Below, in pieces: positions 1 to 64,000 of a DNA stretch of 64,000 nucleotides. The position numbers and the translations under genes are program-made. The notes under the pieces are model-generated. The model worked only from the letters and a program-made list of their open reading frames with translations. It was not told where the DNA came from and did not search any database. Position 1 is the stretch's first letter, and the number at the start of each line of letters is the position of its first letter. The stretch is from Nitrospiraceae bacterium (GTDB lineage Bacteria > Nitrospirota > Nitrospiria > Nitrospirales > Nitrospiraceae): contig JBFWWG010000002.1 of the NCBI GenBank assembly GCA_050246315.1, forward strand, positions 160,001 through 224,000, given 5' to 3'.

Positions 1-409
1 TCCGGAAGGTGCGTTTGTTGAAGCGATAGCGGCGATAGGCATGGCCGGTCATCACGGTCATATCTTGAAGATGGCACTCGCCGCCTTCGTCGCAGACCGG
101 ACAGTCGTGAGGATGGTTCGCCATCATCCATTCGATGACGCTCGCGCGAAAGGCCTTCGCTTCGGGATCCTCGATGGAGATGCGCGTACCGGCGGTGGCC
201 GGCGTCATGCAAGCCATGACCAGATGTCCTTCGCGATCACGTTCGTCTCTGAACTGCTTGACCGCGCATTGCCGGCAGGCGCCGACCGAGCCCAACGCCG
301 GATGCCAACAGAAGTACGGCAGGTTCAAGCCGAGCGAGAGGCAGGCGTGCAGGAGATTCTCGCGCTCGTCCACCTGGTAGGGACGATCATCGATGAGGAT
401 GGTGGTCAT
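1..409 (-). CDS. nuoG: NADH-quinone oxidoreductase subunit G (5' part, runs off window start)
   Basis: Manual translation: [11 protein letters not shown]...[16 protein letters not shown]...[18 protein letters not shown]e-S motifs; ATGA overlap with nuoF stop. Confidence 0.95.
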
Positions 410-1716
410 GCCTTCACTCCACCCACGCCGGCACCCTCATTCGACCACGGGCAACGTTTCTCGTGGATGTGCCGTTCAAAATCGCCGCGACAATATTTCA
501 AGATACTCCGCAGCGGGTCCATCGCTCCGGGCGCCAAGGCGCAAAAGGTTCGGCCGGGACCAAGCAGCTTCGTGTGCCCCTCGATGAGATCGATCTCCTC
601 CATTCGTCCCTGTCCGTTCTCCAGGCTCTGGAGAATTCGCTCCGTCCAGGACAATCCTTCCCAGCAAGGCGTGCACCAGCCGCAGGACTCTTGCGCGAAG
701 AAATGTTCCAGATTTTGTGCGAATCCGACCGGGCAGGTCTGCTCGTCCAGCACGATCATCGTCCCCGTTCCCATCCGGCTGCCCGCTCGTTGAATCGATT
801 CGAAGTCCATCGAGAGATCCAGATGCTCCTTCACGAGCAACGCCGTGGAGGCACCTCCCGGCAGTAGGCCGCGGAGTGAGCAACCGTCTTTCATACCTCC
901 CGCATGTTCTTCGATAATTTCTCGGATCGATGTGCCCATGGGAAGTTCCCAGGCCCCGGGCCGTTTGACGTTGCCGCTCACCCCGTAGATTTTGGTCCCG
1001 CCATCCTGCCCTCGACCGAGGCGCTTATACCACTCGGCGCCGTGAGCCATAATATGAGGGACGTTACAGAGGGTCTCGACGTTTTGCACGATCGTGGGTT
1101 TGCCCCAGAGCCCGACGACTTGCGGAAAAGGCGGTTTGGACCGAGGAATGGCGCGCTTCCCTTCCAGCGCATTGAGTAAGGCCGTTTCTTCACCGCAAAT
1201 GTACCGCCCCGCGCTCGTGTGGAGGTGCAGCTCGAAGCAGAAACCTGATCCGAGAATGTTGCGTCCGAGATAGCCGTGGGAACGGGCCTCGGCGATGGCT
1301 TGGCGCAACCGTTCGGCCGCCAGCCGGTATTCCCATCGCAGAAAGATGTATCCAACGTTCGCCTCGATCGCATAGGCGCCGATGATCATACCCTCGATCA
1401 ACTGGTGTGGGTCGCCTTCCAACAGGAGTCGATCCTTGAATGTGCCAGGTTCCATTTCATCGGCGTTGACCACGAGATACTTGGGACGGGGTGCGTCCGG
1501 TCCCATCGGCACGAAGCTCCATTTCTTGCCGGTCGAAAACCCGGCGCCGCCGCGCCCACGGAGCGTGGACTCGGTGACGAGCTTCTGCACTTCTTGGGGA
1601 GCCATCGTCCGCAACACCTTGCGCACGGACTCATACCCCCCGGCCTTCTCGTACTCGGTCACCCACAGCGGCTCGGCGTTCGGCCTGATGCGGCCCGTCA
1701 GCGGCTGCTCCCCCAT
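406..1716 (-). CDS. nuoF: NADH-quinone oxidoreductase subunit F
   Basis: [35 protein letters not shown] motifs. Confidence 0.97.
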
Positions 1717-1731
1717 CCCCTGCCGGTCCTC

Positions 1732-2196
1732 CTACGGATAGCGTTCAAGAATGCGATCGACGTTCGTGGCAGTCAGATCACCATGGAGATCGTCATCGAT
1801 CATCATCGCGGGAGCCCGGTCGCAGGCACCGAGACAGACGATCGGGAGCAGAGTGAATCGCCCGTCGCCCGTTGTCTCACCCATCGAGATTCCCAACCTC
1901 GTTTGGAGCTCCTTGCGCAACGTGTCGCATCCGCAGACCCAGCAACTGATACTGTCGCAGAGCAAGATCACATGACGCCCGACGGGCTTCCGAAAGATCA
2001 GGTTGTAGAACGTCGCCACACCGTCCAGCTCATCGGGCGTCATGCCAAGCAGGGCGGCGACACTCTTGAGACTCTCGTCAGAGACCCACCCGCGATGTCG
2101 CTGGACGACCTTCAAGGCTTCCACGCACCCTGCGCGTTTATCGGGATAATGCGAGACTTCCTCCTCGATGTCGCGATGTTCGATGTCCGTCAGCAT
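1732..2196 (-). CDS. nuoE: NADH-quinone oxidoreductase subunit E
   Basis: CDSISC...CLGACDRAP [2Fe-2S] motif; start placed at MLTDIEH. Confidence 0.95.
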   Translation of the reverse strand: MLTDIEHRDIEEEVSHYPDKRAGCVEALKVVQRHRGWVSDESLKSVAALLGMTPDELDGVATFYNLIFRKPVGRHVILLCDSISCWVCGCDTLRKELQTRLGISMGETTGDGRFTLLPIVCLGACDRAPAMMIDDDLHGDLTATNVDRILERYP

Positions 2197-2224
2197 TGGG
2201 CAACCGGTCGGCAGCCGCGCCGTT

Positions 2225-3976
2225 TCAGCGATCCACGTCCGCGAGCACAAAATCCACGCTGCCGAGGATCGCCACGAGATCCGCGAGCAAGAGACCGCGC
2301 GAGATCGACGGAACCATCTGCATATGGGGAAACGACGGTGTCCTGATACGCACGCGGTAGGGCCACGCCGTGCCGTCGCTGATCAGGTAATAGCCGTTGT
2401 TTCCCTTGGTGCCCTCGATCCCGACAAAGGCCTCGCCGGGCGGAATCACCGGGCCCCAACTGACGCTCAGAAAATGCGTGATCAGCGTCTCGATGTCGTG
2501 CATCGTCCGTTCCTTAATCGGCGGCGTGGCCAACGGATGCTCCGCCTTGTACGGACCTTCCGGCATGTGGTTGAGGCATTGTTCGATGATCCGCAGACTC
2601 TGCCGCATCTCCTCGACGCGCACGACCGCACGGTCATAGCAGTCGCCGTGCTCCGCGATCGGAATGTCGAACTCGAACCGATCGTATCCCGAATAGGGCC
2701 GCCGCTTTCGAAAATCCCACGGGAATCCAGTCGCGCGCAGCCCGGGACCGGTCACCCCCCATTCGATCGCTTCGTCCCTTGTATATCGACCCACACCTTG
2801 CGTGCGGGCTTTGAAGATCGCGTTCCGCATCACCAGGTCGTCGTATTCGGCCAGGCGAGGCGGAAAATAGTTCAGGAACTCCCGGACCAGTTTGTCCCAG
2901 CCTTCCGGAAGATCCTGCGCCACACCCCCGATCCGGAACCATTCCGGATGCATCCGTCCGCCGCAGATCGCCTCCACGATGTGGAAAATGCGCTCCCGGT
3001 CCGTGAACATGTAAAAGACGGGAGAAAGCTGCCCGACGTCTTGCGCAAATGTGCCGTACCACACGAGATGGCTCGCGATGCGGAAGAATTCCGCCATCAT
3101 GACTCTGATGACTTGAACCCGATCGGGAACCTGGATGCCGGCGAGTTGTTCCGCCGCCAGCACATAGGGCAACTCGTTCATGACGCCCCCCAGATAGTCG
3201 ATCCGGTCCGTATAGGGAATGAACGTGTGCCAGGTCTGGCGTTCCCCCATCTTCTCCGCTCCGCGGTGGTGATAGCCGATGTCCGGCACTACGTCCACGA
3301 TCTCCTCCTGATCCAGTTGCAGGACGAGACGGAGAATGCCATGGGTGCCCGTATGCGCCGGGCCGAGATTGAGGAACATGAAGTCCGACGTCTCGCGGGA
3401 GCGCGTCATTCCCCATTCTTCGGGACGAAAGGTGAGAGCCTCTTCCTCCGCTTCCTGCTTGTCCTCCGGCAAATCGAACCGGCCCATTTCGGTTGCGCGG
3501 GCGGGATGATCCTTCCTGAGGGGATGACCTTGCCAGGTCGGCGGCATGAGGATTCGGCGGAGATTCGGATGCCCACCGAAGGTGATGCCGAACAGGTCCC
3601 AGACTTCCCGCTCGTACCAATTGGCGGCGGGCCAGAGATCGGTGATGGTTGCGATGGAGGGAACCGTTCCCGCCAGCGGAACCTTAAGGCGGATATCTTC
3701 GTTTCGCTCGAAGGAGAGCAGGTGATACACGACCGTGAAATCACCCGACGGTTGATCCGGTTTCACCCTCCGGACCCGCTCGTCGATCGCGGTGAGGTCA
3801 TACAGCATTTTATACGGCCGATTCGCCTCGTCCTTCAGATACTGGAGCATCTCGCGCACCCTCTCCGTCGAGGTCCATACGGTGGGAAGCTCATCGGATG
3901 TCGGTTGAATCGAGAATGCGTCCTGTCCGAATCGCCCTCGGAGTTCATCAACAATCGTGGTCCGGCCGATGTCCAC
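2225..3976 (-). CDS. nuoCD: Fused NADH-quinone oxidoreductase subunit C/D
   Basis: [19 protein letters not shown] (C part); [16 protein letters not shown]-terminal DFVLADVDR (D part) in one 583-aa ORF. Confidence 0.97.
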
Positions 3977-3995
3977 TATTCAGGTTTCCATTCGG

Positions 3996-4652
3996 TCATG
4001 GCAGGTGATCGACCGCCGGGAAGTCCGTCGCTCGTTCTCGTTCGCCTCGTTTGCGATCGCGCTGCGAGGGCATCAGTGGTTTCGATACCTGCTGGCCGCC
4101 GACCATCCAGCTCAGCGGCCGCCGTTCCCGTCCGACCTGTTCCTGCAACAGTAACAAGCCTTCCATGAAGGTATGGGGAGGAGGAGGACAGCCGGGGAGA
4201 TAGACATCCACCGGCAAGAAGGAATCAACCCCTTGCACCACGGAATAGATGTCGTACATGCCGCCGGAGTTGGCGCACGATCCCATGGAGATCACCCACC
4301 GAGGCTCCATCATCTGCTCGTACAAACGCTTGATGATCGGCGCCATCTTGATGAACACGGTGCCGGCGACGACCATCAGATCCGCTTCGCGCGGGCTGCC
4401 TCGAACCACCTCGGCGCCGAATCGCGCGATGTCGTACCGACTCGTGAGGCTGGTCGCCATCTCCACATAGCAACAGGACAAGCCGAAGTTGAACGGCCAC
4501 AGGGAATGCTTCCGTCCCCAGGCAATCAGGTCCTGTAATTGCCCCAGGACCACATTGCGACGCACGGCTTCCTCTAGCGCACCGTCGCCGACTCCGTTCA
4601 TTCCGTCAGCCGACCGGTGAGCGCTCGCCGGCCTGTTGAGCCACCAAGGCAT
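3996..4652 (-). CDS. nuoB: NADH-quinone oxidoreductase subunit B
   Basis: [25 protein letters not shown] motifs. Confidence 0.97.
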
Positions 4653-5049
4653 CGCCGCCCTTGCACCTCCGTACGAGACCCCGCTGCGGGGAGGTTCCCC
4701 AATCGAGCGCGCCCACCCGCCACAAGTAGGCCAGCGCGATGAACAGAACTACGATGAAGATGAACATTTCTCCGAAGCCGAGCCAGCCGGCCTCTGGAGC
4801 CGCCACGGCCCAGGCGAACAGATACACCGCCTCCAGATCGAAGATGACGAACAGCATCGCGATCAGGTAGAACTGCACCGGCAGCCGGATCTGTGCGGAG
4901 CCCGTGACGGCGATCCCGGATTCGTAGGGTTCGTCCGTCGCTTGCTCCCGATGCCGCTCACCCAGGAGCGCGGAAATCCCGATCATGCCCGCCGCAATCG
5001 CCAAGACCGCGAGAACGTAGACGGCGAAGGGCCAGAAGTGTTCGGTCAC
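4606..5049 (-). CDS. nuoA: NADH-quinone oxidoreductase subunit A
   Basis: [19 protein letters not shown], 3 TM helices; GTG start after GGAGG. Confidence 0.95.
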
Positions 5050-5321
5050 CGATGACCTCCTGGAGGAAACGTGGCACGAAGATCGCCGTCTGTCCCACCG
5101 TCCTGCGTCGCGGGATCGGACGCGTCGGCCCGCAAGCTCAGGAAGTCAGACCGGCCTCTCGGTTCCTGGACCGGCCGCTTCGATGTGGCTTCTGAGGATC
5201 CCGCACACTGTGCAATCCTCGCAGTCTTCCGTCGAGACAAGCTCGGGATCGCCCCTCAATCCATCCACCGGTCACGGCAAGCGGTTCCTCCGTCGCTCTC
5301 GGTCGAGCGTCGTGACGCCCC

Positions 5322-5528
5322 TTACTGACGACTGAGACGGACCAGATACTGAAACGTCGAGGGGTGATGGAGTGTAAGACGACCCCTTCGACTCTGTTGA
5401 TCCACGCTCGTGAAGATCTGGTTCCAAGAGAAATCCGGCAACCGTTGCGCGAGTTCATCGATCGTGCAGGGTCCTCGACGCTCCAAGTCTTGAAGAATCG
5501 CGACCTCGACGGTATTCACATGCGCCAT
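5322..5528 (-). CDS. Small winged-helix-like hypothetical protein (68 aa)
   Basis: AGGAGG RBS before MAHVNTVEVAILQDLERRGPCTIDELAQRLPDFSWNQIF; HTH-like pattern. Confidence 0.7.
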   Translation of the reverse strand: MAHVNTVEVAILQDLERRGPCTIDELAQRLPDFSWNQIFTSVDQQSRRGRLTLHHPSTFQYLVRLSRQ

Positions 5529-5868
5529 CTCCACCTCCTTCCCAGCTCGCAACGTGTACGGCATCATCCGTGACTGCGGGATGCCGGTCCGAACGAGCCG
5601 GTCAGCGGTATCGCTCCGTGACTCAACCAATAGGCGCGCGGTGTCCATCCCAGATGCGAAAGGATCGTTCGACCGCAAGTGAGCAGAGATGCAATTCACG
5701 ATCCCTTCGACTTCTCCACACGAATTGCGCAGCGAGGGTCGGAACCGTCGGTGAAGTCCTCCGAGCACTCTCGACGCCAGCTTCTCATCGTGTGCTTCGT
5801 GCACTTACGCACTGAGCGTCGAGTGCGCCACTGCTCGGTTGCGGATTGAGCAGCATTCATGTCACCCT

Positions 5869-6144
5869 TCACGTCCTTTTCCTTGGCCTGCTCTGCGGTC
5901 TCTTGAGGCGGTGAAACTTCCGCAGATGCGCGATGATCATCTGTTCATCCCCGACAATAATCACGCCGCACGATGAATCGACCAGCGTTGGTGTCTCGTT
6001 ACGACTGGATATTCGCTTCAGGCGTTCACGCTTGGACTTGTCCTTCGAAACGTTTCTCAAGATACAGTCGATGCCCCATTCCGACATCTTCTGGCGAACC
6101 TGAGCGCTGTATTCACACTCTTCAAACTGATACAGTTCCAGCAT
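5869..6144 (-). CDS. Glutaredoxin / GST N-terminal-like protein (CxxS)
   Basis: MLELYQFEECEYS...ETPTLVD thioredoxin-fold pattern; good RBS. Confidence 0.8.
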   Translation of the reverse strand: MLELYQFEECEYSAQVRQKMSEWGIDCILRNVSKDKSKRERLKRISSRNETPTLVDSSCGVIIVGDEQMIIAHLRKFHRLKRPQSRPRKRT

Positions 6145-6276
6145 GCGTTCCTCTCCTCACGACTTCCCTCAAGATTTGCTCTCCTGCACCCTGCCTGGAC
6201 TCGACGCTCCTACCGTCCGACGTGGCGCGCTTCGATGCGCCACTTTCCTGACGGGCTCCGTCAACCGGATGATCGC

Positions 6277-6936
6277 TCAACGCGTAGGTCTGGTCGCCAG
6301 ACGATTGTCCACAATGTCCCAGTTGATATTCCCAAAGAAGGCTTCAATGTACTTTGGTCTGTCCGATGGTTTGTAGTCCAACATGAACGCGTGTTCCCAC
6401 ACATCGAGGACGAGCAACGGAGTGAATCCCGCCACGTTGCCGATCTCATGCAACGTGATCCAATGGTTCGAGAGACGGCCGTTCACCGGATTGCGGTAAC
6501 AGATCGCCCAACCCACTCCGCGCATTCTGGCAATGCTCGCGAAATCCGTCCGCCAAATTGCATAACTGCCGAAGGTTGTTTCGGCCTCCTTGCGAAATGC
6601 CGATGAGCGCTCCGGGTCGCCGGATCCTTGCCGTTTCAGGTTCTCGAAGTAGTATTCGTGCAGCACCATCCCGTTGTATTCAAATCCCAATCGGCGCGTA
6701 AGTTCCGAATAGGCGGGCAGTTCTTCCTGGTCCACCGTGCCGTCCTTTAGAAACTCGGCGATCCGCTCGGTGAGCCTATTGGTTTCTCGGACATACCCTC
6801 CATACAATTGAAAATGCATCTCCAGCGTCTTGTCCGAGATGCCACTGAGCCCGCTCAAGTTGAACTGCTTTGCTTGATAGCCTTGCGTAATCACCTGGAG
6901 GCCTCCAGCGGTAGATGAAGACGGGTATCGAGGCAT
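6277..6936 (-). CDS. Fe/Mn superoxide dismutase
   Basis: Metal ligands in MHF, VLHE and DVWEH motifs. Confidence 0.93.
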   Translation of the reverse strand: MPRYPSSSTAGGLQVITQGYQAKQFNLSGLSGISDKTLEMHFQLYGGYVRETNRLTERIAEFLKDGTVDQEELPAYSELTRRLGFEYNGMVLHEYYFENLKRQGSGDPERSSAFRKEAETTFGSYAIWRTDFASIARMRGVGWAICYRNPVNGRLSNHWITLHEIGNVAGFTPLLVLDVWEHAFMLDYKPSDRPKYIEAFFGNINWDIVDNRLATRPTR

Positions 6937-7255
6937 GACACATTCTCACGCTCCGCGATTCAGCGCGTGCTACAACAAGGTCGTCCGGGATGCATCGCCA
7001 CGGAGCCAGGAGGCCGGAATGACGCCACTCGTTGCGGTCATCGTGTCATGTGTATAGATTGCAACAGCCGCCGCCCATCCCACAAAACTGGAATTGTCCG
7101 TCATACTTTACAGGCAAGAAGATGTCATGATCATGAGGACAGATGGCCCACGTCTCGGATCGCTCAAGATGCCGACCCGCTTGCAGGCACCCATTGAAGC
7201 GGTGCAGTATCTCAACGGTTCCTCGACCTTATCGTCCTCACCTGCGTCAGGCTTA

Positions 7256-7741
7256 TCACTCAACGACCCATACGGCGTACCCGCCCGCCTGTTTCAACAG
7301 CCGACGCGTGATCCCGCCGAAAAAGAGGCTTTTCAAGCCGGAAACGCCACGGCGGCCGACCACGATGGCCTGATAACCGCCCTTCCTCGCTTCTTCGAGA
7401 ATGGTCTCGACGATATCTTCGCCATAGCCGAACTTCATTCGGATACGAGAGGCGTGAAAGCCAGTTCGCTCCAGCGTCCGACGAGCCTTCGACAGAATAG
7501 GAGATTCCAATCTCTGCTCCTGCTTGTACCAGTCCTTTCGCTCTCTCCTGAGTTGCCTGCCCAACTCTTCTTCACGAGCAGGATCTTCGGATCCTCCATG
7601 TTCCCGCAAAACCGGTGGCAGTGGGTTAAGAACGTGAAAGAGCGTCACGGTCACGGCGGGCGTGGACCGCAGTAGCCGCCCCACATGTTGCACCGCCCGC
7701 GTGGAATCCTTGGAGCCATCCACCGCAACGAGAATTCGCAT
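7256..7741 (-). CDS. Universal stress protein
   Basis: MRILVAVDGS...IVVGRRGVSG...FGGIT USP signature. Confidence 0.9.
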   Translation of the reverse strand: MRILVAVDGSKDSTRAVQHVGRLLRSTPAVTVTLFHVLNPLPPVLREHGGSEDPAREEELGRQLRRERKDWYKQEQRLESPILSKARRTLERTGFHASRIRMKFGYGEDIVETILEEARKGGYQAIVVGRRGVSGLKSLFFGGITRRLLKQAGGYAVWVVE

Positions 7742-9362
7742 CAAGAGGTCGCTCCCATCGGTTGAGCACTGAAGGTCAGCTTGGCTTTTGAATATGTTCC
7801 GGTCGGCCCGCCTCTGCAACGGACGCTGAGAGGATGGCGCGAGACAAGCAACTCCAGCTTCATAGTCCACCTCTCCCCGACAGGAAAACGCCCGCGTTCT
7901 CTTGTCGGCCTCAGGAGCCCACCCACAGAGCGCGATGGCCTAGAAATCATTTCGAATTGGTGGCGTCCATCGGAACAGGTCTTATACGGCGCCAGCATGT
8001 TGCGCTTGCGCGACGACGGAGCAGCCGCCTGGGACGTCGTCTCCAGCATCAGTGCAGCTTTCCGACGTCTGTGGTCCCTATCGGTATCATCCAGTGTGTG
8101 ATACCTCTTGAGGATCCTACCGATGCATGAATGATGCTCACCGCTTCAAGATCAGGCCGCAAGCAGTCCTTTTCATAATCTCAGATCATGGCCCGAGAGA
8201 TAGGTTGCCTGCATCAGGCCATTCACCGTTCTCCTCGCGCACTCTCAAGGAAGACAGGAGTGTCGGTCCGAGGGACGTCGTTCTTGGAGAAGTGAAACGA
8301 GCTTGAGGGTTGGTCTTGTACATGACTTGCTCAAGGATGTGAGAAGCCATGACACCATCACAATTTGAGGCAATGCCCTTTCAACTCATCAAAGATCCCC
8401 ACGGAATCCCACCTTATGCAAAACTGTATCCGTCTCAGGCGAGGAGCGATTGAGCCAGGGTCAACGGAAAGTACGGTGCCACTTCCCCATCTCTTCCTGA
8501 CGAATGGTAAGGCTCGAGGTGGGTTGGTCATTTCCCATTGATAGGACATACGAGGAGTGACTTTGGTACCGTCCACTCTGCAAGCAGGACACCCTGTCCT
8601 ATTTGGCCCTCGTAGGCATGACGAAAATAATAGACCACAAGCTCTTGATGCTCTGTCTCCTCACGTGATTCGAGCATTTTCGCTCAACGCGCACAGTGTG
8701 AAAAGCGAACAACGCGCAGAAGGTTGGTACTCCCCTTAACATCGATCTCGCGTTTGTTCCCTATTCCGTTGGTGGTGAACCTCCTTCCGCGCAAATTCGG
8801 AATGTCTCTGTCGCGCATTCAATCGGGACCAAGACTTGCCTGTTTCTCATGTGATCTTGAAAGCAGTGGGGTCCGCCATTCACGAAGCGACGATTCAAGA
8901 GCTATCGCAGCGGAAGGCAGACTTCCTGGCGAGGTCGGCACCGCCTTAGGTCGTTCGCCGCCCCTGTGGCTCTTCCACAAGGAGGACTGCCGGCGCGTCG
9001 AATTGAGTCTACTGCCGGTCCAAAAAACTCAGGGCATGAGCCTGATCGATGAAGGCGAAGCCATGGGTACCGACAGCCATCTCCAGGTAGCACAACCCAC
9101 CCGGATTGTTCGAGGCAAGAGAGGTTATGATCAAGCCCAACTGGTACTGACGCAGGATGGAGCACTCAAATTGCAGGTGCGCTGCTTGACAGGGCAGGTC
9201 AATGAGTCCATGCCGGCGCATAGCCTGGAAGCCGTCACTTGAGAGAAGCGGACTGTTCAACGTCTACTTTTCTTCATGGAGAATCGGAGGTAGCACCACC
9301 GGAGCCATGAGCCACAGCTAAGCCGTCGCCCCGTCACTGAACAAGATAGAACGCATCACCCT

Positions 9363-11558
9363 ATGCAAGACTCACACATTCTTATGGAATGGAGCCGTTT
9401 TACCTCAGGGTCGGCGATCGCGAATGTCGTGCGCCCCATGATCCTGGAATCATGGGCCCGTTGCGTTGAGACCGGAATGCGCGCCGAACCCCAGTCGCTC
9501 AGCTTCAGACGGGTCAACGATGGCGAACTTGTGCAACGCCTCCAACAGAGCCGCGAGGTGCTAGAGAGAGCGAAGCCGTACCTCCGCCTGATCTCGACGG
9601 TCCTTGGATCGATCAAACACGTCGTCTATCTTGTCGATCATCAAGGCATTGTCCTCAAGAGCTGCGGGAATGCTCCCGATCTCCATCGTCGCGTTGGGCT
9701 CCTTCCGGGCTATGACTGGTCAGAGCGTGCGATGGGAACCAACGGAGCGGGAACGGCGTTGCTAACGGGCCGGCCTATCGCGGTGATCGGCCCCGAACAC
9801 TTCATGCGACATCTGCACGACTGCGCCTCCACCGCTGCGCCCGTCCATAATGAGGCCGGAGCCGTGATCGGAGCGCTTGCGATCGTCACCGCCGCAACGG
9901 ATGCGACGCCGGAACGGCTGAACATCGTCGTGCCATTCGCTTCTGCGATCGAACAAGAATCAGCCTCGATCGCCCGTAGCAAGGAGCTCATGCGGCTCGT
10001 CCAAGGCCCATACGCGCTCCTGGAACAGCACATGGCGCCCTTCTCTCCGGTTGGGGCGGCATGCATGAGCAACGAGCCGACCTGCCGAGAGTTGATCGAC
10101 TCGCTCCCCGCCGCGGTGTATCTCTGCGATGCGAACGGGGTCATTGTTCACTACAACCGTCTCGCCGCCCAGTTATGGGGTCGCGAGCCTCGGTGCGGCG
10201 ACCCTAGCGAGCGATTCTGCGGGGCCACCACCATATATCTTCCGGATGGAACCCTGCTCACTCACGAGCAGATGCCGACCGCGAGGGTCTTGCGCACCGG
10301 CCTCCCTCAGGACAATCGCGAATTGATCCTTGAGCGGGCAAACGGATCGCGCAGAACGGTCTTGGTGAATGCGGTTCCGCTCAAGAACGAGTCGGGAGAA
10401 GTCATCGGCGCGATGAACTGCATGTTTGACATTACAGATTGGAAACGCGCGGAAGACGCCGTAAGGAGTCGCGACGCCCGTCTTTCACACATCTTCTCCA
10501 GCGTCCCTGTCGTGCTCTACGAAGCCGAAGTGATCGAACCCTTCGGGCGGACTTGGGTCAGCGACAACATCGAAGGCCTCTCCGGTTTTCCCTCCGGACG
10601 CTTTATCGAAGATCCCGGGTTTTGGGCATCTCGATTACATCCAGACGACCGCGAACCAGTGCTCCGGACATTCGCCTCGCTCGGGGATCATGAGCGGCTT
10701 AGTTCCGAATACCGGTGGCAGCATGCCGACGGTCGATATCGCTGGTTCCTTGATCAGGTCGTCATTCAGCGCGACACCAACGGTCGGCCGACCGCCATTC
10801 TCGGGACGCGGCAGGACATGACCGAGCAAAGAGAAACCCGCCACCAGCTTCAGCAGTCGCTGGATCAATTGCGGATGCTCTCCCGCCGGCTCGAATTGGT
10901 GAGAGAAGAAGAACAGCGCAGGCTCGCCCGCGAAATTCATGATGAATTGGGAGTCTTGATGACCACGATGAAATTGGACCTCGCCCAGATGACCGGGTTG
11001 CTCATCGACGCGGGTCTTGGAACGGCGGCGCCTTCGTTACGACACAAGATCGTCTCGCTCGACAGTACATTGGATCAGACCATCACGGTGGTGCAACGGA
11101 TCGCCGCCGATCTTCGCCCAGGCGTGTTGGACGATCTTGGTCTGATCGCGGCGATCCAGTGGCAGGCTAAAACATTCCACTCTCGAACCGGTATTCATTG
11201 CGACGTGATCGCGGATACGGAGGATCCGCAGATCGATCCCGAACAGGCCACCGCATTGTTTCGTATCTGTCAAGAAGCACTTACGAACGTGGCACGACAC
11301 GCTCGGGCCACCTCCGTGGTCATCCGCTTCAGCGAAACAGGGGGACAAATCCTCCTCGAGATCGAGGACAATGGGCGAGGCATTCCGTCCGACAAACTGA
11401 CTGACCGCATGTCGCTGGGTCTGCTCGGCATGCGAGAACGGGCAAGCCTCGGTGGAGGAGAGGTCCATATTTCGGGGAAGCCTGGCAAGGGGACCATTAT
11501 CATCGTGCGCATGCCAACCGTTTCGGGGCACATGAATGCTGCGCACCAGACCTTGTAG
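9363..11558 (+). CDS. Soluble sensor histidine kinase GAF-PAS-PAS-HisKA_3-HATPase
   Basis: AcoR-like GAF (WSERAMGTNG), two PAS/PAC domains, RLAREIHDELG H-box, QEALTNVARHA, DNGRG. Confidence 0.93.
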   Translation: MQDSHILMEWSRFTSGSAIANVVRPMILESWARCVETGMRAEPQSLSFRRVNDGELVQRLQQSREVLERAKPYLRLISTVLGSIKHVVYLVDHQGIVLKSCGNAPDLHRRVGLLPGYDWSERAMGTNGAGTALLTGRPIAVIGPEHFMRHLHDCASTAAPVHNEAGAVIGALAIVTAATDATPERLNIVVPFASAIEQESASIARSKELMRLVQGPYALLEQHMAPFSPVGAACMSNEPTCRELIDSLPAAVYLCDANGVIVHYNRLAAQLWGREPRCGDPSERFCGATTIYLPDGTLLTHEQMPTARVLRTGLPQDNRELILERANGSRRTVLVNAVPLKNESGEVIGAMNCMFDITDWKRAEDAVRSRDARLSHIFSSVPVVLYEAEVIEPFGRTWVSDNIEGLSGFPSGRFIEDPGFWASRLHPDDREPVLRTFASLGDHERLSSEYRWQHADGRYRWFLDQVVIQRDTNGRPTAILGTRQDMTEQRETRHQLQQSLDQLRMLSRRLELVREEEQRRLAREIHDELGVLMTTMKLDLAQMTGLLIDAGLGTAAPSLRHKIVSLDSTLDQTITVVQRIAADLRPGVLDDLGLIAAIQWQAKTFHSRTGIHCDVIADTEDPQIDPEQATALFRICQEALTNVARHARATSVVIRFSETGGQILLEIEDNGRGIPSDKLTDRMSLGLLGMRERASLGGGEVHISGKPGKGTIIIVRMPTVSGHMNAAHQTL

Positions 11559-11631
11559 GCCATTATTTTAGGAAGCACCGGTAACCGCCGGTGTCTTGAC
11601 GATTGGCGGTCACACAGCAGCGAGGGGGCTG

Positions 11632-12255
11632 ATGTATCGCATTCTGGTTGCCGATGATTTCCCGGTCATTCGGGAAGGCGTCACCAAGGTCGTGAGTAAG
11701 GTCATGCCGGTGACGATCGGCGAGGCCGCCGATATTCCCGAAATGTTGCGGCTCGTCCGGACTCAAACTTGGGATGTCCTCGTGCTGGACATCAATATGC
11801 CGGGAGGGAGCTCGATCGACGCGCTGCGGGAGGTCAAACGCGAATATCCCAAGTTGCCGGTTCTGGTGCTGAGTATGTATCCGGAGGAGCAGTACGCATT
11901 GCGGATGTTTAAGGCCGGTGCCAACGGATACCTCACCAAGACGGCGATCCCCGCTGAATTGGTGCAAGCCATCCAGAAGGTGCTCGGTGGCGGCAACTAT
12001 GTCACCCCGCTGATCGGCGAACAACTGGCCGTGGCCTATGGAGTTCCAGGCATGCATCGCAATCATCTCAGTAATCGCGAGCTGGAGGTCTTGAGGCTGA
12101 TCGCTTCGGGCAACACATGCACGGAGATCGCCGACGAACTGTCGTTGAGCGTGACGACCATCATCACCTACCGAGCGCGCATTCTCGAGAAGCTTCATCT
12201 GAGAAACAACATGGACCTGACGCGATACGCGCTTGAGCAGAAACTGGTCGTCTAG
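11632..12255 (+). CDS. NarL/LuxR-family response regulator
   Basis: VADD, LDINMPG, LSNRELEVL HTH. Confidence 0.95.
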   Translation: MYRILVADDFPVIREGVTKVVSKVMPVTIGEAADIPEMLRLVRTQTWDVLVLDINMPGGSSIDALREVKREYPKLPVLVLSMYPEEQYALRMFKAGANGYLTKTAIPAELVQAIQKVLGGGNYVTPLIGEQLAVAYGVPGMHRNHLSNRELEVLRLIASGNTCTEIADELSLSVTTIITYRARILEKLHLRNNMDLTRYALEQKLVV

Positions 12256-12637
12256 CCCGCATTCTTCACGAGAGGTGGTCACGAAACCGTACAGATGCGA
12301 CGCGGTGAACCCATTGCATTGGAAGCGCAATGGGTCTCGTGCGAAGAGCCTCAACCTGAAGGGTTGTCGCTATCTGCGAAGCTCCATCCGAAGGGCGAAC
12401 GAATCACACGCAAGACGGACGAGAGACAAAAGCCACCGGCGGATCTCTTTATCGGCGTCGAGACAGAAGGGCTTCGTCCGATGAGCCGCTGGTTCATACT
12501 AAGTGGGGTATGTCCCTCTTCGCTCCTCTCCCGCTCCCGACCGGCTGGACGGCCTTTTTCAACAGGCTCCGGACTATGTTGAGCCCATGGGCGAGCTCCA
12601 GCCCGGAGCTCACAGTAGTTTCGTGACAGCCTGCTAG
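12252..12637. repeat. Nested MITE-like intergenic element (repeat family copy A)
   Basis: Bounded by CTAG; inner IR AGGTGGTCACGAAAC (12273-87) / GTTTCGTGACAGCCT (12618-32); core shared with the 47.4 kb and 58.5 kb copies. Confidence 0.7.
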
Positions 12638-12685
12638 TCGTTCCTCCAGACAGATACCGACCAACGTTGCAGCACGCTGCCACGC

Positions 12686-14059
12686 TCACGAGGTTTCTTG
12701 GGGGTTATGCCAGCCGCCGTCGATAAGCCGATCGGCCTCACGAGGACCCCAGGTGTTCGGCTCGTATTCGTACAACGGCGTCGCCACTCCTAGGATCGGT
12801 TCCACCACACGCCAGGCGGCCTCCACGCCGTCTTCGCGTGCGAAAAGCGTGGCGTCGCCCCTGACGGCATCGCCAAGGAGACGTTCGTAGGCATCCATAT
12901 TGTCCCCGGAGCTATGGTGCGCGACAAGCTCGATGCGCTCTCCCACCATCGCTTCCCCTGGCACCTTGGCCTTGGTGCCCAGGGCGATCAGCACGTCGGG
13001 GCTGAGCCGAAAGCGAAAATGGTTCGGTAGCGCCGGTTCGCGCTCGTCCAACACGGGGCAACACGGCCGCTTGAACTCGACCAGCACCTCAGTCGCTGTG
13101 ACGCGGAGGCACTTGCCGACCCGCACATAGAACGGCACGCCGGCCCACCGATCGCTGTCGATGTGAAACCGGAGTGCCGCGAACGTTTCCACCAGTGAGT
13201 CGGGTGCTACGCCGTCCTCCCGTCGATAGCCGCGGAACTGGCCCCGCACAACGTCTGAAGGACCGACCGACCGAATGGTCCGAAAGACCTTCACGCGTTC
13301 GCTTCGCATCGCTTCATGCTCGCTCTCGGCGGGCTGCTCCATGGCCAAAGTGGCGATCAACATCAGCATGTGATTCTGCACCACGTCTCGGATTGCTCCC
13401 GCCTCTTCATAGAAACGCCCACGACCCTCCACGCCGAAGCGTTCGGCCATCGTGATCTGCACACGTTCGACATGGCTGCGATTCCAACCGGCTTCGAGAA
13501 ACGGATTAGCGAACCGGAAGTACAGGAGGTTTTGGACCGGCTCTTTTCCAAGGTAGTGATCGATGCGGAAGATGGCTTGCTCCGGGAAATGCGCGCGCAG
13601 CGTCTTATTGAGCCTTTGAGCCGACGCCACGTCTCGACCGAAGGGCTTTTCCACAATAACGCGGGCATGAGCGACACAGCCGGACGTTGCCAAACTTTCG
13701 ATCACCGGCGCGAACAGACTGGGGGGAATGGCCAAATAGTACAGCGGGCGGCTCGCGGCAGCGAGTTCCTTGCGCAGACGGCCAAACGTGCTCGGATCGC
13801 GATAGTCGCCATCGACATACCGGAGCAATCCGGACAGCTTGGTGAACGCCGATCCGTCCACACCGCCGGATTTCTCGAGGCTGTCGTGGACGCGCATCTT
13901 CAACTGATCGAGATTCCATCCTGACTTCGCTACACCAATGACCGGTATATCAAGCTGGCCGCGACGGACCATGGCCTGTAGGGCAGGGAAAATTTTCTTA
14001 TGGGCAAGATCGCCGGTGGCGCCGAAAAACACGATCGCATCGGACTTTACAGTCACCAT
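12686..14059 (-). CDS. zwf: Glucose-6-phosphate 1-dehydrogenase
   Basis: [21 protein letters not shown] motifs. Confidence 0.97.
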
Positions 14060-14144
14060 GATCACGCTCCTTTCTCGCCGGCCCGAGATCACATAAGAGT
14101 CGAGATCCTAACTCCACACGTCTCCGCCCGGTTTTATGTTGGCT

Positions 14145-14178
14145 TAGCCCGCATGATTCATGACGGTTCGTTGCCTAG
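14145..14178 (+). repeat. Isolated left-end remnant of the TAGCCCRCAT... repeat
   Basis: TAGCCCGCATGATTCATGACGGTTCGTTG vs TAGCCCACATTATTATTCATGACGGTTCGTCG at 58363. Confidence 0.6.
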
Positions 14179-14338
14179 CACCCGGTGCGCATGAAGAGGC
14201 AACGGGGACCCGACCGTCGCCGAGCTAGACGGACAAGCACCGGCATGGTGGCACACGCTTTGGGCGCCGTTCGAAGCCCGGCATTCCGGATTCAAGAGGA
14301 GGATCGTGGTTTCCAAGTGCTGCGACCAGAGCGTCCGC

Positions 14339-14701
14339 TCACGCATGCTCTTTCAGATTGCGCTCGAGATAAGACTTTAACGCGAGCGCGTTGTTGTGCT
14401 CCTTGTCCTTCGCCCCGTACAGCAACGTGATGGGACCCTTTCGGACCGCCAGAAGGAGCGGACGCCAGGCTTCAGGCTTCTTGTCGAGCTCGGCGAAATA
14501 CCGGGTTTGGAATTCTTCCCATTTGTTCGGATCGTGATCGAACCATCGGCGCAGCTCCTCGCTCGGCGCCACATCCTTCAACCAGCCGTCCACATGGAGC
14601 GAGGTCCGCTTGACTCCCCTTGGCCACAGTCGATCAATCAAGAAACGGACTTCCTGACCATCGGATGGAACCATCTCATATGCTCGTTTCACCTGTATCA
14701 C
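14339..14701 (-). CDS. DUF488 (YeaO-like) protein
   Basis: IDRLWPRG, WLKDVAPSEELRRWFDH, HNNA motifs. Confidence 0.92.
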   Translation of the reverse strand: MIQVKRAYEMVPSDGQEVRFLIDRLWPRGVKRTSLHVDGWLKDVAPSEELRRWFDHDPNKWEEFQTRYFAELDKKPEAWRPLLLAVRKGPITLLYGAKDKEHNNALALKSYLERNLKEHA

Positions 14702-15142
14702 AATCTCCCCTCGCTCAGCTTCTTCGATGCCGAGCCCCCGGCCTCGGCGAGAAGCTGACGCTCCTGTCGAATGACCAGGACACCTCTCTCGCTCGTCCGT
14801 TCTTTCCGCCGCCCGCCGGTTGGGACTTGGTATCGCCCCGGCCCCGCTTGCCGGACATCGGCATCGCTCCGTTGCCTCAAGTCGAATTCAACCTCTTTCG
14901 AACGTCATGCTCATAACGACAACGCCGAGGTTTTCCTGCATCCGCGGGCAGCCAGCACTTCTCAACGTCGAATCACGCCATGAGGCAGGCAACCGGAATG
15001 GAGAGATCTGATGGGCCAATCGTCACTATGGCCGATATGGCCGAGAACCGCCGCTTCACCGTGCCGCGGCGACAAGTCCTCGGACGTCCCCCGCACGTGA
15101 GGAAAGCAGACAAACCGCAACTGCCCACGCGGCAGTCGTTCG

Positions 15143-16663
15143 TCAAGGCGCACCACCCTCGAATTGCAATCGTTCTTCTTCCTCTCTCTGTAGCGCGGTG
15201 ATCATCGAGTCCTGCATCAGTCGATGCATCTCTGCGCGCTCCACTTCCGTCAGACACGTCTTGGCGTCCTGGACGGCTGCCGTCAACAACGTCGAGGCCA
15301 GGGACGAAGGACTCTGTGAGAGGACCGATGCCATTGCGACAACCTCCGCGTAGATGCTCTGGTCAAGCTCCAAGACGAGCTGTTTTCCCCGAGGTCGGGT
15401 AGCCCCCGGCCCGGTTCCGGAAACGGACCGGATTGTCCGGATCAACGCCGCCACAGGACTGCCGTGCTCGAAGCCAAACATCACCATGTTCAGAAAGCGG
15501 TTTTCAAACTCCTTTTTCGCTTCATACACCCAGCGCCCCTGCTTGAGTTCGGTGATGTCTCCCACCGGGACGCGGAGTGCGGACAGGTATGCGGCATGGT
15601 CCTGTCCGCCTTCCATCACCCGCCGCCTGTGTTCTTCGTTCGCGCGTTGAAGAGGCCGGCCATGTAAGCCTGCAACGAGGTTATGGCAGGCGATGTGCAC
15701 CTCCTCCTGGATCGCGTCCACAGTTTGAGGAAGGCCGACCTCCACCGGGGTTGAGGAAGCGCGACTCGGGGTAATGCAGATCCCTGTCGCGAAGACCTTC
15801 TCGTATCGCTCGCTTCTTAGGTAGTGATCGACCTTGAGCAACCCATGGGCATCGGTGGGAAGAGCGCTGGCGGCAACGGCAGGGATGCCGCCGAACCGCG
15901 GCCAGTAGACACCGAAGACATAGCGAATGTCTTCTCCATTCGTGCTTCCATCATCCCTGTGTCTCGTGATACGGATGCGTTCGTCCGTCACGTCGACGGT
16001 TTCGGCGCTTCCGATCCACTGAATGTCATGAGCCGTCAAGGCACGAGTCAGTGGCTCTTGTAAAGCCGAGCCGCCGATACCCAAATGGCCTTGGTAGGGT
16101 TCCGGGGTGATGACGGTGATCGGCGCGCGGCGCCTGATCCCGCGCCTCCGAAGATCGGCATCGACGAGAAAGGCGTATTCGTAGACGGAGCCCAGAATCG
16201 CCGCGCCGGGCGCCGCGCCGATCACCATGGGTCCGGGGCGACGCACAAACTGTTCGTAGGCCTGCCTAGTCTCCAACGCCTGTTCGAGGGTAAGCACGCT
16301 ATGGAGCGCTGCGAGACCGGGAACCTCGTGCCATCGAGGAACGGCACCGCAGGCGATTATGATGGCATCGTAGGAGAGTTCCTGGGTCTTATCGACCATG
16401 ATGCGACTGCGATCGGCGTCGATGGTCGTTACGGCTCCATGTACGAAACCGATTCCGTGCGCCTCTAGGTACGGCTTCATAGGGATGACGATGTCGGCCT
16501 CGATGCGCCAACCGACCGCCAGCGCCGGATTGGAAGGGACGAACTGAAAATAGTCTCGGTCTGACACGACGGTGATGCGGGCGTCGGCGCCAAGCCGGCG
16601 CTTGAGCTCATAGGCGGCCGGCACGCCGGCGATACCGGCGCCCATCACGATAAGGTCGGGCAT
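15143..16663 (-). CDS. SQR-like flavoprotein lacking catalytic Cys, with C-terminal RHH-like extension
   Basis: GAGIAG FAD motif, FQFVPSNP, EPYQGHLGIGG, GRWVYEAK match type I SQR; start MPDLIVMG after GGAG RBS, 35 bp after narI. Confidence 0.88.
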   Translation of the reverse strand: MPDLIVMGAGIAGVPAAYELKRRLGADARITVVSDRDYFQFVPSNPALAVGWRIEADIVIPMKPYLEAHGIGFVHGAVTTIDADRSRIMVDKTQELSYDAIIIACGAVPRWHEVPGLAALHSVLTLEQALETRQAYEQFVRRPGPMVIGAAPGAAILGSVYEYAFLVDADLRRRGIRRRAPITVITPEPYQGHLGIGGSALQEPLTRALTAHDIQWIGSAETVDVTDERIRITRHRDDGSTNGEDIRYVFGVYWPRFGGIPAVAASALPTDAHGLLKVDHYLRSERYEKVFATGICITPSRASSTPVEVGLPQTVDAIQEEVHIACHNLVAGLHGRPLQRANEEHRRRVMEGGQDHAAYLSALRVPVGDITELKQGRWVYEAKKEFENRFLNMVMFGFEHGSPVAALIRTIRSVSGTGPGATRPRGKQLVLELDQSIYAEVVAMASVLSQSPSSLASTLLTAAVQDAKTCLTEVERAEMHRLMQDSMITALQREEEERLQFEGGAP

Positions 16664-16698
16664 GATTACTCTCCGATCCTGCGTCGCGGTCACCCTCG

Positions 16699-17391
16699 CT
16701 ACCGCCGGTGCAACCCCGAACGCACCACCTGATACGGCCGCACGAGATAGCCCAGCAGCGCAAACCCACTCCAAATGTGAACCAGCCTGCTGAAGGGAAT
16801 GAGCGCGAACAGCGTCATCCCCAAAACCAGGTGAACCTGATAGACCAACGGCATGGTCGCCACCAAGGACGCCGCGCCGCCCCGAAACGTGACGATATGA
16901 CGGGCCCATTGGGACAAGGGAATCAGGTAGCCTCCCGAGAGTTCGCGGGCAGAAAAATATAGAGTGGTGAGGCCGAACAACAGGGTGAGAAGAATCCACA
17001 CCAGCACGACCAGATCCATCACATGCGTGGTTGCGCGGATCCTCGCATCCGTGACCCGGCGATGAATGAGCAGGAGCAGACCGGCCAAGCAAACAGATCC
17101 AAAGAGGCCGCCGCTGATCATGGCCACCAACTGATGCCCGCGCAGACTGATCCCCAGAATTCCAAACACTTCCGGCAGGAGGAGACCGACGAAATGTCCC
17201 AGAAAGAGGAACAGCACTCCGACATGAAAAAGATTGCTGCCGAGCCGGAGCGTATTTCGCTTGAGCAGCTCGCTCGAATGGCTCGTCCAGGTATACTGGC
17301 CCCGTTCAAAACGCAGCAAACTACCCAGGAGAAACACGGAGCCGGCTAGATAGGGATAAATCTGAAAGAAGAACTCGTGGACATCGCCCAT
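16699..17391 (-). CDS. narI: Respiratory nitrate reductase gamma subunit
   Basis: YPYLAG, YTWTSHSS, heme-ligand His in LFHVG/LGHF/VHL/LVHIW, RPYQVVR. Confidence 0.96.
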   Translation of the reverse strand: MGDVHEFFFQIYPYLAGSVFLLGSLLRFERGQYTWTSHSSELLKRNTLRLGSNLFHVGVLFLFLGHFVGLLLPEVFGILGISLRGHQLVAMISGGLFGSVCLAGLLLLIHRRVTDARIRATTHVMDLVVLVWILLTLLFGLTTLYFSARELSGGYLIPLSQWARHIVTFRGGAASLVATMPLVYQVHLVLGMTLFALIPFSRLVHIWSGFALLGYLVRPYQVVRSGLHRR

Positions 17392-17400
17392 TGCGTCTCA

Positions 17401-18030
17401 TCATCCTCTCGAATCATGTCGAGCATCACCAGATCCGCCAGAGCCAGCGAAGTCACTCGCCGGAGTCCACCGCATTGAACTCCGATCACGGTTGCCTCGC
17501 ATTGTGGAGAGGATTGGGGTCAGCGCCGAACGGGAAGTCAGCGTCAGAAGAGCCTCGAAAGCGCCGACGTAGGGAGAGCCGGTATCTGCAAGCCGGTGGC
17601 GCAGGATCTGTACGACATCGTCGATGTCGGCGAGTCGCCCTTGCGCGTCTTTCGGCGGGATCAGGGACAGGAACTCGAGAAACAGCGGAAGAAAATCCGG
17701 CAATTCCCGGCTCGTCGGCTCCAGACCGAACCGTCGGTATTCTTCCACCAGTCGAGCCATCGCCTCACCTCGCTCGCGAGAATCCCCCATCCTGTGCTCG
17801 AAGACATGCAGTGAATGAGCGGCATTGCGATCAAACGTCTCGACATAGGCTTCCTGTAGATCGATCAACGGTCCGCGTTCGAGATAGGTGAACAGCCCCT
17901 CAAGCCGACGCCCGGCACGCCGGCCTCGTCCGGTCTCGGCGGAGACCATCGCCCGCAACTCACCGACCGACTGGAGCCAGTCCTGTTGGGGATAGGTCAA
18001 GAGCAGCGCGATGGCCTTATAGAGCCTCAC
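17401..18030 (-). CDS. narJ: Nitrate reductase chaperone
   Basis: YVETFD, SRERGEAM, ELPDFLPLFLEFL. Confidence 0.95.
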   Translation of the reverse strand: MRLYKAIALLLTYPQQDWLQSVGELRAMVSAETGRGRRAGRRLEGLFTYLERGPLIDLQEAYVETFDRNAAHSLHVFEHRMGDSRERGEAMARLVEEYRRFGLEPTSRELPDFLPLFLEFLSLIPPKDAQGRLADIDDVVQILRHRLADTGSPYVGAFEALLTLTSRSALTPILSTMRGNRDRSSMRWTPASDFAGSGGSGDARHDSRG

Positions 18031-19574
18031 GGCCTGCGGTTCCCTCTCCGGATGTCATTAACGCTAATGAGTTGCTGATTTGCCCGCCCCTTACCGGCGA
18101 ACAGACTTGCGCCCGTGACTCCTTCGGAAAATCGACTGTCGGCGGAGAAACCGCAGGAGCCCTGGTCATCGAAGGTGTGCGACAGGGCTTCCTGATGACT
18201 GGTAGGGATGACAAATCTGTCTTCATAATCGCCGATCGCGAGATACCGGTACATCTCCATAATCTGAGCTTCGGTCAGGCCTACCAGTTGGATCAAGGAC
18301 ATATCGGCTTGGCCCTCCAGGTCTTTCGTTCGCATGTACCGCCGCATGGCGAGCAATCGATCAACGGCGCGCACGATAGGCTCTTCGTTTCCTGCGGTGA
18401 GGAGACTGGCGAGGTATCGTATCGGTATCCGGAGCGAGGAGGTGTGCGGGAGCGGGTCGGTTTCCAGCGGTCCGACCTCGGCTGAATTGACCGCCGGCGA
18501 GAGCGGCGGGATGTACCACACCATGGGCAATGTCCGGTATTCGGGATGGAGCGGAAACGCCAGTTGCCACTCGACCGCCAGCTTATAGACTGGAGAGCGC
18601 GTGGCCGCCTCCAGCCAATTGTCGGGAAGCCCGTCCTGTTTCGCCTGGGCCTGTACAGCCGGATCATGGGGGTCCAAGAACAGGCCAAGCTGGGCCTCAT
18701 ACAGATCCTGTTCGTGTTCGACGCTCGCCGCTGTTTCGATCCGGTCCGCGTCGTAGAGGATGACGCCCAGGTATCGCAGACGACCGACGCAAGTCTCCGA
18801 GCAAATCGTGGGCTGGCCCGATTCGATGCGTGGGTAGCAGAAGGTGCACTTCTCGGCCTTCCCGGTGCTCCAGTTATAGTAGATTTTTTTATAGGGGCAC
18901 CCGCTGACGCACATCCGCCAGCCGCGACACTTGTCCTGGTCCACGAGCACAATGCCGTCTTCTTCGCGCTTGTAGATCGACCCGGATGGGCACGAGGCAA
19001 CGCAGGTGGGATTCAAACAATGCTCGCAGAGCCGCGGCAGGTAGAACAGAAAAGTGTTCTCGAACGAGGCCAGAAGGTCCGGATCGAGTCCATCGCAGTT
19101 CACGTCTTTGAGCCGTTCCGCCGTCTCGCCTCCGAGATCGTCCTCCCAATTCGGGCCATGCTCAATCTTGTCTTTGACCTCACCGGTAATGATGGACAGA
19201 GGTCGGGCGGTGGGCACGGTCGCTCCTTCCGGCGCGTACTGGAGCTGGTCGTAGTCGAACGTGAACGGCTCGTAATAATCGTCGAGCTGCGGCAGGTGGG
19301 GATTTGCAAATATGTTGGCCAGGATTCGCCAGCGCGCCCCCTGCTTCGGCTCGATCGTGCCGTCTTGTTTTCGCCGCCATCCGCCCCTCCAGTGTTCTTG
19401 GTTCTCCCATTCGTGAGGATAGCCGACGCCAGGCTTGGTTTCGACATTGTTGAACCAGGCGTATTCCACGCCTTCACGAGAGGTCCACACGTTCTTGCAG
19501 GTGACGGAGCAGGTGTGGCAGCCGATACACTTATCGAGGTTCATGACCATGGCCACCTGCGCGCGGACTTTCAT
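18027..19574 (-). CDS. narH: Respiratory nitrate reductase beta subunit
   Basis: MKVRAQVAMVMNLDKCIGCHTC, RLCEHCLNPTC, KCRGWRMC, KCTFC. Confidence 0.97.
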   Translation of the reverse strand: MKVRAQVAMVMNLDKCIGCHTCSVTCKNVWTSREGVEYAWFNNVETKPGVGYPHEWENQEHWRGGWRRKQDGTIEPKQGARWRILANIFANPHLPQLDDYYEPFTFDYDQLQYAPEGATVPTARPLSIITGEVKDKIEHGPNWEDDLGGETAERLKDVNCDGLDPDLLASFENTFLFYLPRLCEHCLNPTCVASCPSGSIYKREEDGIVLVDQDKCRGWRMCVSGCPYKKIYYNWSTGKAEKCTFCYPRIESGQPTICSETCVGRLRYLGVILYDADRIETAASVEHEQDLYEAQLGLFLDPHDPAVQAQAKQDGLPDNWLEAATRSPVYKLAVEWQLAFPLHPEYRTLPMVWYIPPLSPAVNSAEVGPLETDPLPHTSSLRIPIRYLASLLTAGNEEPIVRAVDRLLAMRRYMRTKDLEGQADMSLIQLVGLTEAQIMEMYRYLAIGDYEDRFVIPTSHQEALSHTFDDQGSCGFSADSRFSEGVTGASLFAGKGRANQQLISVNDIRRGNRRP

Positions 19575-19612
19575 AAGACCTCCGTTCGTGACCGTCTTGG
19601 ACCACCTCAACG

Positions 19613-22600
19613 TTAGCCCGTCGTCGGACCGGCGCTCCATGTGACATGATCGAGCTTCCGCACGACGACCATCTCGTCTCGGTTGGTCCCGACCGTTCCA
19701 TAGTAGTTGTAGCCATAGGCCAGGTGCGCATAGCCACCGATCATGTGAGTCGGCTTCATCACAATCCTCGTCACGCTGTTGTGAATGCCCCCTCGCCGTC
19801 CCGTGGTCGGGGCCAGCGGCATGTTGATGATCTTGTCCTGCGCGTGGTACATCATCGCCACTCCGCGCGGAATCCGTTGGCTGAGGATCGCCCGCGCCAC
19901 CAGCGCGCCGTTGACGTTGACGACCTCGATCCAATCATTGTCCCGGATACCAACTTCCTTGGCTTCCGTCTCCGACAACCAGACGACGGGACCGCCTCGG
20001 GACAAGGTAAGCATCGGACTCGTCTCGCTGTAGGTTGTATGGATTCCCCACTTCTGGTGAGGTGTGATCCAACTGACGATAAGGACGTTCTTTTCATCCT
20101 CTCCCCGCCGACGGCTCAGCGCGTCAACGGATCGGGTATCCACGGGCGGCTTGTACGCACAGACCTGCTCGCCGAAGAGGCGCATCCACGGATGATCCTG
20201 GTAAAGCTGTTGGCGCCCGGTCAGGGTCCGCCAGGGGATGAGTTCCTGGATGTTGGTATAGTTCCCTGTGTAGGAGACCTTTTCCGACTCGATGCCGCTC
20301 CAAGTTGGCGAGGGGATGACCTTCCTGGGCTGGGCCACCAGGTCATCGAATGAGAACGATTCCTCGGCCCGCCCCTCGGCCAGATGTCTGTGCGATCGAC
20401 CGGTCCGCTGCGAGAGAGCGTCCCAGGCCTTGACCGCGACGCGACCGTTCGTTTCCGGAGCCAACGTCAGGATGGCTTGCGCCGCCTGTCGTGCCGTGTT
20501 CAGTTTCGGATAGGACTCTCGCTCGTCCAGGCTCACCTCCCCATTGACCTGGCGCAGCGCTTCGACCTCTTCCCTACTGTCCCATACGATTCCCTTCGCC
20601 CCGGTTCCCAGATCGCGCGTTAACGGCCCGAGTCTGATGAATCGATCGTAGGTCTCGCCATAGGGTCGCCTGACCACCGTCATGGTGGGCATCGTCTTGC
20701 CGGGGATGGCTTCACAATCTCCTCGCTTCCAGTCATCCGCCCTCATCGGCTGACCGAGCTCGCTCGGTGTATCGTGCAACAGAGGCGTCAGCACCAGGTC
20801 CTTTTGCGTGCCAAGGACCGGTCCGGCAAGTTCGGAAAACTTCCTGGCGATTTCTTTGAAAATCTCCCAATCAGACTTGCTCTCCCAGAGGGGATTCACG
20901 GCTTCACACAGCGGGTGGATGAAGGGGTGCATGTCCGACGTGTTCAGATCGTCCTTTTCATACCAGGTCGCGCTGGGCAGCACGACATCGGAATACAGGC
21001 AGGTCGAGGACATACGAAAATCGAGCGTCACAAGCAGATCGAGCTTTCCTGTGGCAGCCTCATCTTGCCAGACGACTTCGCATGGAAGCGGCGCCTCCTG
21101 TTCCTTGAGATCGGGTGCCAGGACGCCGTGGGGAGCACCGAGCAGATGCTTCAAAAAGTATTCATGACCCTTGGCGCTCGATCCGACCAAGTTGGAACGC
21201 CAGAGGAAGAGGTTTCGAACAAAATTTTGAGGATGATCGGGATCTTCCGAACCGATCGCGAGCTTGCCGCTTCTGAGCTGCTCGACGGCATACGCGATGG
21301 GGTGCGTTCCTGTCGCTTCCGCTTCGCTCACGACATCGAGCGGATTCCTGTTGAGCTGAGGCGCGGAAGGAAGCCAGCCTCTGCGTTCGGCCCGTATGTT
21401 CCAATCAATAAGATGTGTGGCATCCGCATCCGGATCGTCCTTGGCCGTCGGCGAGAGAATATCCGCCGGTCGCAGCGTTTCATACCGCCACTGGTCGGTA
21501 TGGGCATAAAAGAAGGAGGTACCGTTCATGTGTCGAGGCGGCCGGAGCCAATCCAATGCGAACGCCACGGTGGTCCAACCGGCAAGCGGCCGCACTTTTT
21601 CCTGTCCGACATAATGAGCCCACCCGCCGCCCGATCGCCCGACGCACCCGCACATGACCAGGATGTTGATGATCGCGCGGTAGACCATGTCGGTGTGGTA
21701 CCACTGATTGATCCCGTTCCCGACGATGACCAGTGAACGGCCTCGGGTCTTGTCCGCGTTCTCCGCGAACTCACGGGCGAGACGGATGATCTGATGGCGG
21801 GGGACGCCCGAATGTTTTTCGGCCCAGGCCGGCGTATAGGGCATGTCCCGATCGTAGTTCTGTGAAGTCTGATCGTCTCCAAGCCCTCGATCGAGACCGT
21901 ATCCGGCCAGCAGGAGATCATAGGCAGTGACCACGAGGCTCTCGCCATGAACGGTGCTGAGCCGCCGGGCCGGAACCAACCGGTGCATGATGGATGGGTG
22001 ATCGTCCTCAAAGTAGGGAAAGGCGACCGACACGATCTCGTCGGCCTGCGGCAGTACGCTCAGGGCCGGCACGATCTTGCGTCCGGTCGTCGCGTCGATC
22101 AGATCGAGATTCCACCGTCCTTTCTCGCGCCACCGAAAGCCGATGCTGCCGTGAGGCGCGCACAGATGTCCGGTGGCCTCATCCACGATCACCGTCTTCC
22201 AGTCCGGATTGTTGGTTTCGCCCAGTTGGCCGTCGAAGTCGGATGCTCGAACAAACCGGCCCGGCTCATATCCGTCGCCGGCGGGGCGCAGGAAGACCAA
22301 CATGGGCATGTCGCTGTACTGGCGGCAGTAGTCCAGAAAGTAGGGACTGCGGGCGGTCAGATGAAATTCCTTCAGGATGACATGGCCGAGCGCCAGGGCC
22401 AACGCGGCATCGGTGCCTCGGCGGGGAGCCAACCAAAGATCCGCAAACTTCACGTATTCCGCGAAGTCCGGAGCCACGGCGACGGTCTTGGCGCCTTTGT
22501 ATCGGGCAGCCGTATAGAAATGTGCATCGGGAGTCCGCGTCTGCGGAATGTTCGATCCCCAGACGACAATGTAGGAGGAGTTGTACCAGTCGGCAGCCTC

Positions 22601-23314
22601 GCACACGTCGGTCTGCTCGCCCCAGACCTGGGGTGATGACGGCGGTAAGTCAGCGTACCAGTCGTAAAACGACGGGATCACCCCGCCGATCAAGGAGAGA
22701 TACCGGCTACCTGCCGCAAAACTCACCATCGACATCGCGGGGATGGGAGAAAACCCCGCGATGCGGTCCGGACCGTACCGCCGGATCGTATAGACATTGG
22801 CCGCCGCGATCAGTTCCGTGACCTCGTCCCACGACGCGCGCACGAAGCCGCCCTGTCCTCGGATCGACGTGTAGTGCCCGCGTTTTTGCGCGTCCTCAAC
22901 GATCGATGTCCAGGCTTCGACCGGTGGCAGTGCTTTCCGAGCATCACGCCACAAGGCCATCAAGCGTCCTCGCACCAACGGATACTTGACGCGTTGCGCG
23001 CTGTAGACGTACCAGGAATAGCTCGCACCCCTGGGGCATCCGCGAGGTTCATGATTCGGCAGATCGGCGCGGGTCCGAGGGTAGTCCGTCTCCTGGGTCT
23101 CCCACGTGATCAAGCCGTTCTTCACGTAAATTTTCCAGCTACATGAACCGGTACAGTTGACCCCGTGCGTGGACCGCACCACCTTGTCGTGATTCCAGCG
23201 ATCACGATAGGCGTTCTCCCATGTGCGATCCTCTCGCCTGACGACCCCGTGTTTCCCTGCAAACGTCTCAAGGTTTTCACGGAAGAATAAGAGCCGGTCG
23301 AGGAAGTGACTCAC
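19613..23314 (-). CDS. narG: Respiratory nitrate reductase alpha subunit (cytoplasmic, no Tat signal)
   Basis: MSHFLDRL N-terminus, HGVNCTGSC...PRGC FS0 motif, YADLPP Mo-ligand Asp; GTG start. Confidence 0.97.
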   Translation of the reverse strand: MSHFLDRLLFFRENLETFAGKHGVVRREDRTWENAYRDRWNHDKVVRSTHGVNCTGSCSWKIYVKNGLITWETQETDYPRTRADLPNHEPRGCPRGASYSWYVYSAQRVKYPLVRGRLMALWRDARKALPPVEAWTSIVEDAQKRGHYTSIRGQGGFVRASWDEVTELIAAANVYTIRRYGPDRIAGFSPIPAMSMVSFAAGSRYLSLIGGVIPSFYDWYADLPPSSPQVWGEQTDVCEAADWYNSSYIVVWGSNIPQTRTPDAHFYTAARYKGAKTVAVAPDFAEYVKFADLWLAPRRGTDAALALALGHVILKEFHLTARSPYFLDYCRQYSDMPMLVFLRPAGDGYEPGRFVRASDFDGQLGETNNPDWKTVIVDEATGHLCAPHGSIGFRWREKGRWNLDLIDATTGRKIVPALSVLPQADEIVSVAFPYFEDDHPSIMHRLVPARRLSTVHGESLVVTAYDLLLAGYGLDRGLGDDQTSQNYDRDMPYTPAWAEKHSGVPRHQIIRLAREFAENADKTRGRSLVIVGNGINQWYHTDMVYRAIINILVMCGCVGRSGGGWAHYVGQEKVRPLAGWTTVAFALDWLRPPRHMNGTSFFYAHTDQWRYETLRPADILSPTAKDDPDADATHLIDWNIRAERRGWLPSAPQLNRNPLDVVSEAEATGTHPIAYAVEQLRSGKLAIGSEDPDHPQNFVRNLFLWRSNLVGSSAKGHEYFLKHLLGAPHGVLAPDLKEQEAPLPCEVVWQDEAATGKLDLLVTLDFRMSSTCLYSDVVLPSATWYEKDDLNTSDMHPFIHPLCEAVNPLWESKSDWEIFKEIARKFSELAGPVLGTQKDLVLTPLLHDTPSELGQPMRADDWKRGDCEAIPGKTMPTMTVVRRPYGETYDRFIRLGPLTRDLGTGAKGIVWDSREEVEALRQVNGEVSLDERESYPKLNTARQAAQAILTLAPETNGRVAVKAWDALSQRTGRSHRHLAEGRAEESFSFDDLVAQPRKVIPSPTWSGIESEKVSYTGNYTNIQELIPWRTLTGRQQLYQDHPWMRLFGEQVCAYKPPVDTRSVDALSRRRGEDEKNVLIVSWITPHQKWGIHTTYSETSPMLTLSRGGPVVWLSETEAKEVGIRDNDWIEVVNVNGALVARAILSQRIPRGVAMMYHAQDKIINMPLAPTTGRRGGIHNSVTRIVMKPTHMIGGYAHLAYGYNYYGTVGTNRDEMVVVRKLDHVTWSAGPTTG

Positions 23315-23384
23315 GCTTGACTCCTACGACACATGACTAAAGGACGGTCGACCTGGCTTACGCATGAGCAGACATTCGACGGTG

Positions 23385-23400
23385 TGCAATGACAGTACCA
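23385..23400 (-). promoter_or_regulatory. Putative sigma54 promoter of nar operon
   Basis: TGGTAC-TGTCA-TTGCA (GG-N10-GC) ~70 bp upstream of narG. Confidence 0.65.
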
Positions 23401-23522
23401 AGATACCGAAATCGAGAAGCGAGCGTAATTGTCACTATCAGTCGCCGCCGTTCTCTGACGAATCGATCGTTTCCGCACGGTTTGCACAGTGTGGTATGGC
23501 CGTAAAGAAGACGACTGATTAC

Positions 23523-23700
23523 ACCCCTCTTGGTCATACGCGTGCGGAGTTTCACGATGGCGAACGTGGATTCAATCGGATTGGCGCTCTGGACGGGCTT
23601 CCAGTGCGCTGCGGGAAGTCGAAGTGGAGTAGGAGGCGCGGCACGTCCGCGAGGAGCGTCTTGACAGCCTTCGGATACTTCGTCTTGTAGTCCTGGCGAA
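23523..23700 (-). pseudogene. IS256-family transposase fragment with frameshift
   Basis: YKTKYPKAVKTLLADVPRLLLHFDFP / (1-nt deletion ~23613) AAHWKPVQSANPIESTFAIVKLRTRMTK matches the IS256 C-terminal pattern. Confidence 0.85.
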
Positions 23701-23705
23701 TCGTG

Positions 23706-24689
23706 TCAAAACACGAGGGTCCAGCCCTCGCGTTGAGCCTCTTCGCGCGTGTAGGCCACGCCGTGCACTTTCAAGCCCTGCGCGTCCAGCAAGGTGATGA
23801 TGCCGCCGTCGTTTCCCAATTGCACGGTTGGCGAGAGGGAAATCTGGACGGTTGCGCCGGGGTCAAGGGTGCCTCCCAGGACATGCTTGCGCTTGAGCTT
23901 GTCGGCTATGGCCCACCCGTTCAGGGTGATCCGCTGAGGGGTCGTATTCAACAGCGTGACCGTTTCGTTCTCCGGTGATGGACCGGCCGGATTGACCAGC
24001 GCGGCAATGATACGGACCGTATGATCCGGCTGTTCTCCTTCGATGCGATGACCCGTTCGGTCATCGCTGTGCCAGAGTTGTGACTGGAACTTGAGAAAGA
24101 TCGCCACCCACTGGCTGCGAGAGGGGAACTGAATCAGTACCGCGCCGTCTTGCCACACGCCATCATCGTCTCGGAAGGCATCGGAGTTCGCTTGGTTCAT
24201 GTGAATATCGTGGATGCCATTGCCCGGCTTGAAGCCGAAATACGCGTCCTTCTTCTCTGTCTCCGGCCCCCATCTCTCACCGAATACGTAGATGACCGCT
24301 TCTTCCTCCGCCATCGCTTTCAGCACGTACCGATCAAACATCTCGTTCAAGTCGTTGTCGGGTCCTGGGAGATTAAATGGAAGCGGTTTCATCCTCGTCC
24401 GATCGAAGAGGTTGCCGCGGATGAAGTCGAGGGGCAGGCCTCCAGGCCGACTCTGAAGCGAAGTGAACCCGAGCGGAAGACTCGATAATCCCGTGGTGAT
24501 GGGGTGATGGAAGGCATCATCAACGAGGTATTCCAGTTCCGACGGACTTTCCTTGGACTTGACATTCACTGCAATACGATAGTCCGAAGTCTCATCAATG
24601 AGGTGAATCTGATAGTGAGGACTGCTCCCCTGACCGAGTATTCGGCGAATGGGGCGTCCCTTCAACACGCCATAGCGCTTCAGCGGCAT
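23706..24689 (-). CDS. YukJ/DUF2278 domain fused to lamin-tail domain
   Basis: MPLKRYGVLKG, LDFIRG, GIHDIHMNQ, WQDG; C-terminal IIAALVNP...ETVTLLN...LGNDGGIITLLD LTD. Confidence 0.88.
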   Translation of the reverse strand: MPLKRYGVLKGRPIRRILGQGSSPHYQIHLIDETSDYRIAVNVKSKESPSELEYLVDDAFHHPITTGLSSLPLGFTSLQSRPGGLPLDFIRGNLFDRTRMKPLPFNLPGPDNDLNEMFDRYVLKAMAEEEAVIYVFGERWGPETEKKDAYFGFKPGNGIHDIHMNQANSDAFRDDDGVWQDGAVLIQFPSRSQWVAIFLKFQSQLWHSDDRTGHRIEGEQPDHTVRIIAALVNPAGPSPENETVTLLNTTPQRITLNGWAIADKLKRKHVLGGTLDPGATVQISLSPTVQLGNDGGIITLLDAQGLKVHGVAYTREEAQREGWTLVF

Positions 24690-24783
24690 ACGTGTCTCCT
24701 TTGCCCCGAGGCCACGCCAGCAACGTAGCCCCTCCCGTATTTCATCCTACGAACCCTATGTCTTCCTCTCATGGAGTGCATGA

Positions 24784-24799
24784 AGCAAGGGGCGTGCCT
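24784..24799 (-). promoter_or_regulatory. Putative sigma54 promoter of yukJ-like gene
   Basis: AGGCAC-GCCCC-TTGCT ~95 bp upstream of ATG. Confidence 0.6.
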
Positions 24800-25092
24800 T
24801 CCTGATTCGGACCTGGCTTCAATTGTTTCAAATAGATCAGTCGAGGACAGTGACCCTGCCGGCGGCTGCTGACGCACCCGAAAGGATACAGGCGTATCTA
24901 TCTCGATACTGATCAATTCTTCACGGGCGACAGAGGTCAAAGAAGAAGGTTCCCGGCATCTTTCCTACTGTCCTACATGGCGACCCCAAGACATACCTTG
25001 GCTCAAGCGGTGATGCCTGATTAGATAGGCGTAGATGAACTTTGAGCGATCGGTTAATCCCAAGCTCGCGAATATGTACAACCGGTAGTTGG

Positions 25093-26556
25093 TCATGCGA
25101 TACGGATGACGGGTTCGATGTGGCTGCTCGAACGCTTGACTACTTGTCTCAGGAGCTCCAGGTCGTTCTGGATGGATCGGAACAGGCCAATCGCAAGCAC
25201 AAAACCCCCAAGCCCGCCTAGGCCGAGCATGCCCAGCAAGGTTGAATGTCTCGTCGAGCCGGCTAGCGGGCTGAGCGTGAGCCCCAGCGTGATCGCCAGC
25301 ATCGGCAGCACGCCGGCGAGCAGCAGATAACGCCATATCCAGCGGCGCAGCCGTTCGAGCGCGGCTCCATCCTGCGAGGTGGTCGAGCCGGGTCGGACCA
25401 GAGGCAAGTAGAGCACGCGTGTGCACAGCCATGTCACGCCGAGGAACGGGTAAGTCGCTGCAATCATGCCGCAGATGGCCAGCGAGGCGATGAAATAGAC
25501 GTAGTTGCGCGGTTCCAATACACCGATCATCAACGGATACACAGGACCCAGTATGACCCAAAGGGTGCTCCCGATGATTGCGGCGAAGTGGCCGAGCTTC
25601 AGGCACCGCTCGCGCGTGAATCCCAGCGTAGCCACGGGCACCACCGCATCTCTTCGCAACTGCCGCAGCACACGAGCCACCGGCCAGGCCAGCCACACGA
25701 ACAGCCCCAATCCCACCGGAAAGCTGACACCGTTGCAGATCAGCGCGGCGCTCTGAAAGAGGCGTTCCACCTGCGCCATCCCCCGTTCCTGCATCGGGAG
25801 GACGATCACCTGCCAGTTATAAATGAAGTTAAACCAGGCTGCCAGGATATTGGGCAGGGAGGCAACGAACAACATGGCCAAAATCGGAAAACGGGAGGTC
25901 GCATGGCGCCAGCCACGTGGTGCCGGGCCGAGTCCTTCGGCCGCTTGAGTCAATTCCCGCAGCGGCTGCATGCGCTCGATCACGTCCCGATAATTGGGCC
26001 GGATCGACTCGATCGCCTCGAAGCGGTGAAGCGCGTCCTCCCATTGCCCCATAGACTGTACAGTCAGCGCCTCCGCATACCACCGTGACAGCTTCGGTTC
26101 GTCCGTCACGTGTTCAATGGCCTGGAAGAGTCTATCGACATCTTCGTCCCAACGTACATGAGAAAGCGGTACTCCCTGCAATCGTGCGAGCGGTCTCAGG
26201 TCAACTGGGAGGTCATCCTCGGAGGGCATTGTCGCGCCCTCTATCAAAACAGGTATGGTGGGGATGCTGTGTCCAAGAGCGTGGGCGATCTCGAGACGCA
26301 CGAAATCGTTCGGAACGTCAAGTCGGCGCTGACTGAAACGGTCAGTCACCGTGAGCCATTTTGGTCCTATGATGACAAGCAGCACCTCGCAATTGGTGAG
26401 GGCGTTTTCGATAATGCTCGTGAAGTCACTGCCTGCTTCAATGTCCTCCACGTCCAGGAAAACTTGCCGGTCACCGAACTTGTGTTTCATCTCGCTCCGC
26501 AGAGCTCGAACAAAGCCGGGGTTATCGCGCCTGTAGCTGATAAAGATGTGTCCCAT
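25093..26556 (-). CDS. TIR-domain protein with TPR-like linker and multi-TM C-terminus
   Basis: IFISYRR, VFLDVEDI, FVRLEIAHAL (catalytic-position Glu), IPVLIEG; ~5-6 hydrophobic helices. Confidence 0.9.
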   Translation of the reverse strand: MGHIFISYRRDNPGFVRALRSEMKHKFGDRQVFLDVEDIEAGSDFTSIIENALTNCEVLLVIIGPKWLTVTDRFSQRRLDVPNDFVRLEIAHALGHSIPTIPVLIEGATMPSEDDLPVDLRPLARLQGVPLSHVRWDEDVDRLFQAIEHVTDEPKLSRWYAEALTVQSMGQWEDALHRFEAIESIRPNYRDVIERMQPLRELTQAAEGLGPAPRGWRHATSRFPILAMLFVASLPNILAAWFNFIYNWQVIVLPMQERGMAQVERLFQSAALICNGVSFPVGLGLFVWLAWPVARVLRQLRRDAVVPVATLGFTRERCLKLGHFAAIIGSTLWVILGPVYPLMIGVLEPRNYVYFIASLAICGMIAATYPFLGVTWLCTRVLYLPLVRPGSTTSQDGAALERLRRWIWRYLLLAGVLPMLAITLGLTLSPLAGSTRHSTLLGMLGLGGLGGFVLAIGLFRSIQNDLELLRQVVKRSSSHIEPVIRIA

Positions 26557-26666
26557 GGCTGCGTGCTTGTGGAGTCAGACCCCTGAGCCAAAGGCTGGAA
26601 GTATCGTCTGCTGATGCCGCTGACGGCACAAATGAGCAGTTTAGTTTATGTTGTTCTTACTATCGT

Positions 26667-26682
26667 CGCAACTCCTGCGCCG
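26667..26682 (-). promoter_or_regulatory. Possible sigma54 promoter of TIR gene
   Basis: CGGCGC-AGGAG-TTGCG ~110 bp upstream; weaker match in GC-rich DNA. Confidence 0.35.
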
Positions 26683-26885
26683 GTCAATCCCACTGCGAAA
26701 CCGTCTCCACCGTGGCTCGTGCCCGATTGCCGTCATCAAGAGGGTTCGGGGGAGATCAAGAAAGGGATCCTGACCGCTTTCCCAGGCTGCCCGCTTCGCC
26801 TCGGCTCGATTCCGAGCCCCTGTTCTGTCACGGAATATCTAAGGGTCAGTGGGAAGAATTAGACGGAGAAGGTTCTTGGTGTGAC

Positions 26886-27701
26886 TTAGCCGACCGCCGC
26901 AGGGTTCAGCATCGCCTGCTTGAGAGAGGAAACAAACGTTCCAACCGAGGCCACGAGGCTGGGATCCTGTTGGTGTGTCGCAATCTGCTTGACGATCGCG
27001 CTTCCGACGATGACCCCATCGGCCACGGCCGCAATGCGCGCCGCATCCTGAGGAGTAGCCACACCGAACCCGACGGAGATCGGCACGCGGGTGAGCTTTC
27101 GAATCCGCTTCACATTCTCCTCGACATTGGTCAAATCGGTCAGCTTGGCGCCGGTGATGCCGGTCAGCGAGACATAGTAGATGAAGCCCTTGGAGGCTTT
27201 GCCCACCGAGGCCCGCCTCGACGGAGTGCTGGTCGGAGCCAAGAGAAAGATCACGTCGAGGCCTGCTTGCTCGGCCCGGTCCTTCACGGGTCCGGATTCC
27301 TCCAGAGGCATATCCGGAACGATCAACCCGTCCACCCCCGCCTGAACCGCGTCTCGGCAAAACTCCTGCTCGCCGTAGGCATGGATCGTATTGTAGTAGG
27401 CCATCAGGACAAGGGGTATTTGAGTCTGCCGCCGCAGGCCGGCGACCATCGTCAGGATGCGCCTCAACGACGTCCCGCACCGTAGCGCGCGCTCGGCCGC
27501 CTGTTGGATCACGGATCCATCCGCAATCGGGTCCGAGAACGGGACACCAAGCTCGATGACATCGGCGCCGGATCGCTCCAACCCCAACACGAGTTGCTCC
27601 GTGTCTGGAAGCGAAGGATCTCCGGCCATCAAATAGGCGATGAGGGCCTTCTCCCCTCGCTGCTTCAACTCCTCGAACCGAAGATCCAGACGGTTCGTCA
27701 C
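26886..27701 (-). CDS. trpA: Tryptophan synthase alpha
   Basis: [25 protein letters not shown]. Confidence 0.97.
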
Positions 27702-28903
27702 AGCGTCACCCCCCGCAAGCGAGCCACCTGTTGCACATCCTTGTCGCCACGACCGGAGAGATTCACGATCACGATCTGGTTTTTTTTCAGGTTCGGCGCC
27801 ACCTTCATGGCTTCGGCTAGGGCGTGGGCGCTTTCCAGCGCCGGCACGATACCCTCCTCGTGGGCCAGAACGTCGAACGCCGCCAAGGCTTCCTCATCCG
27901 TCGCCGAGGTATATTGGACACGCTGCGCATCGTGATAGAAGGCATGTTCGGGTCCCACTGCCGCATAGTCCAATCCGGCGGAGACCGAATGAGTCAAATT
28001 GATCTGCCCGTTCTCATCCTGCAGGAGGTAGGTCATGGTCCCCTGCAAGACGCCCGGTTTGCCGCCCGAGAATCGCGCCGCATGTTTGCCGCTGGAAAGC
28101 CCTTCTCCTCCGGCCTCCACACCGATCATCTTGACGCGACGGTCGCCGAGAAAGGAATGGAAGAGCCCGATCGAATTGCTCCCCCCTCCCACACAGGCGA
28201 TTAAATAGTCCGGCAAGCGTCTCTCGACGGCCAGAATCTGCCTTCTCGCCTCCCGGCCGATCACCGTCTGAAAATCACGGATCATCATCGGATAGGGATG
28301 CGCACCCAAGACCGATCCGAGAATGTAATGGGTATTCCGCACATTGGTGGTCCAATCCCTCATGGCCTCACTGATGGCGTCCTTCAGCGTCCGGCTACCT
28401 GTGTCTACGCCGGTCACTGTGGCGCCGAGGAGGCGCATCCTGAAGACATTCAGCGCCTGCCGCTGCATGTCCTCCGTTCCCATATAGATTTCGCATTGGA
28501 GCCCGAACATGGCTGCCACCGTTGCCGTAGCCACCCCGTGTTGGCCGGCCCCGGTTTCGGCGATGACTCGCGGCTTCTTCATCCGCTTGGCCAGCAATCC
28601 CTGGCCGATCGCATTGTTGATCTTGTGCGCGCCCGTATGACAGAGATCCTCCCGCTTCAGGTAGATCTTGGCCCCGCCCAATTTTTTCGTGAGCCGACCA
28701 GCATAATAAAGCGGCGTCGGACGCCCGACATAGTCCTTGAGATACTGTTGGAATTCCGCTTGAAAGCGCCGGTCGCGCTTGGCCCGTTCATACTCGGCAT
28801 TGAGCTCCAGCAAGGCCGGCATGAGCGTCTCGGGTACGTACCGTCCGCCGTAGGGTCCGAACCGACCGCGGGTATCAGGTAAGATTGGCATGGATTTTCT
28901 CAT
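27698..28903 (-). CDS. trpB: Tryptophan synthase beta
   Basis: [24 protein letters not shown]. Confidence 0.98.
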
Positions 28904-28934
28904 TCGGATTCAGAGGAGAGTATAGCCACGCCTC

Positions 28935-29570
28935 TTAAACGGATACAAGCCTCGCCGCCTGCACGAAAGCTCGCAGGCGCGCATGATCCTTTTTCCCCGG
29001 TGACGATTCGACTCCGCTGCTGACATCCACCCCATAGGGCCGGACCGCCGTGATCGCGTCCGCCACATTCTCCGGCGTCAGACCGCCCGCCAACAGGATT
29101 CTACAGGTTGTAGCGATCTCCGCCGCCAGACTCCAGTCGGCAAGGGTACCGGTCCCGCCGTAGGCGTGATCCGAACAGGCATCGAGCACAAAGCCCCGCA
29201 CTCCGGCTCGGCCCTGATATTCTGCGACGGCCAGAGCGGAAACCCGATCCTTCACGCGGAGCGCCTTCAGGAGCGGTCGGCCCACCTGTTCGCAATAGGC
29301 ACTCGACTCGTCGCCGTGAAGCTGCGCCATCGCGAGGCCGCATGCATCCAACGTGTCGCGCACCCTCTCCACGCTTTCGTTGACGAACACGCCGACGGGC
29401 AAGACAAACGGAGGCAAGGCCTTGACGATCGCGCCCGCCGTATGAGGATCGATATAGCGAGGACTCTTGCGGTAGAACAGGAAGCCGACCGCGTCAGCCC
29501 CGGCCTCGACTGCAGCCAGCGCGTCGTCAAGATTGGTCAGGCCGCAAATTTTGACCTTGATGCGTTCCAT
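28935..29570 (-). CDS. trpF: Phosphoribosylanthranilate isomerase
   Basis: KICGL, QLHGDE, DVSSGVE. Confidence 0.97.
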   Translation of the reverse strand: MERIKVKICGLTNLDDALAAVEAGADAVGFLFYRKSPRYIDPHTAGAIVKALPPFVLPVGVFVNESVERVRDTLDACGLAMAQLHGDESSAYCEQVGRPLLKALRVKDRVSALAVAEYQGRAGVRGFVLDACSDHAYGGTGTLADWSLAAEIATTCRILLAGGLTPENVADAITAVRPYGVDVSSGVESSPGKKDHARLRAFVQAARLVSV

Positions 29571-29676
29571 CAGAATCTAGTCCACATTATTCATGGCACT
29601 TCGTGACGTTTCACCCGTTGCAATTTCAGAGCAACGGGTACCCGAAGACGCCCGCGGCGATTGCTCAGAATATCGG

Positions 29677-30003
29677 TCAGGGCGCACACACGGCCTTGCT
29701 GCGATGTTGGCCGTAGAAATCCCGGTACTCCCACTGGCAGGCCAACCCGTTTTGATCGAACGTGATGGTCATGTTTTCCGTTCGGCCGCCCTCCCCCTGC
29801 TGACTCCATTCGCAGACCTCGGTCCCGTTCTGGAACGCATAGCAGCGCGTCGGCAAGCCCAACTCGCGAACCCGGTCGTCCTTGTGGGCTCCCAGCCACT
29901 TGTCCCATTTGGCGCTGGCCTCCTTGACCTCGCCTCCGGCACAGCCAAGCAGGAGCACCGCCGTCATGGCGCTCATCGTAAACGTGACTGCGTGTCGTGT
30001 CAT
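29677..30003 (-). CDS. Small Cys-rich lipoprotein
   Basis: Lipobox LLGC, RBS AAGGAG; inside trp operon. Confidence 0.75.
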   Translation of the reverse strand: MTRHAVTFTMSAMTAVLLLGCAGGEVKEASAKWDKWLGAHKDDRVRELGLPTRCYAFQNGTEVCEWSQQGEGGRTENMTITFDQNGLACQWEYRDFYGQHRSKAVCAP

Positions 30004-30025
30004 GCCCGCATCGCTCCTTTCCCCG

Positions 30026-30850
30026 TCAGACACTCTGCGATGGTCCGTCCACCCCCAACAGTTCCTTCACCTTGGCGTCGGTGTCGTCCGCCCGGATCAA
30101 AGATTCTCCCACCAGCATCGCATGCACCCCGGCTTCAACCAGGCGCAGAACGTCGTCGCGCTTGTGGATGCCGCTCTCGCTGACGATGAGCTTGCCGGAC
30201 GGAATGCGCTTCGCCAGACGGTAGGTGACGGCCAAGTCGGTCGCAAAAGTTCGGAGGTCCCGGTTGTTGATGCCGATCAACCTGGCGGCCGGAATCCATT
30301 CCAGAACCGTATCCAATTCCCGCTCGTGATGGGTTTCGAACAGAACATCCATGCTCAGCTCGCCGGCGAGCTCGTGAAAGTCGATGAGCTGTTGCCGGTC
30401 GAGCGCCGCGACGATCAGGAGCACCGCATCAGCCCCATAGGCGCGTGCCTCGAAAAATTGCACGTCACCGACCATGAACTCTTTGTTCAACGCCGGAAGT
30501 CGGACCTTCTCTTTGACGGACCGGAGATCGTTCAAGCTGCCTTGAAAGAACTCCTGGTCGGTCAAGACAGAGAGGCCGGCGGCACCGCTGCGCCGATACG
30601 CCTCCGCGAGCGCGGCCGGATCAAAAGTCTCCTCGAATTCCGGTCTGAGAAGTCCGAGACTCGGCGAGGCCTTTTTCACCTCTGCGATTAAAGCGGGGCT
30701 TGCCGCGGTGTGTCTAGCCCTTAACGTGTCGACGAAACCGAGAGGGGGGACGGCATCGCGGATTTTTGCCTTCAGCTCGGACAGGTAGCCGCGGCTCTGT
30801 TTATGTCGAAGCTGCGCTCGCTTGTGCTCCAGAATCCGATCGAGAATCAT
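30026..30850 (-). CDS. trpC: Indole-3-glycerol phosphate synthase
   Basis: IAEVKKASPS, IGINNRDL, VSESGI. Confidence 0.97.
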   Translation of the reverse strand: MILDRILEHKRAQLRHKQSRGYLSELKAKIRDAVPPLGFVDTLRARHTAASPALIAEVKKASPSLGLLRPEFEETFDPAALAEAYRRSGAAGLSVLTDQEFFQGSLNDLRSVKEKVRLPALNKEFMVGDVQFFEARAYGADAVLLIVAALDRQQLIDFHELAGELSMDVLFETHHERELDTVLEWIPAARLIGINNRDLRTFATDLAVTYRLAKRIPSGKLIVSESGIHKRDDVLRLVEAGVHAMLVGESLIRADDTDAKVKELLGVDGPSQSV

Positions 30851-31869
30851 GCGGACCGCTCCTGTTGCGTGAACCGGATGAGTTTTTCCAGTTTCTCCGC
30901 CGCGGCACCGCTGTCGATGACCTTCGCCGCCTGCTGGTATCCCTCATGGAGGTTCTTGGCAAGCCCTCCCGCCACCAAGGCCGGTGCCGCGTTGAGGCAG
31001 ACCACATCGCGTTTGGGACCGCGTCTTCCCTGGAGGATGTCACGGACAATTCTCGCGTTGTCCTCGGCCATCCCCCCGGTCAGTTCCTTGAGTGGGACAC
31101 GGGTCAACCCAAAGTCTTTCGGCTCGACGAAATAACTCGACACCACGCCCCGTTTACCTTCCGCGACTCTGGTCCGGTCCGTCACGCTGATTTCGTCCAG
31201 CCCGTCCATTCCGTGCACCACGAAGCAATGTTGTGCCCCAAGGTGGACCAGCACTCGGCAGAGCATATCGGTCAGCCGTTCGTCATACACTCCGACCACC
31301 TGGACCGTCGCGCCGGCGGGATTGGTCAGCGGGCCCAGGATATTCAGAAGCGTTCGGACGCCTAGGTCCTGTCGCGGTCCGGCGCAATGTTTCATAGCCT
31401 CGTGATACAGGGGAGCAAAGAGAAAGCCGATACCCACCTCATCGATGCAGGCGGCGATCCGGTCCGGGGCGAGATCGATCCTAACTCCCAGTGCCGCCAG
31501 CACATCTGCACTCCCGCATTTGGACGACACCGACCGATTGCCATGCTTGGCCACCGTGAGGCCGGCTCCTGCCGCCACGAATGCGGCAGTGGTTGAAATA
31601 TTGAACGTGTGCGAGCGATCGCCCCCTGTGCCGCAGGTGTCCAATACCCCTTTGACGCCGATCCGGACGCGCGTGGCCTTGGCCCTCATCGCGCGCACCG
31701 CGCCGGCGATCTCTTCCATGGTTTCACCCTTGACCCGAAGCCCCATCAGAAACCCGGAAACCTGGGCGGGGGTCGCCTGCCCCTCCATGATTTCCAGCAT
31801 GACCTCCTCCGTTTCCTTTTCTGAGAGGTCGCCGCGGTCCGCAAGCTTGGCGATGGCTGCTTTGATCAT
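30847..31869 (-). CDS. trpD: Anthranilate phosphoribosyltransferase
   Basis: DTCGTGGD, KHGNRSVSS. Confidence 0.97.
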   Translation of the reverse strand: MIKAAIAKLADRGDLSEKETEEVMLEIMEGQATPAQVSGFLMGLRVKGETMEEIAGAVRAMRAKATRVRIGVKGVLDTCGTGGDRSHTFNISTTAAFVAAGAGLTVAKHGNRSVSSKCGSADVLAALGVRIDLAPDRIAACIDEVGIGFLFAPLYHEAMKHCAGPRQDLGVRTLLNILGPLTNPAGATVQVVGVYDERLTDMLCRVLVHLGAQHCFVVHGMDGLDEISVTDRTRVAEGKRGVVSSYFVEPKDFGLTRVPLKELTGGMAEDNARIVRDILQGRRGPKRDVVCLNAAPALVAGGLAKNLHEGYQQAAKVIDSGAAAEKLEKLIRFTQQERSA

Positions 31870-31907
31870 GTCCGGGTCACCGGCTGGGAGGAAGACATGG
31901 GGCGGGC

Positions 31908-32471
31908 TTACAACTTCAGAAAATTCCGGAGGAGGTCCTTGCCGGAGATCGTGAGGATCGATTCCGGGTGGAACTGCACACCCTCGACCCCCAACGTCCT
32001 GTGCCGCATCCCCATGATTTCGCCCTCCGCGGTTTCGGCGGTGATCTCAAGACAAGCGGGCAGGTTTGTCCGGTTCACGATGAGGGAATGGTAACGGGTG
32101 GCTTCAAAGGGATTGGGAAGACCGCGGTAAATCGATTTTCCATCATGCTGCACCAAGGATGTCTTCCCGTGCATCAGCCGTGGGGCCCGGATGACCTCGC
32201 CTCCGTAAGCGACTGCCAAGGATTGATGACCCAGACAGACGCCGAGCAACGGCAGCAGGCCGGAGAACCGGCGGATGGTCTCGATCGACACGCCCGCCTC
32301 CTTCGGTGTACAGGGGCCCGGCGAAATGACGATGCGGGCCGGCTTGAGCTTCTCGATCTCTTCGACCGTTATCTTGTCGTTCCGATAAACCTGGACCTCT
32401 TCGCCGAGCTCGCCGAAGTATTGCACCAGGTTATACGTAAATGAATCGTAGTTGTCGATCATCAAGAGCAT
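31908..32471 (-). CDS. trpG: Anthranilate synthase component II
   Basis: [24 protein letters not shown]. Confidence 0.96.
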
Positions 32472-32574
32472 GGTTGAACTCGCCATTCGTCAACAATCAC
32501 TCGCCGTTCGAACAGCCGAACAGCAGATTCGTCTCCGCCGCATGACGATTGACGCGTGACCATTGACGCCGTTC

Positions 32575-34071
32575 TCATTCCAATCCCCGCTCCGCCATCT
32601 CGATCGCCTTCATCATGGCCCGTGCCTTATTGCAGGTCTCCTGATATTCGTGCTCCGGCTGCGAATCAGCCACGATACCCGCTCCAGCCTGGATGTAGGC
32701 CTGCCGGCCCTTCAGCACCACAGTGCGGATGTTGATGCACATGTCCATGTTCCCGCCGAAGCTGAAATAGCCGACGGCTCCGGCGTAGGGGCCGCGCCTG
32801 GTCGGTTCGAGCTCCTCGATGATCTGCATGGCCCGAATCTTTGGCGCGCCCGACACAGTCCCGGCGGGGAAGCAGGCGCGAAAGACGTCGTAGGCGTCTT
32901 TTCCATCCTGAAGCTGCCCTCGGACGTGCGACACAATGTGCATGACGTGGGAGTACCGCTCCACCTGCATCAGCGATTCCACGGTCACCGAACCCTGGAC
33001 CGCGACACGCCCGACATCGTTCCGGCCCAGATCCACCAGCATGACGTGCTCCGCACGCTCCTTTTCGTCCCGTAGCAGCTCCCGCTCCAGCTCACGGTCC
33101 TCCTCCGTGGACTTGCCTCTGCGTCTCGTTCCAGCGATGGGCCGGACCGCGATGTGCCCGTCCTCGCAGCGCACGAGGATTTCAGGGGAAGAGCCCACCA
33201 ACTCGACCTCGCCGATGCGGAGATAATACATGTAGGGAGACGGATTGATCGCGCGTAAGGCGCGGTACAACTCAAAAGGCTTGGTCTGTAAATGAGTTTC
33301 CCACCGTTGCGAGACGACCCCCTGTACGATATCGCCGGCTTGAATATAGTCTTTGGTGCGGACCACGAGTTTTTCGAAGTCGGCACGGCTCAAGTTCGGC
33401 GTGAAGCTGATCGGCGTACGGCGGGTTTTGGGCTGGTCGCGTCTGAGCGGACGTCGCAGCCGCGCGATGATTCCTTCGATTCGAGCCGTGGCGTCCTTGT
33501 AGGCATCTCGAACGACCGATTCCTTGGCCGAATCCACATGGGCATTCGCCACGACTTTGATCGTCTGTGTGACTCGATCGAAGATGACCAGCGTATCCGT
33601 AATCAGAAACGCGAAGTCGGGGACCTCGATGCCCTCCTTGCGCCTGAACCCAATGTCTTCGAAACAACGGACGGTATCATAGCCGACGTAGCCCACGGCG
33701 CCGCCCACGAACCGAGGCAACCCGGAGACGGTTACAGGACGATAGGCGGCCATATATTCCCGGAGCCTGGCCAGCGGATCTCCGTTGGCCGGAATGCGGC
33801 GTGTCAGTTTACCCTGTCGGACGATCAGGTCGTCGCGATCCTGGACGATGGTCACCGGCGAGCCGGATCCGAGAAACGAGTAGCGCCCCCAATGCTCACC
33901 GCCCTCGACGCTCTCCAGGAGGTAGGCGGAGGGGCCGTGGTCGATCTTGGCAAAGGCTGATACGGGCGTTTCGAAATCGGCGAGAATTTCCCGATAGAGC
34001 GGGATCAGGTTACCCTGTCGCGCCACGGTCCGGAATTCGTCGAGACTGAGTGAATAGGGCGCTTTCTGCAT
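32575..34071 (-). CDS. trpE: Anthranilate synthase component I
   Basis: LLESVEG, NPSPYM, EHVMLVDLGRND, PAGTVSGAPK. Confidence 0.97.
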   Translation of the reverse strand: MQKAPYSLSLDEFRTVARQGNLIPLYREILADFETPVSAFAKIDHGPSAYLLESVEGGEHWGRYSFLGSGSPVTIVQDRDDLIVRQGKLTRRIPANGDPLARLREYMAAYRPVTVSGLPRFVGGAVGYVGYDTVRCFEDIGFRRKEGIEVPDFAFLITDTLVIFDRVTQTIKVVANAHVDSAKESVVRDAYKDATARIEGIIARLRRPLRRDQPKTRRTPISFTPNLSRADFEKLVVRTKDYIQAGDIVQGVVSQRWETHLQTKPFELYRALRAINPSPYMYYLRIGEVELVGSSPEILVRCEDGHIAVRPIAGTRRRGKSTEEDRELERELLRDEKERAEHVMLVDLGRNDVGRVAVQGSVTVESLMQVERYSHVMHIVSHVRGQLQDGKDAYDVFRACFPAGTVSGAPKIRAMQIIEELEPTRRGPYAGAVGYFSFGGNMDMCINIRTVVLKGRQAYIQAGAGIVADSQPEHEYQETCNKARAMMKAIEMAERGLE

Positions 34072-34099
34072 ACCTCGACCATTGTGTGATGTGACGGCG

Positions 34100-34708
34100 C
34101 TATTCCATGCCGACGATGAGTTTCTGTCCGACTTCGATAATATCGTCCTGGAGACGATTCCATTCGCGGATCTTCGCCACAGACGTCCCGTATTTGCGGC
34201 TCAAGCGGAAGACGGTATCGCCGGGCTTGACCACATGCTGGACCGTCTTGCGGTCCGTCATGGCCAGCGCGCCGTCGGTCATCAAGGGGTCGGGGATCTC
34301 CGGTGCTTTGGCCATTGATTCCTCTAACGGAGGAAGCATCTCGGCAGGTTTGGCCTTGCTCAGAGTCTGCGACGGGATCCGTTTCATCTGCGACTGAGCC
34401 TTTTCCTGCAAGGCCATCGCCTCCCGCAATGAATCCGTCTCTTCCTGAGTCCGGGCCAATTGTTCGCGAACCGCCTGAACCTGCGCGCTCAGCTCGCGGT
34501 TGCGTGCCTCATAATCGGCCGCGTCCCGCTTCACTCGCTTGACCTCACTATCGAGTTCGGCCGTCCGCTTTTCCTCCTGGGCCAGCAGGCGCTGAAAATT
34601 CAAGCTCCGCGCCTTTTCCGCCTCGTAGGTCTCCTTGAATACGCACCCAGTGGTTGCCAGGAACAGACCCGTCATCATCAGGGCGCATCCGATCTTGATT
34701 ACTGCCAT
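34100..34708 (-). CDS. Coiled-coil lipoprotein with C-terminal LysM domain
   Basis: Lipobox TTGC; HVVKPGDTVFRLSRKYG LysM. Confidence 0.88.
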   Translation of the reverse strand: MAVIKIGCALMMTGLFLATTGCVFKETYEAEKARSLNFQRLLAQEEKRTAELDSEVKRVKRDAADYEARNRELSAQVQAVREQLARTQEETDSLREAMALQEKAQSQMKRIPSQTLSKAKPAEMLPPLEESMAKAPEIPDPLMTDGALAMTDRKTVQHVVKPGDTVFRLSRKYGTSVAKIREWNRLQDDIIEVGQKLIVGME

Positions 34709-34911
34709 GCGAGCACCTGTCCTTTCTCTGATGTCCTCCACCGCATCACGGTTGAGAGGATCGCTACAGAATAGTGGGCGGATCGTCGAAAGTCAAAGCG
34801 ATGAGCGCGGTCCCGCCATCGTCCTAGCCCGTTTGACCCCTCGCAGCCCCTATGGTACGGTCCCAACCGTCAGCCCTCGAACAAGCCCATGTTTCCTCGC
34901 TTCATAATCAT

Positions 34912-35017
34912 CTAGGGAAGGTCTGAATAATTCCCAATTTCGATTGGTAGGTGTACAAAAGACGGGAAATCTGGCGGATCGCGGCCTAGGATTTTGAATT
35001 GATCAGACCTTCCCTAG
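34912..35017. mobile_element. 98-bp IS5-family MITE with CTAG target duplication
   Basis: CTAG-GGAAGGTCTGAATAATTC ... GAATTGATCAGACCTTCC-CTAG (20/22 inverted match); ends resemble IS5 GGAAGGTGCGAATAA. Confidence 0.85.
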
Positions 35018-35021
35018 CCTG

Positions 35022-35963
35022 ATGACCGTATCGAACGACCGCACACGAATCGTTGAAGGCGTCACCCTTCATCTGGCCCAACCCCTGTTCCGCGAACAGC
35101 AGTGGATCGGCGAGCGGGACGTCCTGAAACAACTGCTGGCCTGTTGGCTGGTCGTGGATCCGAAAGACCTGCCCCTGTCTCCGCGGCTGACGGGACCGCC
35201 CGGCATCGGCAAGACCACGCTTGCTATGAGCGCGGCCAAAGAACGCAAGCAGCAGGTCTTCGTGTACCAGTGTACGGCTGACACGAGGCCGGAGGACTTG
35301 TTGGTGACGCCGGTCCTGGCGGAGTCCGGCGCCATCGCGTACCATGCCTCTCCCCTCGTGACCGCCATGCTCATCGGAGCCGTCTGCGTGTTGGATGAAG
35401 GCAACCGGATGAACGAGAAGAGCTGGGCTTCGCTCGCACCATTACTCGATCACCGCCGCTGCGTCGAATCGATCGTGGCGGGGATCCTGATCCCGGCACA
35501 CGACGACTTCCGTTGTTGCGTGACCATGAACGAGGACGCATCCACCTACGAGGTACCGGATTATATCCTCTCCCGTCTGCAACCGACGTTGCGGTTGGGA
35601 TTTCCCCGCCGTGAGGATGAGTTGGCCATCCTCCGATACCATCTGCCGTTCGCACCGGCTGATCTTCTGTCGATGACTGTGGATTTCTTGCAGCAGGCCC
35701 ATCACTTGAATCTGGAATACTCCGTCCGAGACGGCATCCATCTGCTGCAATACGCGATCAAGCGCCTGGCTCAGGATCCCGGCCATCCCCTGTCCAAGGA
35801 TGCGGCTTGGAGCGAAGCCCTCGTGATGGTCCTGGGCGAGGACGCCCGTGACCTGCAAGGGCAGGCCAAGCGGCGGCACCGCGCACTGGGCGAACAACCA
35901 CTGCCCCGCGGCATGGGAGACTTCTTCTTCGAGAGCGACGACCCCCTGCACCCTGATCGATAA
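35022..35963 (+). CDS. MoxR-family AAA+ ATPase
   Basis: Walker A GPPGIGKT, Walker B VLDEGNR, sensor TMN, SRL arginine finger. Confidence 0.92.
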
Positions 35964-35972
35964 GTCCGTCCG

Positions 35973-38033
35973 ATGTCTTTCGCGAGCGATACGACCGAGC
36001 GGGCGTTACGCCTCTCTGGCAGGATCACGCTGCTCCCCCTCGTGCATGGCAGCGGCGATATGGCTCAGGAAGTCCGGGAAACCCTGATCATGCGCCGGTG
36101 GGATTGTCTCGCCGTTCCGCTGCCCCCTTCCGCGGCGGATGCCGTAGAGACCGGCCTTTCCGAATTGCCTGCCGTTCATCTGGCAGTTGTCGAAGAGCCC
36201 CTTGGAGACGCGGGAACGGCCGACGCCTTCGGGTCAGCCGTCAGTTTCATCCCGATCGATCCTTGTCAGGGCGTCGTCATGGGGCTCCGCGTCGCGATCG
36301 GCGAAGGGATTCCCTGCGAGTACATCGATCGGGAGGTGACGATTTTTGAGCCCGAATCGATAGCGGCTCCGGATCCCTATGCGCTCAAGACCGTGTCGCT
36401 CGCGGCCTATGCCGCCTCATTGGTGGCGGTATCGCCCAGACCGGAGCCGGGCAGCCAGCGGGCGCAGCGGATTGCCTGGATGGCCTTTCGACTGCACGAA
36501 CTGGAACTTGAGTACAGCGATATGCTCTGCCTCTGCTCGGTGGCCGACTGGCCGTGGCTGCGAGAGGCCTATCTGGAGCGGAGCCCCTACCTCCCTCCGG
36601 AAGCTCCGACCACGACATGGACGGTGCATCCCGTCTCGCAGGATACGTTGTATTTTGTGCTGGGTGAACTGCCCTTCCTCACCGAATTGTACGAGCGGCG
36701 CCGAGCCGATATGCGCTCCGACCGCCACCTCGCGATTGATGGGTTGAAGGAACTCTTGCTGGAAACGAGGTCCCGCTGGATGGCCTCCAGACCGGCCGGG
36801 GTCGAGACGGTCACCAATTGGGTCACGCCGCAACTTCTTCAAGTCTATCTGCAATATGTCCGCAACCTGGCCCTGCTCGATCGACGGTTGACGCCGGACC
36901 TGTACACCCTCGTGCTCGCAGCCAAACAGATCGCCGGCGATGAGTTCGCCATCCAACTGCTGGAGACTGCGAAGCACTATGCGTTCCAATCGGAATCAGA
37001 GACAAGGTGGCGCGGCAGCATCGACGCAGGCATCGACCGCCTCATCCTGCCTGACGGACGCCTCGCGAAGGCCAAGAATCGACTGGCAGGGATGCCGTTG
37101 ATCTGGCGAAGCCTGTCGCTTCGTCCGGTTCCCAAGCAGATCGACAGCCGCCGGTGGGGCTTGCGCTGGGATCCCTTTCGCCAATGCTCTTGGCCTCCGG
37201 AAGATCAAAAGATTGAAAGTTTCGCCAGCCATGTCCGTGACCAGGCCCGAGCTCTCATGGGAGCCGACCTAGCCAAGGTTGATAAGTTCACCACCTCCTT
37301 GAAGGATGGCATTGATCTCCGGGAAAGCCTGAGAAATTGGACCAGTCGCCGCGGGCATAGCGGCGGCGCCGCCATGGTCCATGCTCCACGGCCAAACCGA
37401 CAGGCTGGACATCGCACCGCCGACCCTGCCTCAGGCCGGATCCAATCGGCGCCGGCCATCCTCTCGTCACAACCGGATCAACTGCATCGACCGGATCACC
37501 CGCATCGGATGGACATCTACGTCAAAGAAGTACCGCCAGCTCGCGGGCAAGTGGAAATCGTCGTCTTTCTCTTCGCGACGCCGGCCGACCCGGATTCCTA
37601 TACATGGAAAGCAACCTGGTATGCCGAACATCAACGGGAATCCACCCTCTGTTTTTTCGCCACCGACTTTCTTGAACACATGATCGGTCCCGGCATCGCC
37701 CAGTCGAAATATGGCGGTGCCCTGTTCTTGTACCCGCCCCGACCGATCCCGGACATCTGGACCGATCGTCGGCTCGATGGAACCACCGCCCTGGAGGACC
37801 GACTGATCGCCGCCGCGGCGATGCACTCGCGCGAAACGCACATCGCCCTGGTCTCCCCATTGCCTCCATCGGCCCGCTGGCGCAGGATCGCGCGGCACTT
37901 CAACCGCCGCCTGCTTCCGATTCCGTTGGGTCGTTTCAGTGCGCAGACCATCGATCGGCTGCGCACCTTCCATGTGCTGAACGGCCATGAGGTTCGGAGT
38001 TACGCCTCCCGCTTCATCAGGGAAATACGATGA
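35973..38033 (+). CDS. Uncharacterised MoxR-associated protein (686 aa)
   Basis: Long coding-like ORF 9 bp after MoxR, ATGA overlap with ligA; GIDLRESLR motif. Confidence 0.85.
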   Translation: MSFASDTTERALRLSGRITLLPLVHGSGDMAQEVRETLIMRRWDCLAVPLPPSAADAVETGLSELPAVHLAVVEEPLGDAGTADAFGSAVSFIPIDPCQGVVMGLRVAIGEGIPCEYIDREVTIFEPESIAAPDPYALKTVSLAAYAASLVAVSPRPEPGSQRAQRIAWMAFRLHELELEYSDMLCLCSVADWPWLREAYLERSPYLPPEAPTTTWTVHPVSQDTLYFVLGELPFLTELYERRRADMRSDRHLAIDGLKELLLETRSRWMASRPAGVETVTNWVTPQLLQVYLQYVRNLALLDRRLTPDLYTLVLAAKQIAGDEFAIQLLETAKHYAFQSESETRWRGSIDAGIDRLILPDGRLAKAKNRLAGMPLIWRSLSLRPVPKQIDSRRWGLRWDPFRQCSWPPEDQKIESFASHVRDQARALMGADLAKVDKFTTSLKDGIDLRESLRNWTSRRGHSGGAAMVHAPRPNRQAGHRTADPASGRIQSAPAILSSQPDQLHRPDHPHRMDIYVKEVPPARGQVEIVVFLFATPADPDSYTWKATWYAEHQRESTLCFFATDFLEHMIGPGIAQSKYGGALFLYPPRPIPDIWTDRRLDGTTALEDRLIAAAAMHSRETHIALVSPLPPSARWRRIARHFNRRLLPIPLGRFSAQTIDRLRTFHVLNGHEVRSYASRFIREIR

Positions 38034-40066
38034 CGACGCCGCCCGATATCCGCAGCCGAATCGCATCGCTTCGGAACGAGATTCGCCACCACGACTACCT
38101 GTACTACGTGAAGGATCGCCCGGTGGTTTCGGATACGGAATACGATCGGCTGTTTCGAGCGCTCCAGGAGCTGGAGGCGACGTACCCCGAGCTGGTCACG
38201 GCCGACTCCCCCACCCAGCGGGTCGGCGGCCATCCGCAGGCCGAACTTCAAAAAGTAGCACACGAGCGTCCCATGCTGAGCCTGGATTCCATCACCAGCG
38301 TGGAGGAGGTCTATGCATTCGACAAGCGAGTCAAGCGGGACCTCGACCTCGATCGGGTGGACTATACGGCCGAACCGAAGTTCGACGGTTTGTCGATCGA
38401 GCTGGTTTACCACGAAGGGCGTTTTGTCAGAGGGGCTACGAGAGGCGACGGAACGATCGGCGAGGACGTGACCGTCAATTTGCGCACGCTGCGGTCGGTG
38501 CCGCTCCAGTTGCGGAGTGAAGCGGAACCGCCGACCCATCTGGCGGTCCGCGGCGAGGTCTATATGCGCCTTGACGACTTTCAAGCGCTGAACCGCCGGA
38601 TCACGGAACGGGGGGAAGAGGCCTTTGCCAATCCGCGTAACGCGGCAGCCGGTTCTCTGCGACAATTGGATTCCCGCAAGACGGCTGAGCGCCCGTTGGT
38701 CCTCACCTGTTACGAGATCATGGTTCAATCCGGAGGACCTTCCCCCACCCATTGGGACGAACTCGACGCTTTGGCAGAATGGGGTCTACCGATCCCGTTT
38801 CAACGACGACGCTGCCCGACCATCGATGAAGTTGTCGCGTTTCACCGAGAGATGGAAGCTCACCGGGATGCCTTGCCGTTCGAGATCGACGGCATGGTTG
38901 TGAAGTTGGATCGCCGCGTTTGGCAAGAGACGCTTGGCGCCAAGTCCCGCAGTCCCAGATGGGCCATCGCCTTCAAGTTTCCCGCACGAAAGGAAATCAC
39001 CGTCGTGCAGGATATCGTGGTGTCTGTCGGCCGCACCGGCACCCTGACTCCCTTGGCCCTGCTCAAACCGGTTGAGGTCGGGGGGGTGACGATCAGCCGA
39101 GCGACCCTGCACAACGCCGACGAGGTCGCCCGCAAAGACATTCGAGTGGGCGACCAGGTGAAGGTGGAGCGGGCCGGAGATGTGATACCCGCCATCGCCG
39201 AGCGGGTGCCGGTGCCGGGCGAAGAACGGTCGGAGCCCTTCCACATGCCACACGACTGTCCGGTCTGCGGCTCGTCCGTTGCCCGCGAAGGGGCCTACTA
39301 TTACTGCACCGGCCAGGCCGTGTGCGAAGCCCAACTCAAGGGCTCGATTCAGCACTTTGCCGCCAAGGGGGCCGTGGACATCGATGGGATGGGCGAGAAA
39401 ACGGTCGCGCAATTGATCGACAAAGGGTTGGTCCATGATATCGCAGACCTGTTCCGACTGACCAAGGACCACCTGCTCACCTTGGATGGTTTTGCCGACC
39501 GCTCCGCTTCGCTCCTGCTGGACGCGATCGAGCGGCGGCGGACCATTCCCCTCGATCGCTTCCTGATGGGCCTCGGCATTCGCCAGGTGGGTCAGCATAT
39601 TGCCCGCGTGCTGGCCGATCATTTCGGGAACCTGGAAGACCTGATGGTCGCCTCGCCGGAGCAGCTCCTGGAGATTCACGAGGTCGGCCCGGAGATCTCC
39701 CGAAGCGTCGCCTTGTTCTTTCAGGAAGAGCGAAACCAGGCGGTCATCCGCAGACTGGAGGAATCGGGCGTTCGCATTGAGGCCAAGTCTCGGAAAGGAT
39801 CCGCACTGGCCGCCGACCTTCCGTTCACGGAGAAGACCGTGGTCTTCACCGGGGGGCTTGAACGATGGAGCAGAGAGGCGGCGAAACGGCGCGTCGAGGA
39901 ACTTGGCGGCCGTGTCAGCTCAAGCGTCAGCAAAAAGACCGACTATCTCGTCGCCGGCCGCGAGGCCGGCTCCAAGTTGGCCGAAGCCCAGCGTTTGGGT
40001 GTGCGCATCCTGACTGAAGAGGAGTTCGAGGAATTGGCAGGGAAGGTGGAGCGACCGGAAGGGTAG
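38030..40066 (+). CDS. ligA: NAD-dependent DNA ligase
   Basis: EPKFDG adenylation motif, Zn finger CPVC, HhH, BRCT. Confidence 0.98.
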   Translation: MTTPPDIRSRIASLRNEIRHHDYLYYVKDRPVVSDTEYDRLFRALQELEATYPELVTADSPTQRVGGHPQAELQKVAHERPMLSLDSITSVEEVYAFDKRVKRDLDLDRVDYTAEPKFDGLSIELVYHEGRFVRGATRGDGTIGEDVTVNLRTLRSVPLQLRSEAEPPTHLAVRGEVYMRLDDFQALNRRITERGEEAFANPRNAAAGSLRQLDSRKTAERPLVLTCYEIMVQSGGPSPTHWDELDALAEWGLPIPFQRRRCPTIDEVVAFHREMEAHRDALPFEIDGMVVKLDRRVWQETLGAKSRSPRWAIAFKFPARKEITVVQDIVVSVGRTGTLTPLALLKPVEVGGVTISRATLHNADEVARKDIRVGDQVKVERAGDVIPAIAERVPVPGEERSEPFHMPHDCPVCGSSVAREGAYYYCTGQAVCEAQLKGSIQHFAAKGAVDIDGMGEKTVAQLIDKGLVHDIADLFRLTKDHLLTLDGFADRSASLLLDAIERRRTIPLDRFLMGLGIRQVGQHIARVLADHFGNLEDLMVASPEQLLEIHEVGPEISRSVALFFQEERNQAVIRRLEESGVRIEAKSRKGSALAADLPFTEKTVVFTGGLERWSREAAKRRVEELGGRVSSSVSKKTDYLVAGREAGSKLAEAQRLGVRILTEEEFEELAGKVERPEG

Positions 40067-40085
40067 CGCTCGGTCCAAAAGCCCC

Positions 40086-40104
40086 CCGCAGCAACATGCT
40101 GCGG
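40086..40104. terminator. Hairpin between convergent genes
   Basis: CCGCAGCA-ACA-TGCTGCGG 8-bp stem; no clear U-tract. Confidence 0.4.
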
Positions 40105-40133
40105 AGTGAGCAGGTCTGAACGAGGCACGAAGG

Positions 40134-41429
40134 TTACGAGGCCTGCACATTGGCCGGATCGAGAGCCGGCGCCGGTTTTTCTTCCTTGATGATCTGCACC
40201 CGTTTGATGGATCGTTGATCCGCTTCCTGTACGATCAACCGACAATCGTTGAGCATCACCTCTTCTCCGGTCGCCGGAATTCGCCCTAAATGCTCTTGGA
40301 TCAGCCCGCTGATCGTATTGGCCTCCTCGTCCAGATCCAGCTTGAGGAATTCGTTGATCCGGCGCACTTCCGTGCGGCCATGGACCAGAAGCTGATTTTT
40401 GGCCACACGCTTGATCAGCTCCTCGCTCTGGTCGGTCTCATCCAGGATGTCGCCCACCACCTCCTCGAGAATATCCTCAAGGGTCACGACCCCCGCAAAC
40501 CCGCCGAACTCGTTGACCACGATCGCCATGTGCCGCTTTTCCTGCTGAAATTGCTTCATCAGTTCGTCGGCTGTCTTCCTGGTCGGCACAAACAGCGGAG
40601 GCTGCGCGATGTCCTTGAGCCGGAGTTGAGAGTTGCCCCTGGCCAGCTCCGTCAGGGCCTTGCTCTTGTAGATCATGCCGATAATGTTGTCCAGGTTACC
40701 ATCGTAGAGAGGGATCCTGGAGTACTTCGACCGAAAGAGTTGCTCCTGTACCTCCGCCAGCCGGACATTGGCATCCAGCGCAAAGACGAATTGTCTCGGG
40801 GTCATGGCATGTTCGGCCGTCAGGTCATTGAGCTGGAACACACGGTTGATCATTCTGGCCTCATGGCTCTCGATCATGCCGGACTTACTCCCGACATCGA
40901 GCATGATTTTCAGCTCTTCTTCCGTCACGAACGGAACCGTGAGACCCTTTCCGCCCGTAACCTTGTCGATAAGCGGTTCCAGCACATAGAGCAGCGGCTT
41001 GAGGCCCTGTTGGATCCAGTAAACGGGATAGGCCATGTTGAGGGCCACATGGACCGCGTACTTCGCGGCCAAAGTCTTGGGGACGACGTCTCCAAAAATC
41101 ATCAAGACGAACGTCAGTGCGCCTAGTGCGACCGCCAAGGCTTGGGTCAGCCCTTCGATCACCCCGCTGAAGGCGTGAGCGTCGAACATCCTGATAATCA
41201 ACAGGGTCGTATAGGAGGGGACCAGCGCGTTGACCAGGTTGTCTCCGACCATAATCGTGGACAGGAGCCGTTGGGGATTCTGTCTGAGGCAGAGGGCCAT
41301 GCGAGCCCGCTTGCTTCCGGCCTCGTCCATGGCACGCAGACGGGTCTCATTGACCGCAAAAAAGCCGATTTCCGCCGCGGAAATAATGGCCGACAATAGA
41401 ATTAGGACGAGGAGAACAAACGCATCCAT
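40134..41429 (-). CDS. CNNM/CBS/CorC (hemolysin-family) Mg2+/Co2+ transporter-like protein
   Basis: SAAEIG, FGDVVPK, YSRIP, EDILEEVVGDI. Confidence 0.93.
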   Translation of the reverse strand: MDAFVLLVLILLSAIISAAEIGFFAVNETRLRAMDEAGSKRARMALCLRQNPQRLLSTIMVGDNLVNALVPSYTTLLIIRMFDAHAFSGVIEGLTQALAVALGALTFVLMIFGDVVPKTLAAKYAVHVALNMAYPVYWIQQGLKPLLYVLEPLIDKVTGGKGLTVPFVTEEELKIMLDVGSKSGMIESHEARMINRVFQLNDLTAEHAMTPRQFVFALDANVRLAEVQEQLFRSKYSRIPLYDGNLDNIIGMIYKSKALTELARGNSQLRLKDIAQPPLFVPTRKTADELMKQFQQEKRHMAIVVNEFGGFAGVVTLEDILEEVVGDILDETDQSEELIKRVAKNQLLVHGRTEVRRINEFLKLDLDEEANTISGLIQEHLGRIPATGEEVMLNDCRLIVQEADQRSIKRVQIIKEEKPAPALDPANVQAS

Positions 41430-41740
41430 CAGAATTTACTCAGCTTTGGATTGAGGACTCGCAATGGCGCAGGTGCGAGTCGACATCGGAGCCAGGGAAC
41501 CCAAGTCGCTGATCGAATTGGTTGGGGATACAGAAACTGAGGAGAGAAGGAGGATCAAGATAGTAGGTCTTTGGGCCTATATCATCCATTGACCCCTCTT
41601 TTTGTAGCATAGACAGGCATGGCCATCAAGGGATTTAACCATTGTACTAGTGAAATAAAATCCTAATATATCACTACGTTACGCTAATCTATCACCTCAG
41701 AGCCGTCACACAGATACGCTGATTCTCCGCAGCAGAGCTG

Positions 41741-42514
41741 TCAGAGGTTTTCATCTCTGATGATGATAGGGTCAACCTGAAGCTCTGCCCCGACCCTGAT
41801 CGCGACAGGTTCTGCCTCCTCTTCCGATCGATACTGCCCCACCTGAACCCGATACCGCCTTCCTTCAGATAAGGTGACTGAAACGATCTGTGCGTCATAG
41901 TGAAGGCTTCGGACCCGATGAAGCAACGCCTTGGCCATCGCAGCATCGGCAAAGGAGCCGACCTGGATCCGCAGATAGCCGGATTGCCAAGCAGGTCCCT
42001 GAAAATCGATCACCCTGAGTTCGACCTCGTCCGTTCCAGGCCCTACCATCCCGATCGCCCTCGCTCCAGCATAGGAGAGGTCCAGAATCCGTCCCTTCGC
42101 AAACGGCCCGCGGTCATTGATCCGAACGGTCACCTCGCGGCCATTGGTCAGGGACCGAATCAAGACGATTGACCCCAGCGGCAAGGTGCGATGGGCCGCA
42201 GTCAATCGGTGCATGTCATACCGCTCACCGTTGGCGGTCTTGTTTCCGTGGAAACCGGGCCCATACCAGGATGCAATCCCGTGCTCGACATAGCCCAGGG
42301 GATACCCAGGCGGATGGATCGTCTTAATCGTCTGATGCGGACTCCCGCAACCCTGGAGAGCCGCAGCTAGGAGAAGCGGCACGACCTTGAGGTATAGCCG
42401 GAACCAAATGAATCGATCAAGAGAGGCTCGATGGCGGAGGATCGCTCTCTGGTCAGACTTCACTGCGTAGATCGCGCAAATTCCGTGAATGGAGAATCGA
42501 GACCTGGCTCGCAC
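41741..42514 (-). CDS. rlpA: RlpA lytic transglycosylase lipoprotein with SPOR domain (start uncertain)
   Basis: ASWYG, TAAHRTLPLG, RINDRGPF; IQVGSF SPOR. Confidence 0.9.
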   Translation of the reverse strand: MRARSRFSIHGICAIYAVKSDQRAILRHRASLDRFIWFRLYLKVVPLLLAAALQGCGSPHQTIKTIHPPGYPLGYVEHGIASWYGPGFHGNKTANGERYDMHRLTAAHRTLPLGSIVLIRSLTNGREVTVRINDRGPFAKGRILDLSYAGARAIGMVGPGTDEVELRVIDFQGPAWQSGYLRIQVGSFADAAMAKALLHRVRSLHYDAQIVSVTLSEGRRYRVQVGQYRSEEEAEPVAIRVGAELQVDPIIIRDENL

Positions 42515-42517
42515 CCG

Positions 42518-42928
42518 TTAAAACTCGTCGAGAGATTGCCCTCGTAGGAGCCCTAAGGCCTTGGAGGTATTCGAGACCGTCAGCACCACGATGGCACGGC
42601 TGCCTTCACGGGACGGGGTGCAATACCCGCACTTGATGTTGATCCTGGCTTTTTTCAACAGATCGGCAACGCCGGAGAGGGCTCCGGGTTTATTTTCCAA
42701 GCTGAGAACGAGGGCCGTTTCTTCCCGGAACTTCACCTTGGCCGCCCTTAATGCCGCCCGCGCCTGATCGACATCGGACACCAACACCCGGAGATTGCCC
42801 TTACCGGTGACCTCAGGGGCGGAAAAGGCCTTGATATTGACCTTGGCGCCGGCGAGCACCGAGACCACTTGCGCAAGCGCACCCGGCTTGCTCTGACCCG
42901 TGATGACAATTTGACTTGCGACTGGCAT
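42518..42928 (-). CDS. Tandem ACT-domain protein
   Basis: SKPGALA...VNIK and NKPGALS...INIK repeats. Confidence 0.85.
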   Translation of the reverse strand: MPVASQIVITGQSKPGALAQVVSVLAGAKVNIKAFSAPEVTGKGNLRVLVSDVDQARAALRAAKVKFREETALVLSLENKPGALSGVADLLKKARINIKCGYCTPSREGSRAIVVLTVSNTSKALGLLRGQSLDEF

Positions 42929-42930
42929 CC

Positions 42931-43224
42931 CTATTCTCCCTCCTCCATGTGCCGGTACCCGTACAGCCACCGGGCCGCGCCCCCGCCGACATTGCGCACC
43001 GTATGGGATTGATGCGCGGGAATGAAGAGTTCATCCCCTGAGGAAAGACGCCTCGTGTGTCCGCAGACTTCCACCTCGAGGTTCCCTTCCAAGACGAAGA
43101 TGAGTTCGTCGACGGAATGCACGTAATCCTCCCATACTTGCCCGGGAGGATCAACCCAAAGCCCGCAACTGAACCCCTGTTCCTTCCACTTTCGCTCGGT
43201 CGCCCGTCGATCTGGAACCGCCAT
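42931..43224 (-). CDS. Cupin-domain protein
   Basis: H..DE...VLEG, GDELFIPA...HTVRN. Confidence 0.85.
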   Translation of the reverse strand: MAVPDRRATERKWKEQGFSCGLWVDPPGQVWEDYVHSVDELIFVLEGNLEVEVCGHTRRLSSGDELFIPAHQSHTVRNVGGGAARWLYGYRHMEEGE

Positions 43225-43369
43225 AGACTTTACGCCAGTCAACCCGTCGGTGACGGGACTCGCTTTATATAGGGGAGACCGATCACGGTCAAGTTCAAGT
43301 CTGGGCAAAGCCGGCGACGTCACTGGTCGGTCACCAAGCACTGACTGCAATCACAGCCCCCCAAACCCC

Positions 43370-43774
43370 TCAGGGCTCCGGGGTCAGATTGGCAATGAAT
43401 TCGTTCCCCTCCTGGCTTCGTGCCCGGATCCTAAGAAGCCTGCGGTCTCCCGCGCGATACAAGGTTCCCCGGATCGTTCCCCGTTCGCCCTCGGCTCTCA
43501 GCCCTCCCTCGACCAGAGAGAATCTCCCGTCTCCCTTGAAGACCCCGATGGTGCGGTAGGTCACAAACCGATAGGCGCCGTCCGTCGTGATCACGACCTT
43601 GACCCAATCATCAACATTATCCGGAATTCGTTTCAGCACCCCTTGCCACTGCCCGCTGACGGCGTCCATACCGGTAATTGATTCGGCCTCCCATGGGATC
43701 TGTTGATGCTCCTCCGGTCCGCCCGCGCAAGACAACAGGCCCGTCAATGAGAACAATATCAGCCATCCGCTCAT
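43370..43774 (-). CDS. Hypothetical lipoprotein (start uncertain)
   Basis: Lipobox LLSC; coding-like composition. Confidence 0.6.
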   Translation of the reverse strand: MSGWLILFSLTGLLSCAGGPEEHQQIPWEAESITGMDAVSGQWQGVLKRIPDNVDDWVKVVITTDGAYRFVTYRTIGVFKGDGRFSLVEGGLRAEGERGTIRGTLYRAGDRRLLRIRARSQEGNEFIANLTPEP

Positions 43775-43871
43775 TCCCAACCGATAGAAATGTCCGACCA
43801 CGAAACAACCCTTTCTTTGCGTCCCCACGGGGGTATAAATCGAACGAAAGCTCGGGTCGATCCTCATCGCG

Positions 43872-44753
43872 TCACCCTTCGCCACCGGTATCACCCTGCA
43901 AGGCGGTCGCCATCCAGCTTCCCGCCGGGATGGCCAGCAACGGACACGAGGCTCCGCGCAGCACCCTCTCCGTCTGGCTTCCGCGCAGGACGTCGAGAAA
44001 TCCGTTCCGCCCTTCGGTGGACATCACGATCAGGTCGGCCGTCCGCTCGCGCGCCGTCTGCAGAATGACATCCGTCACGTCGCCTTGCTTCGTCAGTCGT
44101 TCCCATTTCCACCCGGGCAGATCCGGCAGCGGAACATCCGGCCCCTGCCCCTCCTGTCCGATATGCAACAGGCCAAAGGTCCCTGTCTCGCACTTCAACC
44201 GGTGTGCAATCCGAGCGGCGGCTTGGACCGCCGGCAGCGGGTCTGGTCGTGCGTCGATCGGGATCAGGATGTGGCGGAGCGAGACCGCCCCGTCGGCTAG
44301 AGATACAAATCCTTTGACGCCATGAGGGATGAACAAAGTCATCAGTCTGGACTTGACCGCGACCGGCGTCGCGACCGATTTCTCCAGCCATTGCATCCGG
44401 CCCTTATTCTGATTGGTTGCGAGCACGAGCAAATCGGCGGCATGGTTGCTGAGATAGCCGACAACCGCCTCCACCGGATCGGTCTGGCGGGTGATCACTT
44501 TTTTCACATCGATGCCGAGCTTCGGGACGGCGTTCCTTGGACTATTCGGCGGCAACAGCCCCCACCGTTCAAGGGTCTCACGCACTCCTGGAAATCCCGA
44601 CCAATCCTGATCCGCTTTGCCGGTCACATGCATCATCGTCAGATCGGCCTTGGCGACCAAGGCCGCTTTGAGCGCATGGGCGAAGGCTGTTGCGCTCGCT
44701 TCACTGAAATCGGAGGGGTGAAATACATGCTGCAACAGCGGGGTGGATTTCAT
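43872..44753 (-). CDS. Tandem universal stress protein
   Basis: HPSDFSEAS; DLIVMSTEG...GSQTERVLR. Confidence 0.9.
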   Translation of the reverse strand: MKSTPLLQHVFHPSDFSEASATAFAHALKAALVAKADLTMMHVTGKADQDWSGFPGVRETLERWGLLPPNSPRNAVPKLGIDVKKVITRQTDPVEAVVGYLSNHAADLLVLATNQNKGRMQWLEKSVATPVAVKSRLMTLFIPHGVKGFVSLADGAVSLRHILIPIDARPDPLPAVQAAARIAHRLKCETGTFGLLHIGQEGQGPDVPLPDLPGWKWERLTKQGDVTDVILQTARERTADLIVMSTEGRNGFLDVLRGSQTERVLRGASCPLLAIPAGSWMATALQGDTGGEG

Positions 44754-44774
44754 ATGACGGCATTCCTTTCTTCC

Positions 44775-45386
44775 TCAGAGAATCTTGGTACTCTGCGCGC
44801 TGAGAATGAACTGTTGAATGCAGTTCCTCATCGCGGTCTTGATCATGACTTCGATCACACCTTCATCGTGACGAGCCTGACAGGCAAAATCCTGTTGAGT
44901 TCCGCCTTGTTTGGTCACGGTCAATGAGACGGTCACCTGAAACACTCTCAATTCCCGCAATGCAAATTCCTCCACGACGCCGGAGATGACCGATGTCTCT
45001 AGCGGCGCCGGTGTCCGTCCCGGCTCCTCCGGTTGATTCACCTGATACCCTGAATGGATCAGCTCTCGCTTCAGGGCGTCAGCAAACACGATGCCAATTT
45101 CGCGGGACAGGTAGATGCGGCCGATGCCCTCAGAGGGCACACCAACTTCTCTCGGTCTCACTGATCTCTGCGTCGCCGGTTGATAGATGAAGTCGCTCAC
45201 CTGGACGGATCCCTGCCCTTTGGCGTCGTTGGAAGGAATATAGTTGAGGGAAATGATCAGCGGGCAACCGGAGAGGAACAGGGCGAGGACCAACCAGATC
45301 CATCGCCCATACCGATTAGTCAGAGCTTGCGGCATCACCGAACGATACGATCGTCCCAACGCCAAGAGACCATTCCTAACATCCAT
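44775..45386 (-). CDS. Hypothetical lipoprotein
   Basis: Lipobox LSGC; coding-like ORF. Confidence 0.65.
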   Translation of the reverse strand: MDVRNGLLALGRSYRSVMPQALTNRYGRWIWLVLALFLSGCPLIISLNYIPSNDAKGQGSVQVSDFIYQPATQRSVRPREVGVPSEGIGRIYLSREIGIVFADALKRELIHSGYQVNQPEEPGRTPAPLETSVISGVVEEFALRELRVFQVTVSLTVTKQGGTQQDFACQARHDEGVIEVMIKTAMRNCIQQFILSAQSTKIL

Positions 45387-45593
45387 TGTATTCGACGGAA
45401 CCAGAGGGGCCTCCCGCCTGCCGGAGGCGCGCCGCCAGCACCGAATCCCTCATGGAACCACGACTTTGTCAAATGAGGTGCGCAACGCTATCAACGGCGA
45501 GGGATTGAGTCAAGGCCGAAGCTTTCACCGAGGATGCCTCGCCCAAATGCAGATCGACAATGACTGACAGACGTTTGTGCCTGCCCTACACGT

Positions 45594-46157
45594 TCACTTC
45601 TTCGGCGGGGGGAATTTCTCGAACATCTTCTCGGCCCCCTCACGGATCTGGGCTTCGTTCTCAGCGGGATCTTCCAGCACCGTGTCGCTGCCGCGCCCGC
45701 GCCAGATCATACGCTTGTCCTTGGCATCGTACATGTCCACGACCACAGTGCCGATGGTGACTGTGGTGGGACTGGTCGTCGAGGTTGAGACGCCGCCGCC
45801 CCACCCATAGCCGCCCCGATACCAGCCGTAGCCCGGACCCCATGCCGGCCCGTAGCCATAACCGAATGAGGTCGTGTTGTAATGCACCTCCTCGCCGGTA
45901 GCGGCATGATAGCTCACCAGCATATCCGGATTGGCGTCCACTTTTTGATAGCCCTTGCTCGTAAGTTGTTCGTCAATAGCCGCGACAATCCGGGCATCGA
46001 CGAATGGGCTCTTGGCGGGAGTGCCCTTGCCCCATGCATAGGTGTGATAGCTTGTGAAGTCCGTATTCTTATCGAAATCGACGACGATCTTCGGCGTACA
46101 CGAAGCAAGGACCACGCTCAGTAAGAGCGCCCCCCAAACTTTCGCGTCGACGATCAT
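45594..46157 (-). CDS. DUF4136 lipoprotein
   Basis: LASC, FTSYHTYAW, Gly/Tyr-rich loop, GTVVVDMYD...IWRG, FEKFPP. Confidence 0.88.
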   Translation of the reverse strand: MIVDAKVWGALLLSVVLASCTPKIVVDFDKNTDFTSYHTYAWGKGTPAKSPFVDARIVAAIDEQLTSKGYQKVDANPDMLVSYHAATGEEVHYNTTSFGYGYGPAWGPGYGWYRGGYGWGGGVSTSTTSPTTVTIGTVVVDMYDAKDKRMIWRGRGSDTVLEDPAENEAQIREGAEKMFEKFPPPKK

Positions 46158-46429
46158 GAATGTCTCCAGCAATCGAGTCAGGATTCCCCCGTTACGCCGA
46201 TCGCGGTTCCGACCAAACGTCCCACTCGCACGGTAGGTCGCTGGTATTGTAGACGAATCGAGAGCGAATGTTCATGGGGAGGAGGATGAATATGTCCATG
46301 TTGTCATTCGTTGAGTATTTGCACCTGGACGAGACGTGCATGGAGAGCCGATTCGGTTGCGATAAACGTTGGCACAATGCTAGTATCGCGCCCCTCTGGC
46401 GGTTGTAAGACATCCGGGAGGGATCGCTT

Positions 46430-47116
46430 ATGTTTTCGCGCCGTATGGTTCTCGTCATCCTGGTCGTCGCTCAGTGCGTACTCTCATGGTCTCCAGTCTC
46501 GGCCCAAACGGCGGAAAACTATCGCAAGGGTCGATGGGAATTTATGATCGCGCCGCAATATACGCTCTCGAGGAACATTGGATTCCAAGGCGGAACGAAC
46601 GTCAAGATTGAAGACAATTGGGGATTCGGCCTCCAGTTCGGCTACAACTTCAATGAGCACATCAACCTCGGCGGCTTGTTCTCCTGGAGCCGTCCCGATT
46701 ACCAGGGAACCGTCCAGGCAGCGCCGGGCGTTCCGATCGCGACAGGTCCTCGATCGACGAGCGGAACGATCGAAACTACCACCTTTGGCATGATTCTGAC
46801 CTATAACATTTTGGCCCGTCCGTTGACGCCATACCTCGACGCGATGGTGGCGGGAACTTACGTCAACACCGACATCGCAGCCGGTCCGCCTGTCTCCGGC
46901 TGTTTCTGGGATCCTTGGTTCGGCTATATCTGCGGGACAACACAGCCGACCAAATACGATACCTACCTGGCCTACGGATTCGGCGGCGGCCTTCGATGGG
47001 ACGTCAATCGCTCGTTCTTTCTCCGAGGTGGGTTCAGGCAACAATTCGTCGACGTGGCCAACACCGGCACCCCGAGCTTCACGCTCTTCAAACTGGATCT
47101 CGGCGTTAAATTCTGA
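46430..47116 (+). CDS. Outer-membrane beta-barrel protein
   Basis: Signal peptide, amphipathic strands, C-terminal Phe (LGVKF). Confidence 0.85.
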   Translation: MFSRRMVLVILVVAQCVLSWSPVSAQTAENYRKGRWEFMIAPQYTLSRNIGFQGGTNVKIEDNWGFGLQFGYNFNEHINLGGLFSWSRPDYQGTVQAAPGVPIATGPRSTSGTIETTTFGMILTYNILARPLTPYLDAMVAGTYVNTDIAAGPPVSGCFWDPWFGYICGTTQPTKYDTYLAYGFGGGLRWDVNRSFFLRGGFRQQFVDVANTGTPSFTLFKLDLGVKF

Positions 47117-47212
47117 TCGGCATCGAGAAGCTCTGAGAAGGGAGCGGAAGGGCCGAGCCGACAATATCCGCACCTTCTTTCCGAACCGCACGAACGTCTC
47201 CTCAGCAAACCC

Positions 47213-47576
47213 TATCAGGCTGTTAAACACTCTTCGCGTACCCGTGAAGGCCCGCACGGCGAGAGATCACGGATGAGCTCAGAGCCTCCTGCAAGATGGT
47301 CATAATGTCCGTCCTTCTCACCCGCCCACCCTATGATTGCTCCGCAATCGATCGCCCGGGACGCCCTTGCCACAAGCCGGCCTCGCGACACGAGGAGGCA
47401 AAGAGATCCACACCGCCTTTGCTGTGAACCATCGACTCATCGGGCGATGCCCATCTATTGACGGTGGTGGAGAACTTCCTTCAGGGTTGAGTCTCTTCGC
47501 GTCAGACCCATCGCACCAAGAATGAACAGCATTGAGCGCCCCGACAAAGCTGGCGGACTTTTTCGACATCCTGCTA
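47213..47576. repeat. MITE-like intergenic element (repeat family copy B)
   Basis: Imperfect IR TATCAGGCTGTTAAA / TTTCGACATCCTGCTA; core 47424-47515 aligns with reverse complement of 12325-12500. Confidence 0.65.
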
Positions 47577-47635
47577 AGGTACCGTGGCGGGTTGAGATCC
47601 CGCCACGGCAGGGTTCCGGAGCGAAGAGCAGGTCG

Positions 47636-50600
47636 TTACGAACACCCGCTGGTGGCGCCGCAATTGTCACACTTCAAACAGGTGCCGTTGCGCACCATCT
47701 TGAACTGCTTGCACTCCTGACAGGGGTCCCCCTCATAACCCTGTTGGCGGGCGATCTGCAAAGCGGTCAACGTCAGCGTTTCCCTTTTCAGCTCCACCTT
47801 ATGGGCTACGTTGCCATTGCCATGACTATGGGCGTGGCCCTGTCCGTTCCCACCATGATGACCGTTCCGCACCGGTAGATGCTCGGTGAGAATTGATGAT
47901 TTGGCCAGCGCCGTCATGTCCACTTCTTCCGCGACACATTCGGGGTCCTGCTCGTCCTTCTTCATCGAATCCATCCGCAGGTCCTCTTCCTGGACCTGGG
48001 CAAGGTCGGAGCGTTCGAGATACGTGACGGCGAGCTCGCGAAAAATGTAGTCGATGATCGACGTCGCCATCTTGATCCGGTCGTTCAGCTTCACCGGTCC
48101 GTTCGGCTCGAACCGCGTAAACACGAAGGCCTCCACGAATTCTTCCAACGGCACTCCATGTTGCAACCCCAAGGAAATTGCGATCGCGAAATTGTTCATC
48201 AAGCTGCGGAAGGCGGCTCCCTCCTTGTGCATGTCGAGGAAAATCTCTCCCAACGTGCCGTCGCTATACTCACCGGTGCGTAGGTACAGCTTGTGCCCGC
48301 CGATAATGGCCTTCTGCGTATAGCCGCTGCGGCGCGCCGGCAACGGCCGCCGCTTGGCCAGATACCGGACCAGCACGCGCTCTGCCGCCTTCTCCGCCAC
48401 CGTCATGACGGTCGGCATTGCCTCCACCGCCTTTCCACTGTCCGATGAGGCATTCAAGGGTTGGCTCAGCTTCGACCCGTCGCGGTAGAGGGCTACGGCC
48501 TTGACCATGCTCTTCCATGCAAGAAGATACGCGGCCTTGACGTCTTCCAATGTGGCGTCGGCCGGCATGTTGATCGTCTTGCTGATCGCCCCGCTGATGA
48601 ACGGTTGTGCGGCTGCCATCATGCGGATGTGGGCATCGACCGCAATATATCGTTGACCGAGGCGACCGCAGCGATTTGCGCAATCAAAGATCGGCAAATG
48701 TTCCGGCTTGAGATGCGGGGCCCCTTCGATCGTCATGGTGCCGCAGCAAAAGTCGTTCGCGGCGACCACATCCTCTTGGGTAAAACCCAGCGCCTTTAAC
48801 ATATTGAAGGTCGGGTCCGCCATTTGGGCCTCGGTAAGCCCCAGTTTCTCCCGGCAGAATTCCTCGCCGAGCGTGAACTTGTTGAACGCGAACTGGATCT
48901 CGAAGGCCTGGCCCAGCGAACTTTCCAATCGCTCCAGCGCCGCGTCGTCGAATCCCTTCTGCCGTAAGGTCTCATGATTGACGCACGGCGAGCCTTTGAG
49001 AGTTTGCCGGCCGACACAGTAGGAGACGATGTCCTGGATCTGAGCCTCGCCATAGCCCAGCACGGCAAGTGCCGGGGGCAGGCTTTGATTGATGATCTTG
49101 AAGTAGCCGCCGCCCGCCAATTTCTTGAACTTCACCAAGGCGAAATCCGGCTCGATACCGGTCGTATCACAATCCATAACCAGCCCGATCGTCCCGGTCG
49201 GCGCAATGACCGTCACCTGCGCATTCCGAAACCCGTAGGCCGTCCCTAACTCCAGCGCTCGGTCCCAGGCGCGGCGGGCCGCCAATAGAATTTCCGGTGG
49301 ACAGTGCTCCGCTTGAATCGCTATCGGCTTGATCGTCAAGCCTTCATATTCACCAGCCGGAGCGCCATAGGCGGCACGGCGATGATTGCGGATCACTTGC
49401 AGCATTGGCTCCCGGTTTCGTTCATAGCCGAGAAAAGGCGACAACTCTGCCGCCATTTCTGCGGACGTCGCGTAGGATTCGCCGGTCATGATCGCCGTAA
49501 TCGCGCCGCAAATCGCCAGGGCCTTTGGCGAATCATATGGAATGCCCTGTCGCATCAGGATGGTCCCGAGGTTCGCGTACCCGAGCCCGAGGGTCCGGAA
49601 CTCATAGCTCTTTTGAGCGATGGCTCGGCTGGGAAACGAGGCCATCAGCACGCTGATCTCCAGCGTGATCGTCCAGAGTCGCACGGCATGCCGGAAGGAT
49701 TCCAAATCGAATTCTCCATCGGCATTGTAGAACCTGGCCAAGTTGAGCGACGCCAGGTTACAGGCCGTGTCGTCGAGGAACATATATTCCGAACAGGGAT
49801 TGGAGGCATTGATACGCCCATCTCCGGGACAGGTATGCCACTCGTTGATGGTCGTGTCGTATTGTGTCCCGGGATCGGCACAGATCCAGGCCGCCCAGGC
49901 GATCTTGTCCCAAAGATCTCGCGCCTTGACCGTCCTGCTGACTTTGCCGTCGATTCGGCGCCGCAGTTCCCACTCGCCGTCCCGCTCCAGGACTTCGAAG
50001 AACCCGTTCGGGATCCGCACACTGTTGTTGGAATTCTGACCGGACACGGTCTGGTAGGCCTTCCCGTCCCAGTTGGTGTCGTATTCGTAAAATACGAAAT
50101 GCGTGTAGCCCTGCTTGGCATAATCGAACATGCGCTGAATGTAGGCTTCCGGAACCGCATCCCGTCTGGCCGCAGATACCGCATCGCGCAAAACCGTATT
50201 TCTATTGATGTCGAGTTCGATCTGACCAAGCGATTCGCCGTCGGCCACGATGCAGGCCTTCAAGACGCTGTTCAAGCGCTGGGCGCAGATCTTCGAGCCG
50301 GTTACCATCGCGGCAACCTTCTGTTCTTCGACGACCTTCCAATCAATGAACTCTTCGATATCGGGATGATCGAGATCGAGACAGACCATCTTGGCCGCCC
50401 GCCTGGTTGTCCCGCCCGATTTGATCGCCCCCGCCGCACGGTCACCGATCTTCAGAAACGACATGAGCCCGGAGGACCGGCCGCCGCCGGACAAAGGCTC
50501 CCCATCGCCGCGCAACCGGGAGAAGTTCGTCCCGGTCCCCGACCCATATTTGAAGAGGCGCGCCTCGCGGACCCACAGATCCATGATGCCGTTCTCATTG

Positions 50601-51199
50601 ACCAGATCGTCCTCGATGGATTGGATAAAGCAAGCATGCGGTTGGGGGTGCTCGAACGCATTGCTCGCCCTGACCACTTCCCCGACCGCAGGATCGAAAT
50701 AATAGTGGCCCTGCGCCGGCCCCGTCAGGCCATAGGCATAGTGCAGTCCCGTATTGAACCACTGCGGCGAATTGGGCGCTGCCATCTGGCAAGCCAGCAT
50801 GTAGCACATCTCGTCATGGAAGGCGGTCGCATCTTCAGCCGTCTTGAAATACCCGTGGTTCTTTCCCCAATGGGTCCAACAACCGGCCAGCCGCTCGAAC
50901 ACTTGCCGCGCATCCCGTTCGCCTCCAAGCACCGGCTTCCCGTCGGCACCGATCATTGGCTGACCTTCGGCATCCATCAGGGGAACTCCAGCCTTTCTGA
51001 AGTATTTCTGAGCCAGGATATCCACGGCTAACTGTGACCAGGAATTCGGCACATCGATGCTGTCCAGTTTGAAGACTGTAGATCCGTCCGGATTCCGGAT
51101 TTCTGATGACCGTTTCACGAACGTGAGGCCCTCATAGGGGCTGTGGCCGCGCTTTGTGAATCGTCGTTCAATTCTCACGACTCCCTCCTTGGAGGTCAC
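47636..51199 (-). CDS. nrdJ: Class II (B12-dependent) ribonucleotide reductase
   Basis: [27 protein letters not shown]-terminal CxxC...CxxC...GCS. Confidence 0.96.
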
Positions 51200-51297
51200 C
51201 GAGTGGATGGATGGTGGCTGGGCTGAACTGTCAGATACCAGGCTGCCGCAAACAGGAGGTCAGAAACGAGCTGTCACTGTCTGAGATATTCAAACGC

Positions 51298-51345
51298 CAT
51301 CTACATATAGTGATCTCGATTTTTTGTCAACACTAAATGTTGTGG
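51298..51345. promoter_or_regulatory. Tandem NrdR boxes
   Basis: CATCTACATATAGTGA (51298) and ACACTAAATGTTGTGG (51330), 32 bp apart, upstream of nrdJ. Confidence 0.8.
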
Positions 51346-51744
51346 ATTCATGTGGATTCCAGGGAAATCCTGTGAATAGCGCTGAAGGCACTCTAGGCAA
51401 GCATTCCATGACTTTTTTTGGAGGTTATCCCCAGGGGCATGGAGAGAACATGGGACCTTTCCCTATCGGCAAAGGCCATATTTCCATCTTGCCTAGGGAG
51501 ACTGTTCCCTAAGAGAGCAGGGGTACGGGCTCGTCTGAGGGGCTACTCTGACAGGGTCGGTGAGAGCCGACAAATTATGCTGCGGAAGAGACACGCCTGT
51601 CATCATATGCCATATGCCGTGGACAGCGTTTGACAATCCAAGAGCCGCTCAGTAGCCTACCTCCCTCGCGATCCTGGGCTGTGGTCAATGCAACAGCCTG
51701 CCCTGCCCTTTCGTAGTCGCCCTGACAATCAAGAGGAGGTCTTC

Positions 51745-52038
51745 ATGTACGTGTGGAGTAAGAATTTGATCATGGCATTGCTTGGGATCTTCCTCCTGTT
51801 GCTTGGCCTCTTTTTGCTGGAAGGGTCCGAAGGGGCGAGTAGCGGTTTGAAAGTTCATACGACCCAGTGGATGTCGTTGAACTATATCGGGCTCGTGATC
51901 TGGCTCTTTGTCTGGATGATCGATCAGGCCCGTGTGCGGGGAAAGAACGTGTGGCTGTGGCTGATTCCTTTCCTTCTTGCTCCGTTGCCGACATTAATGG
52001 TGTTCGTGCTGTTTCTCCAGCGTCGGGTGAAGGCCTGA
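51745..52038 (+). CDS. Small membrane protein (3 TM)
   Basis: GAGGAGG RBS, hydrophobic segments. Confidence 0.7.
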   Translation: MYVWSKNLIMALLGIFLLLLGLFLLEGSEGASSGLKVHTTQWMSLNYIGLVIWLFVWMIDQARVRGKNVWLWLIPFLLAPLPTLMVFVLFLQRRVKA

Positions 52039-52054
52039 CGGCAGGTTTGTCGTT

Positions 52055-53302
52055 TCATTCCGTACGGGACGCCCCGGTCCCCATTCCCTCATAGCGAGTC
52101 AAATTTTCCCGCAGGTGCCAGAGCAATAGGAGTCCGGGCAAAGAGGCAATGAAGGTGACGACGAAATAGGGAGCCCAGCCGATCGTCTCGACCAGGTGCG
52201 CAGAAGGACGTCCCAGCAGGACCCGCCCCAGCGCCTCAACCGACGATAGCAAGGCGAACTGGGTCGCCGTGTATTTGTGGTGGCAGAGTGCCATCACTAA
52301 CGCCACGAAGGCCGAGGTACCCATGCCGCCGGAGAGATTTTCGCAAGCGATCGCGAAGACCAGCAGCGGGTAGCTCTTTCCTCCCCAGGCCAACAGAACA
52401 AACGCCAGGTTCGAGACAGCCTGAAGCAGACCGAAGGCAAGCAGGGCTCGCACAAGCCCCAAGCGTGTCATGGCAAGGCCGCCGATCAGGGCACCCGCCA
52501 ATGTCAGCCCCAAACCCAGCCCCTTCATGATGCCGACATCGGTGGCGGTGAATCCAACGCCCTTGATGAGAAACGCCGTGAGTAATGTCCCGGCAAAGGC
52601 ATCGCCCAGCTTGTAAAGCGCGACCAGACCCAGGAGAGTCCCTGCCCCCGCCCGTGAGAAAAATTCATCCAAAGGTCCGAGCACGGCCTCCCGCAACGAT
52701 GAGGGAGCCTGTTGAGCCGAGTTCGGTTCCTCGGCTATCCCGATGGCCCAGAGTCCGACCAGCATGACAAACGCCATCGTCGCGTAGGTCGCAGACCATC
52801 CGATCCGATCGGCCATCACCAGTGCGAGCGATCCCGCGACCAGCAATGCTAGTCGGTAACCGTTGACCCAAACGGCCGCGCCGAGCCCCCGTTCGAGCGG
52901 CCGAAGTGTTTCGGTGCGATAGGCATCGAAGACAATGTCTTGGGAGGCAGAGATGAACGCGACCGACAGAGCCACGATGCCCAGCAACCAAGGCCATTGA
53001 GAAGGATCGATCAGCGCCATGGTCAGGACGCCGGCCATCAAGGAAGCCTGCGTCAGCACCATCCATCCCCTCCGTCGTCCCATCCAGGGTGGGACATAGC
53101 GGTCCATCAATGGGGCCCAAAGAAATTTCAGCGTATAGGGCAGCCCGACCAGGGTAAACACGCCTATGGTGCGGAGATCGACTCCCGCGACGGTCAACCA
53201 AGCCTGAAGGGTCCCGGAGGTCAGAGCGAGCGGGAGCCCTGAGGCAAACCCCAACGGGAGCATCAGCCCTATACGACGATTCGCCAGTTCGCTGATTCGC
53301 AT
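52055..53302 (-). CDS. ampG: AmpG-family muropeptide MFS permease
   Basis: GFASGLP, KFLWAPLMD, GRRRGW, SASQDI, ATQFALL. Confidence 0.93.
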   Translation of the reverse strand: MRISELANRRIGLMLPLGFASGLPLALTSGTLQAWLTVAGVDLRTIGVFTLVGLPYTLKFLWAPLMDRYVPPWMGRRRGWMVLTQASLMAGVLTMALIDPSQWPWLLGIVALSVAFISASQDIVFDAYRTETLRPLERGLGAAVWVNGYRLALLVAGSLALVMADRIGWSATYATMAFVMLVGLWAIGIAEEPNSAQQAPSSLREAVLGPLDEFFSRAGAGTLLGLVALYKLGDAFAGTLLTAFLIKGVGFTATDVGIMKGLGLGLTLAGALIGGLAMTRLGLVRALLAFGLLQAVSNLAFVLLAWGGKSYPLLVFAIACENLSGGMGTSAFVALVMALCHHKYTATQFALLSSVEALGRVLLGRPSAHLVETIGWAPYFVVTFIASLPGLLLLWHLRENLTRYEGMGTGASRTE

Positions 53303-53447
53303 GAAACCTGGATAGTCAGAGCACGCAGGCGAAGCGGAGGCAGGATAACATTCTCGGCCGAGAGCATGTACAAATTACAGGAAACGGGAGGCATGCCGGA
53401 AGGTTCTCGGCACGACGCTCGAAAACGGCCGGTGAACGTGGATGGGA

Positions 53448-53849
53448 TTAACAGGCTTGGCCGTTGAATACGCAGGGTTTGTAACGACTGCGATCAAACT
53501 CGACGCCTTCCTGATACACAAGCTCGTTGCCGTTGACCCCGTCTTGTTCAGGGTCATTCCACATGGTGTGGTTCCACCAATAGAACAGCGGGAAGGACTC
53601 GGTATTGTACACGGGGTTACCATAGTTGCTGCGGCTATAGTCCTTCACCATCCGGCCGGTAATGTAGTCCACCTCCCCGTCGCCCTTGAGGGAGTAGAGG
53701 ATGAGAAAGAGTCTCGCCTCGTGGTCATAGAGTTCATCGACCCGGGAACTCAATTCTGGTTCAGGCGGCAGGCTGCCGCTCGCCCATCCGAGTTGGTGCG
53801 GACCGGCGAGGGCCGCAGTCGCGACGATCAACCAACACCAGACTCTCAT
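53448..53849 (-). CDS. Exported hypothetical protein
   Basis: GGAGGAG RBS, signal peptide, C-terminal Cys pair. Confidence 0.7.
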   Translation of the reverse strand: MRVWCWLIVATAALAGPHQLGWASGSLPPEPELSSRVDELYDHEARLFLILYSLKGDGEVDYITGRMVKDYSRSNYGNPVYNTESFPLFYWWNHTMWNDPEQDGVNGNELVYQEGVEFDRSRYKPCVFNGQAC

Positions 53850-54035
53850 GAGAATCGCTCCTCCAAGTGTCGGGCGGACCGGCCAAATCAGCCACATCGT
53901 ATCATGGGTCCTCAACCTGTTCAACGCAACCGGGGAACTACCCGAGTCGATCGGGATCCAGGATCGAAATTGACACGCTCTACTCCATGCCCCGGCTTGT
54001 AGACCGTGGAGTGCTTCCTTATAATCCCTCCTCCC

Positions 54036-55424
54036 ATGAACGGACGCGATCGGATGAAACGCGCGACCCTGCATACCCTGGGTTGCCGGTTGAACCAGGC
54101 CGAAACTGCGCACCTGGCTGGCCGTCTCAAGACCAAAGGCTACAGGCTTGTCGAATTCGGAGAACCGACGGACCTGCTTGTGCTGAACACCTGCTCCGTT
54201 ACGCAGGACGCGGAACGGGATTCTCGCCGCGCAGTCCGGAGCACCTTGCGCCATTCACCCAAGGCCTTTGTCGCCGTGACCGGTTGCTATGCCCAAACCG
54301 GCGTGGAGGCGCTCCAGGGGATGGATGGAATCGACATGATCGTCGGTTCTCAGTTCAAGATGACCTTGCCCGATCTCCTCCCATCCCCCGAGGCGCTTTC
54401 GAAGCCGCCGTCACCTCACATTCTCCATAGCAAACGGATCGCACGGGAGGAATTCGTTCTGGACGGAACGGTCGAGTTCGAGGGGACGAGGGCGACCCTC
54501 AAGATCCAGGATGGCTGTGATGTGATGTGCTCCTTCTGTATCATTCCCCTCGCGAGGGGGCGCTCGCGCAGCCGGGCGCTCAGCGACGTGCTGCGCGAGG
54601 GTGGCGAGTTGGTCGCCAAGGGTTACAAGGAATTGGTGCTGTCCGGTGTGAACATCGGAGAATATGAATCCGGTGGGGCCGGACTGGTGGATCTCATCAA
54701 ATTGTTGGAACTCCTACCCGGTATCGAACGGATCAGAATTTCCTCGATCGAGCCGACGACCGTGACGGCCGCACTGCTCGACCACATGGCCCGATCAAAT
54801 CGACTTTGCCGACACCTGCATATTCCTCTGCAAAGCGGCAGCGATACGCTGCTCACAGCCATGAACCGGCCCTACACTGTTACGGATTTCACCGGGCTCA
54901 TCGAGCTGGCGGACAGGTTGATTCCAGATGTCTGTATCGGCACCGACCTGCTGGTGGGCTTTCCAGGTGAACAGCCCGAACAGCATGAGGCGACGATCTC
55001 GTTGGTTTCGGCGCTTCCGATCGCCTATTTTCATGTCTTTCCCTATTCGGCCCGACCCAGTACGCCGGCCGCCAAGATGGCTGCGCAGGTTCGAAGCGCA
55101 ACCATCACTGAGCGCACCGGCCGCCTGACCGAGCTCTCCCGCGCCAAACGGGTGGCCTACTATCAGCGATTCCTCGGGCATCGCCTCCCCGTCCTCTTCG
55201 AGCGGCCTGGCAGGAAGGGCCGGCGCATCGGCTTCACGGACAATTACCTCCGCGTACAGGTTTCCGGCGACGAGGATCTCACAAATGTCGTTCGAGCGGT
55301 CGAAATCACGGCCGTGCAAGATGGACTCGCATTGGGACACCTGGTATCTTCGCGTCCGGACGCAAGGACGCCGTTGCCTCTTCTCGCTGAACCCAATATA
55401 GACGGAACCATCTGCACCCAATGA
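54036..55424 (+). CDS. mtaB: tRNA methylthiotransferase MtaB
   Basis: TLGCRLNQAE, NTCSVT, KIQDGCDVMCSFC, RIRISSIEP, HVFPYSAR. Confidence 0.92.
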   Translation: MNGRDRMKRATLHTLGCRLNQAETAHLAGRLKTKGYRLVEFGEPTDLLVLNTCSVTQDAERDSRRAVRSTLRHSPKAFVAVTGCYAQTGVEALQGMDGIDMIVGSQFKMTLPDLLPSPEALSKPPSPHILHSKRIAREEFVLDGTVEFEGTRATLKIQDGCDVMCSFCIIPLARGRSRSRALSDVLREGGELVAKGYKELVLSGVNIGEYESGGAGLVDLIKLLELLPGIERIRISSIEPTTVTAALLDHMARSNRLCRHLHIPLQSGSDTLLTAMNRPYTVTDFTGLIELADRLIPDVCIGTDLLVGFPGEQPEQHEATISLVSALPIAYFHVFPYSARPSTPAAKMAAQVRSATITERTGRLTELSRAKRVAYYQRFLGHRLPVLFERPGRKGRRIGFTDNYLRVQVSGDEDLTNVVRAVEITAVQDGLALGHLVSSRPDARTPLPLLAEPNIDGTICTQ

Positions 55425-56770
55425 ACCATCCGCGTGTTCATATCGAAACGTTCGGCTGTCAGATGAACGAGTATGACTCGGAACTGGTCCGCTCGTTGCT
55501 CAAGCAAGAGGGGTTTGTGCTCACGGATGTGCAGGAAGCGGCCGACGTCGTCCTGATGAACACCTGTGCAATCCGGGAACACGCTCACACCAGGGTTTAC
55601 GGCCATCTCGCCGAGCTGAAGGCGATCAAGCGACAACGCCCGTTGGTGGTCGGCATCCTCGGGTGCATGGCGCAAAATCTGAAAAAGGACCTCACGGACG
55701 CCCAGCCGATTGTAGATCTTCTCGTCGGGCCGGACGGCTACCGCCAGCTTCCGGGAATGCTCAGGAAAGCCTGGCAGGGGTTGGAGGAGGGCGACACCGG
55801 TCGGCAAATGGCGGTCGACCTCTCGGAGTATGAGACCTACGAAGGCATCCTCCCTGACCGAACTCCGGGGGTCAACGCCTGGATCGCGGTCATGCGTGGG
55901 TGCGACAATTTCTGCACGTTTTGCGTCGTCCCTTACACCCGCGGACGCGAACGCTCACGCGACCCGGAGAGCATCCTGCACGAAACCCGCCTGCTGGCCG
56001 ACCAAGGACATAGGCAGGTGACCCTCCTTGGGCAGAATGTGAACTCCTACCGCTCCGACGGGTGGGATTTCGCGCGCCTGATCATTGCGGTCGCCGATGT
56101 TCCTGGAATCGAGCGGGTCCGGTTCACCTCTCCCCATCCGAAGGACTTTCCGCAGTCGTTGCTCGACGCCATCGCACAGCATCCTCGCATCTGCAAACAC
56201 ATTCACCTCCCGTTGCAGGCGGGGAACGACCGGATTCTTGCTCTGATGGATCGAACCTACACGAGGCGGGAATATCTCGATCTGGTCAAGCGCATCAGGA
56301 GGGCTCACCCGAGGATTGCCCTCACGACCGATCTCATTTGCGGGTTTTGCAGCGAATCGGATGGGGAGTTTGAGGACACCCTTTCGGCGGTTGAGGCGGT
56401 GCGCTTTCACTCCGCGTTCGTTTTCAAATACTCGGAGCGCAAAAACACCATTGCGGCAAGGAAGCATCCGGACGATGTCCCGGAATCGGTCAAGGGCGAC
56501 CGGGTCGGCCGGCTCGTCGAGGCACAGCGGCGTATCTCGCTGGCCCTCGCTCGTTCGCGCATCGGGCAAACCGTCTCCGTCCTGGTCGAGGGGACCGCAA
56601 GAAAATCGGCCGCTCAATGGATGGGCAAGACGGACGATAATCTGACGGTGGTATGGGATAAGACCAAGGCAACGAACACAATACCCGGACAATTCCGCCA
56701 AATCTTCATCGAGGGGGCGACAGCCGCCACCCTCTTGGGCTGCGAGGCCCCCACAGTGTCTGCCGACTAA
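55421..56770 (+). CDS. miaB: tRNA methylthiotransferase MiaB
   Basis: TFGCQMNEYDSE, GCDNFCTFCVVPYTRGRERSR, RFTSPHP. Confidence 0.95.
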   Translation: MNHPRVHIETFGCQMNEYDSELVRSLLKQEGFVLTDVQEAADVVLMNTCAIREHAHTRVYGHLAELKAIKRQRPLVVGILGCMAQNLKKDLTDAQPIVDLLVGPDGYRQLPGMLRKAWQGLEEGDTGRQMAVDLSEYETYEGILPDRTPGVNAWIAVMRGCDNFCTFCVVPYTRGRERSRDPESILHETRLLADQGHRQVTLLGQNVNSYRSDGWDFARLIIAVADVPGIERVRFTSPHPKDFPQSLLDAIAQHPRICKHIHLPLQAGNDRILALMDRTYTRREYLDLVKRIRRAHPRIALTTDLICGFCSESDGEFEDTLSAVEAVRFHSAFVFKYSERKNTIAARKHPDDVPESVKGDRVGRLVEAQRRISLALARSRIGQTVSVLVEGTARKSAAQWMGKTDDNLTVVWDKTKATNTIPGQFRQIFIEGATAATLLGCEAPTVSAD

Positions 56771-57124
56771 CGGCCAGACCCTCTCCTTTATCCCGAACCG
56801 AAACCATTCACTGCGACTGTTCTCCACTCATCGACCGTGTACAATTTTCGACCTCGCTGCACGTTTCTGCGTACGTCTCCTTCATGGAGGCTGTCCGATC
56901 TCCATGCGGCGCCTGGCGGATGTCGGCTGGCGGCGTCGCCAGCTCATCAACAACGGGATCTCAGGCATCGTCAGTAGGGGTCAAGAATACTATCGGCATA
57001 TCAATGTGTTAGTAGCTTGTGTGATTGAAGGCAGACGTGTGGTCATCTGGAAACACTTACTCACCGGAGACCGGAAGCCTGCTCCTGAATCAATTCATCA
57101 CCGCAAGTTCAACCTCTCCAATCC

Positions 57125-57140
57125 AGGCATATCGATTGCT
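57125..57140 (+). promoter_or_regulatory. Putative sigma54 promoter
   Basis: AGGCAT-ATCGA-TTGCT. Confidence 0.55.
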
Positions 57141-57201
57141 TTACTAAGGTGATCCGAAGGCCGACACCGTCAACTTCATTACCAAGGATTAAGCAGCACA
57201 C

Positions 57202-57285
57202 ATGAGTCTTGAAGCAGTCATTTCGATCGGACTGGTAGGATGGATGGCTTTGGGCTTTGTCCTCATGGGCTTGGGCATCTGGTAA
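57202..57285 (+). CDS. 27-aa hydrophobic microprotein
   Basis: MSLEAVISIGLVGWMALGFVLMGLGIW*, one TM helix, AAGGA upstream. Confidence 0.5.
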   Translation: MSLEAVISIGLVGWMALGFVLMGLGIW

Positions 57286-57366
57286 TCTCCCGATTCCAAC
57301 CGCCCTTCTTCGCTCCCTGGAAACCCGTCATAACCGCTAATCCCTTCTCGACACCTGAGGTGTCCC

Positions 57367-58365
57367 ATGCGGAACGCAAGGTCGAATCGCACCCATCCTG
57401 GAACTTGTCGAGCATCCCTCTGGATAACCCTGAGCCTGCTTATCATTCTCTCGGCGGGTGGCTGCTCGAGCCTGTTGCAGGAGAGTCGTAATGTCCAGAT
57501 AGGAAACCAGGGAACAGTCGAGATTGAGGAGATCGTGGACTGGTCCTTCGAGGCCAGTCATCCCATCGTCATCGATCGGGACACGATCATCCGAATCCTT
57601 CGTGGTATCCATGTTGGGAACGGACAGGGCTCGGAGGCGTTCACCGATCGGGAAGTCGAAATTCTTTCCCCCTCGATTTCAACCGCGTTGGCAAAAGCAC
57701 GCCCGGAGCAGATCGTCGTGTTTCAGGTTATTTCCAGACTCGACAACGCGCCGGAGGCAACAGGCGGAACGATCTATGTGAAGGGTCAATCGGTTTATCT
57801 CACGTTGACCCAGTTCCGATCCAAGCCGATCCACACCGGCTTTTGGTCCTGGGCTACGTCCAAACCTGTTCCTCCTCAAGAACTAATCACCGGGGCTCTA
57901 ACCTTCCGTCCTGAGTCCACGGTCCGGATGCAGCGCGCCGCCCCTGAGGTCGCCATGAATTACGCCAACCTCTCCACGTTAGTGATTGACTATCTTGTCC
58001 TGGCCCGACTCCCAGACCATGAACTCATGCCCGCAGCGGCAGAGCCGCAGACCATCACGACAACGGGGGCCGCCCCAGACGACCAGCCGCCGGTTCAGTT
58101 CTACCCAGGCTCACCGCTGCTCGTACCGGCCCTGCCCACGGTTCAGAGTCAGGAGCGAAGCACACAGGCAGCGCAAGACCGACCGGCTTTTGTGCCCGCC
58201 GTCTCGACTCCTCCGAGCGAGTCTGCGGCATCCACAACTCAGGCCGGCGCTCAACCTGCTCACAAGGATCAGGCGAGGCACAGCAAGGTCGTCAAGAGCA
58301 AGAAACCTCCGAAACCCTCTTCCAAGGCCAGTGTCAAGAAAGTCCCGCAGACAGACACGCGCTAG
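57367..58365 (+). CDS. Hypothetical lipoprotein with low-complexity tail
   Basis: GAGG RBS, lipobox-like AGGC, P/A/K-rich C-terminus. Confidence 0.8.
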   Translation: MRNARSNRTHPGTCRASLWITLSLLIILSAGGCSSLLQESRNVQIGNQGTVEIEEIVDWSFEASHPIVIDRDTIIRILRGIHVGNGQGSEAFTDREVEILSPSISTALAKARPEQIVVFQVISRLDNAPEATGGTIYVKGQSVYLTLTQFRSKPIHTGFWSWATSKPVPPQELITGALTFRPESTVRMQRAAPEVAMNYANLSTLVIDYLVLARLPDHELMPAAAEPQTITTTGAAPDDQPPVQFYPGSPLLVPALPTVQSQERSTQAAQDRPAFVPAVSTPPSESAASTTQAGAQPAHKDQARHSKVVKSKKPPKPSSKASVKKVPQTDTR

Positions 58366-58646
58366 CCCACATTATTATTCATGACGGTTCGTCGCGAAAT
58401 TGTGGACTCGCTATGCCAGACGGGCACGCAAAGCCATGAGGAAGGGAGGCGGACTTGAAACAGTCTGTTGACTGACTGAACGGCGAGCCCGCCCGCCATA
58501 CCAAGCTTCGCTTGGGCCGGCGGCTCATCGGGCGCAGCCCGTCTTCATTGATGCCGCCGGAGAAACACCTTCAGCGATTCTTCCCCTTCTTTTCCATATC
58601 AAGCTTTGCTTGAACCGCCGCGTTCGATCACATCAATGCGGGCTAG
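58362..58646. repeat. MITE-like intergenic element (repeat family copy C)
   Basis: Terminal IR CTAGCCCACATT / AATGCGGGCTAG; internal hairpins; core shared with copies A and B. Confidence 0.75.
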
Positions 58647-58653
58647 AAGGCCG

Positions 58654-59358
58654 TTACGGAGTATGGCAGAGGTCGCTGTGCAGCAGAACCACCTCGCGTG
58701 AAAGCGGGGTTCGAAAGGTCATCCGGGAGTAGCAGGCATAGGTCACGTAGACATCCTGGAGACAATAGAGCGCCACCTCCTTCTCCTCTCCGCGTTCCCA
58801 CATGGCCAGCACCTGTCCTCCGCTGCCCGATTTATTGTCCACCTGCAGTGCACGAGCTAGGACATCCAACTTGATCCAGCCTCTCGTCTCCCAGTTGCTC
58901 CAGACCGCCATCGTGTCGTAGACGGGGTCGGTCCTGAAGCGTGCCAAGCTTATCTCGACCGGCGGCTTCACATGATGAATGATGGAACGTTTTTTGATGA
59001 AGGGCAGGTCGAAACCCAGCCCGTTGTGGGTAACATACAGGGAGGGCCGTTCCTTCCCAATCCGCTGCCAGAACTGCTGGAGTAGCTTCCGTTCATCGTT
59101 GCCGTACCAGGCCACCGCACCCCTCGGCTCCATGTCGTCGCTGAACAGCACCAAGCCGATGCAGACGATACGGCTGAATGTCCCGTCGAAACTGGATCGC
59201 TCGTAGAGTTCATCCTCGGTTTTTCGCTGAGCATCGGCTTCCGCCAACGCGAAGAGGTCGTCCGCCTGAAGGTCGGCACCGTGCAACACCCGCCCGGTTA
59301 ATCTGGCCCACTCCTCGCGGGGAGCGGGAATCGTCTCTATATCGAGCACCACCTTCAT
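58654..59358 (-). CDS. Stand-alone PolB-like DEDD 3'-5' exonuclease
   Basis: LDIET, HNGLGFD, YCLQD motifs. Confidence 0.88.
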   Translation of the reverse strand: MKVVLDIETIPAPREEWARLTGRVLHGADLQADDLFALAEADAQRKTEDELYERSSFDGTFSRIVCIGLVLFSDDMEPRGAVAWYGNDERKLLQQFWQRIGKERPSLYVTHNGLGFDLPFIKKRSIIHHVKPPVEISLARFRTDPVYDTMAVWSNWETRGWIKLDVLARALQVDNKSGSGGQVLAMWERGEEKEVALYCLQDVYVTYACYSRMTFRTPLSREVVLLHSDLCHTP

Positions 59359-59443
59359 CGTGTACCCTTCTCAGAAATCGACCATTTCGGAGAGCGACCC
59401 TTCTCGGTCGGTAGATTCCATCCCTCCATAGGAGTGCCTCCGA

Positions 59444-59857
59444 TTACGGGAGTTGAGAGGGCTCCGCCTGGAGTCGCTCAATCAACTCAGCATCGGCCGG
59501 CGGAAAGGCAAAGTCGGAAAGTTCTCCGGGCGTGACCCAGCGAAGCTCCGAGCAACCCAACGGTCGTGCCTCTCCCGCTTCGATACGGCAACGGAAAAAA
59601 TGCAACTCGACCCGACGCTCTGGATAGTCATGATTCACCACGCAGAGAGGAATGGGGAGGCTGATTCGCACCGCCAGTTCCTCCCACAATTCCCGTTTCA
59701 GGCAATCAACTGGATCCTCGCCTGAGTCACATTTGCCGCCGGGGAACTCCCAGAGGCCTCCCAGATGTGCGTCAGCTTTCCGTTTGGCGATGAGATAGCG
59801 CCCGCCTTGGCCGATGACCCCCGCCGCAACCCTGGTCACAGGCAGCGGGCCGCTCAT
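59444..59857 (-). CDS. mutT: MutT-like Nudix hydrolase
   Basis: GLWEFPGGK...RELWEE, FPPAD. Confidence 0.85.
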   Translation of the reverse strand: MSGPLPVTRVAAGVIGQGGRYLIAKRKADAHLGGLWEFPGGKCDSGEDPVDCLKRELWEELAVRISLPIPLCVVNHDYPERRVELHFFRCRIEAGEARPLGCSELRWVTPGELSDFAFPPADAELIERLQAEPSQLP

Positions 59858-60600
59858 GCAGGACGACCGTCGCAAGGATAGCTCTTGCAGAAACGCTTCA
59901 TGGGACACAAGAGACAGTAAGGATCCCTGGCAGTGCAGACCAGCGCCCCAAAATCCATCACCGCTTGGTTGAAGTCATACCCTTTGCCTCTCGGAATCAG
60001 CGCTTCGGACAGCGCCCAGAGCAGAGCTTTGTTCGACTTGGGATTTCCCTGCCCGAGAAAGACCCGCTGCAACACCCGCATGACATTGGTATCCAGGATC
60101 GGCGCATCCTGATTGAAGGCAAACGAACGGATGGCACCGGCCGTATACCGACCGATTCCCTTGAAGGACAATAACTCATCGGCCTCACTCGGCAGTCGGC
60201 CTCCGTACCGCGACACCGTTTCACGGGCGATACTGTGCAGACGATAGGGCCTCACGTTATATCCAAGGGGGTACCAAGTCGCGCGTACCTCCTCCGGACG
60301 CGCCGTTGCCAGTGCGTCGAATGTCGGGAATCGCTCGAGAAACTCATGGTACTTAGGGATCACGCGATCGACCTGCGTCTGCTGGAGCATGACTTCCGAT
60401 ACCAAAATCTTGTAAGGATCGGAGGTGCGCCGCCAGGGCAAATCACGGCCGAACTCTCGATACCATTTCAACAGAGCCCGTGCGAAACGCCGCCTTTCAA
60501 GCGCGCTGACGGCGGCCGACTCACTGCGACGACCGCGGACGGAATGCCGAGAGGAGGATCCGTCGCGTGGACGGGACCGGGCTGAACTTTTCTTGGCCAT
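59854..60600 (-). CDS. mutY: Short A/G-specific adenine glycosylase (no C-terminal domain)
   Basis: LPWR, VSEVMLQQT, GIGRYTA HhH, LDTNV, Fe-S cluster Cys motif. Confidence 0.92.
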   Translation of the reverse strand: MAKKSSARSRPRDGSSSRHSVRGRRSESAAVSALERRRFARALLKWYREFGRDLPWRRTSDPYKILVSEVMLQQTQVDRVIPKYHEFLERFPTFDALATARPEEVRATWYPLGYNVRPYRLHSIARETVSRYGGRLPSEADELLSFKGIGRYTAGAIRSFAFNQDAPILDTNVMRVLQRVFLGQGNPKSNKALLWALSEALIPRGKGYDFNQAVMDFGALVCTARDPYCLLCPMKRFCKSYPCDGRPA

Positions 60601-60833
60601 AATGAAAGACTTAAGCGGAATGAGGCTGGATTGTAGGAATCTTCCGATCGAAAGTAAACCTGTGTCCGCTCAGACAGTGAACACAAACCGATATTGCAAT
60701 TCCCAGGGAGTCCTCCCTATTCTGAGGTAAGATGAAAGCAGAGAATCGCAAAGTCCATCGACGCATCCAATGGACGCGCAACACGACGGAGAGCGCATTG
60801 TTTGGCCCGATCCTTGAGGCCAAGAGCGCTGTT

Positions 60834-61370
60834 CTACCGTGATGGTCCAAGGCTGGCGACATAGAGCGGATAGATGCCGGTCTTGGCATCCGACACATAA
60901 CGCGCCAGCACATCACGAATCACCGGAAAGGCCAAGGAGTCCCAGGGAATCCGATCATGTACGAACAGGTCCACCTCCAGGCTTTCGGGGCCGGCGCGAA
61001 ACTCCGGCACCGCCAGTTTCCCCCGAAATACCATATAGACCTGGCCGATGTGGGGCATGCTCACCACCGCATACAACTGGCACGCCTGCACGGTCGCCTG
61101 TGCCTCCTCCAGCGTTTCCCGACAGGCCGCTTCCTCCGTGCCCTCCCCGAGTTCCATGAATCCGGCGGGGAACGTCCAGAATCCCACTCGTGGATCGATG
61201 GCTCGCCGGCACAGCAGCACACGGTCTTCCCATTCCACGATGCAGCCGGCGACGATTTTCGGGTTTTCGTAGAGGATCGTATCGCACAGATCGCACACCA
61301 GTCTTTGCAAGTGATCGCCGGGCGGGACTTTCCTGCCGAGGGGCGCCGCGCACTGGGGGCAGAACTTCAT
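60834..61370 (-). CDS. Zn-ribbon Nudix hydrolase
   Basis: FCPQC...CDLC...YENPK, GFMELGE...RETLEEA. Confidence 0.9.
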   Translation of the reverse strand: MKFCPQCAAPLGRKVPPGDHLQRLVCDLCDTILYENPKIVAGCIVEWEDRVLLCRRAIDPRVGFWTFPAGFMELGEGTEEAACRETLEEAQATVQACQLYAVVSMPHIGQVYMVFRGKLAVPEFRAGPESLEVDLFVHDRIPWDSLAFPVIRDVLARYVSDAKTGIYPLYVASLGPSR

Positions 61371-61403
61371 GGGTGCCGGTAACATCGCACGAGTTGTTGC
61401 TCC

Positions 61404-63440
61404 ATGCATAGCATAGAGGCCCGGCGCTTTGCATCAGGTTGGCGGCTGTTCATTCTCGTCACGCTGGTGCTCTTGGGAGCCTGCCGATCATCTCTGCCGG
61501 AATTGCCCATCATGCCCATCGAGCCTCCGCTGCCGCCCGGGCTCCGCATCGACCCGGCGGTCGCGCGCCTGGCTCGCCAAGTCGTCCCCCTGCTTGAATC
61601 CAACGTCGGCTCGCACAATAAGGCCACGCTCTTGGCGCTGACCGGGGCGCGCACCTTTCCCGCCATCGGGAAGCGTGGCGATGCCCTCGATATTCTGCTG
61701 GACCCCTGGCAAGGCATGACCCAACTGGAATCCTATGGGCTCCTCGTCAGCGCGCTCTCCAAACACGGAGTTGAGGGGTTGGACGACCTGCTGCTGACCT
61801 TGGAGAAGAGCCGAATCAAACCGGACCATGAGATATTGGCGACCAAGCGGCTCGGTGGTAGCGAGAAGGCCGCCGGCGATACGTTGGCCGCGTTGCTCGA
61901 ACAAGTGAAACACCATTGCGAACGCGCCATGCGGCGGCTGTCGACTGAAGACCGCCAGTTTCTCTTTGACCACGCGATGCGGTTTCTCGATGATTTCAGT
62001 CCCCAGTTTACGGATCCTGACAGTCAGACAAAATTTCTGCTCTACAGCAACCGGCGCTTTATCCAACTCATCCAAGAGTATGTGGATTATGATGCGCTGG
62101 TCACAGCCGCCCAACTCGCGACGAAACTGGGAAGCATGGACTTGCTGCGTAACCTCAACGAATCCCTCCGCACAGGCGCTAAGGTCAAGAAACCGCCGGA
62201 GGGCGTGAAGGGGGATGTGCTGCTGGTTCGCGAGACTACGGCCGGCACCATTGTGGTGGGAGGGCCTGGCTCCAACACCTACCAACTCGACGGCCGGATT
62301 GCCTTGATCATCGACCTCGGCGGCGACGACGTCTACCGGGGGGTCATCGCGGCGTCGGGTCATGCGGAACAATCCGTCCATATCGTGATTGATCTGGCAG
62401 GCAACGACGCCTACTCCCCCAGCGTGCCGCTCGGGTTGGCGACAGGACGAGGTGGCATCGGGCTCCTCATCGACAAGTCCGGCAACGACAGTTACGAGTT
62501 ATCCGAAGGGTCTGGAGGAACCGGATTTGCGGGGATCGGCCTCCTGTACGATGAAAACGGAAATGACATCTATACCGGTTCCAAATTCACCCAAGGCGCC
62601 GCGATCGGCGGGTTGGGGCTGCTCCTGGATGTCGAAGGAGACGATCAGTACCAAAGCTTCGGTTATGCGGTCGGCTTCGCTGGACCAGGCGGCATCGGGG
62701 TCGTCGCCGACCTGTCGGGCCACGACAATTACCAATGTGGACACAAATACTCGAGCATATACAATGCCGTCGATGTCCCCGACGGTGATCGCAGCAGTCC
62801 TCTGTATCAGTTCGAATGTTTCGGCGTCGGAGTCGGATCAGGCATCCGCGTCCTCTCCAAGAACCAGGATGATCTGGCCTATGCCCTCGCGGGCGGTCTC
62901 GGAATGTTGCTCGAATTGGAAGGGGACGACCATTACCAGACGGCTAACTTTTCTCAGGGGACCGGTTACTTCTTCGGCACCGGGGTCAAGTTGGATTTAG
63001 GAGGAAACGACGACCACTTGGCCGCCCGTTACGGGATTGCAGCCGGAGCGCATTATGGAGCCGGCCTCTTCATCGACTATCAGGGGGCGGACTACTACGA
63101 CTCGACCGGCCCCCATTACAACGCGGGCGCCGCCTGGGATGCGAGTGTCATGCTCGGAATCGACGCCGGATCGGATGACGACATCTATTCCTTCGAACGT
63201 TCCAACGGTTTGGGAATCAGCCAACACAATGCCTGGAGCGCCTTTATTGAAGAAGGCGGGAAGGATCGTTACCTGGTCCCACGCGGGCTTGGGGTGGCCG
63301 AAGCCGGAAGCGTGGCAACCTTCTTCGATCTGGCAGGCGCCGACTACTATGCCCGCACCTTCCCCGCCGGCAGCGGCAGACGCAACAACCAGGAGACGGT
63401 CTCGGACAGTCCCGGGTCTCTGTTCGTCGATCGCCAGTGA
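61404..63440 (+). CDS. Lipoprotein with ~12 DxxGxDxY repeats
   Basis: Lipobox LGAC; repeats such as LIIDLGGDDVY, LLIDKSGNDSY, LLLDVEGDDQY. Confidence 0.85.
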   Translation: MHSIEARRFASGWRLFILVTLVLLGACRSSLPELPIMPIEPPLPPGLRIDPAVARLARQVVPLLESNVGSHNKATLLALTGARTFPAIGKRGDALDILLDPWQGMTQLESYGLLVSALSKHGVEGLDDLLLTLEKSRIKPDHEILATKRLGGSEKAAGDTLAALLEQVKHHCERAMRRLSTEDRQFLFDHAMRFLDDFSPQFTDPDSQTKFLLYSNRRFIQLIQEYVDYDALVTAAQLATKLGSMDLLRNLNESLRTGAKVKKPPEGVKGDVLLVRETTAGTIVVGGPGSNTYQLDGRIALIIDLGGDDVYRGVIAASGHAEQSVHIVIDLAGNDAYSPSVPLGLATGRGGIGLLIDKSGNDSYELSEGSGGTGFAGIGLLYDENGNDIYTGSKFTQGAAIGGLGLLLDVEGDDQYQSFGYAVGFAGPGGIGVVADLSGHDNYQCGHKYSSIYNAVDVPDGDRSSPLYQFECFGVGVGSGIRVLSKNQDDLAYALAGGLGMLLELEGDDHYQTANFSQGTGYFFGTGVKLDLGGNDDHLAARYGIAAGAHYGAGLFIDYQGADYYDSTGPHYNAGAAWDASVMLGIDAGSDDDIYSFERSNGLGISQHNAWSAFIEEGGKDRYLVPRGLGVAEAGSVATFFDLAGADYYARTFPAGSGRRNNQETVSDSPGSLFVDRQ

Positions 63441-63597
63441 GCGACAGCCCGACCACCCCTGAAAAAGCATGATCTTCCGCCTTCGGCTCCCCGTCTTCCA
63501 CTTCGCTCCGGCCCCGTTTGCTTGACTTCGGCTCGCCCGTGTCTATCTCCAACGAGGAACCGCTACTCGGCGGTCCCGCAGGAGGAGAGGAGAGACC

Positions 63598-64000
63598 ATG
63601 AGTGACGAAACCGATTTCACAACTCTGCCGATCGTACCGGTCAAACGAACCGTCTTGTTCCCCGGGGTCATGATGCCGCTGACGATCGGCCGGTCACGGT
63701 CGATCTCGGCGGTTGAAGCGGCTTCCAAGTCGGAGGACAAGACCCTCCTGGTCGTGGCTCAGCGTCAGCCGGATGTCGAACAGCCGACACAGAATGACCT
63801 GTACACCATCGGAACCAAAGCCATCATCAAGCAGATCGGCCGAACGCCGGACGGTCAACTGCATACACTCGTGCAGGGTGTGGACCGACAGGTCCTGATC
63901 AAGCTCGAAGGGCTGGATCCGTTCTTAGAAGGGCGCGTCCGGCCACTGTCGCTGCCCGGTGAGAGCGGGGCCGAAGCGGACGCACTGCATCGCGCCATCA
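63598..64000 (+). CDS. lon: Lon protease (N-terminal part, runs off window end)
   Basis: LPIVPVKRTVLFPG...DLYTIGT...LVQG Lon N-domain; strong GGAGGAG RBS. Confidence 0.88.
   Translation, partial: MSDETDFTTLPIVPVKRTVLFPGVMMPLTIGRSRSISAVEAASKSEDKTLLVVAQRQPDVEQPTQNDLYTIGTKAIIKQIGRTPDGQLHTLVQGVDRQVLIKLEGLDPFLEGRVRPLSLPGESGAEADALHRAI

Follow-up and report, generated by a model that had tools for sequence, protein, structure and literature searches.

A cysteine-less relative of type I sulfide:quinone oxidoreductase with a ribbon–helix–helix-like tail, encoded at the end of narGHJI operons in Nitrospiraceae and Thiobacillus-type Betaproteobacteria

Sulfide:quinone oxidoreductases (SQRs) work through redox cysteines: in the numbering of the A. 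ferrooxidans enzyme, C160 and C356 are essential, and C128 is used in type I. In PutA, the redox state of the flavin switches the protein between DNA and the membrane, and the ribbon of its ribbon–helix–helix (RHH) domain carries basic and polar residues, including Lys9. In RHH antitoxins, it is the C-terminal part of the chain that grips the toxin. Here, we describe a protein that has likenesses to each of these, an SQR-like flavoprotein that has lost the catalytic cysteines, carries a C-terminal tail resembling an RHH domain and is encoded directly after the genes of a respiratory nitrate reductase.

The window, the whole stretch of 64,000 nucleotides that we analysed, contains the gene on its minus strand, the reading frame running from 16663 down to 15143 and encoding 506 aa and a stop (Table 1); the product, P0001, has a Pyr_redox_2 match at E 2.5e-20 in Pfam. 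A reading made from the sequence alone had put the gene 35 bp after narI on the same strand and counted it as the fifth of the nar operon. Its coordinates were right, and the strand, which it had not given, is minus; with NarI, NarJ, NarH and NarG identified by Pfam upstream on the same strand, P0001 is the fifth and last gene. The stop codon of narI occupies positions 16699-16701. For narH, homology begins near residue 112-121 of the listed reading frame, which extends to 19934, and we therefore place its true start at ~19600. A frameshifted end of an IS256-type transposase was suspected by eye upstream of narG and was rejected, Pfam giving no match at E up to 1. The promoter scan returned 0 promoter-like sites in 14200-17500, and the weak hairpin beyond the stop codon is on its own not above chance, as 3 terminator-like sites were found against 2.4 expected in shuffles. 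RNA-library contigs extend beyond that hairpin. Coming from four runs in four studies, the contigs cover at least 99% of the P0001 gene and bridge the junction with narI, with the proviso that they are no proof of a single transcript and may include DNA carry-over. No second close homologue was found in the bacterium's own genome, where the nearest other match is a distant Pyr_redox protein (E 2.4e-10).

Table 1. Features of the P0001 gene and the nar operon, in window coordinates
Feature	Coordinates	Strand	Basis
Whole gene: 506-aa Cys-less SQR-like flavoprotein with RHH-like tail (P0001)	15143..16663	-	ORF and translation
Type-I-SQR-like FAD domain, residues 1-398	15470..16663	-	PDB alignment, column counts, AF2 and Foldseek
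Short helix (403-414) and variable G/P/T/R-rich linker, residues 399-426	15386..15469	-	AF2, family alignment
Predicted RHH unit, residues 427-470: strand 427-434, helix A 435-447, helix B 452-469	15254..15385	-	hhalign, VIA-align, Foldseek, predicted dimer
Long third helix and near-invariant C-terminal motif, residues 471-506	15146..15253	-	Family alignments
Spacer between narI and P0001, 35 nt, GGAG ribosome-binding site ahead of ATG	16664..16698	-	Sequence
narI (gamma subunit)	16699..17391	-	PF02665 E 1.7e-70
narJ (delta, chaperone)	17401..18030	-	PF02613 E 9.1e-12
narH (beta)	18027..19600	-	Fer4_11 3.5e-37, Nitr_red_bet_C 4.4e-23; tblastn ranges
narG (alpha)	19613..23314	-	Molybdopterin 1.7e-70, Nitr_red_alph_N 9.6e-16
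Terminator-like hairpin (weak), 5 nt past the P0001 stop codon	15118..15138	-	Terminator scan

The first ~400 aa had been judged colinear with type I SQR, and the searches bear this out: residues 4-398 match the A. ferrooxidans enzyme (3sx6/3kpk) at E 1e-73 and A. aeolicus SQR (3hyv) matches at E 6e-61, both with phmmer against PDB chains, and in Foldseek the AF2 model of P0001 matches 3t31 at E 2.8e-39, with a TM of 0.82 on the target. The catalytic residues are gone. In the HMMER alignment, C128 corresponds to L124 (SVLT), C160 to I156 (AILG) and C356 to R348, the third R of HRRRVM, as the sequence-only reading had recognised, and the equivalent of H132 is Q128. The loop replacing the C356 region (residues 348-379) is poorly modelled, with a pLDDT of 32-40 in AF2. 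The loss is a property of the whole family: a cysteine at the C128, C160 or C356 column was found in 0 of 120 family homologues (the full-length homologues among the matches listed), and in one MAFFT alignment all three cysteines and His132 were present in 65 of 65 canonical tail-less SQRs vs 0 of 33 tailed proteins. Across the family, the former active-site positions are filled with I/L, V/I and W, the last being R in Nitrospira, and the family alignments contain no new conserved cysteine; we considered C296, which is invariant in the family, and rejected it as family-specific, as 62 of the 65 canonical SQRs have a cysteine there, too.

Much of the flavin and quinone machinery, on the other hand, has been retained. 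In agreement with the earlier reading that the FAD-binding motifs are kept, G8, G10, G13 and G294 are invariant in the family and D35 nearly so. Also invariant are E162 (E166 in A. ferrooxidans SQR), H193 (H198), K383 (K391) and E387 (E395), with F386 (F394) nearly invariant, and P0001 keeps the equivalent of S126 as well; from the A. ferrooxidans and A. aeolicus SQR structures, we take E166, K391, F394 and E395 to be the quinone-site helix and the Glu-Lys pair near the flavin. That the protein is an ordinary SQR using other cysteines would agree with its fold, with its best PDB matches and with the source databases, where several homologues carry the name "sulfide:quinone oxidoreductase". We consider this very improbable: no homologue has a cysteine at any catalytic column, the sole conserved cysteine is one that canonical SQRs have alongside the catalytic three, His132 is lost, and the best NCBIfam match, SQR_III_seleno, reaches 81.7 bits against a cut-off of 525, with no type I model among the matches. 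The family is almost certainly derived from type I SQR, with all three catalytic cysteines and His132 replaced by non-redox residues.

A protein stripped of its active site might be a remnant in decay that travelled with a nar operon acquired by horizontal transfer, and the long branch of the Nitrospira clade (1.21) and the poorly modelled 348-379 loop could be read in that way. The remaining evidence makes such a remnant barely credible. The reading frame is intact in every family locus, full-length identity within the family is 40-44% across phyla, the RNA-library contigs cover the gene, and dN/dS, a check proposed beforehand together with the possibility of a decaying pseudogene, is ~0.2 in both core and tail; that all 120 homologues lack the three cysteines likewise speaks against decay. 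More precisely, dN/dS is 0.20-0.22 overall and 0.14-0.24 in the tail, rising to 0.4-0.7 in the linker in two of three pairs, there over 12 codons only; the overall value falls between those of NarI (0.12-0.17) and NarJ (0.26-0.36). In the phylogeny, the tailed family is split from canonical SQR by one branch with SH-aLRT support of 100 and a length of 1.09. P0001 belongs to a conserved family under purifying selection and is not a pseudogene.

The association with nitrate reductase is similarly consistent. The proposed check of whether Cys-less, tail-bearing homologues co-occur with narGHJI came out positive: in 13 of the 15 family loci, the gene immediately upstream, in the same orientation, is narI, and as the remaining two are at contig edges, the homologue follows narI in 13/13 informative loci. 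Cytoplasmic-type narGHJI is found in a minority of Nitrospiraceae, the window's own family, with NarI in 7 of the 201 sampled genomes, and in 7/7 of these a P0001 homologue comes after it. Of 9 fused genes from the order around Thiobacillus, 8 are 1.3-2.4 kb away from narI, and we counted 11 adjacent cases among ~113 NarI-bearing genomes sampled in that order; ~90% of these genomes are without the module, so Nar does not require it. NarG of the window is 65% identical to that of the Thiobacillus operons in tblastn. In contrast, 0 of the 65 canonical SQR loci have NarG, NarJ or NarI nearby. We are highly confident that the P0001 homologue closes narGHJI operons both in Nitrospiraceae and in Thiobacillus-type Betaproteobacteria.

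The tail also occurs alone. In three Betaproteobacteria, a 109-aa tail-module protein follows narGHJI-ppiC, with a different, Cys-bearing N-terminal part and the same C-terminal motif as the fused tails; the position of this tail-only protein indicates that the tail module itself is linked to nar. One-component regulators typically show such a pattern, with an exchanged sensor part on an RHH module that stays the same. There are, in addition, weaker stand-alone tail paralogues of the Pseudogulbenkiania/Aquitalea type (L081, L089 and L090), which have no nar genes nearby and are for that reason uninformative on Nar. An apparent stand-alone copy between nosL and nnrS in one genome (G441, locus L085) is degenerate, with an internal deletion and no start codon, and was not counted.

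A further gene of the neighbourhood has a bearing on what the flavoprotein might do. Of the 15 family loci, 10 have a DsrC-like gene after the SQR-like one, which in the Thiobacillus clade is immediately downstream and could suggest an active quinone reductase that feeds Nar from a new, non-sulfide donor, either with thiols supplied in trans, for example by a DsrC-like protein, or by direct hydride transfer to the flavin. The conserved flavin and quinone-side residues would suit such an enzyme, and a cytoplasmic quinone reductase together with NarGHI makes a complete redox loop. The sequence-only reading had named a non-sulfide electron donor module for Nar as its alternative; we think it improbable. 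The DsrC-like protein is without the terminal cysteine of true DsrC, and neither the Nitrospira loci nor the window encode it; the old active site is filled with the residues described above, with no new conserved cysteine; and the second dinucleotide loop reads GAAPGAAILG, aligns with the SQR loop bearing C160 and is not the GxGxxG of NADH enzymes. Nor would a new electron donor explain the RHH module.

The assignment of the 80-aa tail depends on profile and structure comparisons. The G/P/T/R linker (GTGPGATRPRG) and the tail peptide quoted in the sequence-only reading are both present in the translation; residues 399-426 have a pLDDT of 51-53 in AF2 and vary in length and sequence in the family alignment, whereas the model of the tail has a pLDDT of 86.6. 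The fold check on the tail that had been proposed came out divided. In Pfam at E up to 10, no RHH model matches any of 16 tails, scattered single chance matches to other families being all that was returned, and a search of the tail profile against PDB sequences gives nothing below E 0.5, an RHH-like protein, 1y9b, appearing at E 2. Structure searches, by contrast, place RHH proteins on top, and hhalign links the profile to the RHH_5 protein P0156 at 84% (E 7.8e-6). A search with the profile of the 16 tails against 1.84 billion proteins returned 38 matches, and the weak ones beyond the family included P0156 (itself matching the Pfam model at E 7.9e-22) and three faint RHH_5/ParD-like proteins, such proteins being recovered at E 1e-3 to 1e-5.

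In VIA-align, run against 48,161 chains, nearly all of the top ranks are taken by RHH proteins, at Z 7.3-5, which is below the 8 under which the tool itself calls matches common; the top rows superpose with an rmsd of 0.7-2.2 A over about 45 residues and include CopA_SO (Z 7.3), Rv0298 (Z 7.2) and the RHH domain of PutA (2rbf_A, Z 6.8, rmsd 1.6 A over 44 residues). Foldseek likewise has RHH proteins of the same families in its top rows, but with E-values of 0.27 or worse that are not significant on their own. PutA's RHH domain is at rank 3 in both searches, with a Foldseek TM of 0.78 on the target, and copG-family and RHH_5 clusters are among the ESM-Atlas neighbours, at 0.92-0.93. The predicted tail homodimer scores 0.50, with 0.09 for the best control. 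Among proteins of known structure, 20 of the 30 homo-pairs and 1 of the 23 single chains attained the mark, these counts being only rough because a custom alignment was used. The runs were at least 97% concordant in their contacts, with a pLDDT of at least 77, and the contacts describe an antiparallel ribbon centred on residue 430 (8-8, 9-7 and 10-6 in tail numbering, to which 422 is added for the full protein) together with packing of helix B against helix B. As RHH dimers have already been solved, the pass may mirror likeness to them. Taking together the profile links to RHH_5, the two structure searches and the predicted ribbon dimer, we interpret the tail as a predicted RHH domain, as the earlier reading had proposed.

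With these parts in hand, a mechanism can be sketched. P0001 would no longer oxidise sulfide; its flavin would use the retained quinone site to equilibrate with the quinone pool of the membrane, the SQR-like domain would act as a redox sensor, and the RHH dimer would provide the output, tuning nar transcription by binding DNA and so regulating its own operon. This would be the logic of PutA reinvented on an SQR scaffold, with the RHH domain at the opposite end of the chain. We put this explanation forward tentatively, a PutA-like regulator of nar that senses the quinone pool, and give it somewhat less than an even chance. The fuller version is more speculative, though still one that we take seriously: that an SQR scaffold has become a membrane-associated transcription factor that reads the quinone pool, with quinol reducing the flavin and an RHH dimer as output, and autoregulates nar, and that the RHH and "EF-x-GG" module, fused or stand-alone, is a so far unnoticed dedicated component of narGHJI that has moved with these operons between Betaproteobacteria and Nitrospira.

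The residues expected to touch the DNA count against this proposal. The outward ribbon residues of P0001 are predicted to be Q428, V430 and E432, the trio in most relatives being P/E/R; of 120 relatives, 74 have E and 14 have D at position 430 (88/120 acidic), and R or H occurs at position 432 in 62/120 only. Net charge averages -1.0 in the RHH part and -4.7 over the full tail, and is -7 for the tail of P0001. To judge from these residues, the ribbon appears unusual for DNA contact, though binding is still conceivable. No nar operator could be derived from the three Nitrospira promoters because the sequences ahead of narG hardly differ between the window and L001, and that of L002 is unalignable.

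An acidic tail and an atypical ribbon would be of less concern if the RHH unit only dimerises. As the chief alternative, P0001 might then be an accessory flavoprotein of Nar, located next to NarGHI at the cytoplasmic side of the membrane and influencing the complex or its supply of quinone, for example through assembly, stabilisation or local quinone/quinol handling or as a structural partner, with the third helix and the ..EF-x-GG end docking on a Nar subunit or the PpiC-type isomerase. The extreme C-terminal motif, ..LQFEGGAP in P0001 and ..PGVEFHGGGT in most relatives, is the best-kept part of the tail, with L491 invariant and F501 and G504 nearly so in the family alignments, and it is common to the stand-alone proteins after narGHJI-ppiC; such conservation at the C terminus is typical of a partner-binding peptide, as in RHH antitoxins. 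The gene moreover comes last in a structural operon, its spacer is a tight 35 nt, its synteny with narI is perfect, and its dN/dS resembles that of NarJ and NarI. Stoichiometric co-expression as the last gene of such an operon is just as compatible with an accessory subunit, which weakens the sensor-regulator reading. Against an accessory role stand the solved RHH domains, which to our knowledge almost all bind DNA, and the rarity of the module in the order around Thiobacillus, where most NarI-bearing genomes do without it. We regard the accessory subunit as possible but on the unlikely side, and we keep the quinone-sensing regulator as our working interpretation.

The full-text literature searched contained no account of SQR homologues without the cysteines in nar operons, and within the literature searchable here the P0001 family appears to be previously undescribed; the genome and transcriptome papers on T. 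denitrificans reportedly mention an "sqr" gene beside narI. Nar is among the best-studied respiratory enzymes, yet its conserved fifth gene and the stand-alone tail have gone unremarked in the literature searched. The practical consequence concerns annotation: P0001 homologues are listed in source databases as "sulfide:quinone oxidoreductase" or "FAD-dependent oxidoreductase", and wherever they are counted as SQR, sulfide oxidation would be wrongly credited to Nitrospira and others. The occurrence of narGHJI, always with a homologue, in a minority of Nitrospiraceae bears on anaerobic nitrate use by nitrite oxidisers. If the sensor-regulator reading is true, P0001 would be a second, independent example of the PutA principle and a direct protein link from the redox state of the quinone pool to nar expression.

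Among known systems, the nearest in descent is type I SQR, with which P0001 shares the flavoprotein fold of two dinucleotide-binding domains, the FAD motifs, the equivalents of Ser126, His198 and Glu166 and the K391/F394/E395 helix; the family differs in having neither the catalytic cysteines nor His132, in adding the 80-aa predicted RHH tail and in its strict linkage to narGHJI. NDH-2 belongs to the same superfamily, is a monotopic quinone reductase independent of cysteines and forms the second-best structural class (5kmp_A, E 1.4e-24), but the match is far weaker than that to SQR, and the second nucleotide loop of P0001 follows the SQR pattern, not GxGxxG. RHH_5/CopG-like proteins and the RHH antitoxins (CopA_SO 6iya, Rv0298 8u12 and TacA/AtaR/KacA, the last three also among the structural matches of the tail) share the strand-helix-helix unit and the predicted ribbon dimer, and the antitoxins, like the P0001 tail, have a C-terminal extension past the RHH unit. 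Unlike them, the tail module has no adjoining toxin gene and occurs in nar operons either as part of a flavoprotein or by itself, and for its third helix and ..PGVEF-x-GG-x end we found no counterpart. PutA of E. coli is likewise a membrane-working flavoprotein with an RHH dimer domain in the same chain. Its RHH domain is N-terminal, however, and that of P0001 C-terminal; neither its proline dehydrogenase nor its P5C dehydrogenase is related to SQR; and whereas PutA is an active enzyme, the enzyme site of P0001 has been dismantled and its ribbon reads Q/V/E. The resemblance of P0001 to PutA is one of logic, not of membership.

The gene that follows narI encodes the scaffold of a sulfide:quinone oxidoreductase (SQR) from which the sulfide-oxidising residues have been removed while the flavin and quinone-side residues are kept. 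The sequence-only reading had placed it correctly, and only its strand (minus) had to be added. In a phmmer search of all PDB chains, the A. ferrooxidans type I SQR (3sx6/3kpk) matched residues 4-398 at E 1e-73, bearing out the colinearity proposed for the first ~400 residues, and the A. aeolicus SQR matched at E 6e-61. All three catalytic cysteines are replaced, as had been claimed: in the phmmer alignment, L124, I156 and R348 stand at C128, C160 and C356 (A. ferrooxidans numbering), His132 has become Q128, and Ser126 and His198 are retained as S122 and H193. A MAFFT alignment of the 120 best-listed homologues has no cysteine at any of these columns, the residues being I/L/T/M/V at the first, V/I/L at the second and W (105), R (13), P (1) or L (1) at the third. 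As a control, we translated the 65 tail-less SQR genes returned by the same genome scan; in one alignment, all three cysteines and the histidine at the H132 column are present in 65 of 65 canonical SQRs versus none of 33 tailed proteins. That the protein is an ordinary SQR is effectively excluded. The sequence-only reading had raised against itself the case of a different cysteine taking over the active site; the family's sole invariant cysteine, C296, was rejected as such a replacement because 62 of the 65 canonical SQRs share it. The FAD-binding motifs are indeed kept, GxGxxG being invariant or nearly so in the family together with E162 (E166), H193 (H198) and K383, F386 and E387 (K391, F394, E395); the functional roles of E166, H198, K391, F394 and E395 are those reported in SQR structure papers. 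The AF2 model of the full protein (50-sequence alignment, pLDDT 80.4) has a confidently SQR-like core (Foldseek match 3t31, E 2.8e-39); the model is poor for the loop 348-379, which stands where canonical SQRs have the C356 region.

Searching 5.8 billion clustered proteins gave 465 hits. The 120 best, which are those listed, are all 504-530 aa long, and in 119 of them the match takes in 93% or more of the query, including the tail. Fifteen, at 72-80% identity, belong, where named, to Nitrospira or Nitrospiraceae; the remainder are ~40-44% identical and, where named, come from Thiobacillus, Burkholderiales, Gammaproteobacteria and one Thermoplasmatota MAG. In a quick IQ-TREE search of 97 core sequences, rooted at the midpoint only and with one short SQR (L038, 363 aa) excluded for length, a single branch splits tailed from canonical proteins (SH-aLRT 100, length 1.09), and the Nitrospira clade falls inside the tailed group, at the end of a long branch. 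The gene is under purifying selection: among the window and two Nitrospira loci (L001, L002), pairwise dN/dS is 0.20-0.22 overall, 0.19-0.22 in the core and 0.14-0.24 in the tail, the values for NarG, NarH, NarI and NarJ being 0.10-0.11, 0.10-0.16, 0.12-0.17 and 0.26-0.36. With the family conserved and these ratios, a decaying pseudogene is effectively excluded.

Models and profile links give good support to a ribbon-helix-helix (RHH) fold of the tail, as proposed from the sequence, direct Pfam and PDB sequence tests being negative; the G/P/T/R linker and the tail peptide quoted with that proposal are both present in the translation. The last 80 residues are conserved family-wide, L491 being invariant and F501 and G504 nearly so. 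Pfam RHH models matched none of 16 tails, and a comparison of the tail with PDB sequences gave nothing significant. A profile of the 16 tails, searched against 1.84 billion representatives of all lengths, found only 38 proteins: family members and fragments, stand-alone proteins of ~109 aa, and weak matches (E 1e-3 to 1e-5), among them an evident RHH_5 protein (Pfam E 7.9e-22) as well as three with faint RHH_5/ParD/Arc signals. With hhalign, tail columns 10-44 of the profile aligned to the RHH_5 protein at 84% and E 7.8e-6. The tail-only AF2 model (pLDDT 86.6) predicts an extended N-terminal segment and helices 13-25, 30-46 and 51-80 (tail numbering; add 422 for the protein). Run independently of Foldseek on 48,161 representative chains, VIA-align placed nearly only RHH proteins in its top ranks, covering model residues 2-50, at Z below 8, a range that the tool calls common; examples are CopA_SO (Z 7.3), Rv0298 (7.2), TraM, TacA, NikR, omega, Arc and ParD, and the RHH of PutA (2rbf_A) superposed at Z 6.8 and rmsd 1.6 Å over 44 residues. 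With Foldseek these families came up again, none at an E better than 0.27, and the ESM-Atlas neighbours of the tail include a copG-family and an RHH_5 cluster (0.92-0.93). Complex prediction with two tail copies scored the homodimer at 0.50 versus 0.09 for the best control, a mark reached by 20 of 30 solved homo-pairs and 1 of 23 proteins solved alone, which is a rough guide only, since the alignment was our own. Agreement between runs is 97% of contacts or higher (pLDDT at least 77). Contacts 8-8, 9-7, 9-9 and 10-6 form a predicted antiparallel ribbon with protein residue 430 at its centre, and the two copies of helix B pack against each other through contacts 38-38 and 37-41. As RHH dimers are solved structures, the score may reflect likeness to them. 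The predicted structures show the protein to carry an RHH-type dimer module.

The SQR-like gene is strictly linked to narGHJI. In the window, the 35-nt spacer between the narI stop and its ATG, of the length and orientation first read, contains GGAG, and a scan of 14200-17500 found no promoter-like sites. From 185,579 species genomes, 80 loci were retained, of which L001-L015 have full-length tailed genes and L016-L080 tail-less SQRs; Nar neighbours were sought at these loci by tblastn with the window's Nar proteins. The proposed co-occurrence of Cys-less, tailed homologues with narGHJI was found: in 13 of the 15 tailed loci, narI is the immediate upstream neighbour on the same strand, and narJ, narH and narG are present as far as contigs reach, the exceptions being L008, which begins at a contig edge, and L014, whose only 369 upstream nt encode the end of a PpiC-type isomerase. 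NarG, NarJ or NarI was found at none of the 65 canonical loci. Within the window's own family (201 genomes), the tail profile matches six genomes and PF02665 (NarI) seven; the six coincide with NarI genomes, tail and NarI lying ~1.3 kb apart on one contig, and the seventh (G116) has gene residues 1-324 after narI and then the contig end, so that the gene is present in all seven genomes with NarI, the other 194 lacking both. In the order around L003, a Thiobacillus-type locus, the tail profile matches 19 of 301 genomes, all with strong NarI; nine of the matches lie in open frames of 521-600 aa, eight of these 1.3-2.4 kb from strong NarI on the same contig and one (G257) on a different contig. 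Strong NarI occurs in about 113 of the 301, that is, 140 matches, including a genome flagged unpublished (G408) and counted in this background only, minus 27 weak partial ones.

Coordinates of the features discussed (window unless a relative's locus is named)
Feature	Sequence	Coordinates	Strand	Basis or remark
SQR-like gene	window	16663 down to 15143	minus	open frame, 506 codons
narG	window	23314-19613	minus	Pfam
narH	window	about 19600-18027	minus	Pfam
narJ	window	18030-17401	minus	Pfam
narI	window	17391-16699	minus	Pfam
narGHJI, cytoplasmic-type	window	16699-23314	minus	
Double-PAS histidine kinase	window	9363-11558	plus	HisKA_3
ORF beside kinase	window	11563-12354		no Pfam match
Transposase-like frames	window	about 23361-23713	minus	between narG and DUF2278/LTD gene
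DUF2278 and TIR genes	window	23706-26556	minus	between nar and trp operons
trp operon	window	26886-34071		
DsrC-like gene, 106 aa	L003	11653-11973		PF04358, E 2e-33
DsrC-like gene, 106 aa	L009	11604-11924		
DsrC-like gene, 106 aa	L005, L006, L007, L010, L011, L012, L013, L015			
SLAC1/TehA-type anion channel	L002	11638-12789		PF03595, E 1.8e-39
narGHJI-PpiC-type isomerase-109-aa tail homologue	L087	7033-8181		
narGHJI-PpiC-type isomerase-109-aa tail homologue	L088	about 7619-8802		
narGHJI-PpiC-type isomerase-109-aa tail homologue	L086	about 7746-8861		
Adjacent tail paralogues	L081 (Pseudogulbenkiania); also L089, L090	8001-8857 (L081)		109 aa and about 103-106 aa
Degenerate tail fragment	L085 (G441)	about 7690-7890		between nosL and nnrS

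The order is narGHJI-gene in Nitrospira and L004, narGHJI-gene-dsrC-like-nnrS in 10 loci of the Thiobacillus clade, and narGHJI-ppiC-gene in L091, L092 and, partially, L014. The window NarG is ~65% identical to that of the Thiobacillus loci, so that operon and fifth gene have probably travelled together; this suggests horizontal acquisition of the whole nar operon, fifth gene included. The DsrC-like gene of the Thiobacillus clade lies directly 3' of the SQR-like gene, with nnrS next in eight of the 10 loci, and its product ends ..ACKIAGMKRPRAWSTG, keeping one Cys, without the penultimate Cys of true DsrC. Found at 10 of the 15 tailed loci, this neighbour hints at a quinone reductase with a new substrate, which would be bioenergetically attractive; such an enzyme would have no candidate catalytic residue and would leave the RHH unexplained, and we think it improbable. 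At one Nitrospira locus (L002), the SQR-like gene is followed by an anion channel, a possible nitrite or nitrate route, where the window and L001 have DUF488 and G6PD.

The genome that carries this cytoplasmic-type narGHJI has close homologues named Nitrospira or Nitrospiraceae. Upstream of narG, two frames common to the window and L001 resemble a frameshifted C-terminal end of a putative IS256-type transposase; Pfam gave no match there at E up to 1. Beyond them, a DUF2278 gene whose product has a lamin-tail domain and a gene for a TIR-domain protein of 487 aa may represent a defence or island-type insertion beside the acquired nar genes. The histidine kinase, 3.6 kb downstream of the operon end, has the dimerisation domain type of NarX/DevS-like sensors, and no response regulator was recognised beside it. 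Contigs of four RNA libraries from four studies (sludge or metagenome) cover the SQR-like gene at 99% identity or higher, and in every one of the four runs a contig bridges the junction with narI (X1 16237-16884, X2 16167-16818, X4 16392-16795, X7 16588-16972); this is consistent with co-transcription, albeit weakly, as neither the unity of a transcript nor its ends or level can be read from such contigs, and the libraries possibly contain DNA.

The tail also occurs by itself. The stand-alone relatives, named only 'hypothetical protein' and found in Chitinivorax, Pseudogulbenkiania, Vogesella and Aquitalea, share its ..PG-x-EF-xx-GG-T end and have a different N-terminal part with two invariant cysteines (Cys23 and Cys58 in L086-L088). 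Three of them, the nearest to the tail by profile (E 1e-14 to 1e-21), lie 3' of narGHJI and a PpiC-type isomerase, the slot held by the fused gene in L091 and L092; in L087, a DUF2249 gene follows. More distant ones are located elsewhere, beside large proteins without Pfam match: the paralogue pairs of L081, L089 and L090 adjoin large, divergently transcribed ORFs of 699, 437 and 222 aa, and nar genes are absent from the 8 kb around them. In the profile search over all lengths, the module's sole fusion partner was the SQR-like domain. The fragment in L085, with an internal deletion and no start codon, resembles the remains of a fused gene.

By analogy with PutA and the put genes, electrons would pass between the flavin of the SQR-like domain and the quinone pool, whose state the RHH would relay to nar transcription, a reading to which we give somewhat less than an even chance. 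It is favoured by the near-universal use of the RHH fold in DNA binding, by the occurrence of a single output module behind different N-terminal parts and by the physiological sense of tying a quinol oxidase to quinone-pool state. Against it stand the last-gene position in a structural operon, the lack of operator evidence from the nar promoter comparison, and an acidic, variable ribbon. In the ribbon, residues 429, 431 and 433 alternate into the core, leaving 428, 430 and 432 outside; these are Q, V and E in the window protein. Counts over the 120 relatives are 74 E and 14 D at position 430, 62 R or H at position 432, and 53 P at position 428. Averaged over these relatives, the RHH part has a net charge of -1.0 and the complete tail one of -4.7, and residues and charge alike are atypical of a DNA-reading ribbon, though PutA's RHH itself is only about +1. 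The main rival, possible though on balance rather unlikely, makes the protein an accessory partner of Nar, its conserved C-terminal end docking on a Nar subunit or the isomerase.

In the full-text literature searched, we found no description of a Cys-less SQR-like/RHH family. The T. denitrificans genome paper reportedly has an 'sqr' gene beside narI in its listing, and the gene may thus already stand under an SQR name, its cysteines and tail uncommented. Both parts are of known kinds; what is new is an SQR-derived scaffold joined to an RHH module, in a logic like that of PutA.
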